Shown: one piece after another, positions 1-17,277 of the stretch | Layout of the letters: every line of letters begins with the position of its first letter | How positions within the stretch are numbered: position 1 is the first letter of the stretch | Virus record (IMG/VR): IMGVR_UViG_2529292908_000014 | Coordinates: 1 to 17,277 of that record | Length of the DNA stretch: 17,277 bases | Source: a virus | Lineage: Duplodnaviria; Heunggongvirae; Uroviricota; Caudoviricetes | Direction: 5' to 3' (one strand) | Position numbers and translations under genes: made by a program | The notes under the pieces: model-generated | Told to the model about the DNA's origin: nothing | The model's input: the letters and a program-made list of their open reading frames with translations, nothing else | The model's database searches: none

Positions 1-572
1 CGCTCACTTGCTTTTGGAGAAGCTGATTATATCGTCCGGGTTCACTGGCGAGGATTGCGCTGGTTAACTGCAGAAGGAATGCGCTTTGACATGATGGGTT
101 TTCTGCGCGGGCTGGATTGCGGTAAGAACGGTGAAACCACTGTAATGATAGGCAATTCAGGTAATAAAAAGCCGGAGCTCCCTTTCCGGCACGTCTCATT
201 GCCGTATCACTTCCTCCCGAAAAAGCATTAATCAGTAAAACCCGACTGCTCAGCGAGAATCGTCGAAAAGGACGAGTAGTTCAGGCGGAAACGCTGGAAG
301 CAGCGGGCCATGTGCTATTGCTAACATCATTACCGGAAGATGAATATTCAGCAGAGCAAGTGGCTGATTGTTACCGTCTGCGATGGCAAATTGAACTGGC
401 TTTTAAGCGGCTCAAAAGTTTGCTGCACCTGGATGCTTTGCGTGCAAAGGAACCTGAACTCGCGAAAGCGTGGATATTTGCTAATCTACTCGCCGCATTT
501 TTAATTGACGACATAATCCAGCCATCGCTGGATTTCCCCCCCAGAAGTGCCGGATCCGAAAAGAAGAACTAA
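1..572 (+). pseudogene. IS4-family (IS186-like) DDE transposase, C-terminal ~190 codons; 5' end outside window; reading frame broken (frame 1 open 1-228, frame 3 open 168-572)
   Basis: Two overlapping stop-free frames both read as transposase (frame 1 ...GEADYIVRVHWRGLRWLTAEGMRFDMMGFLRGL...GNSGNKK; frame 3 ...RVVQAETLEAAGHVLLLTSLPEDEY...YRLRWQIELAFKRLKS...). The switch falls in the A-run aataaaaag at about 163-171. Either a true -1 frameshift or a homopolymer sequencing error. Confidence 0.6.
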
Positions 573-743
573 CTCGTTGTGGAGAATAACAAAAATGGTC
601 ATCTGGAGCTTACAGGTGGCCATTCGTGGGACAGTATCCCTGACAGCCTACAAAACGCAATTGAAGAACGCGAGGCATCGTCTTAACGAGGCACCGAGGC
701 GTCGCATTCTTCAGATGGTTCAACCCTTAAGTTAGCGCTTATG
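1..743 (+). mobile_element. 3' portion of an IS186-like (IS4-family) insertion sequence; continues beyond the left window edge; right terminal inverted repeat ends at about 743
   Basis: Transposase-like reading frames with the IS4-family Y(2)R(3)E(6)K signature (YRLRWQIELAFKRLK, about nt 380-425). Terminal 23 nt caacccttaagttagcgcttatg (721-743) matches my recollection of the IS186 inverted repeat (CATAAGCGCTAACTTAAGGGTTG on the other strand). GC-rich flank ggtcggtggccacgg fits IS186 target preference. Identification is from memory, not a search. Confidence 0.65.
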
Positions 744-1563
744 GGTCGGTGGCCACGGCTTTCATGTTATGAATGCCTGTCTGACCACCACCTGCATTAC
801 CGCTGCCCTGCCCGGATAATGTGCGCACGCTGCCGTCCTCGTTCCAGATGTCCAGTGGCACCACGGCTACCTGTTTCTTGCTGTCTGCGCGGCGGGCGTG
901 GCTCTGAGCCAGTACTGTCAGTTCGGAGAAACAGCCGTTAATGGACCTGGTATCGTCCAGCTCCATCACGTTGTTCCCGGTACCGTCCAGCTTCAGAATC
1001 AGCGTGTCCACCGGCGTGGTGGTGTAGTCAGGGCCACCCACAACCAGCGTACCGTCAGGCTCAAACCACGGCCATAAGCCGCGACCGGCGGCAGCTTTAG
1101 CCAGTGCATCCCACGCACGCATCCCCGGCTCTATAACGACCTTGTCATTACGTGACACACCAGACGCCTGAATACGGATGCGCTGTATCCCCAGCGGTCT
1201 GACTATCCTGTCGATGACCTCGTCCAGTGTCAGCTGATTGGCGCTGAACACCGGCGCGGCACAGTCCACCAGAATGGCGGCATCATCACGCCCGGACAGG
1301 GTCAGCGCGCAGCTCTGACGGGATACACTGCGGCGCACGCTGTCCACGCGACCACTAAGGACCGTCTCATCTCCCACCTGCAAACGGACTGGCACACCCC
1401 GGACGATATCCGCCGGGAACACCTTTTCAGGCAGTCCCAGCTGAAGCTGCCACCCGTCGGCTGCTTTCAGGAAATCGCTGTCAATACGATAACTGCTCCA
1501 GTCAGAATGCGATCTTCCGGCAATGACCAGGCTGATTTTGTCGTCGTTATTTTGCATAGGCAT
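739..1563 (-). CDS. Baseplate hub protein, Mu gp44(P)/P2 gpD-like, 3'-truncated (274 codons; intact homologues are ~380 aa in my recollection); stop codon lies inside the IS terminal repeat
   Basis: ATG at 1563 (alternative ATG at 1557). Protein has the character of the tail late-control-D/baseplate-hub family (…LTLSGRDDAAILVDCAAP…). Last codon and TAA (739-741) fall within the IS repeat ending at 743. Position directly after the gp43-like gene. Confidence 0.55.
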   Translation of the reverse strand: MPMQNNDDKISLVIAGRSHSDWSSYRIDSDFLKAADGWQLQLGLPEKVFPADIVRGVPVRLQVGDETVLSGRVDSVRRSVSRQSCALTLSGRDDAAILVDCAAPVFSANQLTLDEVIDRIVRPLGIQRIRIQASGVSRNDKVVIEPGMRAWDALAKAAAGRGLWPWFEPDGTLVVGGPDYTTTPVDTLILKLDGTGNNVMELDDTRSINGCFSELTVLAQSHARRADSKKQVAVVPLDIWNEDGSVRTLSGQGSGNAGGGQTGIHNMKAVATDP

Positions 1564-2896
1564 TAATCACCATCCCGGCGGTTATGTTGTTCGGGTCACG
1601 CAGCTGCGGGTTCAGACGTTGCAGCTCTGCCGCACGGCTGTAATCACCGTACCACTGCCACGCCAGCAACAGCAGGCAACCGTCCGCCTGCACCTGTTTC
1701 TGCGTCAGCGGTGGGCGGCGTGACAGAGTCAGCAGGCCGACATCCTGCACGGATGCCGCCACGTTCTTCATGCTCTGAATGATTTCCGGGTACATCAGCC
1801 CCAGCGGTGATGCGGTTTCGGTTATCCGTTCGCGTTCGCCTTCATAGCGTTCACGGAACAGCGTGATGGCTGCCTGTAAGCGGGTGCGCACATCCCCGAC
1901 CAGTCGCCCGATATCCGCCGGTATAAGCTGCTCTGACTGGGCCTCATCTGACAGTATCGCCGTCGCCACGCTGGCCAGCTCTGAGGCTGCCAGAACCGCA
2001 TAAGCCGCTTTCACGTCGTGCACGTCTTCCACGGACGCATCCGGCGGAAGTGCCACAGACGGCGTTTTATCACCGCTGACCAGTGCGACCGGCAGCGCGA
2101 CCAGCTCATCCATATCTGCCATCACCTCATTCCAGCAGGTCATCACTGTCGCAGAACTGGCGACGTTGTCTTCCCCGGTCAGTCCGGTCGTGGTGGCGGA
2201 ATCACTACGCGCCAGAACCGGCACCGCGTGCCCGACATCTGACGTGTGGATTTCCAGCACCTCTGCCAGCCCGCCGATAAACTTTCCGGGTTCGCTGGTC
2301 AGTGACACAACATTTTCGACTGTGGAGAATGAATCACTTTTGAACGTCAGCAGGGTATTTACCAGCGTGGCACGCACTGCCTGGATTTTTTTAATCACGC
2401 TGTTAATGGTCTTTAAAGGGGGCGTAACAGCGTCAAAAAATTCGCTTAACTGTGCCAGTAACTTATCCAGTTCTTCAAATAACTGCTGTGCAAACAGCTC
2501 TGGTAACGGGGTGCAGAACAACGCACTGCCGGTGCGGCTCTCCAGAAAGCTCATGTCGATGGTGCAGCTGTCCGGGCTTTCTGCGTCATGGCGAATGCTG
2601 TAGCCGGTCACAATCACCGACGGTACGGAGCCGTAAACCGGGTGAATCAGCTCACCATCGCCGCCTTCGTCCAGGGCAGCGATCAGCTTTTCAAGTTTAT
2701 ATTCGTAATACTCCCCCCACAGGAACGCCGTCATGCGGAACGGTCGCGCCTTGCGTCCGAGGTCGTGCAAATCTGCCCCGTCAACAAACGGGTATTCATA
2801 GACCGCATGGTCGCGGCTGATTTGTTCATCCGTGTTCAGTACATCAAACTGCACGCCACGAAAGGAGGCGTTTTGCAGGTTTTCAGCCCAGCCCAT
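1547..2896 (-). CDS. DNA circulation protein, Mu gp43 (N)-like tail protein
   Basis: 449-aa ORF; N-terminus MGWAENLQNASFRGVQFDV...YEYPFVDGADLHDLGRKARPFRMTAFLWGEYYE resembles the DNA_circ_N family as I recall it. ATG at 2894-2896 overlaps the upstream TGA (TGATG coupling). Sits between the tape-measure ORF and the baseplate hub as in Mu. Confidence 0.7.
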   Translation of the reverse strand: MGWAENLQNASFRGVQFDVLNTDEQISRDHAVYEYPFVDGADLHDLGRKARPFRMTAFLWGEYYEYKLEKLIAALDEGGDGELIHPVYGSVPSVIVTGYSIRHDAESPDSCTIDMSFLESRTGSALFCTPLPELFAQQLFEELDKLLAQLSEFFDAVTPPLKTINSVIKKIQAVRATLVNTLLTFKSDSFSTVENVVSLTSEPGKFIGGLAEVLEIHTSDVGHAVPVLARSDSATTTGLTGEDNVASSATVMTCWNEVMADMDELVALPVALVSGDKTPSVALPPDASVEDVHDVKAAYAVLAASELASVATAILSDEAQSEQLIPADIGRLVGDVRTRLQAAITLFRERYEGERERITETASPLGLMYPEIIQSMKNVAASVQDVGLLTLSRRPPLTQKQVQADGCLLLLAWQWYGDYSRAAELQRLNPQLRDPNNITAGMVINAYAK

Positions 2897-5352
2897 CAGT
2901 AAGTTCCTCCCGTGCCTCTGTTACCGTCCTGAAGGTTGTATTTGTTCACTGCTTCCGCCACAATCTGACCATCGAGCACCAGTTGTGTGGTGAAATTAAT
3001 GGGGCTGGCAGGTGGCCCCCAGTGCGTGAGGTATCCCGGCTGGGTGATGCGTCCGGGTTGCGTTGATACTGATTCAGGCGTTGTGTTTCCGGCGGCTTTG
3101 TTGACCTGCGCCGGTGATGGCAGGGCATCAGCTGCGGCTTTTTTCCTGTCTTCCTCCCAGCGCCTCAACCACTCTTCGTTTTCGGTGGAGTAGCCTTCCC
3201 CAAACTGCCACCACGGCTGGTATTTTTTGCGGGCAGCATCGATGATTTCCTGGGGATATCGGGCGCGGATGCGCTTCCAGCGTTCCTCGCTTCCTTCGAC
3301 GGCGGCGTCTTCTTCCGGGCTGGTTGCGGTGGCCAGTGCCGTAACGGTGCCACCGAAAGAAAGCAGGCTACCGGCAATGCCGGGGAATTTAAATCCTTTG
3401 CCTTTTTTGACCGTGTTTTCAATTACATCACCGACAACCTCGCCAGCCTTGCCACCGGTTTTACCCCCGGTCAGGATTTTGATCCCGGCCCATGTCAGAG
3501 CCGCTGCGGTCATCGCTTCAATGGCGGTCGTGGCACCCACCACTGCCGTGGTCAGTCCCGGAAACTTTTCACCCGCCCAGCTTATGGCATCGGCCACAGT
3601 ACCGGACGCATCAGCCAGCTTTTTCATGCTGTCCATTTGTGAAAATTCAAGCGTGTTTTTGGCCTGTTCGGTTTTAAAGTCATTGAGGCCGGATATGAAT
3701 TTAAAATCCACATCACCCGCGCGCTGACCTTCCGGCAGGGTGCGCTGCTGATTAATCGCGTCTTCAACCTTTTTCCGGTATTCAGGGTTGTTACGGTAAG
3801 CCAGCAACGCTTTTAACGCCTGTTGGTCTGCAACCAGTTTCCCGACACCAAAGCCTTCAAGGAGTTTTGCCATCGAATCATAAACAGCTGTCTGCTCGCC
3901 TTTATCCCGGGCGGAGGCCAGTTTCTTTTGCAACTCCTGAAAGCGTTTATCGCTGGCAGCGATTTTGTCTATCAGACTGGACAGCGCATCTATCGGATCA
4001 AGCCCATGTTCGCGCGCCTGAACCAGCGTGCCGGAAAAATCAATTCCTTTACCGTTGTAATCAATGCTCTTTGCCGCTGTTTCAATATCGTGGCTGGTCA
4101 GTTTAGCCAGCAGGTTAAACACGTTATTTCCGGCCTCATCACTGCTTCCCGCCGTGATGGCGGCAGCTTCATTCAGCGCCAGAATCTTGACAAAATCATC
4201 CTTGCCTCTCATCCCCGCAGCTGACGCTGACCCCAGTTGCGAAGATAACCAGCGGGCCATGTCGCTCAGTTCAAAGCTACCTTCTTTGCCCGCTGCAATT
4301 GCCATATTCAGAACGGTGGAAATATCTTCATCCCTGAATCCAAAGGTCTTTTTACCCTTAAGCATCACATTAGCCAGGTCTGTCGCTGATGCACCGGAAG
4401 CCGTGGCGTATTTCATCAGTTCAGGCAGCCACTTACTGGCTGTTTCAAATGAAATACCGCCATCTTTCAGCAGGGCATCCAGCGTTTCGGCGGCGTCTTC
4501 TTTCGTGCCGCCACCCCAGGTCACCGCGTTACGGATGCTGTTTTTCATCTGCTCAAGACCAGCCCTGCGCCCCTCCAGCCCGCTATCACTGAAGGCGGTA
4601 TTGGCCATCATTGCCAGCTGGCGTTCGTAGCTCATCTGCTTTTTGACCGGCTGCGCCATAATGGCAGCACCTGCTGCGATACCAGCGCCTGTTGTCACGG
4701 CATTCCCGCCAAATGCAGCCGCACGGGCAAAACGCCCCGGTTCGGGGATAACCAGGTCAGGACGGTACGGGCCGTGGCGCAGACCACGCAGTTTTTTACC
4801 ACTACCGGCAACGGTCACCTTGATATTGTTGGCCGTGACGATGGTCCCCATACGCCAGACGCGACCCTGCCCGCACACTTCCGGGAAATCGTTTTTTAAA
4901 CGGGGGTTAAACTCCAGTTCAGCCTTGATGGCTTCCAGCATCGGATAAGCCTGGTCGATACTGTCCATAATGATGACCGGGTAATGCTTAATGGCCCGGA
5001 TAATGGTCCACAGGGTAAACAGCTGAGTCACCAGCGTGGATTTTGCTTCACCACGGGGCGCGGCGATGGCGTCGTTCTCCGGGTCCGGGCTTGCCACAAC
5101 CTGTGGCAGACGGCTGAACAGGTATTTATGCAGCTCACTTTTTGCCGGGTTGCGGACGTAGTGCGGGAAATAATTTTCGACAAAATAATCGTAGCCCGTC
5201 ACCGGGTCGCAGACTGCCGCCCGGCGGGCCTGTGTGGCCTGCGGGTTAACATCGAACCCCAGACATTCAGCCTCGATGGTCTGGCGGAGGTTGGCGATGT
5301 ACTCCTGCAGGCTTCTCTGAAACTCTTTAATGGAAAGTTTACGTTTTGCCAC
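2896..5352 (-). CDS. Chimeric ORF: large terminase N-terminal ATPase fragment (about 220 codons, nt 5352->4747) fused in frame to a tail tape-measure protein (about 615 codons, nt 4746->2899); probable deletion product
   Basis: N-terminal part has a deviant Walker A (AAPRGEAKST), Walker-B-like VIIMDSID and the terminase motif LRGLRHGPYRPDLVI, but the expected DDxE and nuclease domain are missing. From PEPGRFARAAAFGG onward the sequence is tape-measure-like (GSFELSDMARWL, Gly/Ala-rich hydrophobic stretch …LTGGKTGGKAGEVVGDVIENT…). The six-frame track gives 2896..5409 from a TTG; GTG at 5350-5352 directly after the methyltransferase stop is the more plausible start. Confidence 0.6.
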   Translation of the reverse strand: MAKRKLSIKEFQRSLQEYIANLRQTIEAECLGFDVNPQATQARRAAVCDPVTGYDYFVENYFPHYVRNPAKSELHKYLFSRLPQVVASPDPENDAIAAPRGEAKSTLVTQLFTLWTIIRAIKHYPVIIMDSIDQAYPMLEAIKAELEFNPRLKNDFPEVCGQGRVWRMGTIVTANNIKVTVAGSGKKLRGLRHGPYRPDLVIPEPGRFARAAAFGGNAVTTGAGIAAGAAIMAQPVKKQMSYERQLAMMANTAFSDSGLEGRRAGLEQMKNSIRNAVTWGGGTKEDAAETLDALLKDGGISFETASKWLPELMKYATASGASATDLANVMLKGKKTFGFRDEDISTVLNMAIAAGKEGSFELSDMARWLSSQLGSASAAGMRGKDDFVKILALNEAAAITAGSSDEAGNNVFNLLAKLTSHDIETAAKSIDYNGKGIDFSGTLVQAREHGLDPIDALSSLIDKIAASDKRFQELQKKLASARDKGEQTAVYDSMAKLLEGFGVGKLVADQQALKALLAYRNNPEYRKKVEDAINQQRTLPEGQRAGDVDFKFISGLNDFKTEQAKNTLEFSQMDSMKKLADASGTVADAISWAGEKFPGLTTAVVGATTAIEAMTAAALTWAGIKILTGGKTGGKAGEVVGDVIENTVKKGKGFKFPGIAGSLLSFGGTVTALATATSPEEDAAVEGSEERWKRIRARYPQEIIDAARKKYQPWWQFGEGYSTENEEWLRRWEEDRKKAAADALPSPAQVNKAAGNTTPESVSTQPGRITQPGYLTHWGPPASPINFTTQLVLDGQIVAEAVNKYNLQDGNRGTGGTY

Positions 5353-5353
5353 G

Positions 5354-6094
5354 TCACACCTGCACTGCTTCTGTCTGGGCTTTTTCGATACGTGCGCAGG
5401 CGATATCAAAATACTGGTTAGTCATTTCAATGCCGGTAAACCGTCCGCCACGGGCAAGTACAGGGATGGCGGTAGTGCCGCTTCCCATAAACGGATCAAG
5501 GACGTGCGCATCCGGTGTCAGCGGTTTAACCAGCTCAGCCATCAGCTGAACCGGCTTTGCGGTCATGTGCAGTTTTTCGGACGGGACGACACGCTGCGTA
5601 ATCACACCCGGGAACGGGCCACCGTGCGGGCATTTGTCGAGTTTTCCGTTGCTGCCCCAGACCACATACTCGGCCTGATGCCGAAAATAGCCAGTGTGTG
5701 GCGCACGGGAAGCCTGCGTTTTATCCCAGACAACCAGACCACGCCACAGCACACCACCGGCCTGAAATGCATCTGTAAGCGCCGGTAGTTGTCGCCAGTC
5801 ACTGAACACCATGAAATAACCGCCGGAATTCAGCCTGTGCAATGCATGAGATATCCACATGGAACACCAGAACGCCCAGCTGCGCTGGTCGCGGTTATCG
5901 CCGGTGAACTCGGCATACTGGGTGTGACCGATATACTTGTCCGAAGGGGCCATGCTGCGGTCTGATTTGTGTGTACCACCACTGCTGTAAGGCGGGTCGG
6001 TAATGACGGCATCAAAACGTTCGGATAACGCCGGCAGCACATCAAGAACATCACCGCAATACAACGTTGCGTTACCAATAATCTGTTTTTGCAT
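5354..6094 (-). CDS. DNA methyltransferase, beta-class amino-methyltransferase (N6-adenine or N4-cytosine), no restriction partner in the window
   Basis: 246-aa ORF from ATG at 6094. Motif IV DPPY near the N-terminus (…DAVITDPPYSSGG…) and motif I FxGxG near the C-terminus (…LDPFMGSGTTAIPV…), the permuted order typical of this class. Confidence 0.85.
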   Translation of the reverse strand: MQKQIIGNATLYCGDVLDVLPALSERFDAVITDPPYSSGGTHKSDRSMAPSDKYIGHTQYAEFTGDNRDQRSWAFWCSMWISHALHRLNSGGYFMVFSDWRQLPALTDAFQAGGVLWRGLVVWDKTQASRAPHTGYFRHQAEYVVWGSNGKLDKCPHGGPFPGVITQRVVPSEKLHMTAKPVQLMAELVKPLTPDAHVLDPFMGSGTTAIPVLARGGRFTGIEMTNQYFDIACARIEKAQTEAVQV

Positions 6095-6140
6095 TACAAA
6101 TCCCGAATATCAGACGACCCGGAAAACCGGGCCGCTGTGG

Positions 6141-6641
6141 TTAACTGAAATTATCCTCAAGCTCTTTAGCGAAGCCTTCGAGCACCTCAAGAAACGGGGC
6201 ATACTGCGTCGGGTGACGCTCCTTGATGAACGCGCCGAGCCGCTGCACCACTTCCAGTGCCGTGGCGAGCCGGTCGGTTTCCGGCAGGATTTTTTTACTG
6301 CTGGCCACCGCCTTACTGAGACTGTCGGACAGACTCGCCAGCAGTTCGACGGACTCCTGCGGCGGGATGTCCGGGTTCTGGTTCAGCCGTTCAAGCGTCG
6401 TCTGACACTTCACCACCAGACTGATAAGCACGGTGCGGGCGACACTTTCCAGCCCGTCACCGGCGAGCGCGTGCGCGGCCCGCAGCTTGTCCCAGTCGTC
6501 GCCGTTCTTCATCGCCTGCGTTTTCCAGCGCCGCGCGGTGTCGTGCGGCACGGCGTACTTCATGGCGACGATATCCAGCGGAAGCTGGTCAAAGATGTAC
6601 CCGTTACGGACTTTGTCCCTGATATCCTGTGACCACGCCAT
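6141..6641 (-). CDS. Putative small terminase / DNA-binding packaging protein (Mu gp27-like)
   Basis: 166-aa ORF, ATG at 6641 overlapping the upstream TAA (TAATG). Predicted helix-rich N-terminus (…IRDKVRNGYIFDQLPLDIVAMKYAVPHDTARRWKTQA…). Located just upstream of the terminase-like ORF. Functional call rests on position and recall. Confidence 0.45.
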   Translation of the reverse strand: MAWSQDIRDKVRNGYIFDQLPLDIVAMKYAVPHDTARRWKTQAMKNGDDWDKLRAAHALAGDGLESVARTVLISLVVKCQTTLERLNQNPDIPPQESVELLASLSDSLSKAVASSKKILPETDRLATALEVVQRLGAFIKERHPTQYAPFLEVLEGFAKELEDNFS

Positions 6642-6847
6642 TAAGTGTCCTTCTGAGCCTGTTCAATCCTGCGCTGAACTTCGTCGGGATTTTCAAGAAC
6701 AAATACGTTTTTCCCGGTATCCAGTTCAATGACCGTGCCATCATGTGTACCGTACTGACGGTAAAAATGGGTGATTCGTTCAGCGAGCACCATGACAGCG
6801 CCAGCACCTCCTGAACCTGTGTATTCTGTAAATCTGATAATGCTCAC
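6641..6847 (-). CDS. Small hypothetical protein (68 codons from GTG at 6847; 50 codons from ATG at 6793)
   Basis: Open frame between the lipoprotein ORF and the gp27-like gene; stop overlaps the next start; no recognisable motif. Confidence 0.3.
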   Translation of the reverse strand: MSIIRFTEYTGSGGAGAVMVLAERITHFYRQYGTHDGTVIELDTGKNVFVLENPDEVQRRIEQAQKDT

Positions 6848-6867
6848 TGTGTCAGACCTTCAAAAAA

Positions 6868-7050
6868 TCAGTTCTGCGAACACTGCCGGATACCGTCAAT
6901 AATCCGGCAGACCTGCGCCGCCGCGTCAAACAGCTGGCCCGCTCTGTTAATGTCTGAGCATCCCACCGGAAGCAACATCATCAGAAACAGGGCCAGAACA
7001 CAGCGCGCGGCTTTACGTGGCGTTCTGTGGGGCCAGCGACTTCTGTTCAT
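6868..7050 (-). CDS. Small putative lipoprotein (possible o-spanin-like lysis accessory protein)
   Basis: 60-aa ORF, ATG at 7050, 13 nt after the endolysin stop. Basic N-region, hydrophobic core LALFLMMLLPV, then Cys (…LPVGC…), resembling a lipoprotein signal; short Cys-containing mature part. No transmembrane i-spanin partner found. Confidence 0.35.
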   Translation of the reverse strand: MNRSRWPHRTPRKAARCVLALFLMMLLPVGCSDINRAGQLFDAAAQVCRIIDGIRQCSQN

Positions 7051-7063
7051 AACCCGTCCCGCA

Positions 7064-7441
7064 TCAGCGTTTTAACTGGAAATGAGGCCCGTCTTTCAGC
7101 GTTTTCCAGTCTCCGCCCCATTCGATGGCGACACCCAGCTCTGCGGCAGCCTGTTTAAAGGCACGGGCGATTTTTTCGTATAACGGCCAGTCCCATGAAA
7201 TAGTGCTACCAACGTAAGCCACGACATCAACGGCATCGCCAGTAAGGTGACGGCTGTTCATGGTCTGGCTCTTGCCTTCAGCGACAAGTTGTTTCTGACG
7301 TTCTTTCGTGCGTAAACCTTCGGTAATACCAAAATCGACGTCCGACAACGCCAGCGCACGGCGTACAACTGCCACCAGTTGTGGCTTTACGTCAGCCAGA
7401 TTTTTCTCGCTACGTTGACTGAAACGGAATTTTCCCGACAT
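7064..7441 (-). CDS. Endolysin, zinc metallopeptidase M15 family (L-alanyl-D-glutamate peptidase-like)
   Basis: ATG at 7439-7441 preceded by GGAGGTG; 126 codons. Zn-ligand pattern H-x3-D (…SRHLTGDAVDV…) and a distal His (…DGPHFQL…). No signal peptide, so holin-dependent. The six-frame ORF extends to 7684, but the internal ATG with a Shine-Dalgarno sequence fits the gene boundary. Confidence 0.8.
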   Translation of the reverse strand: MSGKFRFSQRSEKNLADVKPQLVAVVRRALALSDVDFGITEGLRTKERQKQLVAEGKSQTMNSRHLTGDAVDVVAYVGSTISWDWPLYEKIARAFKQAAAELGVAIEWGGDWKTLKDGPHFQLKR

Positions 7442-7443
7442 AT

Positions 7444-7722
7444 TCACCTCCGCAATAACGAAAGGATTTTTGACAAATTCCCGTGCGCCCACACGATAAG
7501 CGCACAGAAAACCAGATTCAGCGCCACAACCAGCCAGCTGGATTGCGTGTATGTACCGGACAGCCAGCGGAACGGGATGATGACGTAGCCGAGCATCAGC
7601 CAGTACGCCAGCCAGGTAATCATCGGTTTGTGCGCCGCACCGTGGCGGCGATACACAAACAACCCCAGAACAATGGTGAGACACAGCCAGACGTTCACGA
7701 TACCGGCAAGGCTACTTTCCAT
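7444..7722 (-). CDS. Small membrane protein, three predicted transmembrane segments (holin or antiholin candidate)
   Basis: ATG at 7720-7722 preceded by GGAGGGGG; about 92 codons; hydrophobic segments SLAGIVNVWLCLTIVLGLFVY, MITWLAYWLMLGYVIIPF, WLVVALNLVFCALIVWA; ends 2 nt before the endolysin start. Confidence 0.5.
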   Translation of the reverse strand: MESSLAGIVNVWLCLTIVLGLFVYRRHGAAHKPMITWLAYWLMLGYVIIPFRWLSGTYTQSSWLVVALNLVFCALIVWAHGNLSKILSLLRR

Positions 7723-8104
7723 TTCCACCCCCTCCGCCGCGCAGTCTGGAAAACAGGCCGAACAGCGATGAAATTTCCTGTTGATAAAGAAAGGTCAGTA
7801 TCTTGATGGATAACGCCGAGACACCGACCGCACACAATGCATCGAGCGGCTTGTCGTTGTAGTGGGTCAGCCACTGCATCAGTGACGCAGCCACGCCAGC
7901 CCCCAGAACGCCAACCACAAATGCGACGAGCAGGTGGATGGCCATTCGCCAGACCGGGATTTCTTTCTGCTGCGTGACAACAAAAAGCGCCCCGGCAAAC
8001 GCGCCCACCACAACCCCGAAATCGGTATTGGTGAGAAGACCAAACACACTGGCACCACCAATGGTGACTGCCACAGCTCCACCGCCTGATAAGGGTTCAG
8101 ACAT
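7712..8104 (-). CDS. Membrane protein with 3-4 predicted transmembrane segments (putative holin)
   Basis: ATG at 8102-8104 preceded by AGGAGAAA; 130 codons; Gly/Ala-rich hydrophobic helices (…AVAVTIGGASVFGLL…, …FGVVVGAFAGALFVV…, …AIHLLVAFVVGVLGAGVAASLM…); first gene of the lysis cassette. Confidence 0.5.
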   Translation of the reverse strand: MSEPLSGGGAVAVTIGGASVFGLLTNTDFGVVVGAFAGALFVVTQQKEIPVWRMAIHLLVAFVVGVLGAGVAASLMQWLTHYNDKPLDALCAVGVSALSIKILTFLYQQEISSLFGLFSRLRGGGGGNGK

Positions 8105-8286
8105 GAGTTTCTCCTGTAAATCTGAGCCACTGACGGCCCGTAAATAACACCCTGTCAAAGGCACAGAAGCCTTTTGCAGGGCGCTATCCCTTAAGGTGCC
8201 TTGTGGTCTGAGTGGACAGGGTAAACGGTCTGGTGTGGTGGGTACTGCTGAGGGAGTTCAGCACCCCGCGGCGGCGGGGTGATAAA

Positions 8287-8565
8287 TCAGAAGCGGGAAA
8301 GAGAATCCGGCGTAATAAGAGGTTTATTACAAAGCGGAGCAGAGGCGTTCGCCTTTTCCATCGCTGCACGCATCTCGTTTTCGCTGGCGATGATGTCAGC
8401 AATGGCACACTGCAACGCTTCTTCCTGAACAACCATATCCGGTTGTTCGGCCATTCGGTTTAGCTGGCTGGCCAGATTTTTCATATAAGCGAAGCGGCGT
8501 CCGGCAGCATCCCGGGCCTGCTCTGAGTAGGCTGTATACTCGCCAAGTGCCGTATAGTTGGTCAT
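8287..8565 (-). CDS. Hypothetical protein (92 aa) in the position where Mu has the late activator C
   Basis: ATG at 8563-8565 with a strong Shine-Dalgarno sequence (AAAAAGGAGACACTT-ATG); no Mor/C-like motif. Confidence 0.4.
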   Translation of the reverse strand: MTNYTALGEYTAYSEQARDAAGRRFAYMKNLASQLNRMAEQPDMVVQEEALQCAIADIIASENEMRAAMEKANASAPLCNKPLITPDSLSRF

Positions 8566-8591
8566 AAGTGTCTCCTTTTTTCTGAGGCCCA

Positions 8592-9059
8592 TTAATCAAA
8601 AAGCCCCACCTGGGTGGGGCTTTTCAGCGAAGTCTGTTTTTGTCGTCGGTGTATCAGCTGCCATGCGTACCGGTCTGAAATCCCGTAACGGGGACAAAGC
8701 AGTGCCAGCGCCTGCCGGTGTGAAAATCCGTCTCTGATATGCTGCTGTAAATCAGCCATAAAACGGGCGTTACGCAGAGCACGTAACGCATGATCGCAAC
8801 GGGGAATGTAAAACGGAGCACCGCCAAGAAAGCGGATCAGTTTGTTGATTTCGTCTTCGGTCAGCACGTCATGTAACAGGGCATGGACACCGCCAGTACG
8901 TTCGGCGTGTGCGCCGGTTTTACCGCTTAACGTCACGCCACCAAAAGAACGAATCAACCGGGTCATGGCGGGGAAGCCAATCACGCTAATCAGTTGCTGC
9001 ACGGAATCGGGCAGCAGTGCCTGCGCATCGCGAAGATCTGTTTCACTGAAGGTCTGCAT
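8592..9059 (-). CDS. mor: Mor/C-family transcription activator (middle-operon regulator-like)
   Basis: 155-aa ORF, ATG at 9059 with GGAGA upstream. C-terminal region …LIRFLGGAPFYIPRCDHALRALRNARFMADLQQ…YGISDRYAWQLIHRR matches the Mor/C signature as I recall it (LGG..VYIPR … YG.S…VY.I). Lies immediately after gemA as mor does in Mu; being C instead cannot be excluded. Confidence 0.65.
   Translation of the reverse strand: MQTFSETDLRDAQALLPDSVQQLISVIGFPAMTRLIRSFGGVTLSGKTGAHAERTGGVHALLHDVLTEDEINKLIRFLGGAPFYIPRCDHALRALRNARFMADLQQHIRDGFSHRQALALLCPRYGISDRYAWQLIHRRQKQTSLKSPTQVGLFD
8596..8621 (-). terminator. Hairpin plus short T-tract overlapping the last codons of the mor-like gene (candidate intrinsic terminator, minus strand)
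   Basis: Minus-strand AGCCCCAC-CCAG-GTGGGGCT followed by TTTTGATTAA; 8-bp GC-rich stem, short U-tract. Confidence 0.4.
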
Positions 9060-9121
9060 GATGGCGTCTCCGGTAGTAACTTACTGTTATTATAGCCATA
9101 CATGATCGCCTGTACAGACCA

Positions 9122-9148
9122 CAAAAAAGCCCCTGCAAGGCAGGGGCT
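9122..9148 (-). terminator. Rho-independent terminator-like hairpin between gemA and the mor-like gene (minus strand)
   Basis: Minus-strand AGCCCCTGC-CTT-GCAGGGGCT followed by TTTTTTGT; 9-bp GC-rich stem, 6-T tract; starts 6 nt after the gemA stop. Confidence 0.55.
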
Positions 9149-9154
9149 GATTCT

Positions 9155-9568
9155 TTATTGTTTACGTGCTGCTCTGACTCGTTTTCTGGCGTCTTTTGTC
9201 AGCGCCACCATCACCCCGAAAAGCTGTTCATCCGTCAGCCATTCGATCACATGTTGCTTATACATGTGAGATGCCAGTCCTTCCGCATACACCCAGGAAC
9301 GACCGGCATCAGCCAGTAACGCTTCAATTTTGGATAATACCGATTTTCTGCTCATTGCAACACGAGGGCGGCGACCTTTACCAGCGGGGGCCTTGCGCGG
9401 AAATCCCTGTTCGTGCATGTATTCCCGGATGATGCGCAGTTCATCGAGATTGCAGCGTGTGGTGCTGGTTTTACCTGTCAGGCGGATCAGTGTCTGGCGA
9501 TAAAGAGCATCATCCCACCCCAGATATGCCTGACCGGCTTTAATGGCCCCGATCATCTTTTTCTGCAT
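9155..9568 (-). CDS. gemA: GemA-like regulatory protein (Mu gp16 family)
   Basis: ATG at 9566-9568 preceded by GAGGA; N-terminus MQKKMIGAIKAGQAYLGWDDALYRQTLIRLTGKTSTTRCNLDELRIIREYMHEQGF resembles GemA/DUF1018 proteins as I recall them. The six-frame ORF extends to 9667, but the internal ATG with RBS fits better. Confidence 0.7.
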   Translation of the reverse strand: MQKKMIGAIKAGQAYLGWDDALYRQTLIRLTGKTSTTRCNLDELRIIREYMHEQGFPRKAPAGKGRRPRVAMSRKSVLSKIEALLADAGRSWVYAEGLASHMYKQHVIEWLTDEQLFGVMVALTKDARKRVRAARKQ

Positions 9569-9854
9569 GTTTGTTATCCTCAAAACGCACGGTAAAACGT
9601 GAAACACCAATCCCCAACAGGAACGCGGCGGCACGGTCAAGAGACAGCCACGTCTTGTAATCGCCACGGCGTTCCTGTAGAAAACAGGACACCCCGGCGC
9701 GGCGATTCACAGCGAAGAGGTGATACACACCCCCGAACCGCTGCACGACGAACTCATCCACGCCACCGCTTTCAGCCTGTTGCCTGAAAGCTGCCATTCC
9801 GATTTGTTCAATCTTCATAATGACCAAAACATCATTTTTGGCAGACCAAAACAT
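9540..9854 (-). CDS. Hypothetical early protein (up to 104 aa; start uncertain among 9854, 9818, 9797)
   Basis: Open frame overlapping the gemA start by 29 nt; no convincing Shine-Dalgarno sequence for any start; the longest start lies inside the 28-bp palindrome. Confidence 0.35.
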   Translation of the reverse strand: MFWSAKNDVLVIMKIEQIGMAAFRQQAESGGVDEFVVQRFGGVYHLFAVNRRAGVSCFLQERRGDYKTWLSLDRAAAFLLGIGVSRFTVRFEDNKHAEKDDRGH

Positions 9855-9868
9855 ATGTTTTGGTCTGC
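9841..9868. promoter_or_regulatory. 28-bp perfect palindrome GCAGACCAAAACATATGTTTTGGTCTGC, with a third direct half-site copy at 9822-9832; candidate operator
   Basis: Read directly and checked base by base for self-complementarity; half-site GACCAAAACAT present three times; sits in the 215-bp intergenic gap 9855-10071. Confidence 0.5.
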
Positions 9869-10071
9869 TGTTGGTTATTATTTAATTACTTTGCGTTAGT
9901 GTGATTCTTCCAGCGATTTTGGGCTGCGCTGGGCTTGTTAAGGGAACACATCACAATATCAGCTGTGTTTGTGAACAAACCCATTCTGCGGTTACTGAGT
10001 TTTAGCCATTGCTGGACGCCGCGAGCGTTTCTACAGGTCAAAAGAATTTTTGCTTTACGTTTTTCATCTGA

Positions 10072-10380
10072 TTATTCCCCTGAAATCAGTCCTGAACGGA
10101 TTACTGTTTTTGCAATATGCGCCCGTAATTGCTGCGTTCCGTGGTATTTGATTGCCACATCGCGTAATTTATTAACCAGCTCCCTGAGCTGATACTCTTT
10201 TGCTCCCGGTGTCACCGGAATGATTCCTGCTCTCCGGTATTCCTGAAGCTCCAGCAGGGACTGCCGTAAGAGCGTCCACCACTCTCTGTCTACAATCGGC
10301 CCGCGCATATCAAGCATTTTGTCAGCATCGGCAATCAGTCTGGTCAGGCTCTTATCGCTTATTCTGGTTTGCTGGTTCAC
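10072..10380 (-). CDS. Hypothetical early protein (102 aa)
   Basis: GTG at 10378-10380 overlaps the upstream TGA (GTGA coupling); first ATG at 10317; no recognised motif. Confidence 0.4.
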   Translation of the reverse strand: MNQQTRISDKSLTRLIADADKMLDMRGPIVDREWWTLLRQSLLELQEYRRAGIIPVTPGAKEYQLRELVNKLRDVAIKYHGTQQLRAHIAKTVIRSGLISGE

Positions 10381-10667
10381 TGCGCCGCCTCCTGCTCATT
10401 TTTTTCACTCCGGTATACCAAAATCACGATATCTCCCTGGGTAATTACGCGTGCCGGATCTCCCTGCTGCATACGGTCAATATCAAAAGCGTCATTAAAC
10501 GCATTTAGCGCCTTCACGCGCTTGTCTTTGCGGCGACGTTTTTCACATTGCTTAAAGAACGAAGAAATCAACCACCTGAATGACATAAAAATGATATAGC
10601 CATAACCGATAAGCGCCAGACCTGTATTCATGGCTACATCTATCGTTATCGTTTTATCAATGACCAT
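10377..10667 (-). CDS. Small membrane protein (96 aa, one N-terminal transmembrane helix, basic cytoplasmic segment)
   Basis: ATG at 10667 preceded by AGGAGG; hydrophobic stretch NTGLALIGYGYIIFMSF followed by KQCEKRRRKDKR. Confidence 0.45.
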   Translation of the reverse strand: MVIDKTITIDVAMNTGLALIGYGYIIFMSFRWLISSFFKQCEKRRRKDKRVKALNAFNDAFDIDRMQQGDPARVITQGDIVILVYRSEKNEQEAAQ

Positions 10668-10887
10668 TGCCAGCCTCCTGTTTTGCCACCTTAAACGCCC
10701 GTAACATCGGAACCGTTTTACCGGTGATGACTGTTCTCATTAAAAGACCGCCACCGCTCTCATGGCGCACTTCAGGAGCAACAAACAGCGCCGCATCCAC
10801 AACCCGGCGATAGCGGCGGAACTCCCAGAACCAGCAGGTAACAATGATTTTTGCGGTGACTCCGTAGTCATAAAATTCAATATTCAT
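10657..10887 (-). CDS. Hypothetical early protein (76 aa)
   Basis: ATG at 10885-10887 overlapping the upstream TGA (ATGA coupling). Confidence 0.4.
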   Translation of the reverse strand: MNIEFYDYGVTAKIIVTCWFWEFRRYRRVVDAALFVAPEVRHESGGGLLMRTVITGKTVPMLRAFKVAKQEAGNGH

Positions 10888-11111
10888 TTGCAGTTAAACC
10901 TTCTTTTGTGACGTTCTACAGCAGCTTTCATGGCGTTGTGCACGGTTCTTTTAATAATCCGGCGTCCCGCACTGTCATAGAACCGCCACCGGGAAGCCCC
11001 CGGATATTCAGGGAACTCAACCGCCGCGCTACCGTCATTCATCCTGTATTCGTGGCGTTCTCCGGGCGGCTGGTATATTGCTTCGGTAACACTGAGAAGT
11101 TTAAAAGCCAT
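10884..11111 (-). CDS. Hypothetical early protein (75 aa)
   Basis: ATG at 11111 preceded by GGGGAGGGTG. Confidence 0.45.
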   Translation of the reverse strand: MAFKLLSVTEAIYQPPGERHEYRMNDGSAAVEFPEYPGASRWRFYDSAGRRIIKRTVHNAMKAAVERHKRRFNCK

Positions 11112-11823
11112 CGTTACACCCTCCCCAGTGCCAGCGTTTTGTTGCTCTGACCATTAACCCCCTGATGCAGTCTGGCGTTTTTCCCGGCGATAAAACCGGC
11201 TGTAGCGGCAGACTCTGCACCCCGGCACGCTTTAGCGGTGCGCATATCCCCGTCGCGCAGTCCCTTGGTGCTGTGCAGGTTCTTTCTGTAAAGCTCAAGG
11301 CGGCTTTTTCTTCCGGGGAGACGTCATACACCGCAATGACATCACGGGCACCAAAGACCCAGCCTTCGCAGAACTGGTCGCCACGGGCCACCCGCGTGGA
11401 CGGGCCGCAACGTTTGCAGTGTTTATCCTGATATTTCTTGCGCTCTGCCATCATCTGACGGGAAAGCACATCAAACGCGTAGGCCGCGATTTCCGGGCGG
11501 CTGTCAGGACCATAAAAACGAACGTAACGCTTGAGTGAACCAGAAGCCCGGTATTCGCCGGAGATGTAACACTCGACACCGAAGGCTTTACAGACCAGGT
11601 CACACAGGATGTGCATATAACGCGGCGGTGTACTGGCATCACTCGGCGCACCCGCGCTGGCAGCGTCCTGAATGTCGAACAATTCCGCGTCGTTTTCGCT
11701 GATACCATGCTGGCGCATATAAGCCTGGGCTTTTGCAATAGCGTTAGCGGCTTCTTCCGGGCTTGATGTCCCTCTTGCAAGGCGTAACAGCTTTTTAATT
11801 TTGGCGATGTATTTATTTTTCAT
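11101..11823 (-). CDS. DUF2786-like protein with Cys-rich C-terminal region
   Basis: N-terminus MKNKYIAKIKKLLRLARGTSSPEEAANAIAKAQAYMRQHGISENDAEL matches the DUF2786 pattern as I recall it; several Cys pairs downstream (…CDLVC…, …CKRCGPS…FCEGW…); ATG at 11823. Confidence 0.6.
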   Translation of the reverse strand: MKNKYIAKIKKLLRLARGTSSPEEAANAIAKAQAYMRQHGISENDAELFDIQDAASAGAPSDASTPPRYMHILCDLVCKAFGVECYISGEYRASGSLKRYVRFYGPDSRPEIAAYAFDVLSRQMMAERKKYQDKHCKRCGPSTRVARGDQFCEGWVFGARDVIAVYDVSPEEKAALSFTERTCTAPRDCATGICAPLKRAGVQSLPLQPVLSPGKTPDCIRGLMVRATKRWHWGGCNDGF

Positions 11824-12040
11824 GGTCGTCTGAACCTCAGCATCCTGAATTCTGAATTACGCAACTTCCGGCACGGCCTTCAGGAACATGGGGAGTTCGT
11901 TCTGGCTGCGGTACTGAATGAGCATCTGCTGTCGATTGAGAACTGGTCGCAAGACGATTAAAACAAACGATTGTCAGATTAATTTCGCGGGCGAACTTTT
12001 TTTGCTTTGCGATATTCATAAATAAACTCTCTCTGACTCA

Positions 12041-12078
12041 GGCGTAAGCCAGCCCCGGCGGGTTTACGCCTGTTTTAA
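12041..12078 (+). terminator. Plus-strand hairpin plus T-tract (intrinsic terminator-like) in the opposite orientation to all surrounding genes
   Basis: GGCGTAA…(16 nt, partly self-pairing)…TTACGCC followed by TGTTTTAAAT; the minus-strand reading has no U-tract. Confidence 0.35.
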
Positions 12079-12101
12079 ATAACAATTAAAAACAAATTAA
12101 A

Positions 12102-12293
12102 TTAATGCGGTGCTTTCAGTGTTTCGATTTTAACGAAATAAGGCTCGACATTAATTTCAACCACACAACCACATTTAAAATCTCTGGCAGGTGAAACGGT
12201 TTTCACCACACGACCACCACGCAACGCCGGATGTGCAGTGTGCATGAAGCGAGTCCCTACCGGATACTGCTTATTAAAGTTCTTCGCATTCAT
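12102..12293 (-). CDS. Hypothetical early protein (63 aa)
   Basis: ATG at 12291-12293; overlaps the 3' end of the preceding ORF by 20 nt; no motif recognised. Confidence 0.35.
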   Translation of the reverse strand: MNAKNFNKQYPVGTRFMHTAHPALRGGRVVKTVSPARDFKCGCVVEINVEPYFVKIETLKAPH

Positions 12294-12507
12294 GGCGTGG
12301 CCTCCAGCCCTTCAGGTGAGCGTTAGCGCAGAACTCCGCACGATGTTCAGCCCAGATGCGGCGCAGGGTGCTACACGGGCTTTGCGCTGCCTTGCGCCAC
12401 AGTTTTTCTGCCTCATCATAATCGCCGCGTTGTTCTGCTCTGGATGCACCCAGCGAATACGCCGCGCAACGATTTCCGGCTCTGTACTCTTTGATATCCT
12501 GATGCAT
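12274..12507 (-). CDS. Small protein, possibly ANR-family-like regulator (77 aa)
   Basis: ATG at 12505-12507, 1 nt after the upstream TAA; pattern …AEQRGDYDEAEKLWRKAA…WAEHRAEFC… resembles small ANR-type proteins as I recall them (low certainty). Confidence 0.35.
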   Translation of the reverse strand: MHQDIKEYRAGNRCAAYSLGASRAEQRGDYDEAEKLWRKAAQSPCSTLRRIWAEHRAEFCANAHLKGWRPRHECEEL

Positions 12508-12508
12508 G

Positions 12509-13153
12509 TTAAACCCCTGCAATATCAAGCGGGATTGCGCGGTATTCATCAGAATCACCAACGCGCTCATACACACGAATATAGCTCTTGCTGCCAATCA
12601 CCTGGACGGCTTCACCAATCAGCATCATGGCGTTATTCCAGCGTTCGTCCTCAATTTCGAGGCGACGCAGGGCCAGAACGCGCCCTGTGTTAATGTTGCC
12701 TTCCTTGTCCGTGCTGAATGCCTCGCTAATGATGGCTTTAATTTCAGGGCGCGCACCTTCCGTCCAGTCAGCCAGGCAATCATCAATCAGCGACTTCGCG
12801 GTCTGAATGCGTTCATCAAACGCGATACGGTCCTGCATGGCGCGCTGAATCTTGTATCGCCCGTCAAAGCTGTAAAGCGTGATATTGCCTTTTTTGCCGC
12901 CTTTCACAGCGCCGTATTTCTCCGCCGACAGGTCAATAAATGCCTGGATATCACCAAACGCACGCAGTTTCAGTTCCCGCAGTGAGGCGGAGGCAGCAAT
13001 CACCATCTCCACAAGCTCACCGACCAGCTGCTCGCGGTCGCGGTCAATATCTTTGATAAGGCTTTCAGGTGTCATTACGCCACGGGCATCCACCCAGTAA
13101 CCTTCAGGCGCTTGAGTTTTCGTGTATTGCTTAACTTTATTTTCAGTCGTCAT
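12509..13153 (-). CDS. Mu-like early-region protein (214 aa), possibly DUF3164 family; does not resemble Mu Gam as I recall it
   Basis: ATG at 13151-13153 preceded by GAGGT; long clean ORF; family assignment from memory only. Confidence 0.5.
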   Translation of the reverse strand: MTTENKVKQYTKTQAPEGYWVDARGVMTPESLIKDIDRDREQLVGELVEMVIAASASLRELKLRAFGDIQAFIDLSAEKYGAVKGGKKGNITLYSFDGRYKIQRAMQDRIAFDERIQTAKSLIDDCLADWTEGARPEIKAIISEAFSTDKEGNINTGRVLALRRLEIEDERWNNAMMLIGEAVQVIGSKSYIRVYERVGDSDEYRAIPLDIAGV

Positions 13154-13182
13154 AATTAAATTACCTCAGTGATATTTACAGA

Positions 13183-13398
13183 TTAATGTGTGTTATGTGC
13201 GCGAGGCGCAACGTTTTCAGAAAAAAGATTCACGCCGTTATAGTCATTTCTAAGCGTTTCCTTGATAACATTATGTAATCCTGTTGCCACCTGAAGCTCC
13301 CTTTTGGAAGTGCCATCCTTCGAATAACTCCCTGTAATCCGGGTAAGAGTCGCGCCTTTTTCATTGGTATAGATAATTACTTCTAATTTAACCGCCAT
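13183..13398 (-). CDS. Hypothetical early protein (71 aa)
   Basis: ATG at 13396-13398 preceded by GAGAGGAAA; begins 13 nt after the upstream TGA. Confidence 0.5.
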   Translation of the reverse strand: MAVKLEVIIYTNEKGATLTRITGSYSKDGTSKRELQVATGLHNVIKETLRNDYNGVNLFSENVAPRAHNTH

Positions 13399-13410
13399 TC
13401 TGATTTCCTC

Positions 13411-13650
13411 TCATTGCCATACGACGGTACAGCCGTCGATACAGGACGTTTTAACCACGCGGCGCAGGCCGCTGAATGTCTGAACGATTTCCGTTACCGG
13501 CCATACAGGACCACCCACAGGCGGGCAGGCATAAACCACAGGTAAACGGTGATGCTGCCCCGTTACGCGACCGCCAGTGGTATGGATAGCCACACGGGCA
13601 CGGGAACGGACGGCATTAATGGCCTGCTTTTCCATCATTTTGTTCTCCAT
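13411..13650 (-). CDS. Hypothetical early protein (79 aa from ATG at 13650; MENKMMEKQ…), contains several Cys
   Basis: ATG at 13648-13650 overlaps a TGA as TGATG; this junction lies inside the downstream copy of the 19-bp direct repeat; the six-frame ORF extends to 13728. Confidence 0.4.
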   Translation of the reverse strand: MENKMMEKQAINAVRSRARVAIHTTGGRVTGQHHRLPVVYACPPVGGPVWPVTEIVQTFSGLRRVVKTSCIDGCTVVWQ

Positions 13651-13668
13651 CAGTGAATTAACATTTCT
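13650..13668. repeat. 19-bp direct repeat, copy 1 (tcagtgaattaacatttct)
   Basis: Exact match to 14022-14040, read directly; on the coding strand it encodes E-M-L-I-H-stop. Confidence 0.8.
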
Positions 13669-13789
13669 CTGCTGTATTATCTGAGCGTAAACGCCAGTCG
13701 GGGCTGATACCGGGGCAGGTGGGCACACATGCGTGCAAGGCGGTAAGCCCGACGAAACCCCTGCAAAGTCTGCTCAAAAGGAATAATCA

Positions 13790-14008
13790 TTAATCGCGCA
13801 CAGCATTCATCAACATCCCAGTCGTCGCTGGTGTTTCCGGTTCCATTGATTTCCCGTTCGCGGGAATATAAATCAATACGCAGTTCACCCGGCACGAAGC
13901 AATCAACAAACGGAATAATTTCACCGGGGGTTCCATTAAAATAAATACAACCATTACGACCGATATTCCGTAGTGCTTTAATTTCTTTTTTACGGCAATC
14001 TGTTCCAT
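13790..14008 (-). CDS. Hypothetical small protein (72 aa) at the Mu kil position; gene call uncertain
   Basis: ATG at 14006-14008, 13 nt after the B stop, weak AAGG upstream. An alternative stop-free frame (B's frame, 14021->13680, 114 codons without a canonical start) overlaps it, so which frame is coding is unresolved. Confidence 0.3.
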   Translation of the reverse strand: MEQIAVKKKLKHYGISVVMVVFILMEPPVKLFRLLIASCRVNCVLIYIPANGKSMEPETPATTGMLMNAVRD

Positions 14009-14021
14009 ACCTGACCTTTAC

Positions 14022-14040
14022 TCAGTGAATTAACATTTCT
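14022..14040. repeat. 19-bp direct repeat, copy 2 (tcagtgaattaacatttct), covering the last codons and stop of B
   Basis: Exact match to 13650-13668. Confidence 0.8.
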
Positions 14041-14915
14041 GCGAATTTATCTATGGCCTGCACACTGACCGGCGCATCGCTGATATCGCAAATCCGGTAC
14101 ACACCGCGCGCCAGTTTGAACAGGCGGCGGGCATTACCCAGCGAGCGCGCGTAAAGCGCCTCGCTGATTTCCGGTTCTGCTGCTTCCGGCATCAGCCCGG
14201 TGGCTATCTGGTTAAAATCTTCCTGCGCCAGCGTGTCGCCCAGGTTAAGCGCCAGCGCCACGCGGCTGTATAACTGCGCAAATTCACCACGACGCCCCTT
14301 GAGATTAATCAGAAGACGAGGCATACCCGCCAGGACAACCCCGATACCCGCTTTATCATGCAGACGGCGCAGAACCTCCAGTGCGCGATAGGGGAGCAGT
14401 TCAGCTTCGTCCACCATCAGCAGACGACCGGAATCACGCAGTTCGCGCACACAGGCATCAATCAGTTCGTGAATGTTGCCGCGAACCTTTACCCCCAGCT
14501 GGCGGCACAACTCCTCAAGCAGTGTCCTGGCTGTATAGCCCGGGTCAGCCTCAATCAGGACCGCATCCCGGTTTCTGGCGGCGTATTCACGCAGAATCAT
14601 TGTTTTGCCAAGGCCAGCTGCGCCATACAGCACACAGATTTCACATTCCAGGTGAGCGTAGGCCAGCACCTCCAGTCCTTTGGCAGCCATACCAGTGGTC
14701 ACAAACTTTGCTTTAATACGGCGGCTGTTTTCCTTTTCCCGCTCACGGGTCACAAAGGCAGAAATGCGTTCTTCAATATCAGCCATATCGCCCTGATATT
14801 TACCCTGCAAATACTGGTTGATAACGGCGCTGCTACGACCAATTGCACGGGCGACGTGGGTCTGCGTATAGCCGCGACGGGCCATTACGTCATTTAATTG
14901 CGTAATTAAACTCAT
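14022..14915 (-). CDS. B: Transposition ATPase B (MuB-like AAA+ target DNA activator)
   Basis: 297-aa ORF, ATG at 14915 with AAGG upstream. N-terminal HTH-like segment ending …VINQYLQGKYQGD (Mu B has …FINDKYNGD), Walker A GAAGLGKT, Walker B LLMVDEAELL. Follows A as in Mu. Confidence 0.85.
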   Translation of the reverse strand: MSLITQLNDVMARRGYTQTHVARAIGRSSAVINQYLQGKYQGDMADIEERISAFVTREREKENSRRIKAKFVTTGMAAKGLEVLAYAHLECEICVLYGAAGLGKTMILREYAARNRDAVLIEADPGYTARTLLEELCRQLGVKVRGNIHELIDACVRELRDSGRLLMVDEAELLPYRALEVLRRLHDKAGIGVVLAGMPRLLINLKGRRGEFAQLYSRVALALNLGDTLAQEDFNQIATGLMPEAAEPEISEALYARSLGNARRLFKLARGVYRICDISDAPVSVQAIDKFAEMLIH

Positions 14916-14933
14916 AATTAAATACCTTTTAAA

Positions 14934-17000
14934 TTAACGGTTGTTTGTGCCGTTTTTCTTTAAATTGCGCTCGCGTTCAGATGCGAATAAATAAAGTTCT
15001 TCTTTTTCCTTTTTCTCCGGGCGCTCCAGACCAAATCCAAAATTAAACTCAGATTTCTGCGTAATAGCCGGGGTAAGCTCGCGTTTCGCCTCTTCGATTT
15101 TCTGCGTGGCCCGTGCAATACGGCCCCTGACGCGTTTCTCCAGTTTTTGCTCGATAACTGGTTTAGCGAAGGCATCAACCTTATTGCCGTTCCAGATGGC
15201 ATCGCAGATATAAGAGCCATCAGCCCGCCGGACAATGACACTGTTTGCATCATGAATATCGTAACTGACCCTGACTTCATTCCCGTGCTCTGCGGCCAGC
15301 TCATATGAGTAATAAATATTGTTGAATAACTGAATTTCCCCGCGAAATGTTTTGCGCGTCACCTCCGGTCTGAACATTTCATGCAGTTCTTCCGGCGACA
15401 GGAAATCAATTTCAACATTCTGCTCTTTTATCAGTTTCCGGCGATACGCTGCCGGGCTGTAATATTCGCCATCCTCTTTGCGGGGAAGGCTGCTGTGTGG
15501 CCGGTTGTTATAGCGTCTGACCTCCAGCTCTATGGCCGCCATCAGTTGCTCAAAGGTGGGGATTTCATCCCTCGCCTTAACCTGCCGTTTTGTCAGCTCT
15601 TTCCCTTTGTGGGTGGCCTTAATGGCTGACTGCATAATCCGTTGCTGCATCATTACGGTTTCCTTGTCTGCTCCCTTTGAGCAGTACGTCCGGAAACTCA
15701 GGGCCACATCCCGGGGAATTTCCTTGTTAAGCCTTTCAATCACCCCGCGCCCCTGTGGGTTACCTGGTATCCCCGTGTGATGTTCCACACCCAGCCGGGG
15801 GAGAACCCCGGTAATATCGGCATCAAGCACCCGGTTTTTTTCGCCGCCCCCGTTATCGGAGTAATAAATCAGCGGTATCCCGTGCTGTGCCATGCCGTAA
15901 CGCAACGCATCAGCAACGGCTATCACGTTTTCCGACAGGGACAGTGACCAGCCCACAACAAAGCGCTGCCCCGCATCCATAACCAGCGTCACTTCTGGCC
16001 GGAAAATATTGCCGGTCAGGGGGTTAAACGCGGTCATTTTCATACAGTGACCATCCCCGACCCATACCGCATTAACCGGTAATGTGCTCCAGTCGCGCCG
16101 CACAAAGGGATTGAGCGAACGCCAGGCTGAACCGGTGGAGCGGAAACGCTCTTTAACAATCACCGGGACGCTGCTTAACACCCGTCTGACTGCGTGAACT
16201 GAGGGCAGTGCCGCCAGCATTCCCGCATCGTTCGCGTGCTTCTCATGCCACCAGGCTGAAAACTCGCGATACGCATATTCAACGGTCGGGCGCTTCCATG
16301 AGCGATAGAACATAAAGAAATCGCTCAACCACCAGACCTGCTCCCACGGTGTTCCCTTATGATGACCGGGAGCCAGTAACGCCAGTAACTGATTGGCATC
16401 ACCGCGCGCCATCACCCAGCTGGAGTACCAGCTATCCAGGCTGCCGGTGCTGACACCGGTTCGCTTTCCCTGACGTGCATTTGCAGTATTCGCTGCTTCG
16501 ATAATGCGGTCAGGTAACGCCCCCATGCGCACACCATCAACGATGTGCTTTAACGCGGCCTTCCTGGTCATTCTGGCGTATTCACGCAGTTTATGCACTT
16601 CAGTAGCCAGCAATATCCGCGCATCAGCAATGGCCTTTTGCTTGTCGGTCAGTGCCTGGACTTCGCGTAATGCCAGTTCCGGGCATTTGACCATCACTTC
16701 CAGTTCATCGCGAACAGCAACGTTTTTAACTGCCTTCTGCTCAACCACAACGGGCAGTTGTGCATCTTCCAGAACCTGCTGGGCTAGACGTTGACGTAAA
16801 GCCTTCTGCGTTTCAGTGGGAAGGCTATGAATATGATATTCAACACCCCCACCTTTCATTTCTCTAACTCTACTCGCCCACTTATCTCGCTTCGCTTTTA
16901 CCGCAATCCCTACTCGTGTTGATGGAATTCCCGGCAAAGATAGATCTGCTAATTCTTGGGCCGAATAGTGCGTTTTTACACAGTCATCACTCATAACCAC
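14934..17000 (-). CDS. A: Mu-type DDE transposase A
   Basis: 688-aa ORF. N-terminus …AQELADLSLPGIPSTRVGIAVKAKRDKWASRVREMKGGGVEYHIHSLPTETQKAL parallels the MuA enhancer-binding domain as I recall it. Size and position between ner and B. Likely start at ATG 16992-16994 (track start 17000 is GTG). Confidence 0.9.
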   Translation of the reverse strand: MVMSDDCVKTHYSAQELADLSLPGIPSTRVGIAVKAKRDKWASRVREMKGGGVEYHIHSLPTETQKALRQRLAQQVLEDAQLPVVVEQKAVKNVAVRDELEVMVKCPELALREVQALTDKQKAIADARILLATEVHKLREYARMTRKAALKHIVDGVRMGALPDRIIEAANTANARQGKRTGVSTGSLDSWYSSWVMARGDANQLLALLAPGHHKGTPWEQVWWLSDFFMFYRSWKRPTVEYAYREFSAWWHEKHANDAGMLAALPSVHAVRRVLSSVPVIVKERFRSTGSAWRSLNPFVRRDWSTLPVNAVWVGDGHCMKMTAFNPLTGNIFRPEVTLVMDAGQRFVVGWSLSLSENVIAVADALRYGMAQHGIPLIYYSDNGGGEKNRVLDADITGVLPRLGVEHHTGIPGNPQGRGVIERLNKEIPRDVALSFRTYCSKGADKETVMMQQRIMQSAIKATHKGKELTKRQVKARDEIPTFEQLMAAIELEVRRYNNRPHSSLPRKEDGEYYSPAAYRRKLIKEQNVEIDFLSPEELHEMFRPEVTRKTFRGEIQLFNNIYYSYELAAEHGNEVRVSYDIHDANSVIVRRADGSYICDAIWNGNKVDAFAKPVIEQKLEKRVRGRIARATQKIEEAKRELTPAITQKSEFNFGFGLERPEKKEKEELYLFASERERNLKKNGTNNR

Positions 17001-17028
17001 TCACTGTCGGTGCTTATACACCAATAAA

Positions 17029-17277
17029 CTAGCGATTGTTATATCTTGATGGCCATATATCCTCTGGACTTACCCCAAGAAATTCGGCGATGATATGTTC
17101 GCCTTTTGGCCACGGACGATTAAGCGCGTTATTCAGATACCACGGACTCTTTCCCACATGTAACGATAAACGCCTTAATGACCATCCGCGTTTGCGTATC
17201 TCCGCAACAATGTCAGCTCGATGCCAATCGCCTTGAGTTTTTTTAGGTGTTTTGATGTACTCATAAAGTAACCTCAT
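17029..17277 (-). CDS. ner: Ner-like DNA-binding protein (Ner/Nlp family); start codon is the last 3 nt of the window, so the 5' end may be incomplete
   Basis: …DWHRADIVAEIRKRGWSLRRLSLHVGKSPWYLNNALNRPWPKGEHIIAEFLGVSPEDIWPSRY closely parallels Mu Ner (DWHRAD…WPKGE.IIA…PE.IWPSRY); stop 28 nt upstream of A. Confidence 0.8.
   Translation of the reverse strand: MRLLYEYIKTPKKTQGDWHRADIVAEIRKRGWSLRRLSLHVGKSPWYLNNALNRPWPKGEHIIAEFLGVSPEDIWPSRYNNR

What the first reader, a model, noticed from the sequence alone, without database searches (positions are those of the whole stretch)
721..760. IS insertion cuts off the baseplate hub gene; its stop codon is supplied by the IS terminal repeat
The gp44/P-like ORF ends at a TAA (739-741) that lies inside the 23-nt terminal repeat caacccttaagttagcgcttatg (721-743). 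About 100 expected C-terminal codons and all downstream tail genes (other baseplate proteins, tail fibre, invertase, mom, attR) are missing from the window, so the prophage right arm was disrupted or deleted by the IS. The GC-rich flank ggtcggtggccacgg matches what I recall of IS186 target preference.
Basis: partly seen in the sequence, partly recalled or inferred. Interest (0 to 1): 0.4.

Follow-up and report, generated by a model that had tools for sequence, protein, structure and literature searches.

The report
IS186 insertion splits prophage baseplate gene
A common E. coli jumping gene (IS186/IS421) has landed in its preferred target sequence inside the baseplate-hub gene of an already crippled Mu-like prophage, cutting the protein short; this is ordinary prophage decay, and in the nearest related strain the rest of the gene and the tail genes still lie just beyond the insertion.

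Summary
Window 1-743 is the last 743 bp of an IS186/IS421 element. It is 100% identical to copies in E. coli genomes and matches K-12 IS186A at 743 of 744 aligned positions. It ends in the 23-bp inverted repeat at 721-743. Homology to intact Mu-like prophages starts at 743/744. The minus-strand ORF 739-1563 (274 aa) equals residues 1-274 of a 403-aa gp44/P-like hub protein. Its TAA stop (739-741) lies inside the repeat. So 129 codons are lost, not about 100.

The intact target reads GGGG-TCGGTGG-CCAC. That is one mismatch from the published IS186 target GGGG(N6/N7)CCCC, and the junction sits in the canonical register.

A short-read assembly (SRR9913975) that is 99.98% identical to the window holds both junctions. 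One contig ends in the IS right end. The other starts with the IS left end, then the 11-bp duplication GGCCACCGACC, the rest of P, the baseplate and fibre genes, the prophage end and host genes. This is a simple insertion, not an IS-mediated deletion.

The prophage also carries an 11.4-kb internal deletion running from the terminase gene into the tape-measure gene.

The finding is ordinary and already-known biology, and interest is low.

The parts
1..743 (+). Right-hand 743 bp (element positions 596-1338) of an IS186/IS421 (IS4-family) insertion sequence. The transposase reads towards the junction.
   Evidence: Identical to L004 1201-1943. 100% identical to copies in many E. coli genomes annotated 'IS4-like element IS421 family transposase'. 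743/744 to K-12 IS186A. ORF 312-572 hits Pfam DDE_Tnp_1.
166..170 (+). A5 run where K-12 IS186A has A6. This 1-nt deletion frameshifts the transposase.
   Evidence: Alignment and run lengths. PGAP marks such copies 'frameshifted'. Only 38 of 2736 records have an A5 copy.
721..743 (+). 23-bp right terminal inverted repeat of the IS.
   Evidence: Exact reverse complement of the left repeat of the full copy. The match ends after 23 bp.
739..741 (-). TAA stop codon of the truncated hub gene, supplied by the IS repeat.
   Evidence: Read inward from the element tip, two of the three frames hit a stop inside the 23-bp repeat.
744..754 (.). GGTCGGTGGCC, the right-hand copy of the 11-bp target-site duplication. 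The target is GGGG-TCGGTGG-CCAC.
   Evidence: Intact target in L001 12000-12014. The second copy is seen next to the IS left end in L006 28-38 from SRR9913975. Same register as 8 other IS copies.
739..1563 (-). Truncated Mu gp44/P-like baseplate hub gene, residues 1-274 of 403.
   Evidence: Pfam GpP-like_1st and Gp44-like_2nd. Identical to the first 274 residues of WP_053899525.1. The intact protein also has NMB1110_3rd (248-303) and NMB1110-like_C (305-372). PDB relatives are 3D37 and 1WRU.
1547..2896 (-). Mu gp43/N-like DNA circularisation (tube initiator) gene, intact. It is the upstream neighbour of the hub gene.
   Evidence: Pfam DNA_circ_N. 449 aa, as in the intact prophage.
2896..5352 (-). 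In-frame fusion ORF of 818 aa: terminase large subunit residues 1-202 joined to tape-measure residues about 141-757. The deletion junction is at 4742-4756.
   Evidence: blastn of the window against the intact prophage L005. Junction sequence and prefix/suffix identities. The same gene is called in L002.

Best explanation
An IS186/IS421 element transposed by ordinary cut-and-paste into the only near-consensus IS186 target in the baseplate hub gene of a Mu-like prophage. That target is GGGG-TCGGTGG-CCAC. The insertion duplicated 11 bp (GGTCGGTGGCC). It splits the gene after codon 274. Translation of the 5' part runs one base of phage DNA plus two IS bases (CCA, Pro, the same residue as the native codon CCC) and then meets TAA in the 23-bp terminal repeat.

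The product lacks part of the third domain and the whole C-terminal domain. In phage Mu that C-terminal domain contacts the spike and the tape measure. The truncated protein is therefore inferred to be unable to build a baseplate. The IS is also expected to be polar on the downstream baseplate and fibre genes; this too is inferred.

The remaining 129 codons of P and the rest of the right arm most likely still lie immediately left of the window, beyond the other 595 bp of the IS.

The prophage was in any case already, or also, dead. An 11.4-kb deletion at a 7-bp microhomology removed the 3' part of terL, the portal, head, sheath and tube genes and the 5' part of the tape-measure gene.
For: - **IS identity and end:**
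- **Junction position:** the phage match starts at window 743/744. The intact sequence ccacggtGGGGtcggtggCCACggc is seen.
- **Target rule:** Lee et al. 2016 (PMC5009759) report GGGG(N6/N7)CCCC. In eight full copies I examined, the duplication is GG+N6/7+CC, 10 or 11 bp. The window junction lies after the second G in the same way.
- **Rarity of such sites:** 30 sites within one mismatch in 37 kb, and one in P.
- **Both junctions in one sample (SRR9913975):** L002 ends ...GGCCACCGACC|CATAAGCGCTAACTTAAGGGTTGaacc, the IS right end. L006 starts accaCAACCCTTAAGTTAGCGCTTATG|GGCCACCGACC|ccaccgtggat..., the IS left end. It continues through the rest of P, the gp45, gp46, J and gp48 homologues, the fibre gene and the fibre assembly gene, then into host genes.
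- **Relatedness:** L002 is 99.98% identical to window 717-11561 and carries the same internal deletion.
- **Domain loss:**. The role of the gp44 C-terminal domain comes from PMC11915804.
- **Internal deletion:**
Against: - The window stops inside the IS, so its own left junction is unseen. The simple-insertion conclusion rests on a near-identical strain, not on the window.
- In that strain the two junctions are on separate short-read contigs. Each breaks 27 nt into the IS, so physical linkage through a single IS copy is inferred rather than shown.
- No complete E. coli genome (5426 searched) and no scanned genome or metagenome contig holds either junction.
- The target has one mismatch to the consensus.
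- The IS copy carries a frameshifted transposase (A5 run). If that is real, the copy cannot have moved on its own transposase in its present state.
Confidence: 0.85

Rival explanations
1. The IS did insert at this site, but in the window's own genome a later IS-mediated event removed or relocated the rest of P and the right arm. The event could be recombination between IS186 copies or an adjacent deletion or inversion. Unrelated DNA would then lie left of the IS.
For: - The left junction is not in the window.
- IS-IS recombination is common in E. coli: 98 events among 857 in PMC5009759.
- Genomes that have any IS186/IS421 copy carry a median of 3.
Against: The closest available relative differs at 2 positions in 10.8 kb and shares the internal deletion. 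It keeps the left IS end, a matching 11-bp duplication and the whole right arm.
Confidence: 0.12
2. The IS-to-P join is an assembly artefact, for example a chimeric join at a repeat, and the gene is intact in the real genome.
For: ISs are classic sites of misassembly. The A5 run in the IS could hint at homopolymer errors in the source assembly.
Against: - The same junction appears in independent short-read assemblies of SRR9913975 and SRR491164; the latter contig is seen in 2 samples.
- It lies at a canonical IS186 target with a matching 11-bp duplication on the reciprocal contig. A misjoin would not produce that.
Confidence: 0.01
3. The 274-aa protein is a natural short form of the hub protein, and the resemblance to an IS end is coincidental.
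For: None found.
Against: - Window 1-743 is 100% identical to IS copies in E. coli genomes.
- Homologues are 403 aa.
- The 274-aa form occurs only on IS-broken contigs.
- The truncation cuts through Pfam domain NMB1110_3rd.
Confidence: 0

Closest known systems
IS186 (IS186A/B/C of E. coli K-12) / IS421, IS4 family
   Same: - 743/744 identity to K-12 IS186A over the part visible in the window.
- The same 23-bp terminal inverted repeat.
- A DDE_Tnp_1 transposase C-terminus.
- A target of the GGGG(N7)CCCC type, with an 11-bp duplication seen in the relative.
   Different: - One A is missing in an A6 run (window 166-170), which frameshifts the transposase.
- The target has CCAC instead of CCCC.
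- This insertion site is found in none of 5426 complete E. coli genomes.
Bacteriophage Mu gp44 (gene P) baseplate hub; PDB 1WRU/9KI1, and Neisseria NMB1110 tail protein, PDB 3D37
   Same: - The first two (tube-like) domains are present.
- The gene follows the gp43/N and tape-measure homologues, as in Mu.
- PDB matches: 3D37 at E=3e-76 and 1WRU at E=1.9e-19.
   Different: - The intact relative is 403 aa, against 379 aa for Mu gp44, and is closer to NMB1110 than to Mu gp44.
- The window copy is truncated at residue 274. It lacks most of the third domain and all of the C-terminal domain.
Defective Mu-like prophages of E. coli (the intact relative is in O166:H15 JNE21-009, NZ_AP041814.1)
   Same: 99.8-99.95% identity over window 743-8272. 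The early region (transposase A/B, Mor, GemA, lysis genes) is colinear.
   Different: The window prophage has lost 11.4 kb, from terL codon 203 to tape-measure codon about 140, and carries the IS in P.

Membership tests
IS186/IS421 (IS4 family) | Nucleotide identity to reference IS186 | tested here: met
   743/744 to K-12 IS186A. 100% to copies that RefSeq annotates as IS421 family.
IS186/IS421 (IS4 family) | 23-bp perfect terminal inverted repeats CATAAGCGCTAACTTAAGGGTTG | tested here: met
   The right repeat is at window 721-743. The left repeat is outside the window but is seen at the reciprocal junction in L006.
IS186/IS421 (IS4 family) | Intact DDE transposase (InsL, 370 aa) | tested here: not met
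   The C-terminal part hits DDE_Tnp_1. A 1-nt deletion at 166-170 breaks the frame. The N-terminal 198 codons lie outside the window. This concerns whether the copy is autonomous, not which family it belongs to.
IS186/IS421 (IS4 family) | Insertion at GGGG(N6/N7)CCCC with duplication of the core plus flanking GG/CC (10-11 bp) | tested here: met
   The target is GGGGTCGGTGGCCAC, one mismatch from the consensus. The 11-bp duplication is seen on both junction contigs of SRR9913975. The rule comes from PMC5009759 and from 8 copies examined here. The duplication is not visible in the window itself.
IS186/IS421 (IS4 family) | Complete element of 1338-1339 bp | not testable with these tools
   The window begins at element position 596. 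No contig spanning the whole insertion was found.
Mu gp44/P-like baseplate hub | GpP-like N-terminal and Gp44-like second (tube-like) domains | tested here: met
   Pfam PF21683 (E=1.1e-21) and PF22255 (E=3.2e-22).
Mu gp44/P-like baseplate hub | Third and C-terminal domains | tested here: not met
   These are present in the intact 403-aa homologue (PF22630 at 248-303, PF22174 at 305-372). They are cut off at residue 274 in the window. The window copy is a truncated gene.
Mu gp44/P-like baseplate hub | Synteny: tape measure, then gp43/N, then gp44/P, then gp45 spike | tested here: met
   Tape measure and DNA_circ_N lie upstream in the window. The gp45 homologue follows the P remainder in L006.

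The most novel reading that the evidence does not exclude
The most novel reading not excluded is that the hub gene of this Mu-like phage family is a recurrent or selected IS186 target. The near-consensus site GGGGTCGGTGGCCAC inside P would then act as a built-in switch that hosts exploit to disarm the prophage. Alternatively, the retained 274-aa tube-like fragment might have a function of its own, such as interfering with baseplate assembly of superinfecting Mu-like phages. I saw only one insertion lineage (contigs from SRR9913975 and SRR491164). None of 5426 complete genomes has it, and the prophage is independently dead. There is therefore no positive evidence for either idea.
Probability: 0.03. 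Interest if true: 0.45.

Novelty: already known. Interest (0 to 1): 0.08.

Why it matters
It matters little beyond annotation.

- The hub ORF should be annotated as an IS-interrupted pseudogene, and the prophage as defective on two counts.
- The case is a clean worked example of the IS186 target rule: GGGG(N7)CCCC with one mismatch tolerated, and an 11-bp duplication made of GG, a 7-bp core and CC.
- It shows that an IS junction at the edge of a window cannot be read as a deletion. The reciprocal junction was recoverable from public short-read data through an exact-sequence look-up of the orphaned C-terminal ORF.

Tried and rejected
- **Whole junction in complete genomes.** I looked for it in 5426 complete E. 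coli genomes. No place covers more than 74% of window 400-1700, so the source genome is not in that collection.
- **Collection scans.**
  - Right junction: genome contigs and metagenome contigs, no hits.
  - Predicted left junction with a variable-length duplication: metagenome contigs and genome contigs, no hits.
  - These absences say little, because those collections hold few E. coli strains.
- **Guessed products of the orphaned 3' part of P.**
  - The 128-aa (GTG start) and 101-aa forms are not on record.
  - The 112-aa form led to the decisive contig L006.
  - The 102-aa form led only to unrelated frameshift variants of P, not IS insertions.
- **L007 (SRR21143538).** This is just a contig break and is uninformative.
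- **A5 run as a defining feature of 'IS421'.** Rejected. Only 38 of 2736 records have an A5 copy. It also occurs at sites such as entD-hokE, which in my recollection (not checked here) carry the A6 allele in K-12. It is therefore a rare recurrent contraction or a sequencing error.
- **Not run.** I did not use the search for homologous proteins, structure prediction or RNA tools, because the question did not need them.

Full report
**Observation**

The sequence at 721-743 is caacccttaagttagcgcttatg. I fetched a full element from E. coli JE86-ST05 (L004 606-1943, 1338 bp). It begins CATAAGCGCTAACTTAAGGGTTG and ends with the exact reverse complement, and the match stops after 23 bp.

Window 1-743 is base-for-base the last 743 bp of that element. 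It has matches in 2768 E. coli records, 2700 of them at 99% identity or better. The matches are annotated 'IS4-like element IS421 family transposase'.

Against K-12 IS186A the window matches 743 of 744 aligned positions. ORF 312-572 carries the C-terminal part of a DDE_Tnp_1 domain. So the window opens inside an IS186/IS421 element, at element position 596, and the element ends at 743.

**The interrupted gene**

A megablast of window 400-1700 shows that homology to intact prophages starts at query position 344, which is window 743. Base 743 (G) belongs to the IS repeat and also matches the phage by chance. Phage DNA proper therefore starts at 744.

The minus-strand ORF 739-1563 (274 aa) has the GpP-like first and Gp44-like second domains. 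Upstream of it lie a DNA_circ_N (Mu gp43/N-like) gene and a tape-measure gene.

The best intact homologue is WP_053899525.1 in O166:H15 JNE21-009 (L001 11610-12821). It is 403 aa and identical to the window protein over all 274 residues. The last codon of the window ORF, CCA, is phage C744 plus IS bases 743-742, and by chance it still encodes the native proline. The next codon is TAA at 739-741, inside the repeat. Read inward from the element tip, two of the three frames meet a stop inside the 23-bp repeat.

The intact protein has two more Pfam domains, NMB1110_3rd (248-303) and NMB1110-like_C (305-372). The truncation therefore cuts the third domain and removes the fourth. The loss is 129 residues, not about 100.

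Solved relatives are Neisseria NMB1110 (3D37, E=3e-76) and Mu gp44 (1WRU/9KI1, E=1.9e-19). In the Mu cryo-EM structure the hub's C-terminal domain contacts the spike N-terminus and the tape-measure C-terminus (PMC11915804). I infer from this that the truncated protein cannot assemble a hub-spike complex.

**Target site**

The intact sequence reads ccacggtGGGGtcggtggCCACggc. Lee et al. [quoted passage not shown]

I examined eight full copies at six distinct sites, K-12 IS186A among them. In each, the direct repeat flanking the element is 10 or 11 bp. In seven of the eight it is GG plus the 6- or 7-bp core plus CC, with the outer GG and CC left unduplicated; the yeaR copy (L016) has GT rather than GG on its upstream side.

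The window junction lies after the second G of GGGG, in exactly that register. The implied duplication is GGTCGGTGGCC (window 744-754).

The 37-kb intact prophage region has no perfect site. It has 30 sites with one mismatch, about 0.8 per kb, and P contains exactly one, which is this one. The junction is therefore a genuine transposition junction and not a random break.

**Insertion or deletion?**

The window cannot answer this, because it stops inside the IS. No complete E. coli genome holds the junction. Four collection scans for either junction found nothing.

The exact 274-aa product is on record on two Logan contigs:

- L002 comes from a 76.5-kb contig of SRR9913975. It is 99.98% identical to window 717-11561 and carries the same internal deletion.
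- L003 comes from SRR491164.
- Both contigs break 27-28 nt into the IS.

I then guessed what a gene caller would make of an orphaned 3' part of P and looked those sequences up exactly. The 112-aa form (MEQVNW...) exists on a 10,847-bp contig of the same sample, SRR9913975 (L006).

That contig begins accaCAACCCTTAAGTTAGCGCTTATG | GGCCACCGACC | ccaccgtggattattac.... The parts are:

- The IS left end, whose internal bases GTGGT distinguish it from the right end, which has GAACC.
- The predicted 11-bp duplication.
- The remainder of P.
- Homologues of gp45, gp46, J/gp47 and gp48, a tail fibre gene, a fibre assembly gene and a 366-aa ORF.
- Host genes.

L006 28-6127 is 99.6% identical to the right arm of the JNE21-009 prophage.

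Opposite IS ends, an identical 11-bp duplication and perfectly abutting P sequence are the signature of a simple insertion. I put 0.85 on the same being true of the window's genome. The remaining doubt is that linkage through a single IS copy is inferred, and that the evidence comes from a relative.

**Other lesions**

Window 743-4756 matches L005 6622-10634, and window 4742-8272 matches L005 22011-25540. About 11.4 kb is missing. The junction lies at the microhomology GGATAAC, or TCG[G/A]GGATAAC with one mismatch.

The deletion fuses terL residues 1-202 in frame to tape-measure residues about 141-757, giving an 818-aa ORF at 2896-5352. It removes the portal, head, sheath and tube genes. The prophage is therefore defective whatever the state of P.

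The IS copy itself has A5 at 166-170 where K-12 has A6. This frameshifts the transposase. Only 38 of 2736 records have such a copy. It is either a rare inactivating contraction or a homopolymer error.

**Comparison and verdict**

The element is IS186/IS421 by sequence, repeat, transposase domain and target. The gene is a truncated member of the Mu gp44/NMB1110 hub family.

- 129 codons are lost, not about 100.
- The right arm is interrupted rather than deleted in the nearest relative.
- This phage lineage shows no invertase or mom genes to lose.
- The larger internal deletion was missed.

IS insertion into a prophage late gene at a canonical target is textbook prophage decay. Novelty is 'already known' and interest is 0.08.

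Noticed in passing
window 4742-4756 (junction); ORF 2896-5352 minus strand: An 11.4-kb internal prophage deletion at a 7-bp microhomology (GGATAAC). It fuses terL residues 1-202 in frame to tape-measure residues about 141-757, giving 818 aa. The portal, protease, major head, sheath and tube genes are gone. The same deletion is present in SRR9913975.
   Followed up: yes
window 166-170: The IS copy has an A5 run where K-12 IS186A has A6, which frameshifts the transposase. Only 38 of 2736 E. coli records with the IS have an A5 copy. A5 copies occur at several different sites. This points to recurrent homopolymer contraction or sequencing error.
   Followed up: partly
L006 117-124; L008, L010-L012 near 5997: The 3' part of P contains an A8 run. 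A7 variants in several independent assemblies split P into 301-aa and 102-aa ORFs (GCA_904810165.1 and three Logan samples). Whether these are real slippage mutants or sequencing errors was not resolved.
   Followed up: partly
window 5354-6094 minus strand: A DNA N6/N4 methyltransferase gene (Pfam N6_N4_Mtase) sits between the DUF1804 (Mu gp27-like) gene and terL. It is also present in intact relatives.
   Followed up: no
L005 1-515 and 35771-37001 (NZ_AP041814.1): In the reference strain JNE21-009 the intact prophage is flanked on both sides by further Mu-like tail and baseplate genes. These are a second DNA circularisation gene on one side and second baseplate assembly genes on the other. 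Adjacent or nested Mu-like prophages seem likely.
   Followed up: no
window 8272-8568, 9868-10669 and 16826-17277: These stretches of the early and immunity region do not match the otherwise 96-99.8% identical reference prophage. This is the usual mosaicism of Mu-like early regions.
   Followed up: no
L006 4919-6127: The right arm of this phage lineage ends with a 366-aa ORF that has no Pfam hit. About 100 bp further on come the prophage end and host genes. No invertase or mom homologue is present.
   Followed up: partly

What the first reader, a model, noticed from the sequence alone, without database searches (positions are those of the whole stretch)
2896..5352. In-frame chimera of a large-terminase ATPase fragment and a tail tape-measure protein
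The ORF starts like a large terminase (deviant Walker A AAPRGEAKST, then …LRGLRHGPYRPDLVI) but the acidic DDxE continuation and the nuclease domain are absent. From codon ~222 (plus nt ~4741-4749, minus-strand GAC CTG GTT ATC CCC GAA = DLVIPE) it continues as a tape-measure protein through to the gp43-like gene. In Mu the terminase and tape-measure genes are separated by portal, head, sheath and tube genes, none of which is in the window. The simplest reading is a single ~10-15 kb deletion that happened to land in frame, making the prophage unable to package or build virions while keeping early and lysis functions. A natural protein or an assembly chimera is not excluded.
Basis: partly seen in the sequence, partly recalled or inferred. 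Interest (0 to 1): 0.6.

Follow-up and report, generated by a model that had tools for sequence, protein, structure and literature searches.

The report
Deletion-made terminase/tape-measure fusion in defective prophage

Summary
The ORF is real: minus strand 5352..2896, GTG start, 818 aa. Residues 1-202 are identical to residues 1-202 of the 546-aa large terminase of an intact prophage in E. coli O166:H15 JNE21-009. Residues 201-818 match residues 140-757 of that prophage's 757-aa tape-measure protein, with one substitution. In the intact prophage the two breakpoints lie 11,390 bp apart. That interval holds the terminase Walker B and nuclease part, portal, head morphogenesis, protease, major head, sheath, tube and chaperone-position genes, plus the tape-measure N-terminus. 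The junction is a 7-bp perfect microhomology, GGATAAC (window 4746-4752), which fits short-homology illegitimate recombination. It is not an assembly artefact. An independent assembly of run SRR9913975 has the identical junction, and 7 bp is too short to cause a mis-join. None of 5,426 complete E. coli genomes, 50,697 phage records or the genome and metagenome scans has the junction, so it looks private to one lineage. A second lesion is an IS421 copy (window 1-742) that truncates the baseplate-hub gene. Early genes (except one small ORF split by a 1-nt homopolymer difference) and lysis genes are full-length ORFs. Novelty and interest are low.

The parts
2896..5352 (-). Fusion ORF, 818 aa, GTG start. 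It is EHV61426.1 'hypothetical protein ECDEC6C_2123' of E. coli DEC6C.
4753..5352 (-). terL-derived part: terminase large subunit residues 1-200, plus the shared Val-Ile. It has Walker A (AAPRGEAKST from residue 98). It lacks the Walker B acidic residues and the nuclease domain.
   Evidence: PHROG 38 E 3e-49, match on residues 3-203. 100% identical to residues 1-202 of the intact 546-aa terL. The intact protein continues LDDIENDE and carries TIGR01630 at residues 383-516.
4746..4752 (.). Deletion junction: a 7-bp perfect microhomology, GGATAAC (minus strand GTT ATC C, Val-Ile). It extends to 10 of 11 bases, TCG[G/A]GGATAAC. The intact relative has it at both endpoints and the window keeps one copy.
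   Evidence: Base-by-base three-way comparison.
2896..4745 (-). Tape-measure-derived part: residues 142-757 of the 757-aa protein. The N-terminal ~140 residues are missing.
   Evidence: PHROG 794 E 7e-188. PF10145. One substitution in 618 residues against the intact protein.
5354..6094 (-). DNA methyltransferase gene directly upstream. Its TGA stop lies 1 nt before the fusion's GTG start, as in the intact relative.
   Evidence: PF01555 and PHROG 67. Sequence. Annotation.
6141..6641 (-). DUF1804 gene, two genes upstream of terL with the methyltransferase gene between them. This roughly corresponds to the place of Mu's small-terminase gene gp27, which directly precedes gp28.
   Evidence: PF08822 E 2e-52. 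Positions compared.
1547..2896 (-). Gene for a protein like Mu's DNA-circularisation protein N (gp43). It is intact, and its start overlaps the fusion's stop.
   Evidence: PF07157. PHROG 184..
739..1563 (-). Baseplate-hub gene (like Mu gp44/P) truncated to 274 aa, against 403 aa in the intact relative. The stop codon lies inside the IS.
1..742 (.). Partial IS421 (IS4 family) copy. The contig starts inside it. It is a second inactivating lesion of the tail module.
   Evidence: 99.3-99.7% identity to annotated IS421 copies in 2,223 genomes. Homology to the intact prophage starts at window 743.

Best explanation
The window is the first 17.3 kb of contig AIFX01000054.1 of E. coli DEC6C and carries a Mu-like transposable prophage.

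Shown: a single 11,390-bp internal deletion removed everything from terL codon 203 to tape-measure codon ~140. The lost genes are the terL Walker B and nuclease part, portal (DUF935), head morphogenesis, virion morphogenesis, protease/scaffold, major head, head-tail and neck genes, sheath, tube, the chaperone-position genes and the tape-measure N-terminus. The endpoints share a 7-bp direct repeat, GGATAAC, of which one copy remains.

Inferred: the repeat is the signature of RecA-independent short-homology deletion (replication slippage or illegitimate recombination). The join is in frame by chance (about 1 in 3). It encodes a terL(1-202)::tape-measure(142-757) chimera that remains translationally coupled to its neighbours, so it would probably be made from the late lysis-to-terminase operon on induction.

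Inferred: the chimera can be neither a packaging ATPase/nuclease nor a working tape measure. It has Walker A but not Walker B or the nuclease domain. It lacks the tape-measure N-terminus, and there are no tube, sheath or chaperone genes. Together with the IS421 insertion in the baseplate-hub gene, the prophage cannot build heads or tails. Its transposase A, ATPase B, Mor, GemA, holin and endolysin genes remain full-length ORFs; one small 110-aa early ORF is split by a 1-nt homopolymer difference that may be a sequencing error.
For: - Two-family composition: PHROG 38 on residues 3-203, PHROG 794 on the remainder; PF10145; TIGR01630 only in the intact terL, residues 383-516.
- Intact comparator L001: terL and tape-measure are separate genes with 17 genes between them. 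The window aligns as two collinear blocks, 743-4756 and 4742-8272, at 99.95% and 99.77%.
- Exact junction and 7-bp microhomology.
- Halves are identical to the intact proteins apart from one substitution.
- Same junction and same IS421 boundary in the independent Logan assembly of SRR9913975.
- No contiguous match in 5,426 complete E. coli genomes, in 50,697 phage records, in GTDB species representatives or in JGI metagenomes.
- The protein's 90%-identity cluster has 90 members. Among the 15 listed (of 40 read), the others are 756-757-aa tape-measure proteins or partial fragments of 179-478 aa.
- Phage Mu and Klebsiella phage ST405-OXA48phi1.1 have the same gene order with about 10 kb between the two genes.
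- Early genes are full length.
Against: - No raw reads were inspected.
- SRR9913975 may be the same strain re-sequenced. It would then rule out an assembler artefact but would not show that the deletion is spread in nature.
- The deletion could have arisen in laboratory passage.
- Expression and non-function of the chimera are inferred, not measured.
- Calling LVILDD-IENDE the Walker B and catalytic Glu rests on the general motif pattern of terminase ATPases. No solved structure matched by sequence.
Confidence: 0.94

Rival explanations
1. Assembly chimera: the assembler wrongly joined the terL and tape-measure regions, and the real genome has the intact prophage.
For: The source is a 2012 draft assembly. 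The contig ends in an IS, and the window differs from the other two sequences at one homopolymer (window 13986-13991). So the assembly is not error-free.
Against: The two sides share only 7 bp (10 of 11), far below any assembler's overlap or k-mer length. An independent run assembled by a different pipeline (Logan, SRR9913975, 76.5-kb contig) has the identical junction and encodes the identical 818-aa protein. The junction lies about 4.7 kb inside a 98.7-kb contig.
Confidence: 0.02
2. A natural or domesticated fusion protein kept for a function, for example a terminase N-terminal fragment that interferes with packaging by incoming related phages.
For: The join is in frame. The ORF keeps its translational coupling to the genes on both sides. 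It would be co-transcribed with the lysis genes.
Against: It was found in only two near-identical assemblies. Every other relative found has two separate genes. There is no divergence since the deletion (0 and 1 substitutions), so nothing shows selection. An in-frame join is expected by chance one time in three. The same prophage carries a second, clearly disruptive IS lesion.
Confidence: 0.02
3. The deletion was made by a transposition-related event (IS421-mediated or Mu-transposase-mediated adjacent deletion) rather than by short-homology slippage.
For: An IS421 copy sits 4 kb away. Transposable elements are known to generate adjacent deletions (general knowledge).
Against: Neither endpoint abuts an IS end or a Mu end. 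Both endpoints are inside coding sequence and share a 7-bp direct repeat of which one copy remains. That is the footprint of microhomology-mediated deletion, not of transposase cleavage.
Confidence: 0.02

Closest known systems
Intact Mu-like prophage of E. coli O166:H15 JNE21-009 (NZ_AP041814.1, about 1,143,600-1,178,500)
   Same: 99.8-99.95% nucleotide identity across window 743-8272. The gene order is the same: DUF1804, DNA methyltransferase, terL, then tape-measure, DNA circularisation and baseplate genes.
   Different: It keeps the 11,390 bp between the breakpoints, with a separate 546-aa terL and 757-aa tape-measure protein. It has no IS421 in the baseplate-hub gene. Its early region is only ~95% identical, with some replaced segments.
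Escherichia phage Mu (NC_000929): gp28 large terminase and gp42 tape-measure protein
   Same: The late-gene order is the same: small terminase, terL, portal, F, G, I/Z, T, then L sheath, M tube, chaperone, tape measure, N, P. The early and middle gene families match too: Mu-type transposase, B ATPase, GemA, Mor.
   Different: No significant BLASTP similarity between the fusion and Mu gp28 or gp42 (best E 0.9 and 0.02). A DNA methyltransferase gene sits between the DUF1804 gene and terL. The relation is one of architecture, not close kinship.
Klebsiella phage ST405-OXA48phi1.1 (MK388859) and Mannheimia phage vB_MhM_3927AP2 (Mu-like myoviruses)
   Same: These are the closest deposited phages to the tape-measure part, at 50% and 38% identity. 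The Klebsiella phage shows the same gene order, with terL about 10 kb upstream of the tape-measure gene.
   Different: Both have separate, full-length genes. They are only distantly related at the sequence level, and there is no megablast match.
Defective or cryptic prophages decayed by deletion and IS insertion (general phenomenon in E. coli)
   Same: An internal deletion removes morphogenesis genes, an IS disrupts another structural gene, and regulatory and lysis genes are retained.
   Different: Here the deletion endpoints can be mapped to the base. The join happens to be in frame and yields an annotated 818-aa 'hypothetical protein'.

Membership tests
Phage terminase large subunit (TerL) | N-terminal ATPase domain homologous to TerL, with a Walker A P-loop | tested here: met
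   PHROG 38 E 3e-49 on residues 3-203. AAPRGEAKST from residue 98. Residues 1-202 are identical to a RefSeq-annotated terL.
Phage terminase large subunit (TerL) | Walker B acidic residues and catalytic glutamate after the hydrophobic strand | tested here: not met
   The intact protein reads PDLVILDDIENDE and the fusion reads PDLVIPEPGRF. Calling this stretch Walker B is motif-based inference.
Phage terminase large subunit (TerL) | C-terminal nuclease domain | tested here: not met
   TIGR01630 matches residues 383-516 of the intact terL (E 2e-25) and is absent from the fusion.
Tail length tape-measure protein | Tape-measure core domain (PF10145 / PHROG 794) | tested here: met
   PF10145 E 1e-19, above the gathering score. 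PHROG 794 E 7e-188 over profile positions 152-751 of 763.
Tail length tape-measure protein | Complete protein with its own N-terminus and start codon | tested here: not met
   Residues 1-139 of the 757-aa protein are deleted. The PHROG match starts at profile position 152.
Tail length tape-measure protein | Genomic context: preceded by tube and chaperone genes, followed by baseplate-hub genes | tested here: not met
   The downstream N-like and P-like genes are present. The upstream sheath, tube and chaperone-position genes are absent from the window and present in the intact relative.
Mu-like transposable prophage | Mu-type DDE transposase A, AAA+ B protein, GemA, Mor, and a Mu-type late-gene order | tested here: met
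   PF09299 and PF02316 (transposase), AAA_22/TniB (B), PF06252 (GemA) and PF08765 (Mor) in the called genes. The late-gene order in the intact relative matches Mu.
Genus-level kinship with Mu (Muvirus) | Sequence similarity of terL and tape-measure protein to Mu gp28 and gp42 | tested here: not met
   BLASTP best E 0.9 and 0.02. No megablast hit to any deposited phage.
Microhomology-mediated (short-homology) deletion | A short direct repeat at both endpoints in the undeleted sequence, one copy retained at the junction, and no inserted bases | tested here: met
   GGATAAC is present at L001 21947-21953 and 33337-33343, with a single copy at window 4746-4752 and a seamless join.

The most novel reading that the evidence does not exclude
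The in-frame terL(1-202)::tape-measure(142-757) chimera might be expressed from the late operon and retained because it does something. For example, a Walker-A-only terminase fragment might poison the packaging motor of superinfecting related Mu-like phages. My evidence does not exclude this, and nothing in it points that way.
Probability: 0.02. Interest if true: 0.4.

Novelty: already known. Interest (0 to 1): 0.1.

Why it matters
Its value is mostly practical. It shows that 'hypothetical protein ECDEC6C_2123' is a deletion-generated pseudogene fusion and should be annotated as such, and that this DEC6C prophage cannot make particles. It is also a cleanly mapped case of prophage decay by 7-bp microhomology deletion plus IS insertion, with an almost identical intact relative available as reference. 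It opens no new biological question.

Tried and rejected
- Megablast of the region against deposited phages found nothing. Protein-mode search found only distant Mu-like phages, always as two separate places.
- Pfam has no model that hits this terL lineage, either for the fragment or for the intact protein. NCBIfam gave only weak T7-type terminase hits for the N-terminal part.
- PDB sequence searches with the fragment and with the intact terL gave no true hit; the one match, ICOS ligand at E 0.53, is noise. The Walker B assignment therefore could not be anchored on a solved structure.
- Exact scans for the 47-nt junction in GTDB representative genomes and JGI metagenomes found nothing.
- Literature searches for the accession found nothing. 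A search for DEC6C and SRR9913975 returned three unrelated papers that mention DEC6C only.
- The exact-sequence and cluster look-ups, together with the 99.9%-identical intact relative, already settle the question.
- I considered an IS- or Mu-transposase-mediated deletion and rejected it because no element end lies at the junction.
Full report
**What is in the sequence.** The minus strand carries an uninterrupted ORF from 5409 (TTG) to 2896. The start used in the closest annotated relative is the GTG at 5352, one base after the TGA of the upstream DNA-methyltransferase gene, and it gives 818 aa. The stop of the ORF overlaps the ATG of the downstream gene at 2896.

**Two families in one ORF.**
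- The first 221 residues hit PHROG 38, terminase large subunit (E 3e-49), and the match ends at residue 203.
- The remaining 597 residues hit PHROG 794, tail length tape measure protein (E 7e-188, profile positions 152-751 of 763).
- Pfam finds only PF10145 (PhageMin_Tail) at residues 283-473.

The neighbours upstream are DUF1804 and an N6/N4 DNA methyltransferase. Downstream are a DNA-circularisation N-like gene and a gp44/P-like baseplate-hub gene.

**An intact relative maps the deletion to the base.**
- Megablast of window 2800-5500 against 5,426 complete E. coli genomes found 59 genomes with matches. None had a place covering 80% or more of the query, and nearly all listed records hold two or more separate places; the best place always stops at about window 4756.
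- The best hit, E. coli O166:H15 JNE21-009 (NZ_AP041814.1, locus L001), has a complete Mu-like prophage. Its gene order is DUF1804, methyltransferase, terL (546 aa), DUF935 portal, head morphogenesis, virion morphogenesis, protease, a hypothetical gene, gpT major head, HI1506-related, gp436, DUF1834, DUF2635, sheath, three small genes, tape-measure (757 aa), DNA circularisation, baseplate.
- The window aligns to it as two collinear blocks. Window 743-4756 matches L001 17944-21956 at 99.95%, and window 4742-8272 matches L001 33333-36862 at 99.77%.
- In the base-by-base comparison, tape-measure-side identity runs up to window 4752 and terL-side identity runs down to window 4746. The two sides share GGATAAC, or 10 of 11 bases as TCG[G/A]GGATAAC. 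The missing interval is 11,390 bp.
- On the coding strand the shared heptamer is GTT ATC C, so both parent proteins contribute the same Val-Ile. The chimera is terL 1-202 joined to tape-measure 142-757. The terL part is identical to the intact protein and the tape-measure part differs at one residue.
From the GTG the switch is at residue 202.

**What was lost.**
- The intact terL continues LDDIENDE after PDLVI. This is the pattern expected for the Walker B acidic residues and catalytic glutamate of terminase ATPases. That reading rests on general knowledge of the motif, because no PDB protein matched by sequence.
- The intact terL also has the C-terminal terminase model TIGR01630 at residues 383-516, which the fusion lacks.
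- The tape-measure part lacks its first ~140 residues.
- All head, neck, sheath, tube and chaperone-position genes are gone.

**Not an assembly artefact, and not a natural fusion.**
- The exact 818-aa protein is encoded on two contigs. One is AIFX01000054.1 of GCA_000249635.2 (E. coli DEC6C, protein EHV61426.1 'hypothetical protein ECDEC6C_2123'), of which the window is the first 17,277 bases. The other is a 76.5-kb Logan contig of run SRR9913975.
- The Logan contig has the same junction. It also ends a few bases into the same IS421 boundary.
- A 7-bp overlap cannot produce an assembler mis-join.
- The junction 47-mer is absent from GTDB representative genomes and JGI metagenomes.
- No phage record holds the two halves in one place.
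- The protein's 90%-identity cluster has 90 members. Among the 15 listed (of 40 read), the others are 756-757-aa tape-measure proteins or partial fragments of 179-478 aa.
- Phage Mu and Klebsiella phage ST405-OXA48phi1.1 both show the same gene order, with about 10 kb between the two genes.

**Mechanism.**
- Shown: one seamless deletion between two copies of a 7-bp direct repeat, with one copy kept.
- Inferred: it arose by short-homology illegitimate recombination or replication slippage. For arbitrary breakpoints a perfect overlap of 7 bp or more is expected well under 1 time in 1,000 (my estimate).
- Inferred: the in-frame outcome is chance, about 1 in 3.
- Inferred: the chimera is still co-transcribed and translationally coupled in the late operon, but it is non-functional for packaging and for tail-length determination.

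There is a second lesion. Window 1-742 is IS421 (99.3-99.7% identical to annotated copies). Homology to the intact prophage begins at window 743, and the baseplate-hub gene is cut to 274 aa against 403 aa.

Early genes and lysis genes are full-length ORFs, including transposase A (688-aa ORF), B (297 aa), GemA, Mor, two holins and an M15 endolysin. The exception is one small 110-aa early ORF split by a 1-nt homopolymer difference, possibly a sequencing error. The likely phenotype is a prophage that can still be immune, may still transpose and lyse, and cannot make virions.

**Comparison with known systems.** The element is Mu-like in architecture and in its early gene families. Its terL and tape-measure proteins show no BLASTP similarity to Mu gp28 and gp42, and no deposited phage matches at the nucleotide level. 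The phenomenon, prophage decay by internal deletion and IS insertion, is well known.

**Verdict.** The feature is a real but ordinary pseudogene fusion, private to one E. coli lineage as far as the searched collections show. Interest is 0.1. The only more exciting reading is that the chimera is retained for a function such as interference with related phages. It has no support beyond the reading frame being open, and I put it at about 2%.

Noticed in passing
window 1-742 and 739-1563: A partial IS421 (IS4 family) copy lies at the very start of the contig. It truncates the gp44/P-like baseplate-hub gene to 274 aa, against 403 aa in the intact relative. Only one IS end is visible, so I cannot tell whether the distal baseplate and tail-fibre genes survive elsewhere in the genome.
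   Followed up: partly
window 13986-13991: This T6 run (A6 on the coding strand) is one base shorter than in SRR9913975, which has A7. The difference splits a 110-aa early ORF into a 72-aa call. The ORF is also a full 110 aa in JNE21-009. In this 2012 draft it may be a homopolymer sequencing error rather than a real frameshift.
   Followed up: partly
L001 1-13000 and L004 5771-8001 (NZ_AP041814.1): In the comparator genome the intact Mu-like prophage appears to be inserted inside another myovirus-type prophage. It sits between that prophage's DNA-circularisation gene and its baseplate-assembly genes, making a nested prophage.
   Followed up: no
window 12274-12507 (-): This small early-region gene corresponds to the one annotated 'ANR family transcriptional regulator' in the relative. 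A paper on the ANR antivirulence regulator family mentions DEC6C (PMC4038620; I did not read it). An ANR gene carried on a transposable prophage may be worth a look.
   Followed up: no
window 8273-8567 and 9869-10668: These segments have little or no nucleotide match to the otherwise 96-99.9% identical JNE21-009 prophage; the only match inside them is an 86-bp block at window 10309-10394. From window 12614 onwards the early region is only ~95% identical, and the match ends at 16825, inside the transposase N-terminal region. This is ordinary mosaicism of early and immunity regions.
   Followed up: no
window 5354-6094 (-): An N6/N4 DNA methyltransferase gene sits between the DUF1804 gene and terL. 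Phage Mu has no gene between gp27 and gp28.
   Followed up: no

What the first reader, a model, noticed from the sequence alone, without database searches (positions are those of the whole stretch)
5354..6094. Orphan DNA methyltransferase wedged between the small- and large-terminase homologues
A beta-class amino-methyltransferase (DPPY before FMGSGTT) lies with almost no intergenic space between the gp27-like gene and the terminase-like ORF (1 nt from its stop to the downstream GTG). I recall no methyltransferase at this position in Mu, so it behaves like an inserted moron co-transcribed with late genes. No restriction endonuclease partner is present. The likely role is self-protective methylation against host restriction, replacing or supplementing Mom-type modification. 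Target specificity is unknown.
Basis: partly seen in the sequence, partly recalled or inferred. Interest (0 to 1): 0.45.

Follow-up and report, generated by a model that had tools for sequence, protein, structure and literature searches.

The report
Orphan phage methyltransferase in defective prophage
The gene is a real, intact DNA adenine methyltransferase carried as optional cargo in the late operon of a Mu-like E. coli prophage, an ordinary and already annotated kind of phage anti-restriction gene, here sitting in a prophage that can no longer make virus particles.

Summary
On the minus strand, 5354-6094 encodes an intact 246-aa beta-class amino-methyltransferase, with DPPY at residues 33-36 and FMGSGTT at 202-208 (Pfam PF01555, E 1.7e-24). 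Its stop lies 1 nt before a GTG start.

- **Optional cassette:** near-identical E. coli prophages, and one in Trabulsiella, join the same DUF1804 gene directly to terL. The gene is present in 36 of 5,426 complete E. coli genomes. In a survey of 80 species, 2 of the 78 loci with both flanking genes carried it in this slot.
- **No restriction partner:** none was found.
- **Upstream gene:** it is not homologous to Mu gp27.
- **Downstream ORF:** it is not a terminase. It is an in-frame fusion of TerL residues 1-200 to the C-terminal part of the tape-measure protein, made by an 11.4-kb deletion.
- **Right end:** IS421 cuts it off. This copy is therefore a defective relic with no virion DNA to protect.

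Homologues sit in other phage slots, often behind a Com-like translational regulator as Mu mom does. This supports a late-expressed anti-restriction role. The target sequence is unknown. This is an ordinary member of a known kind and of low interest.

The parts
5354..6094 (-). Orphan beta-class (DPPY) DNA amino-methyltransferase, 246 aa, intact
   Evidence: PF01555 E 1.7e-24. AlphaFold model pLDDT 83.6. Foldseek best matches are M.BceJIV, CcrM and M1.HpyAVI (E about 1e-15). Identical to RefSeq WP_001171799.1.
6095..6140 (-). 46-nt spacer between the DUF1804 stop and the MTase ATG. It holds a hairpin (about 6111-6137) and a weak GGGA Shine-Dalgarno sequence. In MTase-free relatives the same hairpin precedes terL.
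   Evidence: Fold -24 kcal/mol, z -2.5. The hairpin is conserved in the empty sites of E. coli OkiPb01701 and Trabulsiella, so it is not specific to the MTase.
6141..6641 (-). DUF1804 protein, the DNA-binding/putative small-terminase partner of D3112-type transposable phages. It is not a Mu gp27 homologue.
   Evidence: PF08822 E 2.4e-52; phrog_756; BLASTP against Mu gp27 E 0.47.
4753..5352 (-). TerL-derived 5' part of the fusion ORF (codons 1-200). Its GTG start lies 1 nt after the MTase stop.
   Evidence: 100% identical to the 5' end of terL in NZ_CP086627.1.
4742..4752 (.). Deletion junction with microhomology: both the TMP side and the TerL side of the intact prophage match here
   Evidence: About 11,390 bp of the intact prophage (L001 8622-20011) are missing.
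2896..4752 (-). Part of the fusion ORF derived from the tape-measure protein (about residues 140-757 of the intact protein)
   Evidence: PF10145 E 9.8e-20; 99.9% identical to the tape-measure gene of intact prophages.
6641..8164 (-). Upstream genes on the same strand in the late/lysis region: two small ORFs, an M15 endolysin and two holins. Together with DUF1804, the MTase and terL they form one apparent transcription unit.
   Evidence: No sigma-70-like promoter was found on the minus strand between 5354 and 9088.
8592..9059 (-). Mor/C-family transcription activator, the presumed activator of the late operon
   Evidence: PF08765 E 1.2e-6. A strong terminator and a promoter-like site lie just upstream at 9089-9148.

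Best explanation
The gene encodes a solitary beta-class, AdoMet-dependent DNA methyltransferase, most likely making N6-methyladenine. It belongs to a large family spread among temperate phages.

In this lineage of Mu-like (DUF1804/D3112-type) enterobacterial prophages it is an optional single-ORF cassette. It is inserted exactly between the ribosome-binding region and the start codon of terL.

In an intact phage it would be transcribed with the Mor/C-dependent late (lysis-packaging) operon. It would act, presumably as a homodimer, on replicated phage DNA just before headful packaging. Progeny DNA would then enter the next host already methylated and resistant to some restriction systems. terL would be translated by coupling to the MTase stop (TGAcGTG).

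In this particular window the prophage is dead: an 11.4-kb deletion fuses TerL to the tape-measure protein, and IS421 removes the right end. The MTase here is therefore a still-intact passenger of a recently decayed element. It is probably silent and protects nothing.

Shown: identity, fold, intactness, cassette boundaries, presence/absence polymorphism and the defective context. Inferred: late expression, adenine target, anti-restriction role and dimer state.
For: **Identity and fold**
- Motif order and Pfam, PADLOC and PHROG matches.
- The AlphaFold model (pLDDT 83.6) matches solved beta-class N6A MTases M.BceJIV, CcrM and M1.HpyAVI at E about 1e-15.
- The family-invariant residues are all present.

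**Cassette**
- E. coli OkiPb01701 carries a roughly 95% identical prophage with DUF1804 52 bp from terL. Trabulsiella has a 48-bp gap.
- Alignment shows the same hairpin in filled and empty sites. The sequence CAGGTGTGAC-GTG upstream of terL also supplies the last codons and stop of the MTase.
- The MTase gene is in 36 of 5,426 complete E. coli genomes, while 56 match the wider query (4600-7000) that includes its flanks.
- Among 78 species-level loci with DUF1804 and TerL, only 2 carry it in the slot. The gap ranges from -10 to 1,856 bp and holds other cargo: a C5-MTase fragment, HicAB, Rha and DUF6527.

**Stable in the lineage**
- The same arrangement occurs in Yersinia (80% identity), Intestinirhabdus, Buttiauxella and Limnobaculum (67%).

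**Anti-restriction role by analogy**
- Homologues of 50-61% identity lie in a Salmonella Mu-like lysis cassette, at a Serratia Mu-like right end (the mom position), before the terminase genes of a lambdoid E. coli prophage, and in P2-like prophages.
- In the P2-like prophages a Com zinc-ribbon ORF (PF10122) precedes or overlaps the start of the gene. This held for 26 of 80 IMG/VR loci.
- Mu-like prophages lacking mom are known to carry protective m6A MTases (PMC3299994).
- Beta-class MTases work as dimers (PMC7544214).

**Defective context**.
Against: - No experimental or methylome data exist for this protein or any close homologue in the literature searched.
- The target sequence, and even the target base, are inferred from motif IV only. 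Solved N4-cytosine MTases match the model almost as well.
- Late co-transcription rests mainly on the absence of consensus signals in a crude scan, whose promoter count was not above shuffles.
- In this window the phage cannot be packaged, so the proposed benefit cannot apply to this copy.
- MTase-free sister prophages exist, so the gene is dispensable.
Confidence: 0.72

Rival explanations
1. It is a domesticated epigenetic regulator. The methyltransferase is expressed in the lysogen and methylates the host chromosome, changing host gene expression. That would explain why it survives intact in a dead prophage.
For: The ORF is intact although the surrounding prophage has lost 11.4 kb and its right end. 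Orphan MTases such as CcrM and M.BceJIV, its closest structural matches, are regulators.
Against: The gene is 100% identical at the nucleotide level to copies in intact prophages, so the decay is recent and intactness needs no selection. No promoter-like site lies upstream; it sits mid-operon behind a hairpin. It is present in only 0.7% of complete E. coli genomes and always inside this prophage type. Related prophage MTases such as M.EcoGII are silent in lysogens (PMC5778455).
Confidence: 0.08
2. It is a packaging-linked methylase. The enzyme marks the phage packaging site or otherwise regulates terminase, as P1 pac cleavage depends on adenine methylation. That would explain its position next to, and translational coupling with, terL.
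For: The gene lies between the two presumed terminase subunits, 1 nt from the terL start. The family sits in the DUF1804-TerL slot in at least two TerL lineages (L130 and L132, TerL only 34-35% identical) and just upstream of the HNH-TerS-TerL genes in a lambdoid prophage.
Against: Near-identical prophages lack the gene and keep the same terminase genes. Homologues also sit in lysis cassettes, at prophage ends and behind com. The slot holds unrelated cargo in other phages. The P1 analogy rests on my own knowledge and was not tested.
Confidence: 0.06
3. It is an N4-cytosine rather than an N6-adenine methyltransferase.
For: Pfam PF01555 covers both activities. Solved N4C enzymes (rotifer N4CMT, M.PvuII) match the model at E 1e-13 to 1e-11.
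Against: Motif IV is DPPY, invariant in the family. DPPY is the adenine-binding motif of N6A enzymes (PMC7544214). N4C enzymes usually have SPPY or SPPF (my own knowledge). The best sequence and fold matches are N6A enzymes, and JGI annotations call family members adenine-specific.
Confidence: 0.08
4. It is the remnant of a restriction-modification system whose endonuclease gene was lost or lies elsewhere.
For: The best PADLOC model is a 'Type II methyltransferase' cluster.
Against: No endonuclease-like gene occurs next to it in the window. None occurs in the intact E. coli prophage or in the Yersinia, Limnobaculum, Salmonella, Serratia, Delftia or lambdoid contexts. The cassette boundaries enclose one ORF only.
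Confidence: 0.03

Closest known systems
M1.HpyAVI (Helicobacter pylori HP0050; PDB 5HFJ/5HEK)
   Same: It is a small beta-class N6-adenine MTase (232 aa against 246 aa) and the best sequence match in the PDB (E 5.6e-14, full length). Foldseek gives E 7e-15. Both have a long flexible loop right after DPPY (residues 37-63 are predicted disordered here) and a very short TRD. In M1.HpyAVI this architecture goes with promiscuous 4-bp specificity and a dimeric state (PMC5173035).
   Different: Identity is only about 22%. M1.HpyAVI belongs to a chromosomal Type II R-M system with a second MTase and a putative endonuclease. The window gene is solitary and phage-borne, and its target is unknown.
Hia5 / Hin1523 / Nme1821, non-specific m6A MTases of Mu-like prophages (Drozdz et al. 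2012, PMC3299994)
   Same: They are orphan adenine MTases carried by Mu-like prophages that lack mom. They have been shown to protect DNA from many restriction enzymes.
   Different: Those enzymes are Dam-related with DPPY near residue 194, the opposite motif order, and they sit at the mom position at the right end. The window gene is beta-class (DPPY at residue 33) and sits in the packaging module.
Mu com-mom operon
   Same: It is a late-expressed, phage-encoded DNA modification that defeats restriction. Homologues of the window MTase in P2-like prophages are preceded by a Com zinc-ribbon gene (PF10122), just as mom is.
   Different: Mom is not a methyltransferase and is unrelated in sequence. 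The window copy has no com gene and is not at the right end.
M.EcoGII, prophage-encoded non-specific beta-class adenine MTase of E. coli O104:H4 (PMC5778455)
   Same: It is beta-class, prophage-borne and solitary, silent in the lysogen and presumed to switch on at induction.
   Different: Non-specificity of the window enzyme is untested.
Bordetella phage BPP-1 Bpm and the MTase of Escherichia phage Chuche (P2-like)
   Same: These are the closest homologues in isolated phages, at 51.7% and 53.2% identity over about 94% of the length.
   Different: They are in different phage types and genome positions. Neither has a published specificity that I could find.

Membership tests
Beta-class amino (N6A/N4C) DNA methyltransferases (Pfam PF01555) | Motif IV (D/S-P-P-Y/F) lies N-terminal to motif I (FxGxG) | tested here: met
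   DPPY at residues 33-36 and FMGSG at 202-206.
Beta-class amino (N6A/N4C) DNA methyltransferases (Pfam PF01555) | Profile score above the curated cut-off | tested here: met
   87.5 bits against 26.7.
Beta-class amino (N6A/N4C) DNA methyltransferases (Pfam PF01555) | Fold of solved beta-class enzymes | tested here: met
   Model pLDDT 83.6, pTM 0.84. Foldseek TM 0.66-0.72 to 8urk, 6pbd and 5hfj, E about 1e-15.
Beta-class amino (N6A/N4C) DNA methyltransferases (Pfam PF01555) | AdoMet-dependent methyl transfer to adenine N6; homodimer | not testable with these tools
   Inferred from DPPY and from PMC7544214.
Orphan (solitary) phage methyltransferase | No cognate endonuclease gene adjacent; located inside a phage genome | tested here: met
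   All neighbours are Mu-type phage genes. There were no PADLOC hits for nine neighbouring ORFs. The same holds in seven other genomic contexts.
Moron (Hendrix sense: extra gene absent from close relatives, with its own promoter and terminator) | Presence/absence polymorphism at a fixed site between otherwise syntenic phages | tested here: met
   Empty sites in E. coli OkiPb01701 and in Trabulsiella, with ORF-precise boundaries.
Moron (Hendrix sense: extra gene absent from close relatives, with its own promoter and terminator) | Autonomous promoter and terminator flanking the gene | tested here: not met
   The scan found no sigma-70-like promoter on the minus strand near the gene. Its stop lies 1 nt from the terL start, so no terminator fits. 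It is an in-operon cassette, not an autonomous moron. The scan is crude.
Mu Mom-type modification module | Homology to Mom; right-end position; com gene upstream | tested here: not met
   The protein is a PF01555 MTase. It sits in the packaging region, and no Com-like ORF is in the 46-nt spacer. Com is present only with P2-like homologues.
Hia5-type non-specific MTases of Mu-like prophages | Dam-related (alpha-class) motif order with DPPY near residue 190 | tested here: not met
   The motif order is opposite (against PMC3299994).
NCBIfam equivalogs CcrM (NF050803), YhdJ-type PRK11524 and subfamily PRK13699 | Score above the curated cut-off | tested here: not met
   51.6 against 830, 41.3 against 292 and 76.7 against 244 bits.
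   BLASTP E 0.47 and 0.037. Mu gp27 is PF11985, whereas the window protein is PF08822. The module is of the D3112/RcapMu type.

The most novel reading that the evidence does not exclude
This minimal beta-class family has a disordered 27-residue loop after DPPY and a TRD of only about 20 residues, an architecture like promiscuous M1.HpyAVI. It might be a relaxed or very short-site adenine methyltransferase. That would make it a beta-class functional equivalent of Mom and Hia5 that temperate phages of many types (Mu-like, P2-like, lambdoid, actinophages) plug into late operons or place under Com control for broad anti-restriction cover.
Probability: 0.2. Interest if true: 0.4.

Novelty: new member of a known kind. 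Interest (0 to 1): 0.15.

Why it matters
It matters little beyond bookkeeping. Phage-borne orphan methyltransferases are common and well understood in principle, and this one is already annotated in RefSeq.

Three things were gained:
- A clean natural filled-site/empty-site pair shows how a single ORF is spliced into a phage late operon by taking over the ribosome-binding region of the next gene.
- The DUF1804-terL junction of transposable phages turns out to be a cargo hot spot.
- Annotation is corrected: the neighbouring 'terminase' is a deletion fusion and the prophage is defective.

If the enzyme proved to have relaxed specificity, it could be a compact (246 aa) tool enzyme like M.EcoGII or Hia5.

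Tried and rejected
- **Phage collection:** megablast of the region found nothing, so no isolated phage of this lineage is held there.
- **Literature:** searches for a characterised close homologue found nothing usable (BPP-1 bpm; E2348/69 methylome; the RefSeq accession; Com plus P2-like).
- **Equivalog assignment:** NCBIfam matches for CcrM, YhdJ and PRK13699 were all far below cut-off.
- **Own promoter or terminator:** the scan gave no promoter near the gene, and the promoter count was not above shuffles.
- **Spacer hairpin as an MTase-specific regulator:** rejected because the same hairpin precedes terL in empty sites, and the spacer is only 9 nt in Limnobaculum.
- **Compositional sign of recent transfer:** none. 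MTase GC is 54.9% against 53.2% for the prophage.
- **M.EcoGII as a relative:** considered, but it is 349 aa and could not be compared directly.
- **Hia5 family as a relative:** rejected because of the opposite motif order.
- **Mom or com gene in MTase-free relatives:** none is annotated at the right end of either the MTase-free or the MTase-bearing prophage.
- **Frame check:** my first estimate of the deletion size (11,391 bp) came from a gapped megablast end. Ungapped blastn gives 11,390 bp, and the fusion is in frame because TerL codon 200 joins tape-measure codon 140.

Full report
**1. Observation**

The reported coordinates hold a single ORF on the minus strand, 5354..6094, with an ATG start and 246 codons. 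DPPY is at residues 33-36 and DPFMGSGTT at residues 200-208, which is the beta-class order.
- Pfam N6_N4_Mtase scores 87.5 bits (cut-off 26.7, E 1.7e-24).
- A PADLOC Type II methyltransferase model matches end to end at 2.4e-65.
- PHROG 67 'DNA methyltransferase' matches at 1.4e-53.
- 7,508 database proteins match at E<=1e-10.

The stop codon (5356-5354) is 1 nt from a GTG (5352-5350), as reported. The upstream spacer is 46 nt, not 'almost none'.

In a 40-member alignment, 61 invariant columns, including TDPPYSSG and DPFMGS, are all present in the window protein. The nucleotide sequence is 100% identical to a RefSeq gene annotated 'DNA-methyltransferase', WP_001171799.1.

**2.

The whole minus strand of the window is a Mu-like transposable prophage. 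In order it carries:
- a MuA-type transposase (14934-17000)
- a MuB-type ATPase (14022-14915)
- DUF3164, DUF2786 and GemA genes
- a Mor/C-family activator (8592-9059)
- holins and an M15 endolysin
- DUF1804 (6141-6641)
- the methyltransferase
- a DNA-circularisation protein and a gp44-type baseplate hub

Three corrections follow.

(a) The DUF1804 protein is not a Mu gp27 homologue. BLASTP gives E 0.47, Mu gp27 belongs to PF11985, and the intact TerL is not detectably similar to Mu gp28. The packaging module is the type found in D3112, DMS3, RcapMu and Mannheimia 3927AP2.

(b) The downstream 818-codon ORF (2896-5352) is not a terminase. Compared with an intact prophage in E. coli RIVM_C036569 (L001), the window matches terL only from 4742 upward and the tape-measure gene up to 4752. 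About 11,390 bp are missing between them.
- The junction lies in an imperfect microhomology, TCG(G/A)GGATAAC.
- TerL codon 200 joins tape-measure codon 140 in frame.
- The deletion removes the TerL C-terminal part, portal, Mu F, protease, major head, sheath, tube and the rest.

(c) Window positions 1 to about 754 are IS421, which truncates the baseplate hub gene and everything to its right.

No complete E. coli genome in the collection carries this exact deleted form. The prophage in the window is therefore defective.

**3. The gene is an optional cassette**

The relevant comparison, though, is with DUF1804-type phages.

I fetched 80 species-representative loci encoding DUF1804 and located TerL and the MTase in each.
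- 78 loci have TerL just downstream.
- The DUF1804-TerL gap runs from -10 to 1,856 bp: 19 loci have 60 bp or less and 22 have 480 bp or more.
- Only two loci (Intestinirhabdus, Buttiauxella) hold this MTase in the slot.
- Other occupants include a C5-cytosine methylase fragment (Neisseria flavescens, PF00145 1.6e-54), a HicA/HicB pair, a Rha-family protein, DUF6527 and D3112 orf25-like reverse-strand genes.

Two close relatives have an empty site:
- Trabulsiella (DUF1804 77% and TerL 81% identical) has a 48-bp gap.
- E. coli OkiPb01701 carries a roughly 95% identical prophage with DUF1804 52 bp from terL.

Alignment shows the DUF1804 stop, the same GC-rich hairpin and then CAGGTGTGAC-GTG(terL) in the empty site. 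In the filled site the hairpin is followed by GGGATTTGTA-ATG, the MTase ORF, and then the same CAGGTGTGAC-GTG. The last two codons and the stop of the MTase are therefore supplied by the old terL ribosome-binding region. Consistent with this, the listed slot-resident homologues from E. coli, Yersinia and Serratia also end in '...QV'.

In complete E. coli genomes, 36 of 5,426 carry the gene, all full length. A wider query (4600-7000) that includes its flanks matched 56 genomes.

The arrangement is also stable. It recurs in Yersinia (80% identity), Limnobaculum (67%) and several IMG/VR contigs, and in two loci whose TerL is only 34-35% identical. GC content is unremarkable.

However, the gene has no promoter or terminator of its own that the scan could find, so it is an in-operon cassette rather than an autonomous moron.

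**4. What the family does elsewhere**

Homologues at 50-61% identity occupy other phage positions:
- between the holin and the lysozyme in Salmonella Mu-like prophages
- at the right end of a Serratia Mu-like prophage, next to host genes, where Mu keeps mom
- upstream of HNH-TerS-TerL in a lambdoid E. coli prophage
- at the end of P2-like prophages

In the P2-like cases a small zinc-ribbon ORF precedes or overlaps the MTase start. It matches Pfam Zn_ribbon_Com at 1.1e-11 and 4.6e-19. Of 80 IMG/VR loci, 26 show this Com-MTase arrangement. Com is the translational activator of mom in Mu (my own knowledge; the Pfam family name says the same).

The closest homologues in isolated phages are the Chuche MTase (53%) and Bordetella BPP-1 Bpm (52%).

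Published work shows that Mu-like prophages without mom carry adenine methyltransferases that protect DNA from many restriction enzymes. Those enzymes are Dam-related, with the opposite motif order (PMC3299994). Prophage M.EcoGII is silent in lysogens and presumed to act on induction (PMC5778455).

Neither the MTase-bearing nor the MTase-free E. coli prophage has an annotated mom or com gene. Within this lineage, then, the gene is an accessory rather than a swap for mom.

**5. Mechanism**

The AlphaFold model (pLDDT 83.6, pTM 0.84) has disordered segments at 37-63 and 129-134. It matches M.BceJIV, CcrM and M1.HpyAVI at about 1e-15, and N4-cytosine enzymes slightly less well.

The segment between the presumed motif VIII (…QAEYVVWGS) and motif X (…HMTAKPV) is only about 20 residues. 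The post-DPPY loop is long and is the most variable part of the family alignment. This resembles M1.HpyAVI, where a short disordered TRD and a flexible post-DPPY loop accompany promiscuous 4-bp recognition and a dimeric state (PMC5173035). Beta-class enzymes are thought to need dimerisation (PMC7544214).

My best account has four steps:
- late, Mor/C-dependent co-transcription with the lysis and packaging genes
- a dimeric enzyme that methylates adenines in replicated phage DNA before headful packaging
- terL translated by coupling to the MTase stop
- protection of progeny DNA in the next host

All four steps are inferred. In this window none of this can benefit the element, because it cannot be packaged.

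**6. Rivals**

The rivals are a domesticated host regulator, a packaging-linked methylase, an N4-cytosine enzyme and a decayed R-M system. Each is weakened by specific results listed in the rival section. None exceeds about 0.08.

**7. Novelty and verdict**

The kind is known, the gene is annotated, and the idea of Mu-like prophages carrying protective methyltransferases is published. The enzyme itself is uncharacterised and its target is unknown. I rate it a new member of a known kind, with interest 0.15. The most novel reading still open is that this compact family has relaxed specificity (probability about 0.2).

Noticed in passing
window 2896-5352 (minus strand), junction 4742-4752: The 818-codon ORF is an in-frame fusion of TerL residues 1-200 to tape-measure residues 140-757. 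It was created by an ~11.39-kb deletion at an imperfect 11-bp microhomology. The deletion removes portal, head, sheath and tube genes. No complete E. coli genome in the collection has this deletion.
   Followed up: yes
window 1 to about 754-760, and 739-1563: An IS421 (IS4-family) copy, 99.3-99.6% identical to copies in more than 2,200 E. coli genomes, truncates the gp44-type baseplate hub gene (274 of 403 codons remain). It replaces the whole right end of the prophage.
   Followed up: partly
window 761-17277; L001 1-34100: GATC is about four- to five-fold depleted in the prophage: 14 observed against 64 expected in the window, and 34 against 140 in the intact relative, by a second-order Markov estimate. 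It is by far the most avoided 4-bp palindrome. GATC avoidance is known in enterobacterial phages (my own knowledge). No link to this MTase was established.
   Followed up: partly
L002 5778-5984; L009 3802-4098; 26 of loci L101-L180: In P2-like prophages the homologous MTase is preceded or overlapped by a Com-type zinc-ribbon ORF (PF10122). This is a com-MTase module that mirrors com-mom of Mu. I found no paper describing it.
   Followed up: partly
L015-L098, the gap between DUF1804 and terL: The DUF1804-terL junction of transposable phages is a cargo hot spot, with gaps from -10 to 1,856 bp. Cargo includes an apparently split C5-cytosine methylase (L075, Neisseria flavescens), HicA/HicB (L076), a Rha-family protein (L084), DUF6527 (L015, L037), and several unannotated reverse-strand ORFs of 160-200 aa with CxxC pairs (D3112 orf25-like).
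   Followed up: partly
L006-L008 (Salmonella enterica) 4001-4753: A 61%-identical MTase sits between the holin and the lysozyme of a Salmonella Mu-like prophage. Its start overlaps the holin stop and its stop overlaps the lysozyme start. The same family has therefore been spliced into a different late-operon junction.
   Followed up: no
window 6111-6137 (minus strand): A conserved GC-rich hairpin (-24 kcal/mol for the 81-nt context, z -2.5) lies just after the DUF1804 stop. It is retained in filled and empty sites in E. coli, Yersinia and Trabulsiella. It has no T-tail and its role is unknown (RNA stability or attenuation?).
   Followed up: partly
window 9089-9148 (minus strand): A strong intrinsic-terminator-like hairpin (9 bp, 7 GC, T-run) is followed at once by the best sigma-70-like site in the region (TGTACA-16-TATAAT), just upstream of the Mor/C-family gene. 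It looks like the early/middle transcription boundary.
   Followed up: no
window MTase residues about 74-95 (about 5810-5875): Most of the 9% difference from the E. coli cluster representative P0001 is packed into one patch: WAFWCSMWISHALHRLNSGGYF against WAYWSTPWMSGAARLVRPGGYV. The patch is in the long helix after the disordered loop, which suggests mosaic recombination within the gene.
   Followed up: no
window 9885-10673 compared with L001: The early region between GemA and DUF2786 is replaced relative to the intact E. coli relative, and only short matching blocks remain. This is the usual mosaicism of small early genes.
   Followed up: no

What the first reader, a model, noticed from the sequence alone, without database searches (positions are those of the whole stretch)
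8105..8592. Mu late activator C position occupied by an unrelated 92-aa protein, followed by a GC hairpin
After the Mor/C-family gene one expects a second Mor-paralogue (C) driving late promoters. Instead there is a 92-aa ORF with a strong Shine-Dalgarno sequence and no Mor/C motif. It is followed by an 8-bp GC stem CACCCCGC-GGCG-GCGGGGTG (8262-8281) without a U-tract and a 180-bp gap before the holin. Late-gene control may depend on the single Mor/C homologue, or this 92-aa protein may be a novel regulator. The gap is a candidate late (lysis) promoter.
Basis: inference. Interest (0 to 1): 0.35.

Follow-up and report, generated by a model that had tools for sequence, protein, structure and literature searches.

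The report
Early-to-late switch of Mu-like prophage
This stretch is the boundary between early and late genes of a Mu-like prophage of E. coli: a small conserved helical protein of unknown role, a hairpin that ends its operon, and a late lysis promoter of the kind switched on by the phage's single Mor/C-type activator, which is an ordinary layout for Mu relatives although the small protein is uncharacterised.

Summary
All genes here are on the minus strand. A 92-aa ORF with an AAGGAG Shine-Dalgarno follows the 155-aa Mor/C-family gene. An 8-bp GC hairpin without a U-tract follows it (8281-8262). A 182-nt gap then precedes the holin.

- The 92-aa protein is a real, selected gene (dN/dS about 0.11-0.17) from a small family found in several Mu-like prophage contexts (phrog_7152).
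- It is predicted to be a two-helix hairpin and is unrelated to Mor/C.
- The window and a complete reference prophage (E2348/69) each hold only one Mor/C homologue.
- The premise is off. In Mu itself, gp18-20, not C, follow mor. The cultured Mu relatives I inspected (SuMu, MP22, a Klebsiella phage) show an activator gene followed by lysis genes.

The gap holds a strong candidate late promoter.
- It has a 16-bp dyad, GCTGA-ACTCCC-TCAGC (8262-8247), with the 5-6-5 architecture of Mor/C sites.
- A -10-like TACCCT lies 39 bp downstream of the dyad's first base, and there is no -35.
- The same box precedes two further late operons in E2348/69.
- The same geometry, with arms that vary symmetrically, recurs upstream of head-protease genes in many Mu-like contigs.

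The hairpin is a conserved operon-end structure, not a canonical terminator. The role of the 92-aa protein remains untested.

The parts
9155..9568 (-). gemA (Mu gp16 family), last gene of the conserved early block
   Evidence: Pfam GemA E = 1.2e-17. Annotated GemA/gp16 in E. coli genomes.
9128..9148 (-). Intrinsic-terminator-like hairpin with a T-tract after gemA (AGCCCCTGC-ctt-GCAGGGGCT TTTTTT)
   Evidence: Terminator scan. RNA fold -18.1 kcal/mol, z = -3.8. Seen in the E. coli-type sequences examined (window, E2348/69). In Enterobacter, Aeromonas, L033 and L034, gemA instead overlaps the start of mor.
9089..9116 (-). Sigma-70-like promoter TGTACA-16-TATAAT upstream of the Mor/C gene. Its regulation is unknown.
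   Evidence: The only promoter-like site in 7600-9700, matching 10 of 12 positions. The same sequence is present in E2348/69.
8592..9059 (-). The single Mor/C-family transcription activator, 155 aa
   Evidence: Pfam Mor 28.9 bits against a cut-off of 24.9; phrog_836 E = 7e-42. BLASTP to Mu Mor E = 4e-5 and to Mu C E = 1e-5, with the GG..FYIP motif. It is the only hit of a Mor/C profile in the window and in the E2348/69 prophage.
8598..8621 (-). Terminator-like hairpin AAAAGCCCCAC-ccag-GTGGGGCTTTTT overlapping the last codons of the Mor/C gene
   Evidence: RNA fold -20.6 kcal/mol, z = -4.6. Conserved in the E. coli, Citrobacter and E. albertii group only (alignment A4). Only sub-threshold Rfam hits, all on the terminator stem.
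8572..8577 (-). Shine-Dalgarno AAGGAG of the 92-aa gene
   Evidence: Read from the sequence. Conserved in alignment A4.
8287..8565 (-). 92-aa gene. The product is a predicted two-helix hairpin of the phrog_7152 family. It is not Mor/C and its function is unknown.
   Evidence: phrog_7152 E = 1.9e-42, with no Pfam or NCBIfam hit. The family has 64 clusters at 50% identity; most listed members are about 88-102 aa. dN/dS is 0.11-0.17. AF2 pLDDT 91.8, helices 4-40 and 48-78. hhalign against Mor/C gives 0.08%.
8262..8281 (-). GC hairpin CACCCCGC-cgcc-GCGGGGTG without a U-tract, marking the end of the operon that holds the 92-aa gene
   Evidence: A hairpin in the same place with a different sequence occurs in Enterobacter L010, Aeromonas L008 and L033. 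In Citrobacter it is replaced by a 13-bp stem that encloses the dyad.
8247..8262 (-). 16-bp dyad GCTGA-ACTCCC-TCAGC, the predicted binding site of the Mor/C-family activator (predicted -51 to -36). It lies within the conserved late box GTGCTGAACTCCCTC (8264-8250).
   Evidence: Perfect 5-6-5 dyad. Invariant block in alignment A3. The box occurs exactly three times in E2348/69, each time before a late operon. The same dyad at the same offset from a -10 occurs in Aeromonas, Enterobacter and L033. The geometry is found in 44 of 72 protease-upstream regions against 0.7 in shuffles.
8218..8223 (-). -10-like hexamer TACCCT (TATCTT or TATTCT in relatives). The predicted start of the late lysis transcript is near 8211.
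   Evidence: It begins 39 bp after the first base of the dyad, as in every other instance. In Mu Pm the offset is 38 by my reading of the sequence and the published -51 to -36 dyad (PMC4287176). The -35 position (8246-8241, AGTACC) matches TTGACA at 2 of 6 positions, and the sigma-70 scan finds no promoter in the gap.
8142..8189 (-). Stable hairpin inside the predicted ~107-nt leader of the lysis transcript
   Evidence: RNA fold of 8213-8095 gives -47.3 kcal/mol, z = -4.3. Citrobacter keeps the outer stem with a different inner stem, and the E. albertii type has a shorter hairpin there (alignment A3).
7712..8104 (-). Holin, first gene of the lysis cassette. It is followed by a second holin (7728..7444) and an M15 endolysin (7441..7064).
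   Evidence: Phage_holin_8 E = 3e-25, Phage_holin_3_7 E = 7e-17, Peptidase_M15_4 E = 1e-12; phrog holin and endolysin families.

Best explanation
The region is the early-to-late boundary of a Mu-like (transposable) prophage that uses one Mor/C-family activator instead of Mu's Mor-then-C cascade.

1. The 155-aa activator gene is followed in the same transcription unit by a 92-aa accessory gene. Its product is a predicted two-helix hairpin. It is more likely a protein-protein interaction module than a DNA binder, it is not Mor/C, and its function is unknown.
2. The GC hairpin right after that gene marks the end of the early/middle transcript. I infer that it acts as a leaky terminator, an insulator or a 3'-end stabiliser. 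It lacks the U-tract of a canonical terminator.
3. Overlapping the hairpin by 3 nt is a late promoter built like Mu Pm and Mu's late promoters. It has a 16-bp dyad GCTGA-N6-TCAGC at predicted -51 to -36, a -10-like TACCCT, and no -35.
4. I infer that the activator binds the dyad and recruits sigma-70 RNA polymerase. That would start a transcript near 8211 with a structured leader of about 107 nt, followed by holin, holin and endolysin.
5. The same box precedes the head (protease) and baseplate operons in a complete copy of the prophage, so one activator would switch on all late operons.

Shown: gene identities, the single Mor/C homologue, the conserved hairpin, and the conserved dyad-to-(-10) geometry. 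Inferred: binding by this particular activator, the start site, the hairpin's role, and co-transcription of the 92-aa gene.
For: Single activator:
- A Mor/C profile that includes Mu Mor and Mu C hits only 9059..8592 in the window, and only one ORF in the 35-kb E2348/69 prophage. This was a six-frame hmmsearch --max (annotation).

Promoter:
- There is a perfect 5-6-5 dyad at 8262-8247.
- Mor and C sites are 16-bp dyads centred at -43.5 in promoters that have a -10 but no -35 (PMC4390567, PMC2582627, PMC4287176).
- The block TGCTGAAC.CCC.CAGCAGTACC is the best conserved part of the intergenic alignment, while its flanks diverge (alignment A3).
- GTGCTGAACNCCCNC occurs with no mismatch exactly three times in E2348/69. 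All three are on the gene strand and intergenic: before the holin, the protease and gp46. My estimate is that 13 fixed bases are expected about 0.001 times in 96 kb of both strands.
- Every instance has nAnnnT starting 39 bp after the first base of the dyad: TACCCT, CATCAT, CAGACT, and GACAAT, CACAAT, CAGTAT in Enterobacter, Aeromonas and L033.
- In Aeromonas the perfect dyad lies about 160 bp from the hairpin, so the two elements are separable.
- Across 72 distinct regions upstream of Mu-I-type protease genes, 44 show dyad plus -10 plus ATG in fixed register, against 0.7 in shuffles. The arms change symmetrically: GCTGA/TCAGC, GCGGA/TCCGC, CGTGA/TCACG, GACGA/TCGTC, ATTAA/TTAAT.
- No sigma-70-type promoter is found in the gap.

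Hairpin:
- Stable hairpins with unrelated sequences sit 4-10 nt after the stop of the homologous gene in four lineages.
- In Enterobacter, Aeromonas, L033 and L034, gemA overlaps mor and no terminator separates mor from the 92-aa gene. The hairpin therefore ends the early operon there.
- Mu has predicted terminators at the equivalent places, before Pm and before Plys.

92-aa gene:
- dN/dS is 0.11-0.17 and the family has 64 clusters.
- AF2 pLDDT is 91.8.
Against: - No transcript start, footprint or reporter data exist. The -10 in the window (TACCCT) is weak, matching TATAAT at 3 of 6 positions.
- That the 155-aa protein is what binds the dyad is inferred from family behaviour only.
- In the E. 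coli lineage a strong terminator-like hairpin (8621-8598) lies between the activator gene and the 92-aa gene, so co-transcription there requires read-through.
- A near-consensus sigma-70-like promoter upstream of the activator gene (9116-9089) is hard to reconcile with a silent prophage unless something represses it.
- The hairpin lacks a U-tract, so its termination activity is doubtful.
- The box is asymmetric in some instances. The right arm is TCCAC or TCACC at the other two E2348/69 promoters.
Confidence: 0.72

Rival explanations
1. The 92-aa protein is a non-homologous functional replacement or partner for C. It would be a co-activator or anti-activator that acts on the Mor/C homologue or on RNA polymerase and sets the timing of late transcription.
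For: - The family sits directly next to a Mor-family gene in enteric, Aeromonas, L033, L034 (65% GC) and L035 lineages.
- In L039 the order is reversed (95-aa gene, then Mor). In L006 one gene lies between them.
- That makes about 8 of 13 lineages examined.
- The predicted fold suits protein-protein contacts.
Against: - Three cultured phages with the same activator type lack the gene: Klebsiella ST405-OXA48phi1.1, SuMu and MP22. The Klebsiella phage also has a similar box before its endolysin. The family has no tblastn hit in INPHARED.
- Other family members lie among head genes, with no Mor gene in the DNA held for those contigs.
- There is no DNA-binding motif, and fold searches return only generic coiled coils.
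- Adjacency may only reflect that both genes sit at the end of the early operon.
Confidence: 0.15
2. The 92-aa gene is an accessory 'moron' unrelated to late regulation, for example a host-takeover or anti-defence factor. It merely occupies a permissive slot at the end of the early operon.
For: - It is optional among phages with the same backbone.
- It occurs in different slots: after Mor, before Mor, one gene downstream of Mor (after a Gam-like ORF, by my reading of its N-terminus), between the Mu F and Mu G homologues, and before a capsid gene.
- It is small and helical with no enzyme or DNA-binding signature.
- This reading is compatible with the best explanation, which leaves the function open.
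Against: Adjacency to Mor in about 8 of 13 lineages, including the reversed order, is more than expected for a freely moving moron. No match to any defence or anti-defence family was sought (padloc was not run) or found.
Confidence: 0.5
3. There is no separate late promoter. The hairpin is a weak terminator or attenuator, and the lysis genes are read through from the promoter upstream of the activator gene. The dyad is just a second small RNA hairpin.
For: RNAfold pairs GCUGA with UCAGC as a small second hairpin directly after the GC hairpin. In Citrobacter one long hairpin encloses the dyad.
Against: - The same box occurs before two other late operons where no hairpin precedes it.
- The spacing to a -10-like hexamer is fixed across lineages.
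- At some other promoters only the left arm is kept, so those copies would not form an RNA stem.
- The geometry recurs in 44 of 72 protease-upstream regions.
Confidence: 0.08

Closest known systems
Phage Mu middle promoter Pm with its activator Mor
   Same: Both have a 16-bp dyad of two 5-bp inverted repeats and a 6-bp G/C-rich spacer upstream of a -10 hexamer, with no -35. In Mu the dyad spans -51 to -36. The dyad-to-(-10) offset is 38 bp in Mu and 39 bp here. Both lie directly after a hairpin at the end of the early operon.
   Different: The arms are GCTGA/TCAGC rather than AGTAA/TTAAT (my reading of the Mu sequence). The promoter drives lysis genes, not a second activator. The hairpin lacks a T-tract and overlaps the dyad by only 3 nt. 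The activator is 155 aa, with insertions relative to Mor, and is about 29% identical to it over 78 residues.
Phage Mu late promoter Plys with its activator C
   Same: It is the first late promoter, immediately upstream of the lysis genes and directly after a terminator-like hairpin. The activator belongs to the Mor/C family, and a related box is repeated before other late operons, as with Mu's Plys, PI, PP and Pmom.
   Different: No C paralogue and no middle operon are present. The activator is roughly equally distant from Mor and C. The first lysis genes are holins rather than a SAR endolysin.
Mu-like phages with an activator gene followed by lysis genes: Haemophilus SuMu, Pseudomonas MP22 (D3112-like Casadabanvirus), Klebsiella ST405-OXA48phi1.1
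   Same: The order is gemA, then (with or without one intervening ORF) a Mor-family 'late transcriptional activator', then a lysis cassette, then DUF1804 where it was annotated (SuMu). The activators are 32-42% identical to the one here. The Klebsiella phage has a similar box (ACTGAAGCCCCTCAAT) before its endolysin. MP22 has a GC hairpin without a U-tract after mor.
   Different: None of them carries the 92-aa gene. They lack the terminator-plus-promoter module that isolates the activator gene in the E. coli lineage. I did not scan their whole genomes for a second Mor/C gene.
PHROG family phrog_7152 (unknown function)
   Same: The 92-aa protein matches it end to end, E = 1.9e-42.
   Different: The family has no annotation. 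No cultured phage in INPHARED encodes a detectable member.

Membership tests
[quoted passage not shown] | Sequence or profile similarity to Mor/C (Pfam PF08765) | tested here: not met
   No Pfam Mor hit at E <= 0.1. BLASTP to Mu Mor finds nothing, and to Mu C gives E = 1.1. hhalign of the 40-sequence family profile against a Mor/C alignment gives probability 0.08%.
[quoted passage not shown] | Fold: N-terminal dimerisation domain, beta-strand linker with the GG..YIP motif, C-terminal helix-turn-helix | tested here: not met
   The AF2 model (pLDDT 91.8) has two long antiparallel helices, 4-40 and 48-78, with no strand and no HTH. Foldseek against PDB (which holds Mu C entries 9l0x and 9vw8) and against BFVD returns only generic helical hairpins in the top 50, with no match at E <= 0.001.
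[quoted passage not shown] | Pfam Mor above the gathering score, the GG..(F/V)YIP linker motif, and a basic C-terminal HTH region | tested here: met
   28.9 bits against a cut-off of 24.9. The sequence FLGGAPFYIPRC aligns with Mu C FLGGRQFYIPCG and with Mor LGGGQVYIPRG. The glycine that the literature reports as invariant (C residue G79) is a cysteine here.
Mor/C-dependent promoter (Mu Pm, Plys type) | 16-bp dyad-symmetry element: 5-bp inverted repeats with a 6-bp G/C-rich spacer | tested here: met
   GCTGA-ACTCCC-TCAGC at 8262-8247 has perfect arms and a spacer with 4 of 6 G/C. The definition comes from PMC4390567.
Mor/C-dependent promoter (Mu Pm, Plys type) | A recognisable -10 hexamer, no -35 hexamer, and the dyad centred at -43.5 | tested here: inconclusive
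   A -10-like TACCCT starts 39 bp after the first base of the dyad (38 bp in Mu Pm). The -35 position matches TTGACA at 2 of 6 positions, and the sigma-70 scan finds no promoter in the gap. The true +1 is unknown, so the -43.5 centring is only predicted.
Mor/C-dependent promoter (Mu Pm, Plys type) | The same element is repeated before several late operons | tested here: met
   There are three exact copies of the box in the E2348/69 prophage, before the holin, the protease and gp46. Only the first of these lies inside this window.
Mor/C-dependent promoter (Mu Pm, Plys type) | Transcription depends on the activator | not testable with these tools
   This needs reporter fusions, in vitro transcription or footprinting.
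Canonical intrinsic (Rho-independent) terminator (tested on the hairpin 8281-8262) | A G+C-rich stem-loop immediately followed by a U-tract | tested here: not met
   The stem is present (8 bp, all but one G-C). The tail is CUGAACUCCC, and the terminator scan does not report it. The two neighbouring hairpins (9148-9128 and 8621-8598) do have T-tracts.

The most novel reading that the evidence does not exclude
The 92-aa helical-hairpin protein is a dedicated partner of the Mor-type activator in part of the Mu-like phages. It would be an anti-activator or co-activator that contacts the activator's helical dimerisation domain or RNA polymerase. It would supply the delay, or the threshold, that Mu obtains from its two-step Mor-to-C cascade. 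Its conserved adjacency to Mor genes, in either order, is the only evidence.
Probability: 0.15. Interest if true: 0.55.

Novelty: new member of a known kind. Interest (0 to 1): 0.33.

Why it matters
The layout shows how a common E. coli Mu-like prophage probably turns on lysis and morphogenesis. The prophage is present in 61 of 5,426 complete genomes, including EPEC E2348/69. It appears to use one activator and one promoter box rather than Mu's cascade.

The work gives a concrete, testable binding-site model: GCTGA-N6-TCAGC, 39 bp upstream of the -10. The symmetric variation of the dyad arms across relatives offers a natural specificity series for Mor/C-family proteins, whose tetrameric DNA recognition was described only recently (bioRxiv 10.1101/2025.05.02.651988).

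The 92-aa family is an uncharacterised gene that often accompanies Mor genes. If it modulates the activator, it would be a new layer of late-gene timing. If it does not, it is one more accessory gene.

Tried and rejected
- INPHARED phages: megablast with 7600-9700 and tblastn with the 92-aa protein and two divergent family members (P0016, P0019) found nothing.
- Mu gp18, the gene that really follows mor in Mu: no similarity to the 92-aa protein.
- PDB sequence searches, single sequence and family profile: only coiled-coil noise.
- Foldseek against PDB and BFVD: only generic helical hairpins such as AcrA and seryl-tRNA synthetase arms.
- NCBIfam: no family.
- Rfam on 7900-9200: only sub-threshold hits on the terminator stem at 8621-8598.
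- A sigma-70 promoter in the gap: the perfect TTGACA at 8158-8153 has no -10 at 16-18 bp and is deleted in the E. albertii-type relatives. Rejected.
- A Pm-like promoter for the 92-aa gene: GCTGA-AAAGCC-CCACC at 8628-8613 has only 3 of 5 arm pairs and no -10 at the right offset. Rejected.
- Operator repeats: CTGTACAG and AGTAAGTTACT at the promoter of the activator gene are not repeated in an informative way in the window.
- A co-fold of the 92-aa protein with the activator could not be run with the tools given.
Full report
**Anatomy.** All genes of the window run on the minus strand. Going downstream, the order is as follows.

- gemA, 9568..9155 (Pfam GemA).
- A terminator hairpin with a T-tract, 9148-9128.
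- A sigma-70-like promoter, TGTACA-16-TATAAT, 9116-9089.
- A 155-aa Mor/C-family gene, 9059..8592. Pfam Mor scores 28.9 bits against a cut-off of 24.9, and phrog_836 'late transcriptional activator' gives E = 7e-42.
- A second terminator-like hairpin, AAAAGCCCCAC-ccag-GTGGGGCTTTTT, 8621-8598, overlapping the last codons of that gene.
- AAGGAG at 8577-8572, then the 92-aa ORF, 8565..8287.
- The GC hairpin, 8281-8262.
- A 182-nt gap.
- Two holins (8104..7712 and 7728..7444) and an M15 endolysin (7441..7064).
- Further downstream: DUF1804, a DNA methyltransferase (RefSeq annotation of the E2348/69 copy), and the terminase and portal region.

**Where it comes from.**
- The 2.1-kb stretch is 95-99% identical to 58 complete E. 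coli genomes, out of 61 of 5,426 with any match. These include EPEC E2348/69.
- There the stretch lies in a prophage inserted in eutC. By my estimate from the annotation table, the prophage is about 35 kb.
- It carries a Mu-type transposase, an AAA ATPase, GemA, a Mu-type portal, Mu F, G and I homologues, the gpT capsid protein and a contractile tail.
- No cultured phage in INPHARED matches at the DNA level.
- RefSeq annotates the 92-aa product as a hypothetical protein.

**The 92-aa gene is real and is not Mor/C.**
- It matches phrog_7152 (unknown function) end to end, E = 1.9e-42.
- An exhaustive profile search finds 64 clusters at 50% identity. Most listed members are 88-102 aa.
- The conserved motifs are an N-terminal NYxALGEYTAY, RRF, and a C-terminal EMRAAxxRANxAAxLCG.
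- Against relatives, dN/dS is 0.11-0.17.
- AlphaFold2 with the family alignment gives pLDDT 91.8 and two long antiparallel helices, 4-40 and 48-78.
- Foldseek returns only generic helical hairpins.
- There is no Pfam Mor hit and no BLASTP similarity to Mu Mor or Mu C. A profile-profile comparison with a Mor/C alignment gives probability 0.08%.
The protein does not align to Mor/C at the sequence, profile or predicted-fold level.
- A Mor/C profile that includes Mu Mor and Mu C finds only one gene in the window, and only one in the whole E2348/69 prophage. That search was six-frame with filters off.

**The premise needs correcting.**
- In Mu, mor is followed by the Pm promoter and its terminator, then gp18, gp19 and gp20, and only then C. 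The slot directly after mor is not C's. The 92-aa protein is also unrelated to gp18.
- The 155-aa activator belongs to a subgroup shared with Klebsiella ST405-OXA48phi1.1 (42% identity), Haemophilus SuMu, Mannheimia 3927AP2 and the Pseudomonas D3112/MP22 group.
- In the three phages whose annotation I inspected, the order is gemA, then the activator (with or without one intervening ORF), then, after zero to two small ORFs, a lysis cassette. No second activator is annotated in the roughly 5 kb inspected.
- The literature likewise treats 'the late regulator Mor/C' as one core gene of transposable phages (PMC8705779).
- A single activator is therefore probably the ordinary state for Mu relatives. 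Mu's two-step cascade looks like the special case.

**The gap holds a Mor/C-type late promoter.**

*Conservation and architecture in the window.*
- I aligned the intergenic region from E. coli, Citrobacter, E. albertii-type and Enterobacter relatives. The best conserved block is TGCTGAAC.CCC.CAGCAGTACC, immediately 3' of the hairpin, while the flanks diverge (alignment A3).
- Inside that block is a perfect 16-bp dyad, GCTGA-ACTCCC-TCAGC (8262-8247).
- This is the architecture reported for Mor and C sites. They have two 5-bp inverted repeats and a G/C-rich 6-bp spacer, are centred at -43.5 (positions -51 to -36), and sit in promoters that have a -10 but no -35 (PMC4390567, PMC2582627, PMC4287176).
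- A -10-like TACCCT (TATCTT or TATTCT in relatives) begins 39 bp after the first base of the dyad. In Mu Pm, AGTAA-AGCCGG-TTAAT to TATCCT is 38 bp. That is my reading, and it is consistent with the published -51 to -36.
- The -35 position reads AGTACC, and the sigma-70 scan finds nothing in the gap.

*Repeats of the box in E2348/69.*
- The box GTGCTGAACNCCCNC occurs with no mismatch exactly three times. All three are on the gene strand in intergenic DNA: before the holin, before the Mu-I-type protease, and before gp46.
- My estimate is that 13 fixed bases are expected about 0.001 times in 96 kb of both strands.
- All three copies have nAnnnT at the same offset.

*Divergent relatives.* The geometry holds in three further lineages.
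- Enterobacter: GCTGA-AGCCCT-TCATC, with GACAAT as the -10.
- L033: GCTGA-ACCCCA-TCACA, with CAGTAT as the -10.
- Aeromonas: a perfect GCTGA-AGCTTG-TCAGC, with CACAAT as the -10. Here the dyad lies about 160 bp from the hairpin, so the hairpin and the promoter are separate elements.

*Independent test on protease genes.*
- I fetched 79 viral loci that encode relatives of the E2348/69 protease, at 99% down to 37% identity.
- 44 of 72 distinct upstream regions show three features in fixed register. They have a 5-6-5 dyad with at least 4 of 5 arm pairs, nAnnnT at offset 38-41 (mostly 39), and the ATG 6-7 nt later.
- Shuffled controls average 0.7, with a maximum of 4.
- The arms change symmetrically from lineage to lineage: GCTGA/TCAGC, GCGGA/TCCGC, CGTGA/TCACG, GACGA/TCGTC, ACTAA/TTAGT. 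ATTAA/TTAAT resembles Mu's Mor site. Symmetric change is what a dimeric recognition site is expected to show.

I therefore read 8264-8218 as the lysis late promoter of this prophage. The predicted start is near 8211, with a leader of about 107 nt.

**The hairpin.**
- It lacks a U-tract, so it does not meet the definition of a canonical intrinsic terminator. It is still not a chance feature.
- The only three perfect GC-rich hairpins of at least 8 bp in the window all lie at cistron boundaries around the activator gene and the 92-aa gene.
- Stable hairpins of unrelated sequence follow the stop codon of the homologous gene in Enterobacter (ATTCCTCCCC/GGGGAGGAAT), Aeromonas (GGTCACCC/GGGTGGCC) and L033 (CTCCCTCGGC/GCCGGGGGAG). 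Their fold energies are -18 to -21 kcal/mol.
- In Citrobacter the hairpin is replaced by a 13-bp stem that encloses the dyad.
- In Enterobacter, Aeromonas, L033 and L034, gemA overlaps mor, and nothing separates mor from the 92-aa gene. There the hairpin ends the early operon, like the terminators that precede Pm and Plys in Mu.
- MP22 has a similar U-less GC hairpin right after mor.
- My inference is that the hairpin limits read-through into the lysis genes before the activator accumulates, or stabilises the 3' end of the transcript, or both. This is not shown.

**What the 92-aa protein might do.**

*Contexts where it accompanies a Mor gene.*
- It directly follows a Mor-family gene in the E. 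coli, Citrobacter and E. albertii group, and in Enterobacter, Aeromonas, L033, L034 (65% G+C) and L035/L036.
- It directly precedes Mor in L039.
- In L006 it is one gene away from Mor.

*Contexts where it does not.*
- One member lies between the Mu F and Mu G homologues.
- One lies before a capsid fusion gene.
- Three lie on short contigs where no Mor gene was detected.

*Reading.*
- The family is absent from SuMu, MP22 and the Klebsiella phage. The Klebsiella phage nevertheless carries a similar box, ACTGAAGCCCCTCAAT, before its endolysin.
- The protein is therefore optional, and probably not required for activation.
- I rate 'accessory gene parked at the end of the early operon' as most likely, at about 0.5.
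- I rate 'modulator of the activator' at about 0.15.
- Neither reading can be decided with these tools.

**Unresolved points.**
- The E. coli lineage alone has inserted a terminator and a near-consensus sigma-70-like promoter in front of the activator gene. It also has a strong terminator-like hairpin between that gene and the 92-aa gene (alignment A4).
- I cannot explain how that promoter is kept silent in a lysogen, or how the 92-aa gene is expressed past the terminator.
- The predicted lysis leader contains a very stable hairpin (8189-8142). Its inner stem is replaced in Citrobacter, and the whole hairpin is shortened in E. albertii-type relatives.

**Verdict.**
- What is there is an ordinary early-to-late boundary of a Mu relative that appears to use a single Mor/C-type activator, with a well-supported candidate late promoter.
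- One uncharacterised but conserved small gene sits in it.

Noticed in passing
L015 23218-23274 and 35134-35189 (E2348/69 prophage, outside the window); L043-L121; L034 6428-6483: At the head (protease) and gp46 late promoters, the predicted transcription start falls on the annotated ATG, and there is no Shine-Dalgarno. The pattern is a -10-like hexamer, 6-7 nt of G/C-rich sequence, then the ATG. The full geometry of dyad, -10 and ATG recurs in 44 of 72 distinct protease-upstream regions of Mu-like contigs, against 0.7 in shuffles. This suggests leaderless late mRNAs across a large clade. In Mu itself the first ATG lies about 17 nt after the -10-like CAAACT. A search of the held paper library for 'leaderless' with 'Mu-like' and 'Mor' found nothing relevant.
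   Followed up: partly
L043-L121, upstream of the protease genes: The 5-bp arms of the dyad vary symmetrically between lineages, while the spacer keeps roughly A(C/G)CCCT and the offset to the -10 stays at 39-40. Examples are GCTGA/TCAGC, GCGGA/TCCGC, CGTGA/TCACG, GACGA/TCGTC, ACTAA/TTAGT and ATTAA/TTAAT. This gives a natural series of specificity changes for Mor/C-family activators.
   Followed up: partly
window 9089-9148 (minus strand): In the E. coli-type sequences examined, the activator gene is cut off from gemA by a canonical terminator. It also has its own near-consensus sigma-70-like promoter (TGTACA-16-TATAAT), with palindromes at the -35 (CTGTACAG) and at the predicted start (AGTAAGTTACT). 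In Enterobacter, Aeromonas and two IMG/VR relatives, gemA overlaps the activator gene instead. How this promoter is silenced in a lysogen is unexplained.
   Followed up: partly
window 8598-8621 (minus strand): A strong bidirectional-looking terminator hairpin is encoded within the last codons of the activator gene (...SPTQVGLFD), 33 nt before the start of the 92-aa gene. It occurs in the E. coli, Citrobacter and E. albertii group only. Expression of the 92-aa gene there must rely on read-through or on an unseen promoter.
   Followed up: partly
window 8142-8189 (minus strand): The predicted leader of the lysis transcript contains a very stable hairpin. The fold of 8213-8095 gives -47 kcal/mol, z = -4.3. 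Citrobacter keeps the outer stem with a different inner stem, and E. albertii-type relatives have a shorter hairpin at the same place. It may be an attenuator or a stability element for the lysis genes.
   Followed up: partly
L002-L004 and L016-L020, compared with the window between gemA and the activator gene: The slot between gemA and the activator gene is a variable insertion point. Different relatives carry unrelated extra ORFs there, of 112 to 174 aa. The endolysin also alternates between an M15 peptidase (this window) and a GH108 enzyme.
   Followed up: no
L034 6370-6427: Tandem 7-bp repeats (CACCCTT, several copies) lie between a terminator and the perfect dyad GCTGACCCCCATCAGC, upstream of the amidase gene of a 65% G+C Mu-like contig.
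   Followed up: no

What the first reader, a model, noticed from the sequence alone, without database searches (positions are those of the whole stretch)
8596..9148. Two similar terminator-like hairpins bracket the mor-like gene, one overlapping its coding end
Hairpins built on AGCCCC…GGGGCT occur just after gemA (9122-9148, 6-T tract) and over the last nine codons of the mor-like gene (8596-8621, 4-T tract). Together they would make mor a transcriptionally insulated unit, which differs from the Mu model where gemA and mor share the early transcript. The second hairpin is embedded in coding sequence and directly precedes a TAATG-coupled downstream start, suggesting attenuated read-through into the late region.
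Basis: seen in the sequence. Interest (0 to 1): 0.35.

Follow-up and report, generated by a model that had tools for sequence, protein, structure and literature searches.

The report
Terminators bracketing a prophage activator gene
Two strong stop signals for transcription, plus a conserved promoter between the first one and the gene, set the late-gene activator of an E. coli Mu-like prophage apart as its own small transcription unit; this is an ordinary kind of element, except that the second stop signal is written into the codons of the activator's probable sliding-clamp-binding tail.

Summary
Both hairpins are real, lie on the gene (minus) strand and look like canonical intrinsic terminators. 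They are the two best terminator candidates in the 17-kb window. Only 1 of 1060 shuffles reached the weaker one's score.

- **T1 (9123-9148)** follows gemA. Relatives carry at least five different stem sequences at this spot, always hairpin plus T-run. An invariant TGTACA-16-TATAAT promoter follows it in four genera.
- **T2 (8598-8620)** lies in the last codons of mor. It is the best-conserved 30 nt between E. coli and Edwardsiella. It shows one compensatory A-U to G-C change made by two amino-acid changes. A 3-nt insertion in Plesiomonas falls in the loop.
- **T2's 3' arm and U-run** encode Q-V-G-L-F, which matches the C-terminal clamp-binding motif reported for the Mor/C family.

The "TAATG-coupled start" is wrong; the next gene starts at 8565 behind AAGGAG. 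The layout departs from Mu's overlapping gemA-mor genes. It does mirror Mu's own layout, where a hairpin follows mor and another follows C (my recollection: early terminator, Pm, C operon, terminator). About 29% of 56 distant single-Mor prophages have hairpins on both sides. A probable Mor-type late promoter lies downstream (8218-8262). This is a new member of a known kind, of modest interest. No termination was measured.

The parts
9155..9571 (-). gemA-like gene, the last gene of the early operon in this prophage
   Evidence: Pfam PF06252 GemA, E 1.2e-17. RefSeq relatives are annotated 'regulatory protein GemA'.
9123..9148 (-). T1: intrinsic-terminator-like hairpin (stem-loop 9129-9147) plus U6 run (9128-9123), 6 nt after the gemA stop
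   Evidence: Top hit of the terminator scan. Fold -20.1 kcal/mol, z -3.9. Score 46.8, the best in the window. Replaced by other hairpin-plus-T-run sequences at the same spot in relatives.
9089..9116 (-). P_mor: sigma-70-type promoter. -35 TGTACA at 9116-9111, 16-nt spacer containing a conserved GATC (9104-9107), -10 TATAAT at 9094-9089. Predicted start near 9082.
   Evidence: Best promoter match in the window, 10/12. Hexamers, 16-nt spacing and GATCA are invariant in E. coli, Salmonella, Edwardsiella and Plesiomonas, while about half of the spacer positions (9 of 16 in the nine-sequence alignment A5) and the flanks vary.
8592..9059 (-). mor-like gene (155 aa), the only Mor/C-family activator of this prophage
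   Evidence: Pfam PF08765 Mor 28.9 bits (cut-off 24.9). PHROG 836 'late transcriptional activator', 7e-42. It is the only Mor annotated across the 19.5-kb stretch of the prophage in L001 (repressor to head protease).
8598..8624 (-). T2: intrinsic-terminator-like hairpin inside the mor 3' end. Stem-loop 8620-8603, U5 run 8602-8598, upstream A4 at 8624-8621.
   Evidence: Fold -21.2 kcal/mol. Score 33.9, second best in the window. Most conserved 30 nt against Edwardsiella: 90% vs 62.6% overall. Third-codon-position identity 9/10 vs 58/144, p 0.0026. 63/63 cells paired, with one compensatory pair. A 3-nt insertion in Plesiomonas falls in the loop.
8598..8612 (-). Codons CAG GTG GGG CTT TTT = Q-V-G-L-F, a probable C-terminal clamp-binding motif. 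These codons form the 3' arm and U-run of T2.
   Evidence: Q150 and L153 are invariant, and F154 is present in 7 of 9 Mor/C proteins aligned. 42 of 56 relatives have Q..L[FLI] in the last nine residues. The motif is reported for the family in PMC12867686.
8287..8565 (-). orf92 (function unknown, PHROG 7152). Real start is the ATG at 8565 behind AAGGAG, not the TAATG at 8592.
8262..8281 (-). Hairpin 3 (CACCCCG-CCGCCG-CGGGGUG) after orf92, with no U run. Possible 3' end of read-through transcripts.
   Evidence: Fold -17.6 kcal/mol, z -3.2. A different hairpin occupies the same place in L005.
8218..8262 (-). Probable Mor-dependent late promoter. 16-bp dyad GCTGA-ACTCCC-TCAGC (8262-8247), 23 nt, then -10-like TACCCT (8223-8218).
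   Evidence: It is the only perfect copy of the dyad in the window. The same motif, the same 23-nt spacing and an xAxxxT hexamer occur in Mu-like prophages of at least 9 other genera downstream of mor. The geometry equals that of Mu Pm (PMC4287176, PMC4390567).
7712..8104 (-). Holin, the first recognisable late (lysis) gene, which the terminators would shield from early or middle transcription
   Evidence: Pfam PF16931, 5e-25. PHROG 198 holin. RefSeq start as in L001.

Best explanation
The window is part of a Mu-like transposable prophage of E. coli that has a single Mor/C-family activator. T1 and T2 are Rho-independent terminators on the gene strand.

T1 ends the early operon: gemA here, and gemA plus a cargo gene in relatives. 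Straight after T1's T-run comes a conserved sigma-70-type promoter (TGTACA-16-TATAAT) that gives mor its own transcript. T2 is built into the last nine codons of mor. It ends that transcript before the lysis and late genes, which have their own probable Mor-dependent promoter about 340 nt further on. So mor forms a one-gene 'middle' unit, matching the hairpin after mor and the hairpin after C that bracket Mu's C region.

T2 sits inside the reading frame, with the stop codon only 3 nt after the U-run. A ribosome following RNA polymerase closely should mask the hairpin. T2 is therefore probably leaky in a translation-dependent way, and that read-through is the likely source of orf92 expression.

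The 3' arm and U-run of T2 double as the codons for Q-V-G-L-F, the probable beta-clamp-binding tail of the activator.

Shown: sequence features, their statistical rarity, and structure-preserving evolution of the hairpins and promoter. Inferred: actual termination, promoter activity, ribosome gating, clamp binding.
For: (1) Canonical anatomy and rarity.
- Scores 46.8 and 33.9 against a next best of 9.4. Only 1/1060 shuffles reached 33.9.
- Both score above the Mu hairpin that follows mor (24.1).

(2) T1 is conserved as a structure, not as a sequence.
- At least five stem families occupy the same position, each with a T-run and scores of 21-63: GCCCCUGC/GCAGGGGC, CCUCCGC/GCGGAGG, GCCCCGCC/GGCGGGGC, CCCUCGCA/UGCGGGGG, plus loop variants.
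- Different cargo genes are inserted between gemA and T1 in relatives, but never between T1 and the promoter.

(3) Promoter.
- It is the best match in the window.
- Both hexamers and the 16-nt spacing are invariant across four genera, whereas Mor proteins are only 54-66% identical.

(4) T2 is under nucleotide-level constraint.
- It is the most conserved 30-nt stretch against Edwardsiella.
- Synonymous and third positions are conserved (9/10 vs 58/144, p 0.0026).
- All 63 cells pair, against 41-57% when the partner is slid.
- The A-U to G-C compensatory change costs two amino-acid changes (T to A, V to A).
- Other changes fall in the loop, including a nonsynonymous Q to L and a 3-nt insertion.

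(5) Generality. Terminator-like hairpins occur upstream of mor in 25/56 and around its stop in 23/56 distant loci, against 19/499 control windows.

(6) A late promoter of Mor type lies downstream of T2, so insulation has something to protect.

(7) Ribosome repression of terminators at gene ends has been measured in E. coli (PMC4824070).

(8) The clamp-binding motif is published for the Mor/C family (PMC12867686) and is invariant in my alignment.
Against: - No transcript 3' or 5' ends were available, so termination and promoter activity are predictions.
- Covariation in T2 rests on one evolutionary event (Edwardsiella and Plesiomonas share it).
- Part of T2's conservation is explained by the conserved protein motif.
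- If T1 is efficient and P_mor is a plain sigma-70 promoter, something must keep mor quiet in the lysogen. I found no operator or activator site there.
- In some relatives (Morganella, Trabulsiella L047, Citrobacter L048) the upstream hairpin lies 19-22 nt before the mor start, with no room for a promoter. This fits an attenuator better than an insulator.
- T1 begins only 6 nt after the gemA stop, so it too may be partly masked by ribosomes.
- orf92 sits between T2 and the late promoter without a promoter of its own. T2 therefore cannot be a tight stop if orf92 is expressed.
Confidence: 0.7

Rival explanations
1. Attenuator model. mor is transcribed mainly by read-through from the early promoter. 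T1 and T2 are leaky, translation-gated attenuators that set dose and timing (delaying Mor, then limiting flow into the lysis genes). They are not insulators, and P_mor is minor or inactive.
For: - T1 starts 6 nt after the gemA stop and T2 lies inside mor. Terminators in these positions are strongly repressed by ribosomes in E. coli (PMC4824070).
- Morganella, Trabulsiella L047 and Citrobacter L048 have the hairpin 19-22 nt before mor with no promoter space.
- orf92 needs read-through of T2.
Against: - The TGTACA-16-TATAAT hexamers and their spacing are invariant across four genera while surrounding bases vary. That is hard to explain for a non-functional promoter.
- The distance from the upstream stop codon to T1 varies from 5 to 29 nt in relatives, so close stop-hairpin spacing is not conserved.
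Confidence: 0.2
2. T2 is not a functional element. The hairpin is a by-product of the G-rich and T-rich codons of the conserved Q-x-G-L-F tail plus chance complementarity upstream.
For: - Codons for G-L-F naturally give GGN-CTT-TTT, which is the 3' foot of a terminator.
- Weak hairpins of the same kind appear in Morganella and Intestinirhabdus tails.
- The motif is conserved for protein reasons.
Against: - Third-position identity is 9/10 in the tail against 58/144 in the gene body.
- The 5' arm encodes non-conserved linker residues, yet it is invariant apart from one change compensated in the 3' arm at the cost of two amino-acid changes.
- A hairpin plus U-run scoring as high as T2 arose in only 1 of 1060 shuffles of the window.
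Confidence: 0.07
3. The palindromes act at the DNA level as binding sites for a dimeric protein (Mor autoregulation, repressor, or another regulator), not as RNA hairpins.
For: - Mor/C proteins bind dyad-symmetric sites (PMC4287176).
- Both elements are perfect inverted repeats sharing GCCCC/GGGGC.
Against: - T1 is replaced by unrelated palindromes in close relatives that have nearly identical Mor proteins.
- T2's half-site spacing changes from 4 to 7 nt in Plesiomonas.
- Both always keep a T-run on the gene strand.
- The Mor-type dyad found in this clade is different (GCTGA-N6-TCAGC) and sits elsewhere.
- Neither hairpin lies at -43.5 from a -10 element.
Confidence: 0.04
4. The hairpins serve mainly as 3' stabilisers or processing barriers for mRNA, protecting gemA and mor messages from 3' exonucleases. 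Transcription ends elsewhere.
For: - Strong 3' hairpins do stabilise upstream mRNA (general knowledge; PMC11696848 was listed but not read).
- Hairpin 3, after orf92, has no U-run and may be of this kind.
Against: The U-runs are conserved in every variant of T1 and T2. A mere stabiliser does not need them. This role is in any case compatible with termination rather than an alternative to it.
Confidence: 0.05

Closest known systems
Phage Mu: the hairpin after mor ('t9.2'), middle promoter Pm, the C operon, and the hairpin after C
   Same: - A terminator-like hairpin follows the last early gene (Mu 9179-9193, score 24.1).
- A promoter follows it and drives the gene for the late activator.
- A second hairpin follows that activator gene, just upstream of the lysis promoter.
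- The late promoter found here has the Pm/late-promoter geometry: a 16-bp dyad at -51..-36 and a -10 without a -35.
   Different: - Mu has two activators in a cascade (Mor, then C), and gemA overlaps mor. This prophage has one activator, separated from gemA.
- Pm lacks a -35 and needs Mor (PMC4287176). P_mor here has TGTACA at -35 and a perfect TATAAT, with no Mor-type dyad.
- Mu's terminators are intergenic, whereas T2 here lies inside the coding sequence.
- The name 't9.2' and its experimental status come from my memory of the Howe laboratory's work. I could not open those papers.
Single-activator Mu-like phages (SuMu, Mannheimia vB_MhM_3927AP2, Pseudomonas D3112/JBD24 group, VW-6B)
   Same: - One Mor-family 'late transcriptional activator' is followed directly by lysis genes. 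PMC4553209 notes the lack of a C gene.
- Pasteurellaceae members have a terminator-like hairpin 76-110 nt upstream of mor and another after it.
   Different: - Protein identity is only 31-42%.
- In the Pseudomonas and Klebsiella phages gemA and mor overlap, with no hairpin between them.
- None of these has the hairpin inside the coding tail, and none has the TGTACA-16-TATAAT promoter.
Intrinsic terminators at or inside gene ends that are repressed by the translating ribosome (E. coli tR2 position study, PMC4824070)
   Same: A hairpin plus U-run placed in the last part of a reading frame (T2), or a few bases after a stop codon (T1, 6 nt).
   Different: That study used an engineered reporter. 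Nothing has been measured here.
Clamp-binding motifs of the Mor/MuC family (PMC12867686)
   Same: A C-terminal Q-x-x-L-F (here QVGLF; MuC QPDLF) is invariant in my alignment.
   Different: - Binding was not tested for this protein.
- The overlap of the motif's codons with a terminator was not mentioned in the passages of that paper that I read.

Membership tests
Rho-independent (intrinsic) terminator | G+C-rich stem of about 5-14 bp with a short loop (3-8 nt) | tested here: met
   T1 has 8 bp (7 G-C) and a 3-nt loop. T2 has 7 bp (6 G-C) and a 4-nt loop. Hairpin energies are -15.5 and -14.2 kcal/mol.
Rho-independent (intrinsic) terminator | Run of U immediately 3' of the stem, on the transcribed strand | tested here: met
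   T1 has U6 then GUGG. T2 has U5 then GAUUAAU. Both are on the minus strand, which carries all the genes. The U-run is kept in every variant in relatives.
Rho-independent (intrinsic) terminator | Structure, rather than sequence, maintained in evolution | tested here: met
   T1 shows at least five different stems at one position. T2 shows 63/63 cells paired, one compensatory pair, and indels and substitutions confined to the loop.
Rho-independent (intrinsic) terminator | RNA 3' ends produced at the U-run in vivo or in vitro | not testable with these tools
   No transcript data were available. Rfam has no model that applies; the scan gave 0 hits.
[quoted passage not shown] | Sequence match to the family profile | tested here: met
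   PF08765 28.9 bits, above the cut-off of 24.9. PHROG 836, 7e-42. Aligns with Mu Mor (22%) and Mu C (31%).
[quoted passage not shown] | Terminal clamp-binding motif (N-terminal Qx[DE][LM]F and/or C-terminal QPDLF-like), as reported in PMC12867686 | tested here: inconclusive
   The C-terminal QVGLF fits Q-x-x-L-F, and Q and L are invariant in 9 sequences. The N terminus (MQTFSETDL) does not clearly fit. Binding is untested.
Mu-type middle operon (Pm-C) | Preceded by the terminator of the early operon and followed by a terminator before the lysis promoter | tested here: met
   T1 and T2 here. The equivalent hairpins are seen in Mu.
Mu-type middle operon (Pm-C) | Promoter without a -35 element, dependent on an early Mor protein bound to a dyad at -51..-36 | tested here: not met
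   P_mor has TGTACA (4/6) at -35 with 16-nt spacing and a perfect TATAAT. Positions -51..-36 are the foot of T1 plus its T-run, not a 5-6-5 dyad. No second Mor/C gene is annotated across the 19.5 kb of the prophage seen in L001.
Mor/C-dependent late promoter (for the element at 8218-8262) | 16-bp dyad (5-bp arms, G/C-rich 6-bp spacer) centred near -43.5, a -10 hexamer, and no -35 | tested here: met
   GCTGA-ACTCCC-TCAGC, then 23 nt, then TACCCT. The same spacing and an xAxxxT hexamer are seen in at least 9 other genera. The geometry comes from PMC4287176 and PMC4390567. Mor binding is untested.

The most novel reading that the evidence does not exclude
T2 is a dual-coded, translation-gated terminator. 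The same 15 nt would encode the activator's beta-clamp-binding tail (Q-V-G-L-F) and also form the 3' arm and U-run of the terminator that shields the lysis genes. The ribosome finishing mor would then decide whether polymerase runs on into orf92 and beyond.

Two further features add to this reading: the autonomous P_mor promoter, whose spacer carries an invariant GATC (a possible link to the Dam-methylation or replication state), and clamp dependence of the activator. Together they would replace Mu's two-step Mor-to-C cascade with a single replication-coupled step in a clade of enterobacterial transposable prophages.
Probability: 0.12. Interest if true: 0.6.

Novelty: new member of a known kind. 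Interest (0 to 1): 0.35.

Why it matters
It gives a concrete, testable regulatory map for a group of E. coli, Salmonella, Edwardsiella and Plesiomonas Mu-like prophages. These are present in about 1% of complete E. coli genomes, including EPEC E2348/69, and they manage with one Mor/C activator instead of Mu's two.

The map runs: early terminator, autonomous promoter, activator, terminator, then a Mor-type late promoter.

It also provides a tidy natural example of a terminator written into functional codons (a probable clamp-binding motif), where translation should gate termination. That would be useful for studying transcription-translation coupling.

None of this overturns current understanding. 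Terminators between phage transcription units are routine.

Tried and rejected
- **Near-identical DNA in sequenced phages:** none found. The element is known only as a prophage.
- **First genome-contig scan with the single protein:** nothing found. An alignment that included Mu Mor and C was too divergent to seed a scan. A five-sequence alignment worked.
- **Rfam:** no family matched anywhere in the window.
- **MuC consensus TTAT-N5-6-ATAA:** one match, at 17014-17027, no better than chance (43/200 shuffles) and not near the late genes. This clade evidently uses a different dyad.
- **Hairpin 3 (CCCCG-CCGCCG-CGGGG) as the Mor site:** rejected. Placing it at -43.5 puts CACCAC at -10, and it is not conserved in L005.
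- **Shared operator between the repressor/ner region of L001 and P_mor:** none seen.
- **Formal pair counting for T1:** not attempted, because MAFFT does not put the unrelated stems in register. I folded each variant instead.
- **Howe-laboratory papers on the Mu early terminator and C operon transcript:** not held.
- **Literature on this prophage in E2348/69:** the search found nothing.
- **The idea that the resemblance between the two hairpins is meaningful:** rejected. T1 changes freely in relatives, and GCCCC/GGGGC stems also end mor in unrelated Pseudomonas and Bergeriella prophages.
Full report
**Context**

All long ORFs in the window run on the minus strand. From right to left they encode a Mu-type transposase and its AAA+ partner, many small early genes, and GemA (PF06252, 1.2e-17). 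Next comes a 155-aa Mor-family protein (PF08765, 28.9 bits; PHROG 836 'late transcriptional activator', 7e-42), then a 92-aa protein of unknown function. After that come holins, an endolysin, DUF1804, a DNA methylase, terminase, portal and head genes.

The region has no close DNA match among sequenced phages. It is 95-99% identical to prophages in 58 of 5426 complete E. coli genomes, including EPEC E2348/69. At the protein level the nearest phage Mor proteins are at most 42% identical. The 19.5-kb stretch of the related prophage seen in L001 (repressor to head protease) carries one Mor/C-family gene. Mu has two, Mor and C.

**The observation**

Read on the gene strand, the gemA stop is followed after 6 nt by GCCCCUGC-CUU-GCAGGGGC and six U (T1, 9148-9123). 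The last nine codons of mor contain GCCCCAC-CCAG-GUGGGGC and five U (T2, 8620-8598), then GAUUAA, whose UAA is the stop.

- Both fold as predicted: -20.1 and -21.2 kcal/mol, z -3.9 and -2.9.
- I wrote a terminator score combining hairpin energy per nucleotide with a weighted U-run score, after d'Aubenton-Carafa. The formula is from memory, so the absolute numbers are approximate.
- T1 scores 46.8 and T2 scores 33.9. The next best site on either strand of the whole window scores 9.4.
- Among 1060 dinucleotide-preserving shuffles of the window, one reached 33.9 and none reached 46.8 in the 1000-shuffle run.
- The hairpin that follows mor in phage Mu scores 24.1 on the same scale.

**T1 is conserved as a structure at a fixed place**

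In 21 close relatives (three RefSeq E. coli prophages; 18 IMG/VR contigs) the sequence from CTGTACAG to the mor start is almost invariant. The hairpin just upstream is not. Besides loop variants (CUU, CGU, CAU, AUAC) and a G-U variant, six contigs carry an unrelated stem, CCUCCGC/GCGGAGG or CCUUCGC/GCGGAGG.

More distant relatives add further stems:
- Salmonella (Mor 66% identical) has GCCCCGCC/GGCGGGGC.
- Edwardsiella and Plesiomonas (54-55%) have CCCUCGCA/UGCGGGGG.

Every variant is followed by a T-run and scores 21-63.

In several relatives a cargo gene encoding a small protein with a signal peptide is inserted between gemA and T1. At least four different cargo genes are seen. None is ever inserted between T1 and the promoter. 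This is what one expects of a terminator that closes the early operon. It is not what one expects of a sequence-specific protein site.

**A promoter follows T1**

The best sigma-70-type match in the whole window (10 of 12) is TGTACA-16 nt-TATAAT at 9116-9089, on the gene strand. It lies between T1 and mor, about 30 nt before the start codon.

Both hexamers and the 16-nt spacing are identical in all E. coli relatives and in Salmonella, Edwardsiella and Plesiomonas. About half of the spacer positions (9 of 16 in alignment A5) and the flanking bases vary. A GATCA inside the spacer (GATC at 9104-9107) is also invariant.

What controls it is unknown. I found no Mor-type dyad and no obvious operator there.

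**T2 is under constraint at the nucleotide level**

In an 850-nt alignment with Edwardsiella hoshinae (62.6% identity overall), the most conserved 30-nt stretch is 8622-8593, which is exactly T2, at 90%.

- Third codon positions are identical in 9 of the last 10 codons, against 58 of 144 in the rest of the gene (Fisher p 0.0026).
- Identical amino acids use identical codons in 6 of 7 cases in the tail, against 32 of 74 elsewhere (p 0.038).
- Across nine sequences from four genera, all 63 stem cells pair. Only 41-57% pair when the 3' partner is slid by 1-3 columns.
- The only stem change is A-U to G-C, made by ACC to GCC and GUG to GCG. These are two amino-acid replacements (T to A and V to A) that restore pairing.
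- The other differences are in the loop. They include a nonsynonymous CAG to CUG in one E. coli relative and a whole-codon insertion in Plesiomonas that widens the loop from 4 to 7 nt.

The covariation amounts to one evolutionary event, so it is supporting rather than decisive. Together with the synonymous-site conservation, it argues against the hairpin being a mere by-product of the protein sequence. The loop insertion argues against a dimeric protein binding the palindrome.

**T2 is written into a probable functional motif**

A 2026 paper reports that MuC binds the beta sliding clamp through two motifs. It also reports that Mor/C-family proteins carry a C-terminal motif of consensus QPDLF (PMC12867686).

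In my alignment of nine family members, Q150 and L153 of this protein are invariant, and F154 is present in seven. Of 56 distant relatives, 42 have Q..L[FLI] in the last nine residues.

Here the motif is Q-V-G-L-F, encoded by CAG GUG GGG CUU UUU. These codons are the 3' arm of T2 and its U-run. The 5' arm encodes the unconserved linker S-P-T. Codons for G-L-F lend themselves to the foot of a terminator, and this clade appears to have completed the hairpin by shaping the linker. Clamp binding by this protein is an inference.

**What lies downstream, and the TAATG claim**

The ORF that begins at the TAATG overlap (8592) is very probably not translated from there.
- A strong AAGGAG lies 7 nt before the ATG at 8565, and RefSeq starts the gene there in relatives.
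- In L014 and L017 the overlap reads TAACA.
- The Edwardsiella and Salmonella orthologues start at the equivalent of 8565 (MQNYT..., MADFT...).

This 92-aa gene (PHROG 7152, function unknown) has no promoter of its own in the 37 nt after T2. If it is expressed, that happens through read-through of T2.

It is followed by a third hairpin without a U-run (8281-8262). Immediately after that comes a perfect 16-bp dyad, GCTGA-ACTCCC-TCAGC (8262-8247), the only perfect copy in the window.

The same motif recurs downstream of mor in Mu-like prophages of Xenorhabdus, Photorhabdus, Morganella, Intestinirhabdus, Buttiauxella, Trabulsiella, Serratia, Kosakonia and others.
- In nearly every case it is followed, after exactly 23 nt, by a hexamer with A at position 2 and T at position 6: TACCCT, TACACT, TATACT, CACAAT, AATACT, GATACT, CAGAAT. 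In one locus the spacing is off by one.
- This is the geometry described for Mu Pm: a 16-bp element with 5-bp arms and a G/C-rich 6-bp spacer at -51 to -36, a -10 hexamer, and no -35 (PMC4287176, PMC4390567).

I therefore take 8218-8262 to be the Mor-dependent promoter of the lysis and late genes. That gives T2 (and hairpin 3) something to shield. In Plesiomonas, T2 is followed directly by the holin region with no intervening gene.

**How it most likely works**

- Early transcription from the left end stops at T1.
- mor is transcribed from its own promoter, and most of these transcripts stop at T2.
- Mor then activates the late promoter about 340 nt downstream.

Both terminators lie where E. 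coli ribosomes are known to interfere. A terminator placed a few bases after a gene, or in the last part of a coding region, is strongly repressed by the translating ribosome (PMC4824070). T1 starts 6 nt after the gemA stop. T2 lies inside mor, with the stop codon 3 nt after its U-run.

So both are probably leaky when transcription and translation are tightly coupled. That would let some early transcription reach mor and some mor transcription reach orf92.

The main unexplained point is what keeps P_mor quiet in the lysogen. Possibilities I could not test are an unidentified repressor or activator, the invariant GATC, or tolerance of a low Mor level because activation needs a clamp loaded on replicating phage DNA.

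**Comparison with what is known**

In Mu, gemA and mor overlap by 4 nt, as they do in VW-6B, JBD24 and a Klebsiella phage.

But Mu itself has a terminator-like hairpin right after mor (9179-9193), followed by the region where Pm lies. It has another hairpin right after C, just before the lysis promoter region. The present arrangement is therefore Mu's middle unit reduced to a single activator gene and given a self-sufficient-looking promoter.

It fails one defining feature of the Mu middle operon, a Mor-dependent promoter lacking a -35. I therefore call it 'works like' rather than 'is a member'.

The bracket is also widespread. Among 56 Mor loci from different species (28-56% identity):
- 25 have a terminator-like hairpin within 200 nt upstream of mor.
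- 23 have one around the stop codon.
- 16 have both.
- Only 19 of 499 control windows from the same loci have one.

Nearly all Pasteurellaceae Mu-like prophages show the bracket. The literature already notes that these phages lack C and have lys right after mor (PMC4553209).

**Verdict**

These are two good intrinsic terminators plus a conserved promoter that together define a one-gene middle unit in a single-activator Mu-like prophage. This is a new member of a known kind.

The features of some interest are the terminator embedded in the codons of a probable clamp-binding motif, with the ribosome gating that this implies, and the conserved Mor-type late promoter motif that emerged along the way. 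Nothing was measured; everything about function is prediction supported by comparative sequence evidence.

Noticed in passing
window 8218-8262 (minus strand); also L028, L029, L032, L033, L035, L036, L040, L044, L047, L078: A conserved candidate Mor-dependent late promoter. The 16-bp dyad [AG]CTGA-ACNNNN-YCANN is followed after exactly 23 nt by an xAxxxT hexamer, matching the published geometry of Mu Pm. It is found 55 nt or 350-550 nt after mor in at least 9 other genera.
   Followed up: partly
L029 1411-1500, L032 1401-1491, L035 1407-1494: In Xenorhabdus, Photorhabdus and Morganella prophages a second copy of that dyad-plus-hexamer sits about 90 nt upstream of mor itself. It is followed by a hairpin plus U-run that ends 19-20 nt before the mor start. 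This looks like a self-activated mor with a leader attenuator.
   Followed up: no
window 9104-9107: A GATC (within GATCA) in the spacer of the mor promoter is invariant in E. coli, Salmonella, Edwardsiella and Plesiomonas, while most other spacer bases vary. A role for Dam methylation or a regulator site is possible.
   Followed up: no
L002 2076-2600, L003 2028-2504, L005 1563-1901, L014 1427-1906: Relatives carry at least four different small genes with signal peptides inserted between gemA and T1, often overlapping the gemA stop. The site looks like a cargo (moron-like) slot at the end of the early operon. The window has none.
   Followed up: partly
window 8262-8281 and 8105-8225: A strong hairpin without a U-run lies right after orf92. 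The roughly 110-nt leader before the holin gene is unusually structured. The 201-nt region folds at -75.1 kcal/mol against -55.4 for shuffles, z -4.65. No Rfam family matches.
   Followed up: no
window 9839-9870 (and the 217-nt gap 9855-10071): A 14-bp perfect-stem palindrome (CAGCAGACCAAAACAUAUGUUUUGGUCUGCCA on the gene strand) overlaps the start codon of the gene at 9540-9854. A promoter-like site lies at 9905-9877 on the same strand. Together they may form an internal regulatory point in the early region, upstream of gemA.
   Followed up: no
L025 1660-1701, L026 1670-1720 and most Pasteurellaceae loci (L050-L084): After mor, a long A/U-rich hairpin plus U6-8 abuts the ATG of the first lysis gene, with the GAGG of the ribosome-binding site inside the 3' arm. 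Any late transcript must pass through it, so it may gate translation or act as an attenuator.
   Followed up: no
window 17014-17027: This is the single match to the published MuC site consensus TTAT-N6-ATAA (TTATACACCAATAA). It lies between the transposase gene and the ner-like gene. It is no better than chance: 43/200 shuffles gave at least one match.
   Followed up: no

What the first reader, a model, noticed from the sequence alone, without database searches (positions are those of the whole stretch)
9540..13650. Early accessory region of about a dozen small unknown ORFs between B and gemA
In Mu this region is dispensable for growth and encodes host-interaction functions, so it is a plausible place for anti-defence or host-takeover genes. 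Here it holds translationally coupled minus-strand ORFs of 63-240 codons with overlapping stops and starts and good Shine-Dalgarno sequences. They include a single-pass membrane protein with a basic tail (10377-10667), a DUF2786-like protein with a Cys-rich C-terminal half (11101-11823), a possible ANR-like small regulator (12274-12507), a 214-aa possibly DUF3164-like protein, and Cys-containing 71- and 79-aa proteins. No Gam-like protein was recognised. None could be assigned a function from sequence alone.
Basis: inference. Interest (0 to 1): 0.5.

Follow-up and report, generated by a model that had tools for sequence, protein, structure and literature searches.

The report
Early accessory genes of Mu-like prophage
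This is the ordinary "semi-essential" early gene block of a defective Mu-like prophage, but one of its unknown genes (DUF3164) sits exactly where related phages carry the DNA-end-protecting Gam gene and may do the same job.

Summary
They run on the minus strand between MuB (14022-14915) and GemA (9155-9568), tightly packed, often with overlapping stops and starts. This is the semi-essential early (SE) region of a Mu-like prophage, found in 75 of 5,426 complete E. coli genomes.

Corrections:
- The first ORF is a Kil homologue.
- The ANR, DUF3164, DUF2786/DUF7168 and DUF4752 guesses are confirmed by profile matches.
- The "Cys-rich C-terminal half" of the DUF2786 protein is out-of-frame translation after a 1-nt poly-A deletion.
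- The 71-aa protein has no Cys.
- 9886-10041 is a gene fragment, and 11837-12019 is doubtful.
- A further frameshifted 110-aa gene lies between B and kil.
- The prophage has lost 12.7 kb of head and tail genes.

Main lead: Gam is absent, and DUF3164 occupies its place. DUF3164 and Gam never co-occur in 213 related loci. They replace each other precisely in otherwise about 96% identical Pseudomonas phages. They show no detectable sequence or fold similarity. I infer, at about 0.4 probability, that DUF3164 is a functional substitute for Gam. No dedicated anti-defence gene was shown.

The parts
13651..14022 (-). 372-bp cassette inserted between B and kil. It is flanked by an 18-bp direct repeat, GAAATGTTAATTCACTGA, which is the 3' end of B (14022-14039) repeated at 13650-13667.
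   Evidence: The cassette is absent in E. coli C5, where kil directly abuts B. It is present in 10 E. coli complete genomes.
13677..14008 (-). i110, a 110-aa gene of unknown function that is frameshifted in the window. The A-run at 13986-13991 is A6; relatives have A7. The site reads GT-A-AAA-AAG, a classic -1 slippery heptamer, and a -1 slip would restore the identical protein.
   Evidence: The second frame shows substitutions of 5/4/50 by codon position, so it is coding. No Pfam, PHROG or PADLOC hit. Distant homologues occupy the same B|kil slot.
13411..13650 (-). Kil homologue, 79 aa from ATG 13650 or 75 aa from ATG 13638, which has a GGAG Shine-Dalgarno sequence.
   Evidence: phrog_2679 'Kil protein for bacterial septation inhibition', E 5.2e-38. 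Mu Kil (phrog_2743) cross-hits phrog_2679 at 9.3e-5. BLASTP against Mu Kil gives E 2e-5. hhalign of the two families gives probability 91.6%, E 8.3e-7. It lies immediately downstream of B (after the i110 cassette in this window), as kil does in Mu.
13183..13398 (-). o71, a 71-aa protein of phrog_7438 with unknown function. It is found only in the E. coli-type prophage group and has no Cys.
12509..13153 (-). DUF3164 family protein, 214 aa. It occupies the slot that Gam holds in other transposable phages.
   Evidence: PF11363 E 5.5e-81. Exclusivity and cassette swaps. AF2 model pLDDT 84. No PDB fold match. The family has 1,684 clusters at 50% identity, nearly all single-domain proteins of about 205 aa.
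12274..12507 (-). ANR (AraC negative regulator) family small protein, 77 aa.
   Evidence: NF033650 57.9 bits against a cut-off of 32. All seven published signature residues are present: A21, E25, A33, W37, A40, W52, R56 (PMC4983702). TPR-like helical motif. Homologues occur in 71 of 133 DUF3164 loci.
12102..12293 (-). o63, a 63-aa basic protein of phrog_5591. It is the most constant neighbour of DUF3164 in Enterobacterales.
   Evidence: Present in 98 of 133 loci.
11824..12101 (-). Variable slot. It holds a GC-rich hairpin (about 12039-12072, -19.2 kcal/mol) and the doubtful 60-aa ORF 11837-12019. In E. coli C5 this slot holds two extra genes, a 181-aa phrog_7741 protein and a DUF7448 protein.
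11101..11823 (-). DUF2786 + DUF7168 protein gene, frameshifted at the A5 run 11305-11309. The wild-type frame would stop at 11114-11116 and give 236 aa. The window's last ~67 residues are out of frame.
10884..11111 (-). o75, a 75-aa basic protein of phrog_9400, conserved downstream of DUF2786 in 71 of 133 loci.
10657..10887 (-). o76, a 76-aa protein of phrog_1001 with unknown function.
10377..10667 (-). DUF4752 protein, 96 aa. It has one hydrophobic segment (residues 16-34) followed by a basic stretch. It is a variable cassette present in about half of close relatives.
   Evidence: PF15944 E 4.7e-40..
10072..10380 (-). o102, a 102-aa chimera. Its N-terminal 51 aa match phrog_14672, which is a 62-aa stand-alone gene in strain JNE21-009. 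Its C-terminal part matches several unnamed PHROGs; relatives carry an ead/Ea22-like gene somewhere in this region, but the equivalence was not tested.
9886..10041 (-). Truncated remnant (51 codons, TTG start) of a phrog_1380 gene.
   Evidence: Matches profile positions 13-60 of 62. The intact 59-aa version is in JNE21-009.
9540..9854 (-). o104, a phrog_7844 protein of 104 aa, or 92 aa from ATG 9818. The first ATG lies inside a 12-14-bp-stem palindrome at 9839-9870.
   Evidence: The hairpin is -19.4 kcal/mol, z -7.2.
9155..9568 (-). GemA, the downstream boundary of the region.
   Evidence: PF06252 E 1.2e-17.
9128..9148 (-). Intrinsic terminator right after gemA: a 9-bp GC-rich stem followed by TTTTTT. 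No terminator-like site inside the accessory block combines a comparable stem with a clean T-run.

Best explanation
The interval is the semi-essential early (SE) region of a Mu-like transposable prophage of E. coli, in a copy that is itself defective. It is read as part of the long early transcript that also makes Ner, transposase A and B. Genes are chained by overlapping or closely spaced stops and starts. The first strong intrinsic terminator (long GC stem plus clean T-run) comes only after gemA.

The block has a backbone conserved across many Mu-like prophages: kil, DUF3164, ANR, phrog_5591, DUF2786/DUF7168, phrog_9400, then gemA and mor. Between these lie slots where small cassettes come and go: B|kil, o63|DUF2786 and o76..o104.

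Functions, in order of support:
(1) The first gene is a distant homologue of Mu Kil, so on induction it most likely blocks host cell division.
(2) The 77-aa gene is a true ANR-family member. It most likely acts by binding a host regulator (AraC/XylS-type or H-NS) rather than DNA.
(3) DUF3164 fills the place of the missing Gam. I infer that it protects Mu's linear DNA ends from, or otherwise neutralises, host exonuclease (RecBCD), using an unrelated fold. My confidence in this sub-claim is about 0.4.
(4) The DUF2786/DUF7168 protein is basic and may bind single-stranded nucleic acid through a KH-like core. This is a weak hint.
(5) The remaining small proteins have no inferable function.

In this copy, two genes (i110 and DUF2786) are broken by single-base losses in poly-A runs.
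For: Identity of the region.
- Pfam hits to Mu A, B, GemA and Mor flank it on the same strand.
- Mu has the same layout.
- PMC3325207 states that the Mu SE region has 14 ORFs, is transcribed with A and B, and reduces host viability. [quoted passage not shown]

Coupling and terminator.

Backbone against variable slots.
- Gene order was read in 133 loci.
- Mosaic BLAST pattern against 18 close relatives.
- Annotation of strains C5 and JNE21-009.

Kil.

ANR.

DUF3164 in place of Gam.
- 0 Gam among the 133 DUF3164 loci, 104 of which (excluding the two E. coli reference loci) span B to GemA, representing 20 sequence clusters.
- 0 DUF3164 in 80 Gam loci, of which 48 are complete. Both results hold even with family HMMs at E <= 1.
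- Phage Ab30 and phage D3112 are 95.7% and 96.6% identical up to the start codon and from 17 nt before the stop of ORF13. ORF13 is DUF3164 in Ab30 and Gam in D3112.
- Phages H71 and H72 are 98% identical on both sides of a 2.5-2.9 kb block carrying DUF3164 or Gam.
- In BcepMu and RS1, DUF3164 lies next to HU-type DNA-binding genes (with an SSB gene one further along in BcepMu).

Frameshifts.
Against: - Nothing here is experimental.
- The exclusivity samples were gathered with single-protein queries, so they cover relatives with at least about 45% (DUF3164) or 57% (Gam) identity. Many loci are near-duplicates. Exclusivity could partly reflect lineage.
- The H71/H72 swap involves several genes, not one.
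- A Mannheimia phage has a 63-aa protein labelled 'host nuclease inhibitor' (phrog_803, no Pfam support) next to DUF3164.
- The Kil match to Mu Kil itself is weak: 34% identity over 44 residues.
- The transcription claim rests on consensus scans and analogy with Mu.
Confidence: 0.8

Rival explanations
1. This is an anti-defence island. On this reading, several of the small ORFs, especially the variable cassettes (i110, o71, o76, DUF4752, o102, o104), are dedicated inhibitors of restriction, CRISPR or other defence systems.
For: - The cassettes are gained and lost between prophages that are 93-99% identical.
- They have no known family function.
- The SE region of Mu is dispensable and affects the host.
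- The Gam slot is itself a counter-nuclease function.
Against: - There is no match to anything with a defence-related name.
- No anti-defence catalogue could be searched.
- Several cassettes are fragments or chimeras.
- A DNA methylase elsewhere in the prophage (5354-6094) is a more direct anti-restriction candidate.
Confidence: 0.25
2. DUF3164 has nothing to do with Gam's role. On this reading, the two are simply markers of two lineages of early-region modules. DUF3164 would then serve some other step, such as transposition or replication assistance, or regulation.
For: - No sequence or fold similarity.
- The H71/H72 exchange is a multi-gene block.
- DUF3164 has its own conserved partners, ANR and o63, in Enterobacterales.
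- The sampling is biased towards close relatives.
Against: The Ab30/D3112 exchange is limited to exactly one ORF in a ~96% identical backbone, with ORFs 12 and 14 retained. There is zero co-occurrence in 213 loci, even with HMMs at E <= 1. Both genes lie in the B-to-gemA early interval.
Confidence: 0.5
3. The block in this window is decaying, unexpressed DNA. The prophage is defective, so the ORFs are relics with no current role in this host.
For: - A 12,685-bp deletion fuses terL to the tape-measure gene, which removes the portal, head, sheath and tube genes.
- There are two frameshifts unique to this copy.
- There is one truncated gene and one chimeric gene.
Against: Twelve of fourteen ORFs are intact. 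A, B, Ner, GemA and Mor are intact. The single-base losses in A-runs could be sequencing errors. The same poly-A tract also occurs as A7 in other assemblies (P0130, 50 member sequences).
Confidence: 0.2

Closest known systems
Semi-essential early (SE/SEE) region of bacteriophage Mu (kil, gam, sot, arm, cim, gemA, mor; Mup05-Mup17)
   Same: - It has the same position, between B and gemA/mor, and the same strand as A and B.
- It has about 14 small, tightly packed ORFs.
- A kil homologue comes first after B, and gemA and mor come at the end.
   Different: - Only Kil, GemA, Mor and B have detectable similarity to Mu proteins (B is 32% identical). None of Mup06-Mup15 has a counterpart, and Gam is absent.
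- A strong terminator separates gemA from mor.
Mu Gam (PF07352), the Ku-like DNA-end-binding host-nuclease inhibitor
   Same: DUF3164 lies in the same early-region interval. It is strictly alternative to Gam in 213 loci. It replaces the Gam ORF precisely in Ab30 relative to D3112. Its size is similar (205-214 aa against 172-266 aa).
   Different: There is no sequence similarity (hhalign 0.3%) and no fold match to any solved structure. No biochemical data exist.
ANR family (Aar of enteroaggregative E. coli, Rnr, Cnr)
   Same: It matches NCBIfam NF033650 above the cut-off. It is under 10 kDa. All seven signature residues are present.
   Different: It is encoded in a transposable-phage early operon, not beside an AraC-type virulence regulator. 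No AraC-family gene was seen in the window. The loop between the second and third signature blocks is two residues shorter. Its binding partner is unknown.
Early regions of BcepMu, B3-like and D3112-like Pseudomonas phages, and Mu-like prophages of Photorhabdus, Xenorhabdus, Pantoea and Yersinia
   Same: They share the DUF3164 gene and the A-B-...-DUF3164-...-GemA-Mor order. Enterobacterales members also share ANR, phrog_5591, DUF2786 and phrog_9400 in the same order.
   Different: The small cassettes (i110, o71, o76, DUF4752, o102, o104) are confined to the Escherichia-type group.

Membership tests
Mu-type semi-essential early region | Lies between transposition gene B and gemA/mor, on the same strand as A and B | tested here: met
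   Pfam hits for A, B, GemA and Mor, all on the minus strand. Mu has the same layout.
Mu-type semi-essential early region | Part of one early transcription unit, with no strong internal terminator | tested here: inconclusive
   A consensus scan finds the only strong stem-plus-T-run terminator at 9128-9148, after gemA. Junctions are coupled. There are no expression data.
Mu-type semi-essential early region | Contains kil directly after B | tested here: met
   phrog_2679 E 5.2e-38. hhalign against the Mu Kil family gives 91.6%, E 8.3e-7. In this window kil is separated from B by a 372-bp cassette.
Mu-type semi-essential early region | Contains gam | tested here: not met
   No Gam by BLASTP or phmmer against Mu proteins, or by Pfam. 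None in 133 related loci.
Mu Kil | Protein of about 75 aa, homologous to Mup05, with a C-terminal G-C-x-[IV]-[IV]-W motif | tested here: met
Mu Kil | Expression blocks cell division or kills the host | not testable with these tools
   Needs induced expression and microscopy.
ANR (AraC negative regulator) family | Scores above the curated cut-off of the family model | tested here: met
   NF033650 57.9 bits against a cut-off of 32, E 6.4e-16.
ANR (AraC negative regulator) family | Under 10 kDa, with the seven conserved signature residues (A10, E14, A22, W26, A29, W43, R47 of the consensus) | tested here: met
   77 aa. A21, E25, A33, W37, A40, W52 and R56 align with the signature, with a 2-residue shorter loop. 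This was my reading of the sequence against PMC4983702.
ANR (AraC negative regulator) family | Binds an AraC/XylS regulator or H-NS | not testable with these tools
   Needs two-hybrid or pull-down experiments.
Mu Gam (PF07352) | Sequence or profile similarity of the DUF3164 protein to Gam | tested here: not met
   hhalign probability 0.3%. There is no Pfam Gam hit.
Mu Gam (PF07352) | Ku-like fold | tested here: not met
Mu Gam (PF07352) | Binds linear DNA ends and protects them from exonuclease | not testable with these tools
   Needs EMSA, RecBCD protection or phage plating assays.
DUF3164 (PF11363) | Full-length match above the gathering score | tested here: met
   271.3 bits against 23.7, profile positions 1-193 of 194.
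DUF2786 + DUF7168 proteins | N-terminal DUF2786 helix pair plus a central DUF7168 domain | tested here: met
   The DUF7168 match is cut short at the frameshift, covering profile positions 11-121, against 11-132 in the intact homologue.
DUF4752 (PF15944) | Full-length match above the gathering score | tested here: met
   135.9 bits against 27, profile positions 1-84 of 84.
Known anti-defence proteins (anti-restriction, anti-CRISPR and others) | Match to a catalogued anti-defence family | not testable with these tools
   No anti-defence profile library was available. Pfam, PHROGs and NCBIfam gave no such name, and PADLOC (defence systems) gave nothing significant.

The most novel reading that the evidence does not exclude
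DUF3164 may be a new family that is structurally unrelated to Gam. The family holds about 1,700 clusters at 50% identity and is widespread in transposable phages of Proteobacteria. On this reading it does Gam's job, protecting the phage's linear DNA ends from host RecBCD-type nucleases or disarming those nucleases. It would have displaced Gam by precise cassette exchange in a large share of Mu-like phages.
Probability: 0.35. Interest if true: 0.65.

Novelty: new member of a known kind. Interest (0 to 1): 0.4.

Why it matters
As described, the region is a routine feature of Mu-like prophages, so on its own it changes little.

It gains value from three results.
- It gives a corrected, gene-by-gene map of a prophage type present in over 1% of complete E. 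coli genomes.
- It shows that ANR-type small regulators, known from virulence plasmids and islands, are standard equipment of transposable-phage early operons (71 of 133 loci).
- It yields a concrete, cheap-to-test hypothesis for a large domain-of-unknown-function family. DUF3164 and Gam behave as alternative alleles of one genomic slot.

If DUF3164 proves to be a nuclease-countering or end-protecting protein with a new fold, it would add a tool comparable to Mu Gam, which is used to label and protect double-strand breaks. It would also explain how Gam-less Mu-like phages survive RecBCD.

Tried and rejected
- Direct comparison with phage Mu proteins (BLASTP, phmmer). Only B, Kil, GemA and Mor match weakly, and none of Mup06-Mup15 matches.
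- DUF3164 as a remote homologue of Gam. This is rejected at sequence level (hhalign 0.3%) and finds no support at fold level. A profile search of PDB sequences found nothing.
- A search for domain fusions of DUF3164 in 1.84 billion representatives. The family is essentially single-domain, so this gives no functional hint.
- A zinc-finger reading of the DUF2786 protein. This is rejected because the C-terminal cysteines are out-of-frame and the internal CxxC is not conserved.
- PADLOC scan of ten proteins. Nothing meaningful came up; one E2 hit at E 0.0025 was ignored.
- Literature on DUF3164, PF11363 and DUF2786, and on Ab30/D3112/Gam. No functional information was found in the searchable library.
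- The 60-aa ORF 11837-12019 and an open plus-strand frame opposite it. There are no family hits, only moderate third-position bias (13/24/45), and PGAP calls it in only some genomes. It is left as doubtful.
- The frameshifts as a general sequencing-error signature. Among sites supported by at least five of the compared relatives, only one candidate (the DUF2786 A-run) is a clear window-specific frame-breaking indel; the i110 site was found separately. This neither proves nor excludes error.
- The source of the window. No complete E. coli genome or IMG/VR contig is collinear at over 99% across the region, so every relative is a mosaic.

Full report
**What the window is.** All relevant genes run on the minus strand.
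- Pfam identifies a Mu-type transposase A (14934-17000; Mu-transpos_C, HTH_Tnp_Mu_1, rve) and a B-type AAA ATPase (14022-14915).
- It also identifies GemA (9155-9568, PF06252) and Mor (8592-9059).
- A Ner-like ORF ends the window.
- Phage Mu has the same order: ner, A, B, kil, about ten small ORFs including gam, gemA, mor.
- In Mu this interval is the semi-essential (SE) region. It has 14 ORFs, is transcribed with A and B on the long early transcript, and its deletion restores host viability after infection (PMC3325207). [quoted passage not shown]
- The finding therefore sits in the SE region of a Mu-like prophage.
- Related prophages at 90-99% identity occur in 75 of 5,426 complete E. coli genomes. 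None is collinear with the window at over 99%.

**Checking the observation.**
- The ORFs exist at the stated coordinates.
- Junctions are tight. Several stops and starts overlap, and most starts carry a Shine-Dalgarno sequence.
- Against 14-17 related prophages, substitutions fall mainly on third codon positions for kil (26/4/166), DUF3164 (59/47/409), ANR (34/39/184), the N-part of DUF2786 (38/26/321), o75, o76, o104 and GemA. These are genuine coding sequences.
- Every ORF except 11837-12019 belongs to a PHROG family.

**Corrections.**
- *DUF2786 C-terminus.* The "Cys-rich C-terminal half" is not real. The window has A5 at 11305-11309 where 13 of 13 relatives have A6. Downstream of that run the window frame gives substitutions peaking at codon position 1 and 13 stop codons counted across relatives' alignments. 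The intact protein (236-238 aa) ends ...SRLELYRKNLH...LALGRV and extends the DUF7168 match. The internal CxxC is not conserved across 57 homologues.
- *Poly-A tract.* The same tract occurs as A7, giving a 178-aa product, in another cluster of 50 sequences. It is a recurrent indel site.
- *71-aa protein.* It has no cysteine.
- *Fragment and chimera.* 9886-10041 is a truncated phrog_1380 gene. 10072-10380 fuses the phrog_14672 N-terminus to a C-terminal part that matches several unnamed PHROGs.
- *Doubtful ORF.* 11837-12019 has no family and is annotated in only some relatives. It lies in a variable slot that holds two extra genes in E. coli C5.
- *Extra gene.* Just outside the stated range, a 372-bp cassette lies between B and kil. 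It is flanked by an 18-bp repeat of the B 3' end. It carries a 110-aa gene that is intact in strain JNE21-009 but frameshifted here, A6 against A7.

**What can be assigned.**
- *Kil.* The ORF after B (13411-13650) matches phrog_2679, "Kil protein for bacterial septation inhibition", at 5.2e-38. Mu Kil belongs to phrog_2743 and cross-hits phrog_2679. BLASTP between the two proteins gives E 2e-5 over the C-terminal 44 residues. Profile-profile comparison of the two families gives 91.6% probability, E 8.3e-7. Both end in G-C-x-[IV]-[IV]-W. With its position and size, this is a Kil homologue.
- *ANR.* The 77-aa protein passes the curated family cut-off. It carries all seven residues of the published signature: A21, E25, A33, W37, A40, W52, R56 (PMC4983702). 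ANR proteins act by binding AraC/XylS regulators, and Aar also acts on H-NS (abstracts of PMC4983702 and PMC5570504). ANR homologues occur in 71 of 133 related early regions. That paper mentions phage only in its reference list.

**The Gam question.** No Gam is present.
- I collected 131 loci encoding DUF3164 homologues from species-representative genomes and from IMG/VR, each with 8 kb on either side. Together with two E. coli loci this makes 133.
- I also collected 80 IMG/VR loci encoding Mu Gam homologues.
- None of the 133 DUF3164 loci has Gam, and none of the 80 Gam loci has DUF3164. This holds by phmmer and by family HMMs even at E <= 1.
- 104 DUF3164 loci and 48 Gam loci span the whole B-to-GemA interval, representing 20 and 7 sequence clusters.
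- In annotated phages, Pseudomonas phage Ab30 and phage D3112 are 95.7% identical up to the first base of ORF13 and 96.6% identical from 17 nt before its stop. ORF12 and ORF14 are 94-99% identical as proteins.
- ORF13 itself is DUF3164 in Ab30 (5.2e-80) and Gam in D3112 (1e-37).
- Phages H71 and H72 are 98% identical on both sides of a 2.5-2.9 kb block that carries DUF3164 in one and Gam in the other.
- In BcepMu, DUF3164 (gp05) lies next to an HU gene (gp04), with an SSB gene (gp03) beyond it. In RS1 it lies next to an HU-type DNA-binding gene.
- The family has 1,684 clusters at 50% identity, almost all single-domain proteins of about 205 aa.
- No paper in the searchable library assigns it a function.

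I read this as non-homologous displacement of one gene by another in the same slot. The simplest explanation is a shared role, either protection of the phage's linear DNA ends or neutralisation of host exonuclease. This step is inference, and I put it at about 0.4. The alternative is that these are lineage markers with different jobs. That reading is favoured by the lack of any structural resemblance and by the multi-gene nature of the H71/H72 swap.

**Other genes.**
- The intact DUF2786/DUF7168 protein models confidently (pLDDT 86, pTM 0.76). It is basic, pI 9.5.
- DUF4752 has one hydrophobic segment followed by a basic stretch.
- o63 (phrog_5591) and o75 (phrog_9400) are conserved partners of the backbone, in 98 and 71 of 133 loci.
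- o71, o76, o102, o104, DUF4752 and i110 are confined to the Escherichia-type group and vary between near-identical prophages.
- Nothing matched PADLOC. No anti-defence catalogue was available.

**State of this copy.**
- The prophage is defective. Window 4742-6517 matches DUF1804, a DNA methylase and the first ~617 nt of terL of E. coli C5. Window 743-4752 matches the tape-measure gene from nt 417 onward. A 12,685-bp deletion therefore removes the portal, head, sheath and tube genes, and creates the 837-aa fusion ORF 2896-5409.
- Together with the two frameshifts, this suggests real decay. Homopolymer sequencing error cannot be excluded for the frameshifts.

**Verdict.**
- The interpretation as an SE region with host-directed functions is right in kind. 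The specific anti-defence expectation remains untested.
- The region is an ordinary member of a known kind. The one lead worth following is DUF3164 as the alternative to Gam.

Noticed in passing
window 2896-6094, junction at 4742-4752: The prophage has a 12,685-bp internal deletion relative to E. coli C5. The first ~205 codons of terL are fused in frame to the tape-measure gene, giving the 837-aa ORF 2896-5409. The portal, protease, major head, sheath and tube genes are gone. The closest IMG/VR relative, L055, is 99.8% identical up to position 4742 and does not share the deletion.
   Followed up: yes
window 13986-13991 (in the gene at 13677-14008): The frameshift in the 110-aa gene falls on GT-A-AAA-AAG, which in the zero frame is the classic A_AAA_AAG -1 slippery heptamer. 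A -1 ribosomal slip would produce exactly the protein encoded by the A7 relatives (MEQIAVKK-EIKALRN...). This could be a sequencing error, a mutation, or leaky expression by frameshifting.
   Followed up: partly
window 13650-13667 and 14022-14039; also L057, L059, L061, L107, L110, L115: The B|kil cassette is always followed by a copy of the last ~18-20 nt of gene B. Even in distant versions the cassette protein ends ...KMIN while B ends ...EMLIN. This suggests that cassettes enter by recombination at this short conserved gene-boundary sequence.
   Followed up: partly
window 9089-9148, minus strand: A strong intrinsic terminator (9-bp GC stem plus T6, -17.7 to -18.1 kcal/mol) lies immediately after gemA. 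It is followed by a good sigma-70-like promoter match (TGTACA-16-TATAAT, 10 of 12) upstream of mor. So mor may be transcribed separately from the early operon, unlike the textbook Mu arrangement. The annotated Mannheimia Mu-like phage also has a terminator after gemA.
   Followed up: partly
window 9839-9870: A near-perfect palindrome, GCAGACCAAAAC-ATAT-GTTTTGGTCTGC, folds as a 12-bp RNA stem (-19.4 kcal/mol, z -7.2). It encloses the first ATG (9854) of the phrog_7844 gene. GTTTTGGTC occurs again 20 nt downstream. It may be an operator, a processing site or a translational control element. PGAP picks different starts (104 or 92 aa) in different genomes.
   Followed up: partly
window 5354-6094: An N6/N4 DNA methyltransferase (PF01555, E 1.7e-24) lies next to the DUF1804 gene in the late region. 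It is a more direct candidate for an anti-restriction function (self-protective methylation) than any ORF in the early block.
   Followed up: no
window 11305-11309; proteins P0121, P0130, P0149: The poly-A tract in the DUF2786 gene occurs as A5 (window, 240 aa), A6 (intact, 236-238 aa) and A7 (178 aa, a cluster of 50 sequences). A separate frameshift variant also reaches the same alternative C-terminus. The gene seems to be broken often in lysogens, or the tract is error-prone in sequencing.
   Followed up: partly
window 12274-12507; loci L007-L134: ANR-family small regulators, described in the literature as partners of AraC-type virulence regulators, are a regular component of Mu-like early operons, in 71 of 133 loci. 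They usually lie right after DUF3164. The Mannheimia phage annotation also has one.
   Followed up: partly
L221 4546-4737 (Mannheimia phage vB_MhM_3927AP2 gp06): A 63-aa protein labelled 'host nuclease inhibitor' (phrog_803, E 2.4e-16) sits directly upstream of DUF3164. It has no Pfam Gam match and no similarity to the window's o71. The label may be unreliable, or there may be a two-part arrangement that bears on DUF3164 function.
   Followed up: partly
window ~12039-12072, minus strand: A GC-rich hairpin (-19.2 kcal/mol, z -2.0) without a T-run lies in the 278-bp gap after the phrog_5591 gene. This is the slot where other prophages carry extra genes, DUF7448 and a 181-aa phrog_7741 protein in E. 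coli C5.
   Followed up: partly
L216 7567-8367 (phage D3112 gam): D3112-type Gam is annotated as 266 aa, with the Gam domain covering only residues 19-156. It matches a separate PHROG (phrog_18351, 298 positions). The ~100-aa C-terminal extension is uncharacterised and is part of what DUF3164 replaces in Ab30.
   Followed up: no

What the first reader, a model, noticed from the sequence alone, without database searches (positions are those of the whole stretch)
9822..9868. 28-bp perfect palindrome with a third half-site in an early-region intergenic gap
GCAGACCAAAACATATGTTTTGGTCTGC (9841-9868) is perfectly self-complementary, and the half-site GACCAAAACAT recurs in direct orientation at 9822-9832. 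The A4/T4 core makes it a poor terminator stem, so it looks more like a dimeric protein-binding operator. It sits in a 215-bp gap inside an otherwise tightly coupled operon, directly upstream of the ORF preceding gemA, and the longest start of that ORF lies in the palindrome centre (CATATG). It could mark an internal promoter or operator, an IHF/Fis-type architectural site, or a recombination or nicking site.
Basis: seen in the sequence. Interest (0 to 1): 0.5.

Follow-up and report, generated by a model that had tools for sequence, protein, structure and literature searches.

The report
Conserved double dyad before a prophage gene
The 28-bp palindrome is real and belongs to a conserved 45-bp pair of phased dyads sitting directly in front of a small gene of unknown function in E. 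coli Mu-like prophages; it is most likely a regulatory site for that gene, but whether it works as DNA or as RNA is unresolved.

Summary
The palindrome (9841-9868) and the third half-site (9822-9832) are exactly as described and are far beyond chance. Three parts of the description need correcting.

- There are four half-sites, not three. They form two CCAAAA-N6-TTTTGG dyads (9846-9863 and 9824-9841) whose centres are 22 bp apart.
- The "215-bp gap" is not empty. It holds a 60-aa gene that carries a 1-nt deletion in this window, so the true spacer is 67 nt.
- The ATG at the palindrome centre is not conserved. The real start is the ATG at 9818.

The element is conserved in 21 distinct E. coli-type sequences that have at least four different upstream genes. 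The half-site cores never vary, while the 6-nt centres do. Eight diverged lineages keep CCA-N12-TGG-N4-CCA-N12-TGG without a single indel.

The element travels with the downstream gene (phrog_7844), not with gemA. It occurs once per prophage. Relatives with different immunity regions carry the same element.

My best reading (0.4) is a tandem binding site for an unidentified dimeric protein that controls the phrog_7844-gemA unit. The main rival (0.3) is a very stable stem-loop in the sense mRNA (-18.4 kcal/mol). Readings as a terminator, an IHF site, a Mor site, a c-repressor site or a transposase site are not supported. Interest is modest.

The parts
9841..9868 (.). 28-bp perfect palindrome (dyad 1 with its extended arms GCAGACC/GGTCTGC)
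   Evidence: As sense-strand RNA it forms a 12-bp stem with a 4-nt loop at -18.4 kcal/mol.
9846..9863 (.). Dyad 1 core, CCAAAA-CATATG-TTTTGG
   Evidence: The cores are invariant and the 6-nt centre is variable in 21 distinct relatives.
9824..9841 (.). Dyad 2 core, CCAAAA-CATCAT-TTTTGG on the + strand.
   Evidence: Its centre lies 22 bp from that of dyad 1.
9869..9885 (-). A-rich 5' flank (minus strand TTAAATAATAACCAACA). It is partly conserved (A-n-T-A-A-y-C-A-A) even where the upstream gene differs. It holds a weak -10-like AATAAT, and as RNA it can pair with the start region.
9540..9818 (-). 92-aa ORF (phrog_7844, no Pfam family). This is the gene the element always accompanies. Its 3' end overlaps the gemA start by 29 nt.
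9155..9568 (-). gemA (PF06252)
9886..10067 (-). Small ORF (phrog_1380 family, 60 aa when intact) that fills most of the supposed gap. It is frameshifted here by a 1-nt deletion near 10059.

Best explanation
The palindrome is one half of a roughly 45-bp cis-regulatory element that belongs to the phrog_7844 gene. The element consists of two phased dyads (CCAAAA-N6-TTTTGG, twice, centres 22 bp or about two helical turns apart) and ends 5 nt before the gene's start codon.

The most likely mechanism is that a sequence-specific dimeric protein binds each dyad, two dimers on the same face of the DNA. This would limit expression of the phrog_7844-gemA unit, either by blocking RNA polymerase that arrives on the early transcript or by occluding a weak internal promoter whose start would fall at the first bases of the palindrome.

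Shown: the anatomy, the conservation pattern, the spacing constraint, the linkage to phrog_7844, and the single occurrence per prophage.

Inferred: that the constraint reflects protein binding to DNA, and that the effect is repression. The binder is unknown. The only factor that always co-occurs is the phrog_7844 product itself, so autoregulation is the most economical guess, with a host factor as the alternative.
For: 1. The structure is far beyond chance, and it is two dyads with the same half-site at 22-bp spacing.
2. In 21 distinct E. coli-type sequences none of the 24 half-site core positions varies. In contrast, 3 of 6 centre positions vary in dyad 1 and 4 of 6 in dyad 2, at a rate similar to nearby third-codon positions.
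3. The element is kept although the upstream gene is replaced in at least four contexts. Megablast homology in E. coli genomes ends 4 to 17 nt beyond the palindrome in some relatives and about 60-70 nt beyond it in others.
4. Eight lineages with 62-98% protein identity align without any gap over 41 nt as ACCAaA-N10-tTGg-N4-CCAAAata-N3-GgatTGGt. Over the same lineages the distance from dyad 2 to the ATG varies from 2 to 10 nt.
5. In the diverged lineages no significantly stable RNA fold is predicted (z from 0.0 to -1.6, against -5.3 here) and the predicted pairings differ between them. CCA-N12-TGG is nevertheless kept in dyad 2 of all eight lineages and in dyad 1 of six.
6. The element accompanies phrog_7844 even in a non-Mu-like phage context (L035). 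It is absent from Klebsiella phage Kp4852-3, which has a 64%-identical GemA but no phrog_7844 gene.
Against: - No binding protein is identified. The phrog_7844 model is not a recognised DNA-binding fold.
- No convincing promoter overlaps the site. The hexamers score 8-9 of 12 in three upstream contexts and none is found in the fourth.
- The site lies inside an operon, and in two lineages it lies inside the 3' end of the upstream ORF. That is unusual for an operator.
- The motif occurs nowhere else as a dyad in a complete 38-kb prophage.
- All variable positions in the palindrome arms proper lie in the C/A-rich arm, and 3 of those 4 are transitions that keep G-U pairs in the sense RNA. The only change on the G/U-rich side is at the loop-closing position. 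This asymmetry is what an RNA helix predicts.
- Between the E. coli type and L024, two inner pairs changed on both sides.
Confidence: 0.4

Rival explanations
1. The element acts as RNA. In the polycistronic early mRNA the palindrome folds into a very stable intercistronic stem-loop. A weak second hairpin, or a lower helix formed with the A-rich flank, touches the start region. The stem-loop would act as a barrier to RNA decay or a processing site. It could also tie translation of the phrog_7844 gene, which has no Shine-Dalgarno sequence, to events upstream.
For: - Stem 1 is -18.4 kcal/mol. The 69-nt leader folds at -23.5 kcal/mol with z = -5.3, and the 106-nt version has z = -4.65.
- The element is on the transcribed strand, directly 5' of a start codon with no Shine-Dalgarno sequence.
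- Seven positions carry one-sided changes that keep G-U or standard pairs on the sense strand. The G/U-rich arm is invariant apart from its loop-closing base.
- L024 and L025 keep a 7-8-bp hairpin in which two pairs changed on both sides.
- In L024 and L029 the upstream stop codon sits between the third and fourth half-sites, which is a classical layout for translational coupling.
Against: - No common structure and no significant stability is found in five diverged lineages.
- The strict absence of indels, including in the would-be loops, is not expected for simple hairpins.
- The energy needed to open the start region is 7.9 kcal/mol. That is ordinary among 16 gene starts of the window, which range from 3.0 to 16.6.
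- No Rfam family matches.
- Stem 1 is too stable for the alternative pairing (-3.2 kcal/mol) to compete, so a switch is implausible.
Confidence: 0.3
2. An internal sigma-70 promoter, the counterpart of the 'semi-early' promoter annotated upstream of gemA in phage Mu, lies in the A-rich flank. Its transcript would start at the first bases of the palindrome, which would then serve as its operator or as a 5' stem-loop.
For: - The Mu record annotates a semi-early promoter at 8151-8217, just before gemA, and that region also contains a palindrome.
- ATCACA-17-AATAAT (9 of 12) ends 8 nt before the palindrome.
- Comparable hexamers are present in two other upstream contexts.
Against: - The fourth upstream context (C type, found in several relatives) has no acceptable -10 or -35.
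- The -35 would lie in non-homologous DNA.
- None of the diverged lineages except L090 has a candidate promoter.
- There is no sequence similarity to the Mu promoter region.
- The element is absent from a phage with a close GemA.
Confidence: 0.12
3. The palindrome is an intrinsic terminator, either for the sense strand or for antisense transcription entering from downstream.
For: The consensus scan flags the + strand: a stem at 9839-9870 followed by TTGGTTATTA. The stem is strong.
Against: - On the sense strand the stem is followed by CAAAAAUG, with no U-tract. The early transcript must also continue into phrog_7844 and gemA.
- Canonical terminators exist nearby, at 9128-9148 plus a T6 run and at 8599-8624.
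- On the + strand there is no upstream promoter-like site and nothing obvious to terminate.
- The second dyad and the cross-lineage footprint remain unexplained by this reading.
Confidence: 0.05
4. The element is a recombination or nicking site, or a passive relic of the exchange of gene modules at this junction.
For: - Homology between relatives breaks a few to a few tens of nucleotides upstream of the palindrome.
- The 11-6-11 layout with a variable 6-bp centre resembles recombinase core sites.
- From memory, and not tested here, the inner 9 positions resemble the left half of the Mu gix site.
Against: - There is only one copy per prophage, and no recombinase gene is annotated in the Mu-like prophage of strain C5.
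- The homology break lies outside the palindrome, not at its centre.
- Purifying selection on four half-sites is not explained by a relic.
Confidence: 0.05

Closest known systems
Tandem palindromic operators of small autoregulated operons (for example toxin-antitoxin operators, lacO-type operators at +1, phage 434 ACAA-N6-TTGT operators)
   Same: Dyad half-sites separated by a fixed, freely varying spacer. Two sites about two helical turns apart. Position immediately upstream of the first gene of a two-gene overlapping unit.
   Different: No promoter is demonstrably overlapped. No DNA-binding fold is recognised in the adjacent gene products. The site sits inside a long early operon and occurs only once.
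Phage Mu 'semi-early' promoter region upstream of gemA (GenBank AF083977, 8151-8217)
   Same: A non-coding spacer with a palindrome in front of the gemA-containing unit of a transposable phage.
   Different: There is no sequence similarity. Here the element precedes phrog_7844, a gene that Mu lacks. It is absent from a phage with a 64%-identical GemA.
Intercistronic stem-loops in phage and bacterial polycistronic mRNAs (decay barriers, T7-type RNase III sites, translational-coupling hairpins)
   Same: A stable sense-strand hairpin between two cistrons, with no terminator tail and wobble-compatible variation.
   Different: The structure is not conserved in diverged relatives, while the sequence boxes and their spacing are. 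The start region is not unusually masked.
Mor/C activator sites of Mu middle and late promoters (dyad with a 6-bp spacer centred near -43.5)
   Same: A dyad with an N6 spacer. The palindrome centre is 44.5 bp upstream of the start predicted from a CATTAT hexamer (my own reading).
   Different: No copy lies upstream of the lysis or late operons. The hexamer is not conserved in other lineages. A transcript from it would lack the conserved start codon.

Membership tests
Intrinsic (Rho-independent) terminator | Stable G+C-containing stem-loop | tested here: met
   12-bp stem with 6 G-C pairs, -18.4 kcal/mol
Intrinsic (Rho-independent) terminator | U-tract immediately 3' of the stem on the transcribed strand, at the end of a transcription unit | tested here: not met
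   The sense-strand tail is CAAAAAUG, and phrog_7844 and gemA follow in the same orientation. Only the + strand has a U-rich tail.
Dimeric repressor operator | Dyad-symmetric half-sites, with several sites in helical phase | tested here: met
   Two CCAAAA-N6-TTTTGG dyads 22 bp apart. The cores are invariant in 21 variants, and the register is kept in 8 lineages.
Dimeric repressor operator | Overlap with a promoter that it controls | tested here: inconclusive
   Weak hexamers (8-9 of 12) in three upstream contexts and none in the fourth
Dimeric repressor operator | A cognate DNA-binding protein | not testable with these tools
   The phrog_7844 model shows no known DNA-binding fold. The c repressor is unlikely because heteroimmune relatives share the element.
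Mu semi-early (gem) promoter | Homology to Mu 8151-8217, or constant association with gemA | tested here: not met
   No similarity to the Mu region. The element is absent in Kp4852-3, which has a 64%-identical GemA.
Mor/C-type activator site | The same dyad upstream of middle or late promoters of the phage | tested here: not met
   No other CCAAA-N8-TTTGG with 1 mismatch or fewer in the complete C5 prophage
IHF site | WATCAANNNNTTR consensus | tested here: not met
   No match with 1 mismatch or fewer between 9800 and 9900
Mu-type transposase end site or c-repressor operator | The motif is shared with attL/attR or operator sites and changes together with them | tested here: not met
   GACCAAAA also occurs once in the c-ner region and once near attL in some relatives. 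However, the element is unchanged where those sites differ (C5 has GATCAAAA; relatives have different operators), and the attL motif is unchanged where the element differs.
Known RNA families (Rfam 15) | A covariance-model match at the gathering score | tested here: not met
   No hit at the gathering threshold. The best E-value hit is a plastid 3'UTR hairpin at 20 bits against 55.8 required.
Translational operator or start-site-masking hairpin | The start region is unusually inaccessible | tested here: not met
   Opening energy is 7.9 kcal/mol, against 3.0-16.6 for 15 other gene starts in the window
Serine-invertase (gix/hix) or other site-specific recombination site | Two sites plus a recombinase | tested here: not met
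   Single copy, and no recombinase annotated in the C5 prophage. The resemblance of the half-site to gix is recalled from memory only.

The most novel reading that the evidence does not exclude
phrog_7844 plus its double dyad is a self-contained mobile cassette. Its small product, an alpha/beta protein whose model most resembles the RNA-binding ribosomal protein eL38, would bind its own leader as DNA or as RNA and regulate itself. That would define a new family of autoregulators that has inserted next to gemA in enterobacterial transposable phages.
Probability: 0.15. Interest if true: 0.55.

Novelty: new member of a known kind. Interest (0 to 1): 0.35.

Why it matters
The semi-essential early region of Mu-like phages is mostly genes of unknown function, with few mapped control signals. 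This element is a conserved, strongly constrained control site in front of the unit that contains gemA. It is a concrete handle for asking how gemA and its neighbour are expressed, possibly in the lysogen, as has been reported for the Mu gem operon. It is also a handle for finding what the phrog_7844 protein does.

The finding also corrects annotation. The 104-aa start codon used in some RefSeq records is probably wrong, and a 60-aa gene in the "gap" is missed or frameshifted. Apart from that, the element is an ordinary kind of feature, either an operator or an intercistronic hairpin.

Tried and rejected
- Rfam, at gathering and permissive thresholds: nothing.
- Search for the half-site or dyad elsewhere in the window and in a complete prophage: none as a dyad.
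- Exact 16-mer scan of IMG/VR. All full copies lie upstream of phrog_7844 genes, and the other hits share only the 16-mer, with no dyad structure around it and no phrog_7844 start downstream.
- c-repressor or transposase-enhancer link. GACCAAAA occurs in the c-ner region and near attL of some relatives, but it does not change together with the element across heteroimmune relatives or across genera. Rejected.
- Terminal repeats of the prophage: no similarity to the element.
- Mor-site reading. The geometry fits a CATTAT hexamer, but there are no other copies and the hexamer is not conserved. Rejected.
- A CAGACC pair 22 nt apart downstream of mor. The 6-mer is common (26 copies in the window) and such a close pair is expected by chance.
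- IHF consensus: absent.
- Start-region masking: the opening energy is ordinary.
- Attenuator-like switch: the alternative helix (-3.2 kcal/mol) cannot compete with stem 1 (-18.4 kcal/mol).
- Function of phrog_7844. No Pfam family and no solved-structure analogue with a clear function; the viral fold library returned only uncharacterised or unnamed proteins among its significant matches.
- More distant homologues (Yersinia plasmids, Vibrio, Pseudoalteromonas) do not carry the boxes.
- Literature. The paper cited for the Mu semi-early promoter (PMID 9454718) is not held. Searches for 'semi-early' found nothing.

Full report
**Setting**

All genes of the window run on the minus strand. It is the early region of a Mu-like prophage. 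The order is transposase A (17000-14934), B (14915-14022), a string of small genes, a 102-aa ORF (10380-10072), the region in question, a 92/104-aa ORF (9818 or 9854 to 9540), gemA (9568-9155, PF06252), mor (9059-8592, PF08765), and then lysis genes. The nearest relatives are Mu-like prophages in 75 of 5426 complete E. coli genomes. Strain C5 is 98.8% identical over the query.

**The observation**

The 28-bp sequence at 9841-9868 is a perfect palindrome, and GACCAAAACAT recurs at 9822-9832. Three copies of the 11-mer compare with 0.48 expected. Arms of 14 bp exceed anything seen in 200 simulated sequences, where the maximum was 11. The window holds only three perfect inverted repeats with arms of 9 bp or more.

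The third half-site is not alone. It is followed by an inverted TTTTGG, so there are two CCAAAA-N6-TTTTGG dyads, at 9846-9863 and 9824-9841, with centres 22 bp apart. On the coding strand the second dyad ends 5 nt before the ATG at 9818.

**Corrections to the description**

- The "215-bp gap" is mostly a gene. Window 9901-10082 matches small annotated genes of Stx phages, P1-like phages and phage CurroJimenez, and the translated ORF hits phrog_1380. Strains C5 and RM9088 and CurroJimenez read ATGAAAAACCGT where the window reads ATGAAAAACGT, a 1-nt deletion that splits the 60-aa ORF. The real spacer is 67 nt (9819-9885).
- The ATG in the palindrome centre is incidental. Relatives have CATGTG, CATGTT or CATGTA there. 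Three of the four RefSeq annotations examined start at the downstream ATG. The M-K-x-E N-terminus is kept in most distant homologues.
- The stem is not weak. As RNA it is -18.4 kcal/mol. What is missing for a sense-strand terminator is the U-tract.

**Conservation**

I collected 48 loci of the E. coli type, which give 21 distinct sequences. The upstream gene differs in at least four ways, yet the element is present in all. In some E. coli genomes megablast homology ends 4-17 nt beyond the palindrome, and in others about 60-70 nt beyond it.

Within the element the 24 half-site core positions never vary. The linker TCTG and the last 16 nt before the ATG are almost invariant. In contrast, 3 of 6 centre positions vary in dyad 1 and 4 of 6 in dyad 2.

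Homologues with 62-74% protein identity come from Leminorella, Intestinirhabdus and several metagenomic phages, one of them not Mu-like. They align with the E. coli type without a single gap over 41 nt. The kept positions are ACCAaA, tTGg, CCAAAata and TGG, that is CCA-N12-TGG-N4-CCA-N12-TGG. Over the same lineages the distance to the ATG ranges from 2 to 10 nt.

**What the element belongs to**

It always precedes a phrog_7844 gene. Phage Mu has no such gene and has different sequence upstream of gemA. Klebsiella phage Kp4852-3 has a GemA that is 64% identical, but it has neither the gene nor any palindrome. The element is therefore a feature of phrog_7844, not of gemA.

**DNA or RNA?**

Evidence for a protein-binding DNA site:
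- The same half-site occurs four times, in phase by two helical turns.
- The cores are invariant and the spacers are free to vary.
- There are no indels across lineages, even in what would be RNA loops.
- The boxes persist in lineages whose predicted RNA folds are neither significant (z from 0.0 to -1.6, against -5.3 here) nor alike.

Evidence for RNA:
- The sense transcript folds very stably.
- The variable positions in the palindrome arms proper lie only in the C/A-rich arm. The only change on the G/U-rich side is at the loop-closing base.
- Together with the flank, seven positions carry one-sided changes that keep standard or G-U pairs on the sense strand.
- L024 keeps an 8-bp hairpin with two pairs changed on both sides.
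- In L024 and L029 the element lies partly inside the upstream ORF, with the stop codon between the third and fourth half-sites.

Evidence against a simple masking role for the RNA:
- Opening the start region costs 7.9 kcal/mol, which is ordinary among 16 gene starts of the window.
- Against a switch, the alternative helix is only -3.2 kcal/mol.

I rate the DNA reading at 0.4 and the RNA reading at 0.3. The two could be united if a protein recognises the folded leader.

**Other readings tested**

- Internal promoter. ATCACA-17-AATAAT (9 of 12) ends 8 nt before the palindrome. Two other upstream contexts have 8-9 of 12, and the fourth has nothing acceptable. The Mu record does annotate a semi-early promoter before gemA, and a cited title speaks of constitutive gem expression in lysogens. 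The association with gemA nevertheless fails the Kp4852-3 test.
- Terminator. Only the + strand has a U-rich tail, and nothing there needs terminating.
- IHF. There is no consensus match in the region.
- Mor site. There are no other copies in the prophage.
- c-repressor or transposase site. GACCAAAA occurs once in the c-ner region and once near attL of some relatives. Heteroimmune relatives with different operators keep the same element. C5 has GATCAAAA at attL. Leminorella keeps the attL motif while its element differs. I treat the shared 8-mer as unexplained or coincidental.
- Recombination site. There is a single copy and no recombinase.

**Verdict**

This is a real, conserved, previously undescribed cis element of an ordinary kind.

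Noticed in passing
window 9886-10067 (minus strand), deletion near 10059: A 60-aa ORF (phrog_1380; homologues in Stx phages, P1-like phages and phage CurroJimenez) is split by a 1-nt deletion relative to E. coli C5, RM9088 and CurroJimenez. This is either a pseudogene or a sequencing error. RefSeq does not annotate the intact copy in strain C5.
   Followed up: yes
window 9085-9150 (minus strand): A canonical intrinsic terminator (AGCCCCTGCCTTGCAGGGGC followed by T6) lies directly after the gemA stop. It is followed by a promoter-like TGTACA-16-TATAAT about 30 nt before the mor start. If both are functional, mor would be separated from the early transcript by a terminator and would have its own promoter. 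In phage Mu, by contrast, gemA and mor overlap with no terminator annotated between them.
   Followed up: partly
window 8599-8624: A perfect 12-bp-arm, bidirectional terminator-like palindrome (AAAAGCCCCACC TG GGTGGGGCTTTT) lies inside the last codons of mor.
   Followed up: no
L079 4319 (E. coli C5, c-ner intergenic region); L039, L074, L082 and L087 about 9.4 kb upstream of the element (attL-proximal): The 8-mer GACCAAAA of the half-site occurs once in the early operator region and, in other relatives, once in a conserved attL-proximal sequence (GAAATGACCAAAAACGC). It occurs nowhere else in the 38-kb prophage. No co-variation with the element was found, so the coincidence is unexplained.
   Followed up: partly
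L079 4393-4434 (E. coli C5, just upstream of the ner-like gene; outside the window): Two TATCC-N4-GGATA dyads 26 bp apart also form a larger palindrome (GGATAACAC GGCG GTGTTATCC). They are probably the Ner-type operators of this phage group.
   Followed up: no
window 10072-10380 (minus strand): The 102-aa ORF looks chimeric. Residues 1-51 match phrog_14672 and residues about 60-95 match the C-terminal parts of several unrelated, longer phrogs. Matching regions in relatives carry ead/Ea22-like annotations. This suggests module shuffling in this stretch.
   Followed up: no
window 9540-9854; RefSeq WP_073521072.1 in strain C5: Some RefSeq records annotate the 104-aa form that starts inside the palindrome. 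Comparative data favour the 92-aa form that starts at 9818.
   Followed up: yes
window 8240-8275 (minus strand): A G+C-rich hairpin (CACCCCGC CGC CGCGGGGTG) with no U-tract lies between the 101-aa ORF and the lysis genes, where a middle or late promoter would be expected. No activator dyad was identified.
   Followed up: no

What the first reader, a model, noticed from the sequence alone, without database searches (positions are those of the whole stretch)
11824..12101. AT-rich 278-bp gap with an antisense mini-ORF and terminator inside the early operon
All neighbouring genes are minus-strand and tightly packed, yet this gap carries a plus-strand hairpin followed by TGTTTTAAAT (12041-12078) that would terminate only plus-strand transcripts. 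Sixteen nt upstream ends a 35-codon plus-strand ORF (ATG 11918 to TAA 12023-12025; MSICCRLRTGRKTIKTNDCQINFAGELFLLCDIHK). This is the layout of an antisense small RNA or small-protein gene (type I toxin-antitoxin-like or oop-like regulator), and the gap may also hold an internal promoter for the DUF2786 operon. No convincing -35/-10 or Shine-Dalgarno sequence was found by eye, so the gene call is speculative.
Basis: partly seen in the sequence, partly recalled or inferred. Interest (0 to 1): 0.5.

Follow-up and report, generated by a model that had tools for sequence, protein, structure and literature searches.

The report
Gene relic beside a conserved hairpin
This "gap" in a Mu-like E. coli prophage is not a small-RNA or toxin gene: it holds the beheaded remains of a backward-facing small gene, a short forward ORF, and a 30-base hairpin that sits beside the same small gene in over 100 related phages, where accessory genes are swapped in and out.

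Summary
The coordinates, the hairpin and the 35-codon ORF are all real, but the interpretation mostly fails. The 35-codon plus-strand ORF has no Shine-Dalgarno sequence (SD), no promoter and no hydrophobic segment. It carries a premature stop in 5 of 18 close relatives.

First, 11830-11961 (+) is the last 43 codons of a real 72-77-aa gene family. That family sits reverse-oriented in this same slot in five diverged Mu-like lineages. Here a 169-bp deletion removed its promoter, ribosome-binding site and first 29 codons. Second, a 60-codon minus-strand ORF (11837-12019) starts at an SD just after the hairpin.

The hairpin (12039-12072) does not belong to the plus-strand gene. It follows the 63-aa phrog_5591 gene in 39 of 41 protein-seeded loci and in 113 of 123 pattern hits, with structure-preserving changes. 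Extra copies separate stacked accessory genes. Its plus-strand U-tail is good in this clade but hardly better than chance across the family.

Verdict: a decayed reverse "moron" (self-contained inserted gene) plus an uncharacterised conserved intercistronic hairpin at a cassette-exchange slot. The relic is ordinary. The hairpin is moderately interesting, and its mechanism is unresolved.

The parts
12102..12293 (-). 63-aa early gene (phrog_5591). It is the constant upstream neighbour of the hairpin.
   Evidence: PHROG hit at 4.7e-40. A homolog lies directly upstream of the hairpin in 113 of 123 pattern hits, at 30-100% identity. The AF2 model is an SH3/Tudor-like barrel with only one confident model and no significant PDB match.
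12073..12101 (-). AT-rich spacer between the stop codon of the 63-aa gene and the hairpin. On the plus strand it is the U/A-rich tail TGTTTTAAATAACAATT...
   Evidence: A TTTAAAnAT-type motif is conserved just before the hairpin in sense orientation. The plus-strand tail score is -3.69 here. The family median is -2.62, against -2.43 for composition-matched random sequence.
12039..12072 (.). Conserved GC hairpin. On the sense (minus) strand it reads CA-GGCGTAAACCCGCCGGGGCTGGCTTACGCC-TG.
   Evidence: Fold energies are. It is a single copy in the window and scores 61.4 bits with the covariance model. It is present in 39 of 41 distinct protein-seeded loci across Enterobacterales and in Klebsiella and 'Pseudomonas' phages. 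Covariation score is 0.124 against 0.068 in shuffles, reached by 1 of 500.
12020..12038 (-). Ribosome-binding region of the next minus-strand cistron: TGAGTCAGAGAGAGTTTATTT before the ATG, counted from the hairpin core.
   Evidence: The same layout of hairpin, about 8 nt, SD, about 7 nt, ATG precedes whatever gene follows. The start codon lies 14-26 nt after the hairpin, most often 18-22.
11837..12019 (-). 60-codon ORF on the early-operon strand. Its first ~25 codons look genuinely coding. The rest reads antisense through the relic below.
   Evidence: It is open in 18 of 18 relatives. The N-terminal motif xREIxxTIxxFxRL is shared with four diverged lineages and with the N-terminus of a 188-aa protein, with synonymous codon changes. 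The long open tail is explained by the plus-strand protein sequence: synonymous resampling gives P = 0.63-0.82 in 4 of 5 lineages. Homologs are found only in E. coli.
11830..11961 (+). 5'-truncated relic (43 codons plus stop) of a reverse-oriented 72-77-aa gene.
   Evidence: The full gene is present in E2348/69. The family was found by HMMER: P0010 at 59% identity, and P0012, P0013 and P0015 at 35-37%. All sit in the same slot and orientation. There is no ATG, GTG or TTG in this frame in the window.
11822..11829 (.). Deletion junction ATGGTCGT.
   Evidence: E2348/69 has 169 extra bases here, flanked by ATGGTTGT and ATGGCTGT. They carry the TGTCATAAT box, the AGGAG ribosome-binding site and codons 1-29.
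11918..12025 (+). It is judged not to be a gene.
   Evidence: It has a premature TGA in 5 of 18 relatives, no SD or promoter, and is not hydrophobic.
11101..11823 (-). DUF2786/DUF7168 early gene, the downstream border of the variable slot.
   Evidence: Pfam hits at 9.8e-13 and 2.5e-27.

Best explanation
The window is the early region of a Mu-like transposable prophage of E. coli. Region 11824-12101 is a scarred hypervariable accessory-gene slot between the 63-aa phrog_5591 gene and the DUF2786 gene.

It contains three things:
1. A conserved intercistronic module. It consists of an AT-rich spacer, a 30-nt GC hairpin and the ribosome-binding site of the next cistron.
2. A 60-codon early-strand ORF that starts at that ribosome-binding site. 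Its first ~25 codons are probably translated.
3. The 3' 43 codons of a convergent, reverse-oriented 72-77-aa gene, overlapping the ORF in antisense. Relatives have this gene intact, with its own extended -10 box and SD.

In this window a 169-bp deletion between 8-bp near-repeats removed the reverse gene's promoter, ribosome-binding site and N-terminus, so it is dead. In intact relatives the hairpin lies 70-80 nt past that gene's stop codon. With its U/A-rich tail it probably ends that transcript. In this window that activity is orphaned.

The hairpin persists for a role independent of the reverse gene. My inference is that it acts in the early-operon transcript just upstream of the next cistron's ribosome-binding site, in processing, stability or a factor-binding role. 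It also serves as the homology patch at which accessory genes are gained, lost and stacked.

Shown: the anatomy, the conservation, the truncation and the cassette duplications. Inferred: promoter and terminator activity, translation of the 60-codon ORF, and the hairpin's molecular role.
For: Prophage identity: MuA/MuB/DUF3164/DUF2786 hits and 99.7% identity to an E. coli O166:H15 prophage.

Reverse gene is real:
- HMMER found full-length 75-77-aa homologs at 35-59% identity with the motif AAAIxANKxAW.
- All lie reverse-oriented between the phrog_5591/DUF3164 genes and DUF2786.
- TGYCATAAT and AGGAG are conserved upstream.

Truncation:
- The alignment shows a 169-bp gap in the window.
- There is no start codon in that frame.
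- Among E. coli complete genomes, 8 have the full gene, 35 the truncated form and 16 the hairpin only.

Hairpin:
- Present in 39 of 41 protein-seeded loci from at least 7 genera.
- 113 of 123 pattern hits have a 63-aa homolog just upstream, mostly only 50-60% identical.
- Substitutions preserve the structure.
- The distance to the next start codon is constant.

Cassette role: two or three copies bracket different inserted genes in M8, TUM1881, STEC316, L038 and L126.
Against: - There are no expression data, so promoter, terminator and translation claims are inferences.
- The simple promoter and terminator scans called nothing in E2348/69 or L038.
- The strand on which the hairpin works is unresolved. 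The plus-strand RNA is more stable in 42 of 44 variants, mainly through one conserved G.U pair. Other wobble pairs fall on either strand about equally: 8 cells on the sense strand against 5 on the antisense.
- The family-wide plus-strand tail is barely better than AT-rich random sequence.
- Within E. coli, substitutions in the overlap show no clear codon-position bias for either frame (5:7:4).
- The deletion junction (ATGGTCGT) is not an exact product of the two repeats.
Confidence: 0.75

Rival explanations
1. The gap encodes an antisense small RNA or a 35-aa peptide (type I toxin-antitoxin-like or oop-like) that ends at the plus-strand terminator.
For: The hairpin plus TGTTTTAAAT is a credible plus-strand intrinsic terminator (tail score -3.69). 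The ORF exists.
Against: The ORF has a premature stop in 5 of 18 relatives. There is no SD and no -10-like element in 640 nt upstream. The peptide is not hydrophobic. Rfam gives no hit. The hairpin is explained by family-wide conservation independent of any plus-strand gene.
Confidence: 0.03
2. The hairpin is foremost a plus-strand (antisense) intrinsic terminator. It insulates the core early genes (A, B, kil, DUF3164, the ANR gene and the 63-aa gene) from antisense transcription that arises in the variable accessory slot, such as from reverse-oriented morons.
For: The plus-strand fold is more stable in 42 of 44 variants. A G.U pair is conserved on that strand. The tail passes -2.5 in 66% of instances, against 19% on the sense strand. 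The hairpin lies directly downstream of the reverse gene wherever that gene exists.
Against: Composition-matched random tails pass the same threshold in 47% of cases. Many lineages have AAUAUUUAAA-type tails. Second copies have ATATACAAAT. Only about 10 of 123 loci have the reverse gene. Terminators rarely keep their sequence this constant while the neighbouring protein falls to 50% identity.
Confidence: 0.25
3. The hairpin is a sequence-specific RNA site in the early mRNA, bound by a phage or host factor. The factor could be the 63-aa protein always encoded just upstream, in a layout like Mu com/mom. It would control translation, processing or stability of the accessory cistron that follows.
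For: The outer stem sequence is near-invariant and the sense-strand loop is G-rich, while the adjacent protein diverges to 30-60% identity. The spacing to the next SD and ATG is constant whatever gene follows. The hairpin is inseparably linked to phrog_5591. The 63-aa model is a small beta-barrel of a class that includes nucleic-acid binders.
Against: The hairpin does not sequester the SD. The structure model is weak, with one confident model of five and no significant fold hit. The sense strand carries a conserved A/C mismatch. No experimental data exist.
Confidence: 0.3
4. The module has no expression role. It is kept because it is the recombination joint for cassette exchange (PeSL-like or integron-like), or it is a DNA-level palindromic protein site.
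For: Duplicated modules bracket different genes, and the duplications can include the 3' end of the 63-aa gene. Wobble pairs are split between the strands, as expected for a DNA palindrome.
Against: It is confined to one slot, with one copy per genome segment except in arrays. Inner-stem changes preserve pairing, which a half-site operator would not require. No site-specific recombinase is linked to it.
Confidence: 0.2

Closest known systems
Phage 'moron': an autonomous gene with its own promoter and terminator inserted between phage genes. The concept comes from HK97/HK022 comparative genomics (my own knowledge).
   Same: The 72-77-aa reverse gene sits between two early genes. It has a conserved extended -10-like box and SD, and a hairpin plus U/A tail lies downstream.
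   Different: It is convergent with, and embedded in, the early operon. It holds a conserved position in five diverged lineages rather than being sporadic. In this window it is truncated and non-functional.
Rho-independent (intrinsic) terminator
   Same: On the plus strand there is a GC-rich 12-14-bp stem and a 4-nt loop, followed by TGTTTTAAAT.
   Different: Its sequence, and not only its structure, is conserved. The U-tract is weak or absent in many family members and in second copies. It is present where there is nothing to terminate.
PeSL cassettes of T4-type phages: promoter-early stem-loops that mediate modular shuffling (PMC2839356, PMC4122927)
   Same: A short conserved stem-loop module flanks variable non-essential ORFs. 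Repeated copies bracket inserted or replaced genes.
   Different: No sigma-70 promoter was detected in the module. It is confined to a single slot rather than dispersed. The phage group is different (Mu-like). Mini-circles were not examined.
Lambda oop RNA and type I toxin-antitoxin loci
   Same: A short plus-strand unit antisense to an operon, ending at a hairpin.
   Different: There is no promoter, no conserved small ORF and no hydrophobic peptide. The ancestral plus-strand product is a soluble-looking 72-aa protein.
Mu com/mom translational activation: a 62-aa Com protein binds a hairpin just upstream of mom (my own knowledge)
   Same: A ~60-aa protein gene is followed directly by a conserved hairpin about 20 nt upstream of the next start codon.
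   Different: There is no sequence similarity to Com. The hairpin does not occlude the SD. Binding is untested.
REP/BIME-type and other intercistronic mRNA-stabilising stem-loops, such as malE-malF (my own knowledge)
   Same: A transcribed GC-rich palindrome lies between cistrons of one operon.
   Different: There is no similarity to the REP consensus. It is single-site and phage-lineage-specific.

Membership tests
Type I toxin-antitoxin | Small hydrophobic (membrane-spanning) toxin peptide | tested here: not met
   The 35-aa peptide has GRAVY -0.02, a best 15-aa window hydropathy of 1.23 and 9 charged residues.
Type I toxin-antitoxin | Toxin ORF conserved among relatives | tested here: not met
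   A TGA occurs at codon 6 in 5 of 18 relatives.
Antisense sRNA (oop-like) | Own promoter upstream of the terminator on the same strand | tested here: not met
   The sigma-70 scan found no hit. There is no -10-like hexamer on the plus strand in 11400-12040. The ancestral promoter-like box lies in the deleted 169 bp.
Antisense sRNA (oop-like) | Detectable discrete transcript | not testable with these tools
   No expression data are available.
Known Rfam RNA family | Score at or above the family gathering threshold | tested here: not met
   The best hit is Lnt at 26 bits against 55, E = 0.48.
Intrinsic terminator (plus strand) | Stable GC-rich stem-loop | tested here: met
   -24.3 kcal/mol, z = -4.7.
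Intrinsic terminator (plus strand) | U-tract immediately 3' of the stem, conserved across the family | tested here: inconclusive
   The window tail scores -3.69. In the family, 66% of tails pass -2.5, against 47% of composition-matched random sequences. The scoring scheme was re-implemented from memory.
Moron (reverse 72-77-aa gene) | Intact ORF with ribosome-binding site and promoter | tested here: not met
   This is met in E2348/69, L038, L090, L091 and L094. In this window the first 29 codons, the ribosome-binding site and the promoter-like box are deleted.
PeSL-like shuffling cassette | Conserved stem-loop repeats flanking variable ORFs | tested here: met
   M8, TUM1881, STEC316, L038 and L126 carry two or three copies around different genes.
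PeSL-like shuffling cassette | Strong sigma-70 early promoter within the module | tested here: not met
   No promoter-like site was found in or next to the module.
PeSL-like shuffling cassette | Dispersed at many sites in the hyperplastic regions | tested here: not met
   The covariance-model search of 652 kb found one site per locus, plus local arrays only.
Integron attC | Linked integron integrase and R'/R'' core sites (GTTRRRY) | tested here: not met
   There is no such core in the hairpin by direct reading. No tyrosine recombinase lies in the neighbourhood, where the annotated genes are MuA, MuB and accessory genes.
Mu-like transposable prophage early operon | MuA-type transposase followed by a MuB-type AAA+ ATPase on one strand, with Mor and GemA downstream | tested here: met
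   Pfam hits Mu-transpos_C, HTH_Tnp_Mu_1, rve and AAA_22/TniB. RefSeq annotates Mor and GemA.

The most novel reading that the evidence does not exclude
The 30-nt hairpin module would be an undescribed, sequence-specific cis element of a large lineage of Mu-like phages. A phage factor, possibly the small beta-barrel 63-aa protein always encoded just upstream, would recognise it to gate expression of the accessory early genes. The module would also be the joint of an integron-like or PeSL-like cassette array. One ancient cassette in that array would be a convergent, antisense-overlapping gene pair: the 72-77-aa reverse gene and a 60-81-codon early-strand ORF. That pair would work as a lysogeny/induction switch through transcriptional interference.
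Probability: 0.2. Interest if true: 0.65.

Novelty: new variant of a known kind. Interest (0 to 1): 0.35.

Why it matters
For annotation, a tempting "antisense mini-gene plus terminator" turns out to be a gene relic beside a lineage-wide hairpin. Neither the 35-codon ORF nor an sRNA should be annotated here.

For phage biology, three points stand out:
- The hairpin stays near-invariant in over 100 Mu-like phage contigs while the adjacent protein falls to about 50% identity.
- It brackets stacked accessory genes.
- It is absent from Rfam.

Together these mark a defined, testable hotspot for accessory-gene exchange, and possibly for accessory-gene regulation, in transposable phages. The reverse-oriented 72-77-aa gene is conserved inside an otherwise unidirectional early operon. 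It is a candidate lysogeny-expressed function.

Tried and rejected
- Near-identity search of the phage collection found no match. A protein-mode search found only three distant phages.
- Rfam gave only sub-threshold chance hits.
- The first genome-contig scan with a single protein found nothing. The alignment-based repeat worked.
- Codon-position counts within E. coli were 5:7:4, too few and too even to pick a frame.
- I tested whether the long antisense ORF is maintained by selection. Codon permutation suggested it is (combined P = 0.005). Synonymous resampling shows that the plus-strand protein sequence explains it (P = 0.63-0.82 in 4 of 5 lineages, combined 0.52). I therefore rejected the ORF's openness as evidence (the first attempt timed out).
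- P0008 and P0009, apparent variants of the 60-aa ORF, are frameshift artefacts of a poor assembly.
- Structure prediction and fold search of the 63-aa protein gave one confident model of five and SH3/Tudor-like matches with E >= 0.19. This is not informative about RNA binding.
- Strand assignment from G.U versus A.C pairs was ambiguous.
- Four literature searches found nothing on this hairpin or gene set. One further search returned only unrelated papers.
- An internal promoter in the gap was not found.
- A programmed-frameshift reading of TTTAAAC plus the hairpin was rejected. The site lies after the stop codon and the spacer is only 2 nt.

Full report
**Context.** The window is the left part of a Mu-like transposable prophage. 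On the minus strand lie a MuA-type transposase (14934-17000), a MuB-type AAA+ ATPase (14022-14915), DUF3164 (12509-13153), an ANR-family gene, a 63-aa gene (12102-12293, phrog_5591) and a DUF2786/DUF7168 gene (11101-11823). The region is 99.7% identical to a prophage of E. coli O166:H15. Related DNA occurs in 58-59 of 5,426 complete E. coli genomes. There is no near-identical match in the phage collection.

**Checking the observation.**
- The hairpin is real and unlikely by chance. The plus-strand RNA of 12030-12085 folds at -24.3 kcal/mol (z = -4.7, 0 of 200 shuffles as good). The minus-strand RNA folds at -19.2 (z = -2.0). It occurs once in the window.
- The 35-codon ORF 11918-12025 exists.
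- The "gap" is not empty. A 60-codon minus-strand ORF (11837-12019) begins at an SD and ATG 19 nt after the extended stem, 21 nt after its core. PGAP calls this ORF in some relatives but not in others.

- In 18 homologous sequences (14 distinct), the 35-codon ORF has a TGA at codon 6 in five.
- It has no SD.
- There is no sigma-70-like site, nor any -10-like hexamer, on the plus strand from 11400 to 12040.
- The peptide is not hydrophobic.
- Rfam gives nothing above threshold.
- The type I toxin and oop-like readings are therefore not supported.

**What the plus strand really holds.**
- E2348/69 and seven other genomes carry 169 extra bases immediately after the DUF2786 start codon.
- With these bases, the plus strand encodes a 72-aa protein preceded by AGGAG and a TGTCATAAT box.
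- HMMER against 1.8 billion representative proteins found full-length 75-77-aa relatives at 59%, 37%, 35% and 37% identity, sharing AAAIxANKxAW.
- Every one of them lies reverse-oriented in the same slot of another Mu-like prophage, next to DUF2786.
- The TGYCATAAT and AGGAG elements are conserved between the two lineages compared.
- So this is a genuine, positionally conserved reverse gene.
- The window retains only its last 43 codons (11830-11961), with no ATG, GTG or TTG in frame.
- The deletion lies between ATGGTTGT and ATGGCTGT. I infer that it is a deletion rather than an insertion because the diverged homologs are full length.
- Among E. coli complete genomes, 8 have the full gene, 35 have this truncation and 16 have only the hairpin.

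**The minus-strand ORF.**
- In all five lineages with the reverse gene, an ORF of 60-81 codons starts after the hairpin and runs antisense into the 3' half of the reverse gene.
- Its first ~25 residues share xREIxxTIxx[FYH]x[RQ]L with one another and with the N-terminus of a 188-aa protein. The L038 pair aligns at E = 1e-6, and codons differ synonymously, including Ser TCT against AGT. That part looks translated.
- The long open tail is not evidence of selection. Synonymous re-coding of the reverse protein leaves the antisense frame open in 63-82% of trials in four of five lineages.
- Within E. coli the overlap shows no codon-position bias (5:7:4).
- I treat 11837-12019 as a probable small early ORF with an unconstrained tail.

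**The hairpin.**
- Protein-seeded retrieval of phrog_5591 neighbourhoods from viral, genome and metagenome collections gave 41 distinct downstream sequences. Thirty-nine have the hairpin 25-45 nt after the stop codon. They come from Kluyvera, Buttiauxella, Trabulsiella, Intestinirhabdus, Pantoea, Edwardsiella, Klebsiella phage ST405-OXA48phi1.1 and "Pseudomonas" phage VW-6B.
- A pattern scan found at least 119 viral contigs. In 113 of 123 hits a 63-aa homolog lies directly upstream, mostly only 50-60% identical. The hairpin is therefore far better conserved than its neighbouring protein.
- Variants keep the fold. An outer A-U pair becomes G-C, and the inner stem changes from GC/GC to GUC/GAC or to CCGCC/GGUGG. 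The covariation score is 0.124 against 0.068 in shuffles (1 of 500).
- The flanks are also conserved: TTTAAAnAT before the hairpin, WRAATC and an SD after it, and a start codon 14-26 nt downstream.
- The covariance model finds one copy per locus, except where accessory genes are stacked. M8, TUM1881, STEC316, L038 and L126 have two or three copies bracketing different genes. The duplication sometimes includes the 3' end of the 63-aa gene.

**Which strand?**
- The plus-strand RNA is more stable in 42 of 44 variants. This is largely due to one conserved G.U pair, which is an A/C mismatch on the sense strand.
- Other wobble pairs split 8 cells (sense strand) to 5 (antisense).
- The plus-strand tail is good here (-3.69). 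Across the family it passes -2.5 in 66% of instances, against 47% for composition-matched random tails.
- Only about 10 of 123 hairpin loci have the reverse gene.
- A terminator role for the reverse gene is therefore plausible where that gene exists, but it cannot be the reason for family-wide conservation.
- The 63-aa protein models as an SH3/Tudor-like barrel, with weak confidence and no significant fold match.

**Comparison with known systems.**
- The reverse gene behaves like a moron, but it is dead here.
- The hairpin module resembles PeSL shuffling cassettes of T4-type phages (PMC2839356). It lacks a promoter and is confined to one slot.
- It resembles intercistronic stabiliser hairpins and the Mu com/mom layout by position only.

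**Verdict.** The gene relic is ordinary. The conserved hairpin module is an uncharacterised cis element of moderate interest.

Noticed in passing
window 12274-12507 (-): RefSeq annotates an ANR-family (AraC negative regulator) gene inside the Mu-like early operon. It overlaps the start of the 63-aa gene by 20 nt. The mechanical ORF list extends it to a TTG at 12597.
   Followed up: no
L004 1713-1931 (+); L038 2892-3122; L090, L091 and L094 from 3501 to about 3730: A 72-77-aa protein family of unknown function has no Pfam or PHROG hit. It is conserved in reverse orientation at one fixed position of the early operon in five diverged Mu-like lineages, with a conserved TGYCATAAT box. It may be a lysogeny-expressed gene.
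   Followed up: partly
L126 (reverse complement) about 11765-12724: Three copies of the hairpin module separate three unrelated small genes of 129, 125 and 88 aa. This is an integron-like array downstream of the 63-aa gene.
   Followed up: partly
L038 3230-3296: The duplicated module after the 188-aa gene includes a relic of the last ~30 nt of the 63-aa gene (TTAATGCGGTGATTTCAGTGTTTCGAC). This shows that cassettes were stacked by duplication or recombination of the whole gene-end plus hairpin unit.
   Followed up: partly
L081 about 1680-1740: In one divergent 63-aa homolog (62% identity) the usual hairpin is replaced by an unrelated GC palindrome, CAGCGCAGGACTGCCTGCGCTG.
   Followed up: no
L043 about 890-1020: After the AT-rich spacer the sequence switches to repeated CTTGAAAT motifs instead of the hairpin. 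This may be the end of another mobile element or a contig chimera.
   Followed up: no
L089 (Pseudomonas phage VW-6B, MF975721.1) 1715-1750: A phage recorded as infecting Pseudomonas fluorescens carries the same hairpin and a 56% identical 63-aa gene. This is unexpected for an otherwise enterobacterial element.
   Followed up: no
P0003 (E. coli 2.3916): In some strains the truncated reverse-gene relic is fused to an upstream ATG lying antisense within DUF2786. This gives an annotated 64-aa ORF. In this window a TAA at 11785-11787 prevents that.
   Followed up: no
L030 (GCA_036681295.1): The assembly has DUF3164, DUF2786 and the 60-aa ORF all split by frameshifts. It is probably error-prone sequence, so its variant proteins (P0009) are not informative.
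   Followed up: partly
window 11982-12003 (+): A small TTCGCGGGCGAA palindrome is followed by a run of 7 T (8 T in relatives), just past the reverse gene's stop codon. It lies inside the conserved N-terminal coding part of the 60-codon ORF and is not conserved in L038.
   Followed up: no

What the first reader, a model, noticed from the sequence alone, without database searches (positions are those of the whole stretch)
13650..14040. 19-bp direct repeats bracket a ~350-bp segment that extends the B reading frame by 114 stop-free codons
The sequence tcagtgaattaacatttct occurs at 14022-14040 and again at 13650-13668. On the coding strand both copies read GAA ATG TTA ATT CAC TGA (E-M-L-I-H-stop); the first is the genuine 3' end of B, the second sits just before the next gene and overlaps its ATG as TGATG. 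Between them, the frame of B stays open for 114 codons after its TGA (14021 -> 13680) with no ATG, GTG or TTG until the GTG at 13895. A second ORF with a normal ATG (13790-14008) overlaps it in another frame. This looks like a recombination or insertion scar that carried a small gene to the kil position; alternatively the open frame is a B extension reached by stop-codon read-through, or a remnant of a longer ancestral gene. None of the listed gene calls explains the repeat.
Basis: seen in the sequence. Interest (0 to 1): 0.6.

Follow-up and report, generated by a model that had tools for sequence, protein, structure and literature searches.

The report
Recombination scar around a frameshifted prophage gene
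A small accessory gene of a Mu-like prophage sits between the transposition gene B and the kil homologue, bracketed by a 19-bp duplicate of B's 3' end left by recombination, and the "start-less" open frame exists only because this copy has lost one A from a run of seven; this is ordinary phage mosaicism plus gene decay.

Summary
The 19-mer occurs exactly twice, 372 bp apart, with 0 matches expected by chance. The frame after B's TGA is open for 114 codons without a start codon.

The segment holds a real gene, X (110 aa). It starts at the ATG at 14008 and is annotated "hypothetical protein" (WP_032300915.1) in near-identical E. coli prophages. Those relatives have A7 where the window has A6 (13986-13991). 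The lost base separates the ATG from the rest of the gene and, by accident, puts the body in B's frame.

X is under purifying selection (dN/dS about 0.1). In every Mu-like prophage examined it is the first gene after B. It has no Pfam, PHROG, NCBIfam or fold match.

About 48 of 58 related E. coli prophages lack the segment. Salmonella-type relatives have B-X-kil with no second copy. The repeat is therefore a scar of unequal recombination at a short patch (CG[C/G]AGAAAT) between a B-X-kil phage and a B-kil phage.

B read-through, programmed frameshifting and a transposon footprint are not supported. The gene downstream is the Kil homologue, so X lies between B and kil. The prophage is otherwise degraded as well. 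Interest is low.

The parts
14022..14915 (-). B gene (MuB-like AAA+ transposition ATPase, 297 aa). Its last 19 nt form the upstream repeat copy.
   Evidence: ORF. Pfam AAA_22 E=9e-23, TniB, N-terminal HTH. Annotated 'AAA family ATPase' in near-identical prophages. Follows the Mu-type transposase 14934..17000.
14022..14040 (-). Repeat copy 1: the genuine 3' end of B (..A GAA ATG TTA ATT CAC TGA).
   Evidence: The same B tail is found in short forms and in repeat-free Salmonella-type forms.
13677..14008 (-). Gene X: an accessory early gene of an uncharacterised 86-111-aa family, here 332 nt because of a 1-nt deletion. The intact allele is 333 nt and encodes 110 aa. ATG at 14008-14006, AAGG Shine-Dalgarno at about 14018-14015, stop TAA at 13679-13677.
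   Evidence: Annotated CDS WP_032300915.1 in L001. Adding one A gives a protein 100% identical to it, with only 2 synonymous nucleotide differences. 13 other copies are 330/333-nt single ORFs. dN/dS 0.08-0.14 between lineages. Homologues.
13986..13991 (-). A6 homopolymer, the site of the frameshift (relatives of this lineage have A7). With G13985 it reads A_AAA_AAG in the ATG frame.
   Evidence: Alignment. A-run counts. Pattern scans found only A7 copies. All 7 E. coli complete genomes of this X lineage span 354 nt against the window's 353.
13790..14008 (-). 72-aa ATG ORF: a by-product of the frameshift (8 genuine X codons, then out-of-frame sequence). Not a gene.
   Evidence: The exact product is absent from the 15-billion-protein collection. 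The corresponding frame carries 2-4 stops in intact relatives.
13650..13668 (-). Repeat copy 2: a non-coding remnant of a B 3' end, lying between X's stop and the kil leader.
   Evidence: Absent from repeat-free B-X-kil relatives, where TAATGCAGCGGAGAAATCATCATGG follows X. In short forms the identical sequture (..CACTGA followed by TGGAGAAC) is the true B/kil junction.
13650..14021 (-). The 372-bp segment that is present or absent among related prophages (equivalently 13669-14040, because of the repeat).
   Evidence: Two-piece BLAST matches spanning about 730 bp instead of 1101 bp. Alignment A1.
13411..13638 (-). Kil homologue (75 aa), the next gene downstream, with GGAG Shine-Dalgarno at 13648-13645.
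   Evidence: BLASTP to Mu Kil E=2e-5. BLASTP to the 74-aa neighbour of a distant X homologue that carries PF26843 Kil_protein, E=3e-11. That protein against Mu Kil gives E=7e-8. Start taken from the RefSeq annotation in L001.

Best explanation
The 372-bp segment is a mosaic module of a Mu-like prophage. It holds one small accessory early gene (X) that lies between the transposition gene B and the kil homologue.

Shown: X is an independently initiated, selectively constrained gene. In the wider phage group it is the first gene after B. Prophages without it have one copy of the 19-mer, which there forms the B/kil junction. Repeat-free B-X-kil arrangements also exist.

Inferred: the two-copy arrangement arose by unequal (illegitimate or microhomology-guided) recombination between a B-X-kil genome and a B-kil genome. 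The crossover fell in a 9-nt patch. In that patch X's 3' flank (GCAGCGGAGAAAT, the kil Shine-Dalgarno region) resembles B's codons for A-E-M (TTCGCAGAAATG). The recombinant therefore kept X and its flank, followed by the last 12-19 nt of a B gene, followed by kil. Once formed, the 19-22-bp direct repeat, together with the homologous B and kil flanks, lets the segment be lost or transferred among co-resident relatives.

Shown: the odd start-less frame that is in phase with B has a separate and trivial cause. This copy of X lost one A from a lineage-specific A7 run. That uncouples the ATG at 14008 from the gene body and generates the spurious 72-aa ORF.

Inferred: because the prophage is otherwise degraded, this is most likely real decay, though a homopolymer sequencing error cannot be excluded. 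X's biochemical function is unknown. My guess is a dispensable early host-interaction protein of the semi-essential early region.
For: - The repeat is exact and non-random.
- Long and short forms: 58 E. coli genomes match the region and 10 carry X. All 6 short forms inspected have a single 19-mer followed by TGGAGAAC.
- Repeat-free B-X-kil in Salmonella-type and more distant prophages: TAATGCAGCGGAGAAATCATCATGG follows X, and L016 has no repeat.
- Junction variants bracket the crossover patch: GCAGCG|CAGAAATG in L011-13, L021 and L023, against ACAGCAGAGAAATG in the window lineage.
- The window's B and kil are 93-96% identical to the short form L002 but only 66-67% to the repeat-free type. X is 75-80% identical to that type.
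- X is a real gene: 13 intact copies, dN/dS about 0.1, 21 family representatives among 1.84 billion proteins, and always directly after B.
- Frameshift: A6 against A7. Repair gives 100% identity to WP_032300915.1.
- Degraded prophage: IS421 end, and an 11.4-kb deletion fusing terL to the tape-measure gene.
- Published precedent for an inserted phage gene bracketed by a duplicate of the upstream gene's 3' end: PMC3029335.
Against: - The direction and number of events are inferred, not observed.
- No repeat-free B-X-kil form was found within the E. coli lineage itself. The repeat-free examples have B and kil only about 66% identical to the window's.
- The two junction variants differ by 3 substitutions in 14 nt. 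That may mean two independent crossovers, or later mutation.
- A 29-nt block (AGAAATGTTAATTCACTGATGGAGAACAA) is perfectly conserved in all long forms even though X has dS 0.39 between them. This hints at constraint or gene conversion that a plain neutral scar does not predict.
- Without reads I cannot tell a real A6 allele from a sequencing error.
- X's function is entirely unsupported by homology or fold.
Confidence: 0.82

Rival explanations
1. Direction reversed. The two-copy long form is the older state in the E. coli lineage, and the common short B-kil forms are its deletion products, made by slippage or recombination between the 19-22-bp direct repeats.
For: Deletion between the repeats would yield exactly the single-copy junction seen in short forms. 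A long form and a short form share near-identical B and kil. B-X synteny is ancient and widespread.
Against: This does not explain where the second B-tail copy came from. The sequence after the downstream copy (TGGAGAAC..) is a B/kil junction, which presupposes a B-kil genome. Phage Mu itself has B followed directly by kil. The idea is compatible with the best explanation as a secondary process, not as the origin.
Confidence: 0.3
2. The A6 allele is a functional recoding site. Ribosomes starting at ATG 14008 slip -1 on A_AAA_AAG (13991-13985) and make full-length X, either as a programmed frameshift or as a leaky, attenuated expression state.
For: The heptamer is in the correct phase, and the -1 product is identical to the wild-type 110-aa protein. 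A_AAA_AAG is among the most shift-prone sequences in E. coli, and AAA-AAA runs can rescue 1-nt deletions at 25-60% in expression constructs (PMC5009743, PMC1851650).
Against: Not conserved: all 11 other records of this lineage have A7 in a single ORF, and other lineages have no A-run at all (GTCAGGAAAGAA, CTCAGAAATGAA). There is no stimulatory structure downstream (z = -0.24). The 0-frame product is not conserved and is not on record. The host prophage is defective.
Confidence: 0.05
3. The open frame is a C-terminal extension of B, made by read-through of its TGA, or a remnant of a longer ancestral B.
For: In this window the frame after TGA is open for 114 codons and is in phase with B.
Against: The phase relation exists only because of the 1-nt deletion. 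In intact relatives X starts 16 or 17 nt after the first base of B's stop, so it is out of frame. B ends at the same TGA in short, long and repeat-free forms. X has its own ATG and Shine-Dalgarno, and its homologues are free-standing 86-111-aa proteins.
Confidence: 0.01
4. The segment is a small mobile cassette and the 19-mer is its target-site duplication.
For: Direct repeats flank a segment that is present or absent among relatives.
Against: There are no terminal inverted repeats and no recombinase. X occupies the same position without any duplication in many relatives. X was found only directly after B. Part of the repeat (AGAAAT) pre-exists in X's native 3' flank.
Confidence: 0.02
5. The A6 run is a sequencing or assembly error, and the real prophage has an intact X.
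For: Homopolymer length errors are common. The allele is unique to the window among all records searched. The rest of X differs from the closest relative only by 2 synonymous changes. Other frameshifted X entries in databases also sit at homopolymers (P0008 at a C5 run).
Against: The prophage shows independent, unambiguous decay (IS421 and an 11.4-kb deletion), so an inactivating mutation would not be out of place. No read data are available.
Confidence: 0.35

Closest known systems
Mycobacteriophage Island3 gene 68 versus Brujita (Pope et al. 2011, PLoS One, PMC3029335)
   Same: A small ORF of unknown function is present in one phage and absent from its relative. It is bracketed by a duplicate of the 3' end of the upstream gene. 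The authors interpret this as recombination between the short repeated sequences, with the direction (deletion or intermolecular gain) left open.
   Different: There the repeat is about 50 bp and forms the coding C-terminus of the inserted gene. Here it is 19-22 bp, lies outside X as non-coding sequence, and repeat-free intermediates are available to locate the crossover patch.
Phage 'morons' (Juhala/Hendrix definition, as summarised in PMC3029335)
   Same: An extra gene lies between two genes that are adjacent in related phages. Its base composition deviates: 47.3% GC against 55.0% and 57.5% in the flanking genes.
   Different: No promoter or terminator of its own was found. It is transcribed within the early operon. 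It is an old, position-conserved member of the phage group rather than a foreign import.
Phage Mu semi-essential early region (B, kil and the E-genes; AF083977)
   Same: The gene order Ner-like, A, B, small early genes, Gam or DUF3164, GemA, Mor is the same. The downstream 75-aa gene is a Kil homologue.
   Different: Mu has no gene between B and kil (18-nt gap). X has no Mu counterpart and no Pfam or PHROG family.
dnaX / IS-type -1 frameshifting at A_AAA_AAG, and 'compensatory' frameshifting at indels (Atkins et al. 2016, PMC5009743; Belfield et al. 2007, PMC1851650)
   Same: The same heptamer sits in the right phase, and a -1 slip would restore the wild-type protein.
   Different: The site is not conserved, has no stimulators, and was created by the deletion itself.

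Membership tests
Recombination scar at a phage module boundary (insertion flanked by a duplicate of the upstream gene's 3' end) | The downstream repeat copy is identical to the 3' end of the upstream gene | tested here: met
   19/19 identity, with 0 matches expected by chance.
Recombination scar at a phage module boundary (insertion flanked by a duplicate of the upstream gene's 3' end) | Relatives lacking the segment have one copy, at the junction of the two flanking genes | tested here: met
   6 of 6 short forms inspected. A span of about 730 bp instead of 1101 bp in most of the 48 X-less genomes.
Recombination scar at a phage module boundary (insertion flanked by a duplicate of the upstream gene's 3' end) | A parental arrangement without the duplication exists | tested here: met
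   B-X-kil without a second copy in L005-L009, L014 and L016, although only in lineages whose flanking genes are about 66% identical.
Phage moron | An extra DNA segment between genes that are adjacent in related phages | tested here: met
Phage moron | Own promoter and terminator flanking the ORF | tested here: not met
   0 promoter-like and 0 terminator-like sites in 13350-14150. This was a simple consensus scan only.
Phage moron | Base composition different from the flanks | tested here: met
   47.3% GC against 55.0% (B) and 57.5% (kil).
Transposon / IS target-site duplication | Terminal inverted repeats and a transposase or recombinase within the element | tested here: not met
   No inverted repeat at the segment ends. 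The only ORF is X.
Programmed -1 ribosomal frameshift (dnaX type) | Slippery heptamer X_XXY_YYZ in the 0 frame | tested here: met
   GT A_AAA_AAG at 13991-13985, read from ATG 14008.
Programmed -1 ribosomal frameshift (dnaX type) | Conservation of the shift site and of the two-frame organisation in homologues | tested here: not met
   All 13 other copies are single ORFs. A7 or no A-run at that position.
Programmed -1 ribosomal frameshift (dnaX type) | A stimulatory element (downstream structure) | tested here: not met
   Folding of 14030-13900 gives z = -0.24 against shuffles.
Programmed -1 ribosomal frameshift (dnaX type) | Frameshift product detected | not testable with these tools
   Needs a reporter assay or mass spectrometry.
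Stop-codon read-through extension of B | The downstream frame is in phase with B in relatives and lacks its own initiation signals | tested here: not met
   The offset is 16-17 nt in intact relatives, and X has its own ATG and Shine-Dalgarno.
Mu Kil family (PF26843), for the downstream gene 13638..13411 | Sequence similarity to Mu Kil and to proteins matching PF26843 | tested here: met
   E=2e-5 to Mu Kil. E=3e-11 to a PF26843-bearing protein, which itself gives E=7e-8 to Mu Kil. All are 74-75 aa.
Mu Kil family (PF26843), for the downstream gene 13638..13411 | A match to the Pfam model above its gathering score | not testable with these tools
   The local Pfam copy lacks the model. Mu Kil itself gives no hit.
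Any described protein family, for X | A significant profile or fold match | tested here: not met
   [not shown]

The most novel reading that the evidence does not exclude
X may represent an unrecognised, position-locked partner of MuB. It is a roughly 100-aa early protein that is always encoded immediately after B in a broad set of enterobacterial Mu-like phages, with conserved DWDVD and FRRAYRLARL motifs. It could have a specific role in transposition-target choice, host takeover or counter-defence. The A7/A6 tract plus A_AAA_AAG slippage could act as a leaky on/low switch for it in lysogens.
Probability: 0.08. Interest if true: 0.5.

Novelty: new member of a known kind. Interest (0 to 1): 0.2.

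Why it matters
The main value is as a clean-up. It explains an apparently strange frame (open, start-less, in phase with B) as a homopolymer frameshift in an ordinary gene. It also gives a well-resolved example of how phage mosaic joints form, because the short parent type, the repeat-free parent type and the recombinant are all available, with the crossover confined to about 9 nt.

Two practical consequences follow:
- Annotators should call X here as a frameshifted pseudogene or check the reads. They should not call the 72-aa ORF.
- X is a conserved, wholly uncharacterised small early protein that is tightly syntenic with MuB. It is a reasonable but unremarkable candidate for functional screens of the Mu-like early region.

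Tried and rejected
- Phage collection BLAST of the region gave only two distant B-gene hits, with no close phage record.
- The genome-contig scan for X found no relatives, since there is one genome per species.
- Exact look-up of the window's 72-aa ORF found nothing on record.
- The afdb50 library was unavailable.
- Pfam, PHROGs, NCBIfam and the PDB sequence profile gave nothing for X.
- A Pfam test of the Kil assignment was impossible because the local copy lacks PF26843.
- I considered whether the duplication once extended further upstream, because AGATAA..GCAG occurs near both copies. I rejected this because the same X 3' end is present in repeat-free relatives, so the similarity is native to X or due to chance.
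- I considered the 72-aa ORF as an overlapping gene. I rejected it because that frame has 2-4 stops in intact relatives.

Full report
**1. The observation**

The 19-mer TCAGTGAATTAACATTTCT is present exactly twice, at 13650-13668 and 14022-14040. No further copies appear even with three mismatches, and none appeared in 200 dinucleotide-preserving shuffles. The repeat finder reports the same pair at 372-bp spacing.

All genes here are on the minus strand:
- a Mu-type transposase A at 17000..14934 (Mu-transpos_C, HTH_Tnp_Mu_1);
- B at 14915..14022, a 297-aa AAA_22/TniB-like ATPase.

The upstream copy of the 19-mer is B's last five codons plus TGA. The frame after that TGA is open for 114 codons and ends at TAA 13679-13677. 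Its first canonical start is the GTG at 13895. A 72-aa ATG ORF (14008..13790) overlaps it in another frame. So the description is accurate.

**2. Why the long frame has no start**

Read from the ATG at 14008, the sequence is ATG GAA CAG ATT GCC GTA AAA AAG AAA. The long open frame lies at -1 relative to it.

Near-identical E. coli prophages (99.7% over 1.1 kb; JNE21-009 and others) span 1102 bp against my 1101 bp. They carry an annotated 333-nt CDS, WP_032300915.1 'hypothetical protein', which starts at exactly this ATG. The alignment shows GTAAAAAAAGAA (A7) there against GTAAAAAAGAA (A6) in the window.

Adding one A to the window gives a 110-aa protein 100% identical to WP_032300915.1. The only other differences in the gene are two synonymous third-position changes.

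Thirteen other copies of the gene, which I call X, are 330 or 333 nt and form single ORFs. Only the window's copy is 332 nt. The A7 run is specific to the window's closest lineage. Other lineages read GTCAGGAAAGAA, GTCAGAAAAGAA or CTCAGAAATGAA at that position.

The A6 allele turned up nowhere else:
- Pattern scans allowing A6-A8 found only A7, in three metagenome contigs and one viral contig.
- All seven E. coli complete genomes of this X lineage span 354 nt against the window's 353.
- The window's 72-aa product is not on record among about 15 billion proteins.

The start-less frame and the ATG ORF are therefore two halves of one gene split by a 1-nt homopolymer deletion. That the body falls in B's frame is an accident of the deletion. 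In intact relatives X begins 16 or 17 nt after the first base of B's stop codon, so it is out of phase with B.

**3. X is a real gene**

- Between lineages dS reaches 0.4-1.35 while dN stays at 0.03-0.17, giving dN/dS of 0.08-0.14.
- The word-indexed search found 109-110-aa homologues in E. coli and Salmonella.
- A profile search of 1.84 billion representatives found 21 family members of 86-111 aa. They share EIxALR, PF, G.L.D.YS..RE.G, DWDVD, (I/L)PF and FRRAYRLARL motifs.
- In every context examined (six different family members) X is the first gene after a MuB-like ATPase, 7-14 nt downstream, in an operon of Ner-like HTH, Mu transposase, B, X, small genes and DUF3164.

**4. The neighbour is kil**

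The 75-aa gene at 13638..13411 is a Kil homologue:
- It matches Mu Kil at E=2e-5.
- It matches, at E=3e-11, the 74-aa gene that follows a distant X homologue and carries a precomputed PF26843 Kil_protein hit.
- That protein matches Mu Kil at E=7e-8.

The local Pfam copy lacks the model, so I could not test membership directly. X therefore lies between B and kil, not in kil's place. Mu itself has B followed directly by kil.

The likely kil start is the ATG at 13638, behind the GGAG at 13648-13645. This agrees with the annotation in relatives and with repeat-free homologues that have only that ATG. The TGATG overlap is probably not the start.

**5. What the repeat is**

Three arrangements exist.

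- *Short form.* About 48 of the 58 E. coli genomes that match the region lack X. In all six that I read, B's tail occurs once and runs straight into kil's leader..GAAATGTTAATTCACTGA|TGGAGAACAAGACGATGG.
- *Repeat-free long form* (Salmonella-type and more distant prophages). B's tail is followed by GTAAGG..ATG(X), and X's stop is followed by TAATGCAGCGGAGAAATCATCATGG(kil). There is no second B tail.
- *Two-copy long form* (the window and 9 other E. coli genomes, plus viral and metagenome contigs). X's stop is followed by TAATACAGCAGAGAAAT-GTTAATTCACTGA-TGGAGAAC.. in the window lineage. In sister lineages it is TAATGCAGCGCAGAAAT-GTTAATTCACTGA-TGGAGAAC.., where the repeat is 21-22 bp.

So the two-copy form is X with its native 3' flank, joined to a short-form B/kil junction. 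The join falls inside a patch, CG[C/G]AGAAAT. There X's flank (kil's Shine-Dalgarno region, GGAGAAAT) happens to resemble B's ..GCA GAA ATG.

The simplest origin is one unequal crossover at this microhomology between a B-X-kil phage and a B-kil phage. This step is inferred.

The flanks fit that origin:
- The window's B and kil are 93-96% identical to a short form, but only about 66% identical to the repeat-free type. X is 75-80% identical to that type.
- The RM9088-type long forms have a different B, whose tail reads ..AAGTGA, yet carry the same downstream CACTGA copy. This shows later shuffling of the flanks.

Loss by recombination between the repeats would produce exactly the short junction, so some short forms may be secondary.

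The segment has no terminal inverted repeats and no promoter-like or terminator-like sites. Its GC content is lower than its flanks: 47.3% against 55.0% and 57.5%.

A close published parallel is mycobacteriophage Island3 gene 68 versus Brujita. There an inserted ORF is bracketed by a duplicate of about 50 bp of the upstream gene's 3' end, and the authors interpret it the same way (PMC3029335).

**6. Rivals**

- *Read-through extension of B.* Excluded by the frame argument in section 2, and because B ends at the same TGA in all forms.
- *Programmed frameshift.* Worth stating, because the deletion creates A_AAA_AAG in the ATG frame and a -1 slip would give exactly the wild-type protein. The heptamer is notoriously shift-prone in E. 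coli, and AAA-AAA runs can rescue 1-nt deletions (PMC5009743, PMC1851650). However, the site is not conserved and no stimulatory structure follows it (z = -0.24). The 0-frame product is also not conserved. At most this is incidental leakiness.
- *Transposon footprint.* Does not fit: there are no inverted repeats or recombinase, and X sits in the same place without a duplication elsewhere.
- *Sequencing error.* I cannot decide whether A6 is an error or a true mutation.

In favour of a true mutation, the prophage is plainly decaying:
- Window 1-742 is an IS421 end that abuts the baseplate gene.
- About 11.4 kb of head and tail genes present in JNE21-009 are missing.
- That deletion fuses terL to the tape-measure gene near 4742-4745.

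**7. Verdict**

The recombination-scar reading is supported and its predicted single-copy variant was found. The read-through and ancestral-remnant readings are refuted.

The feature is an ordinary phage mosaic joint around a small, conserved, uncharacterised early gene, and that gene is frameshifted in this copy. It is a new example of a known kind and of low interest. The only modestly interesting residue is the X family itself, because of its strict synteny with MuB.

Noticed in passing
window 1-742: End of an IS4-like IS421 element (99.3% identical to copies in over 2000 E. coli genomes). It abuts or truncates the Mu gpP-like baseplate gene at 739..1563.
   Followed up: partly
window ~4742-4745 (ORF 2896..5409, minus strand): Compared with the intact JNE21-009 prophage, about 11.4 kb is missing: most of terL, the portal, head morphogenesis, protease, major head and tail genes, and the 5' end of the tape-measure gene. 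The 837-aa ORF is a terL'-'tape-measure fusion, so the prophage is defective.
   Followed up: partly
P0006, P0007, P0008 (homologues of X): Three other database entries are frameshifted versions of X. One is at a C5 run (GGAACCCCCGGT -> ..GTPVKLFRLL..). These are either recurrent homopolymer errors or recurrent inactivation of this gene.
   Followed up: no
window 13640-13668 and the same site in L003, L011-L013, L021, L023: The 29 nt AGAAATGTTAATTCACTGATGGAGAACAA (downstream repeat copy plus kil leader) are identical in all two-copy forms, although X shows dS 0.39 between these lineages. This suggests constraint on kil's translation-initiation region or gene conversion with B's tail.
   Followed up: no
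B 3' ends in L005-L009, L014, L016 versus window 14022-14040: The last ~18 nt of B (GAAATGTTAATTCACTGA; protein EMLIH*) are nearly invariant at the nucleotide level, even between B genes only about 66% identical overall. This short conserved boundary sequence could itself guide recombination.
   Followed up: no
[not shown]
   Followed up: yes
L003 (RM9088) 1-570 and 2646-3343: In this relative, two IS1A copies interrupt the transposase region and the gene after kil, so this is another decaying copy of the prophage family.
   Followed up: no
window 13183-13398 (minus strand): The 71-aa gene after kil has unusually low GC (41.2% against 53% for the window) and no family match. It may be another accessory module.
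   Followed up: no
tool note: The local Pfam-A copy has no model for PF26843 (Kil_protein), although precomputed annotations cite it. Mu Kil itself returns no hit.
   Followed up: yes
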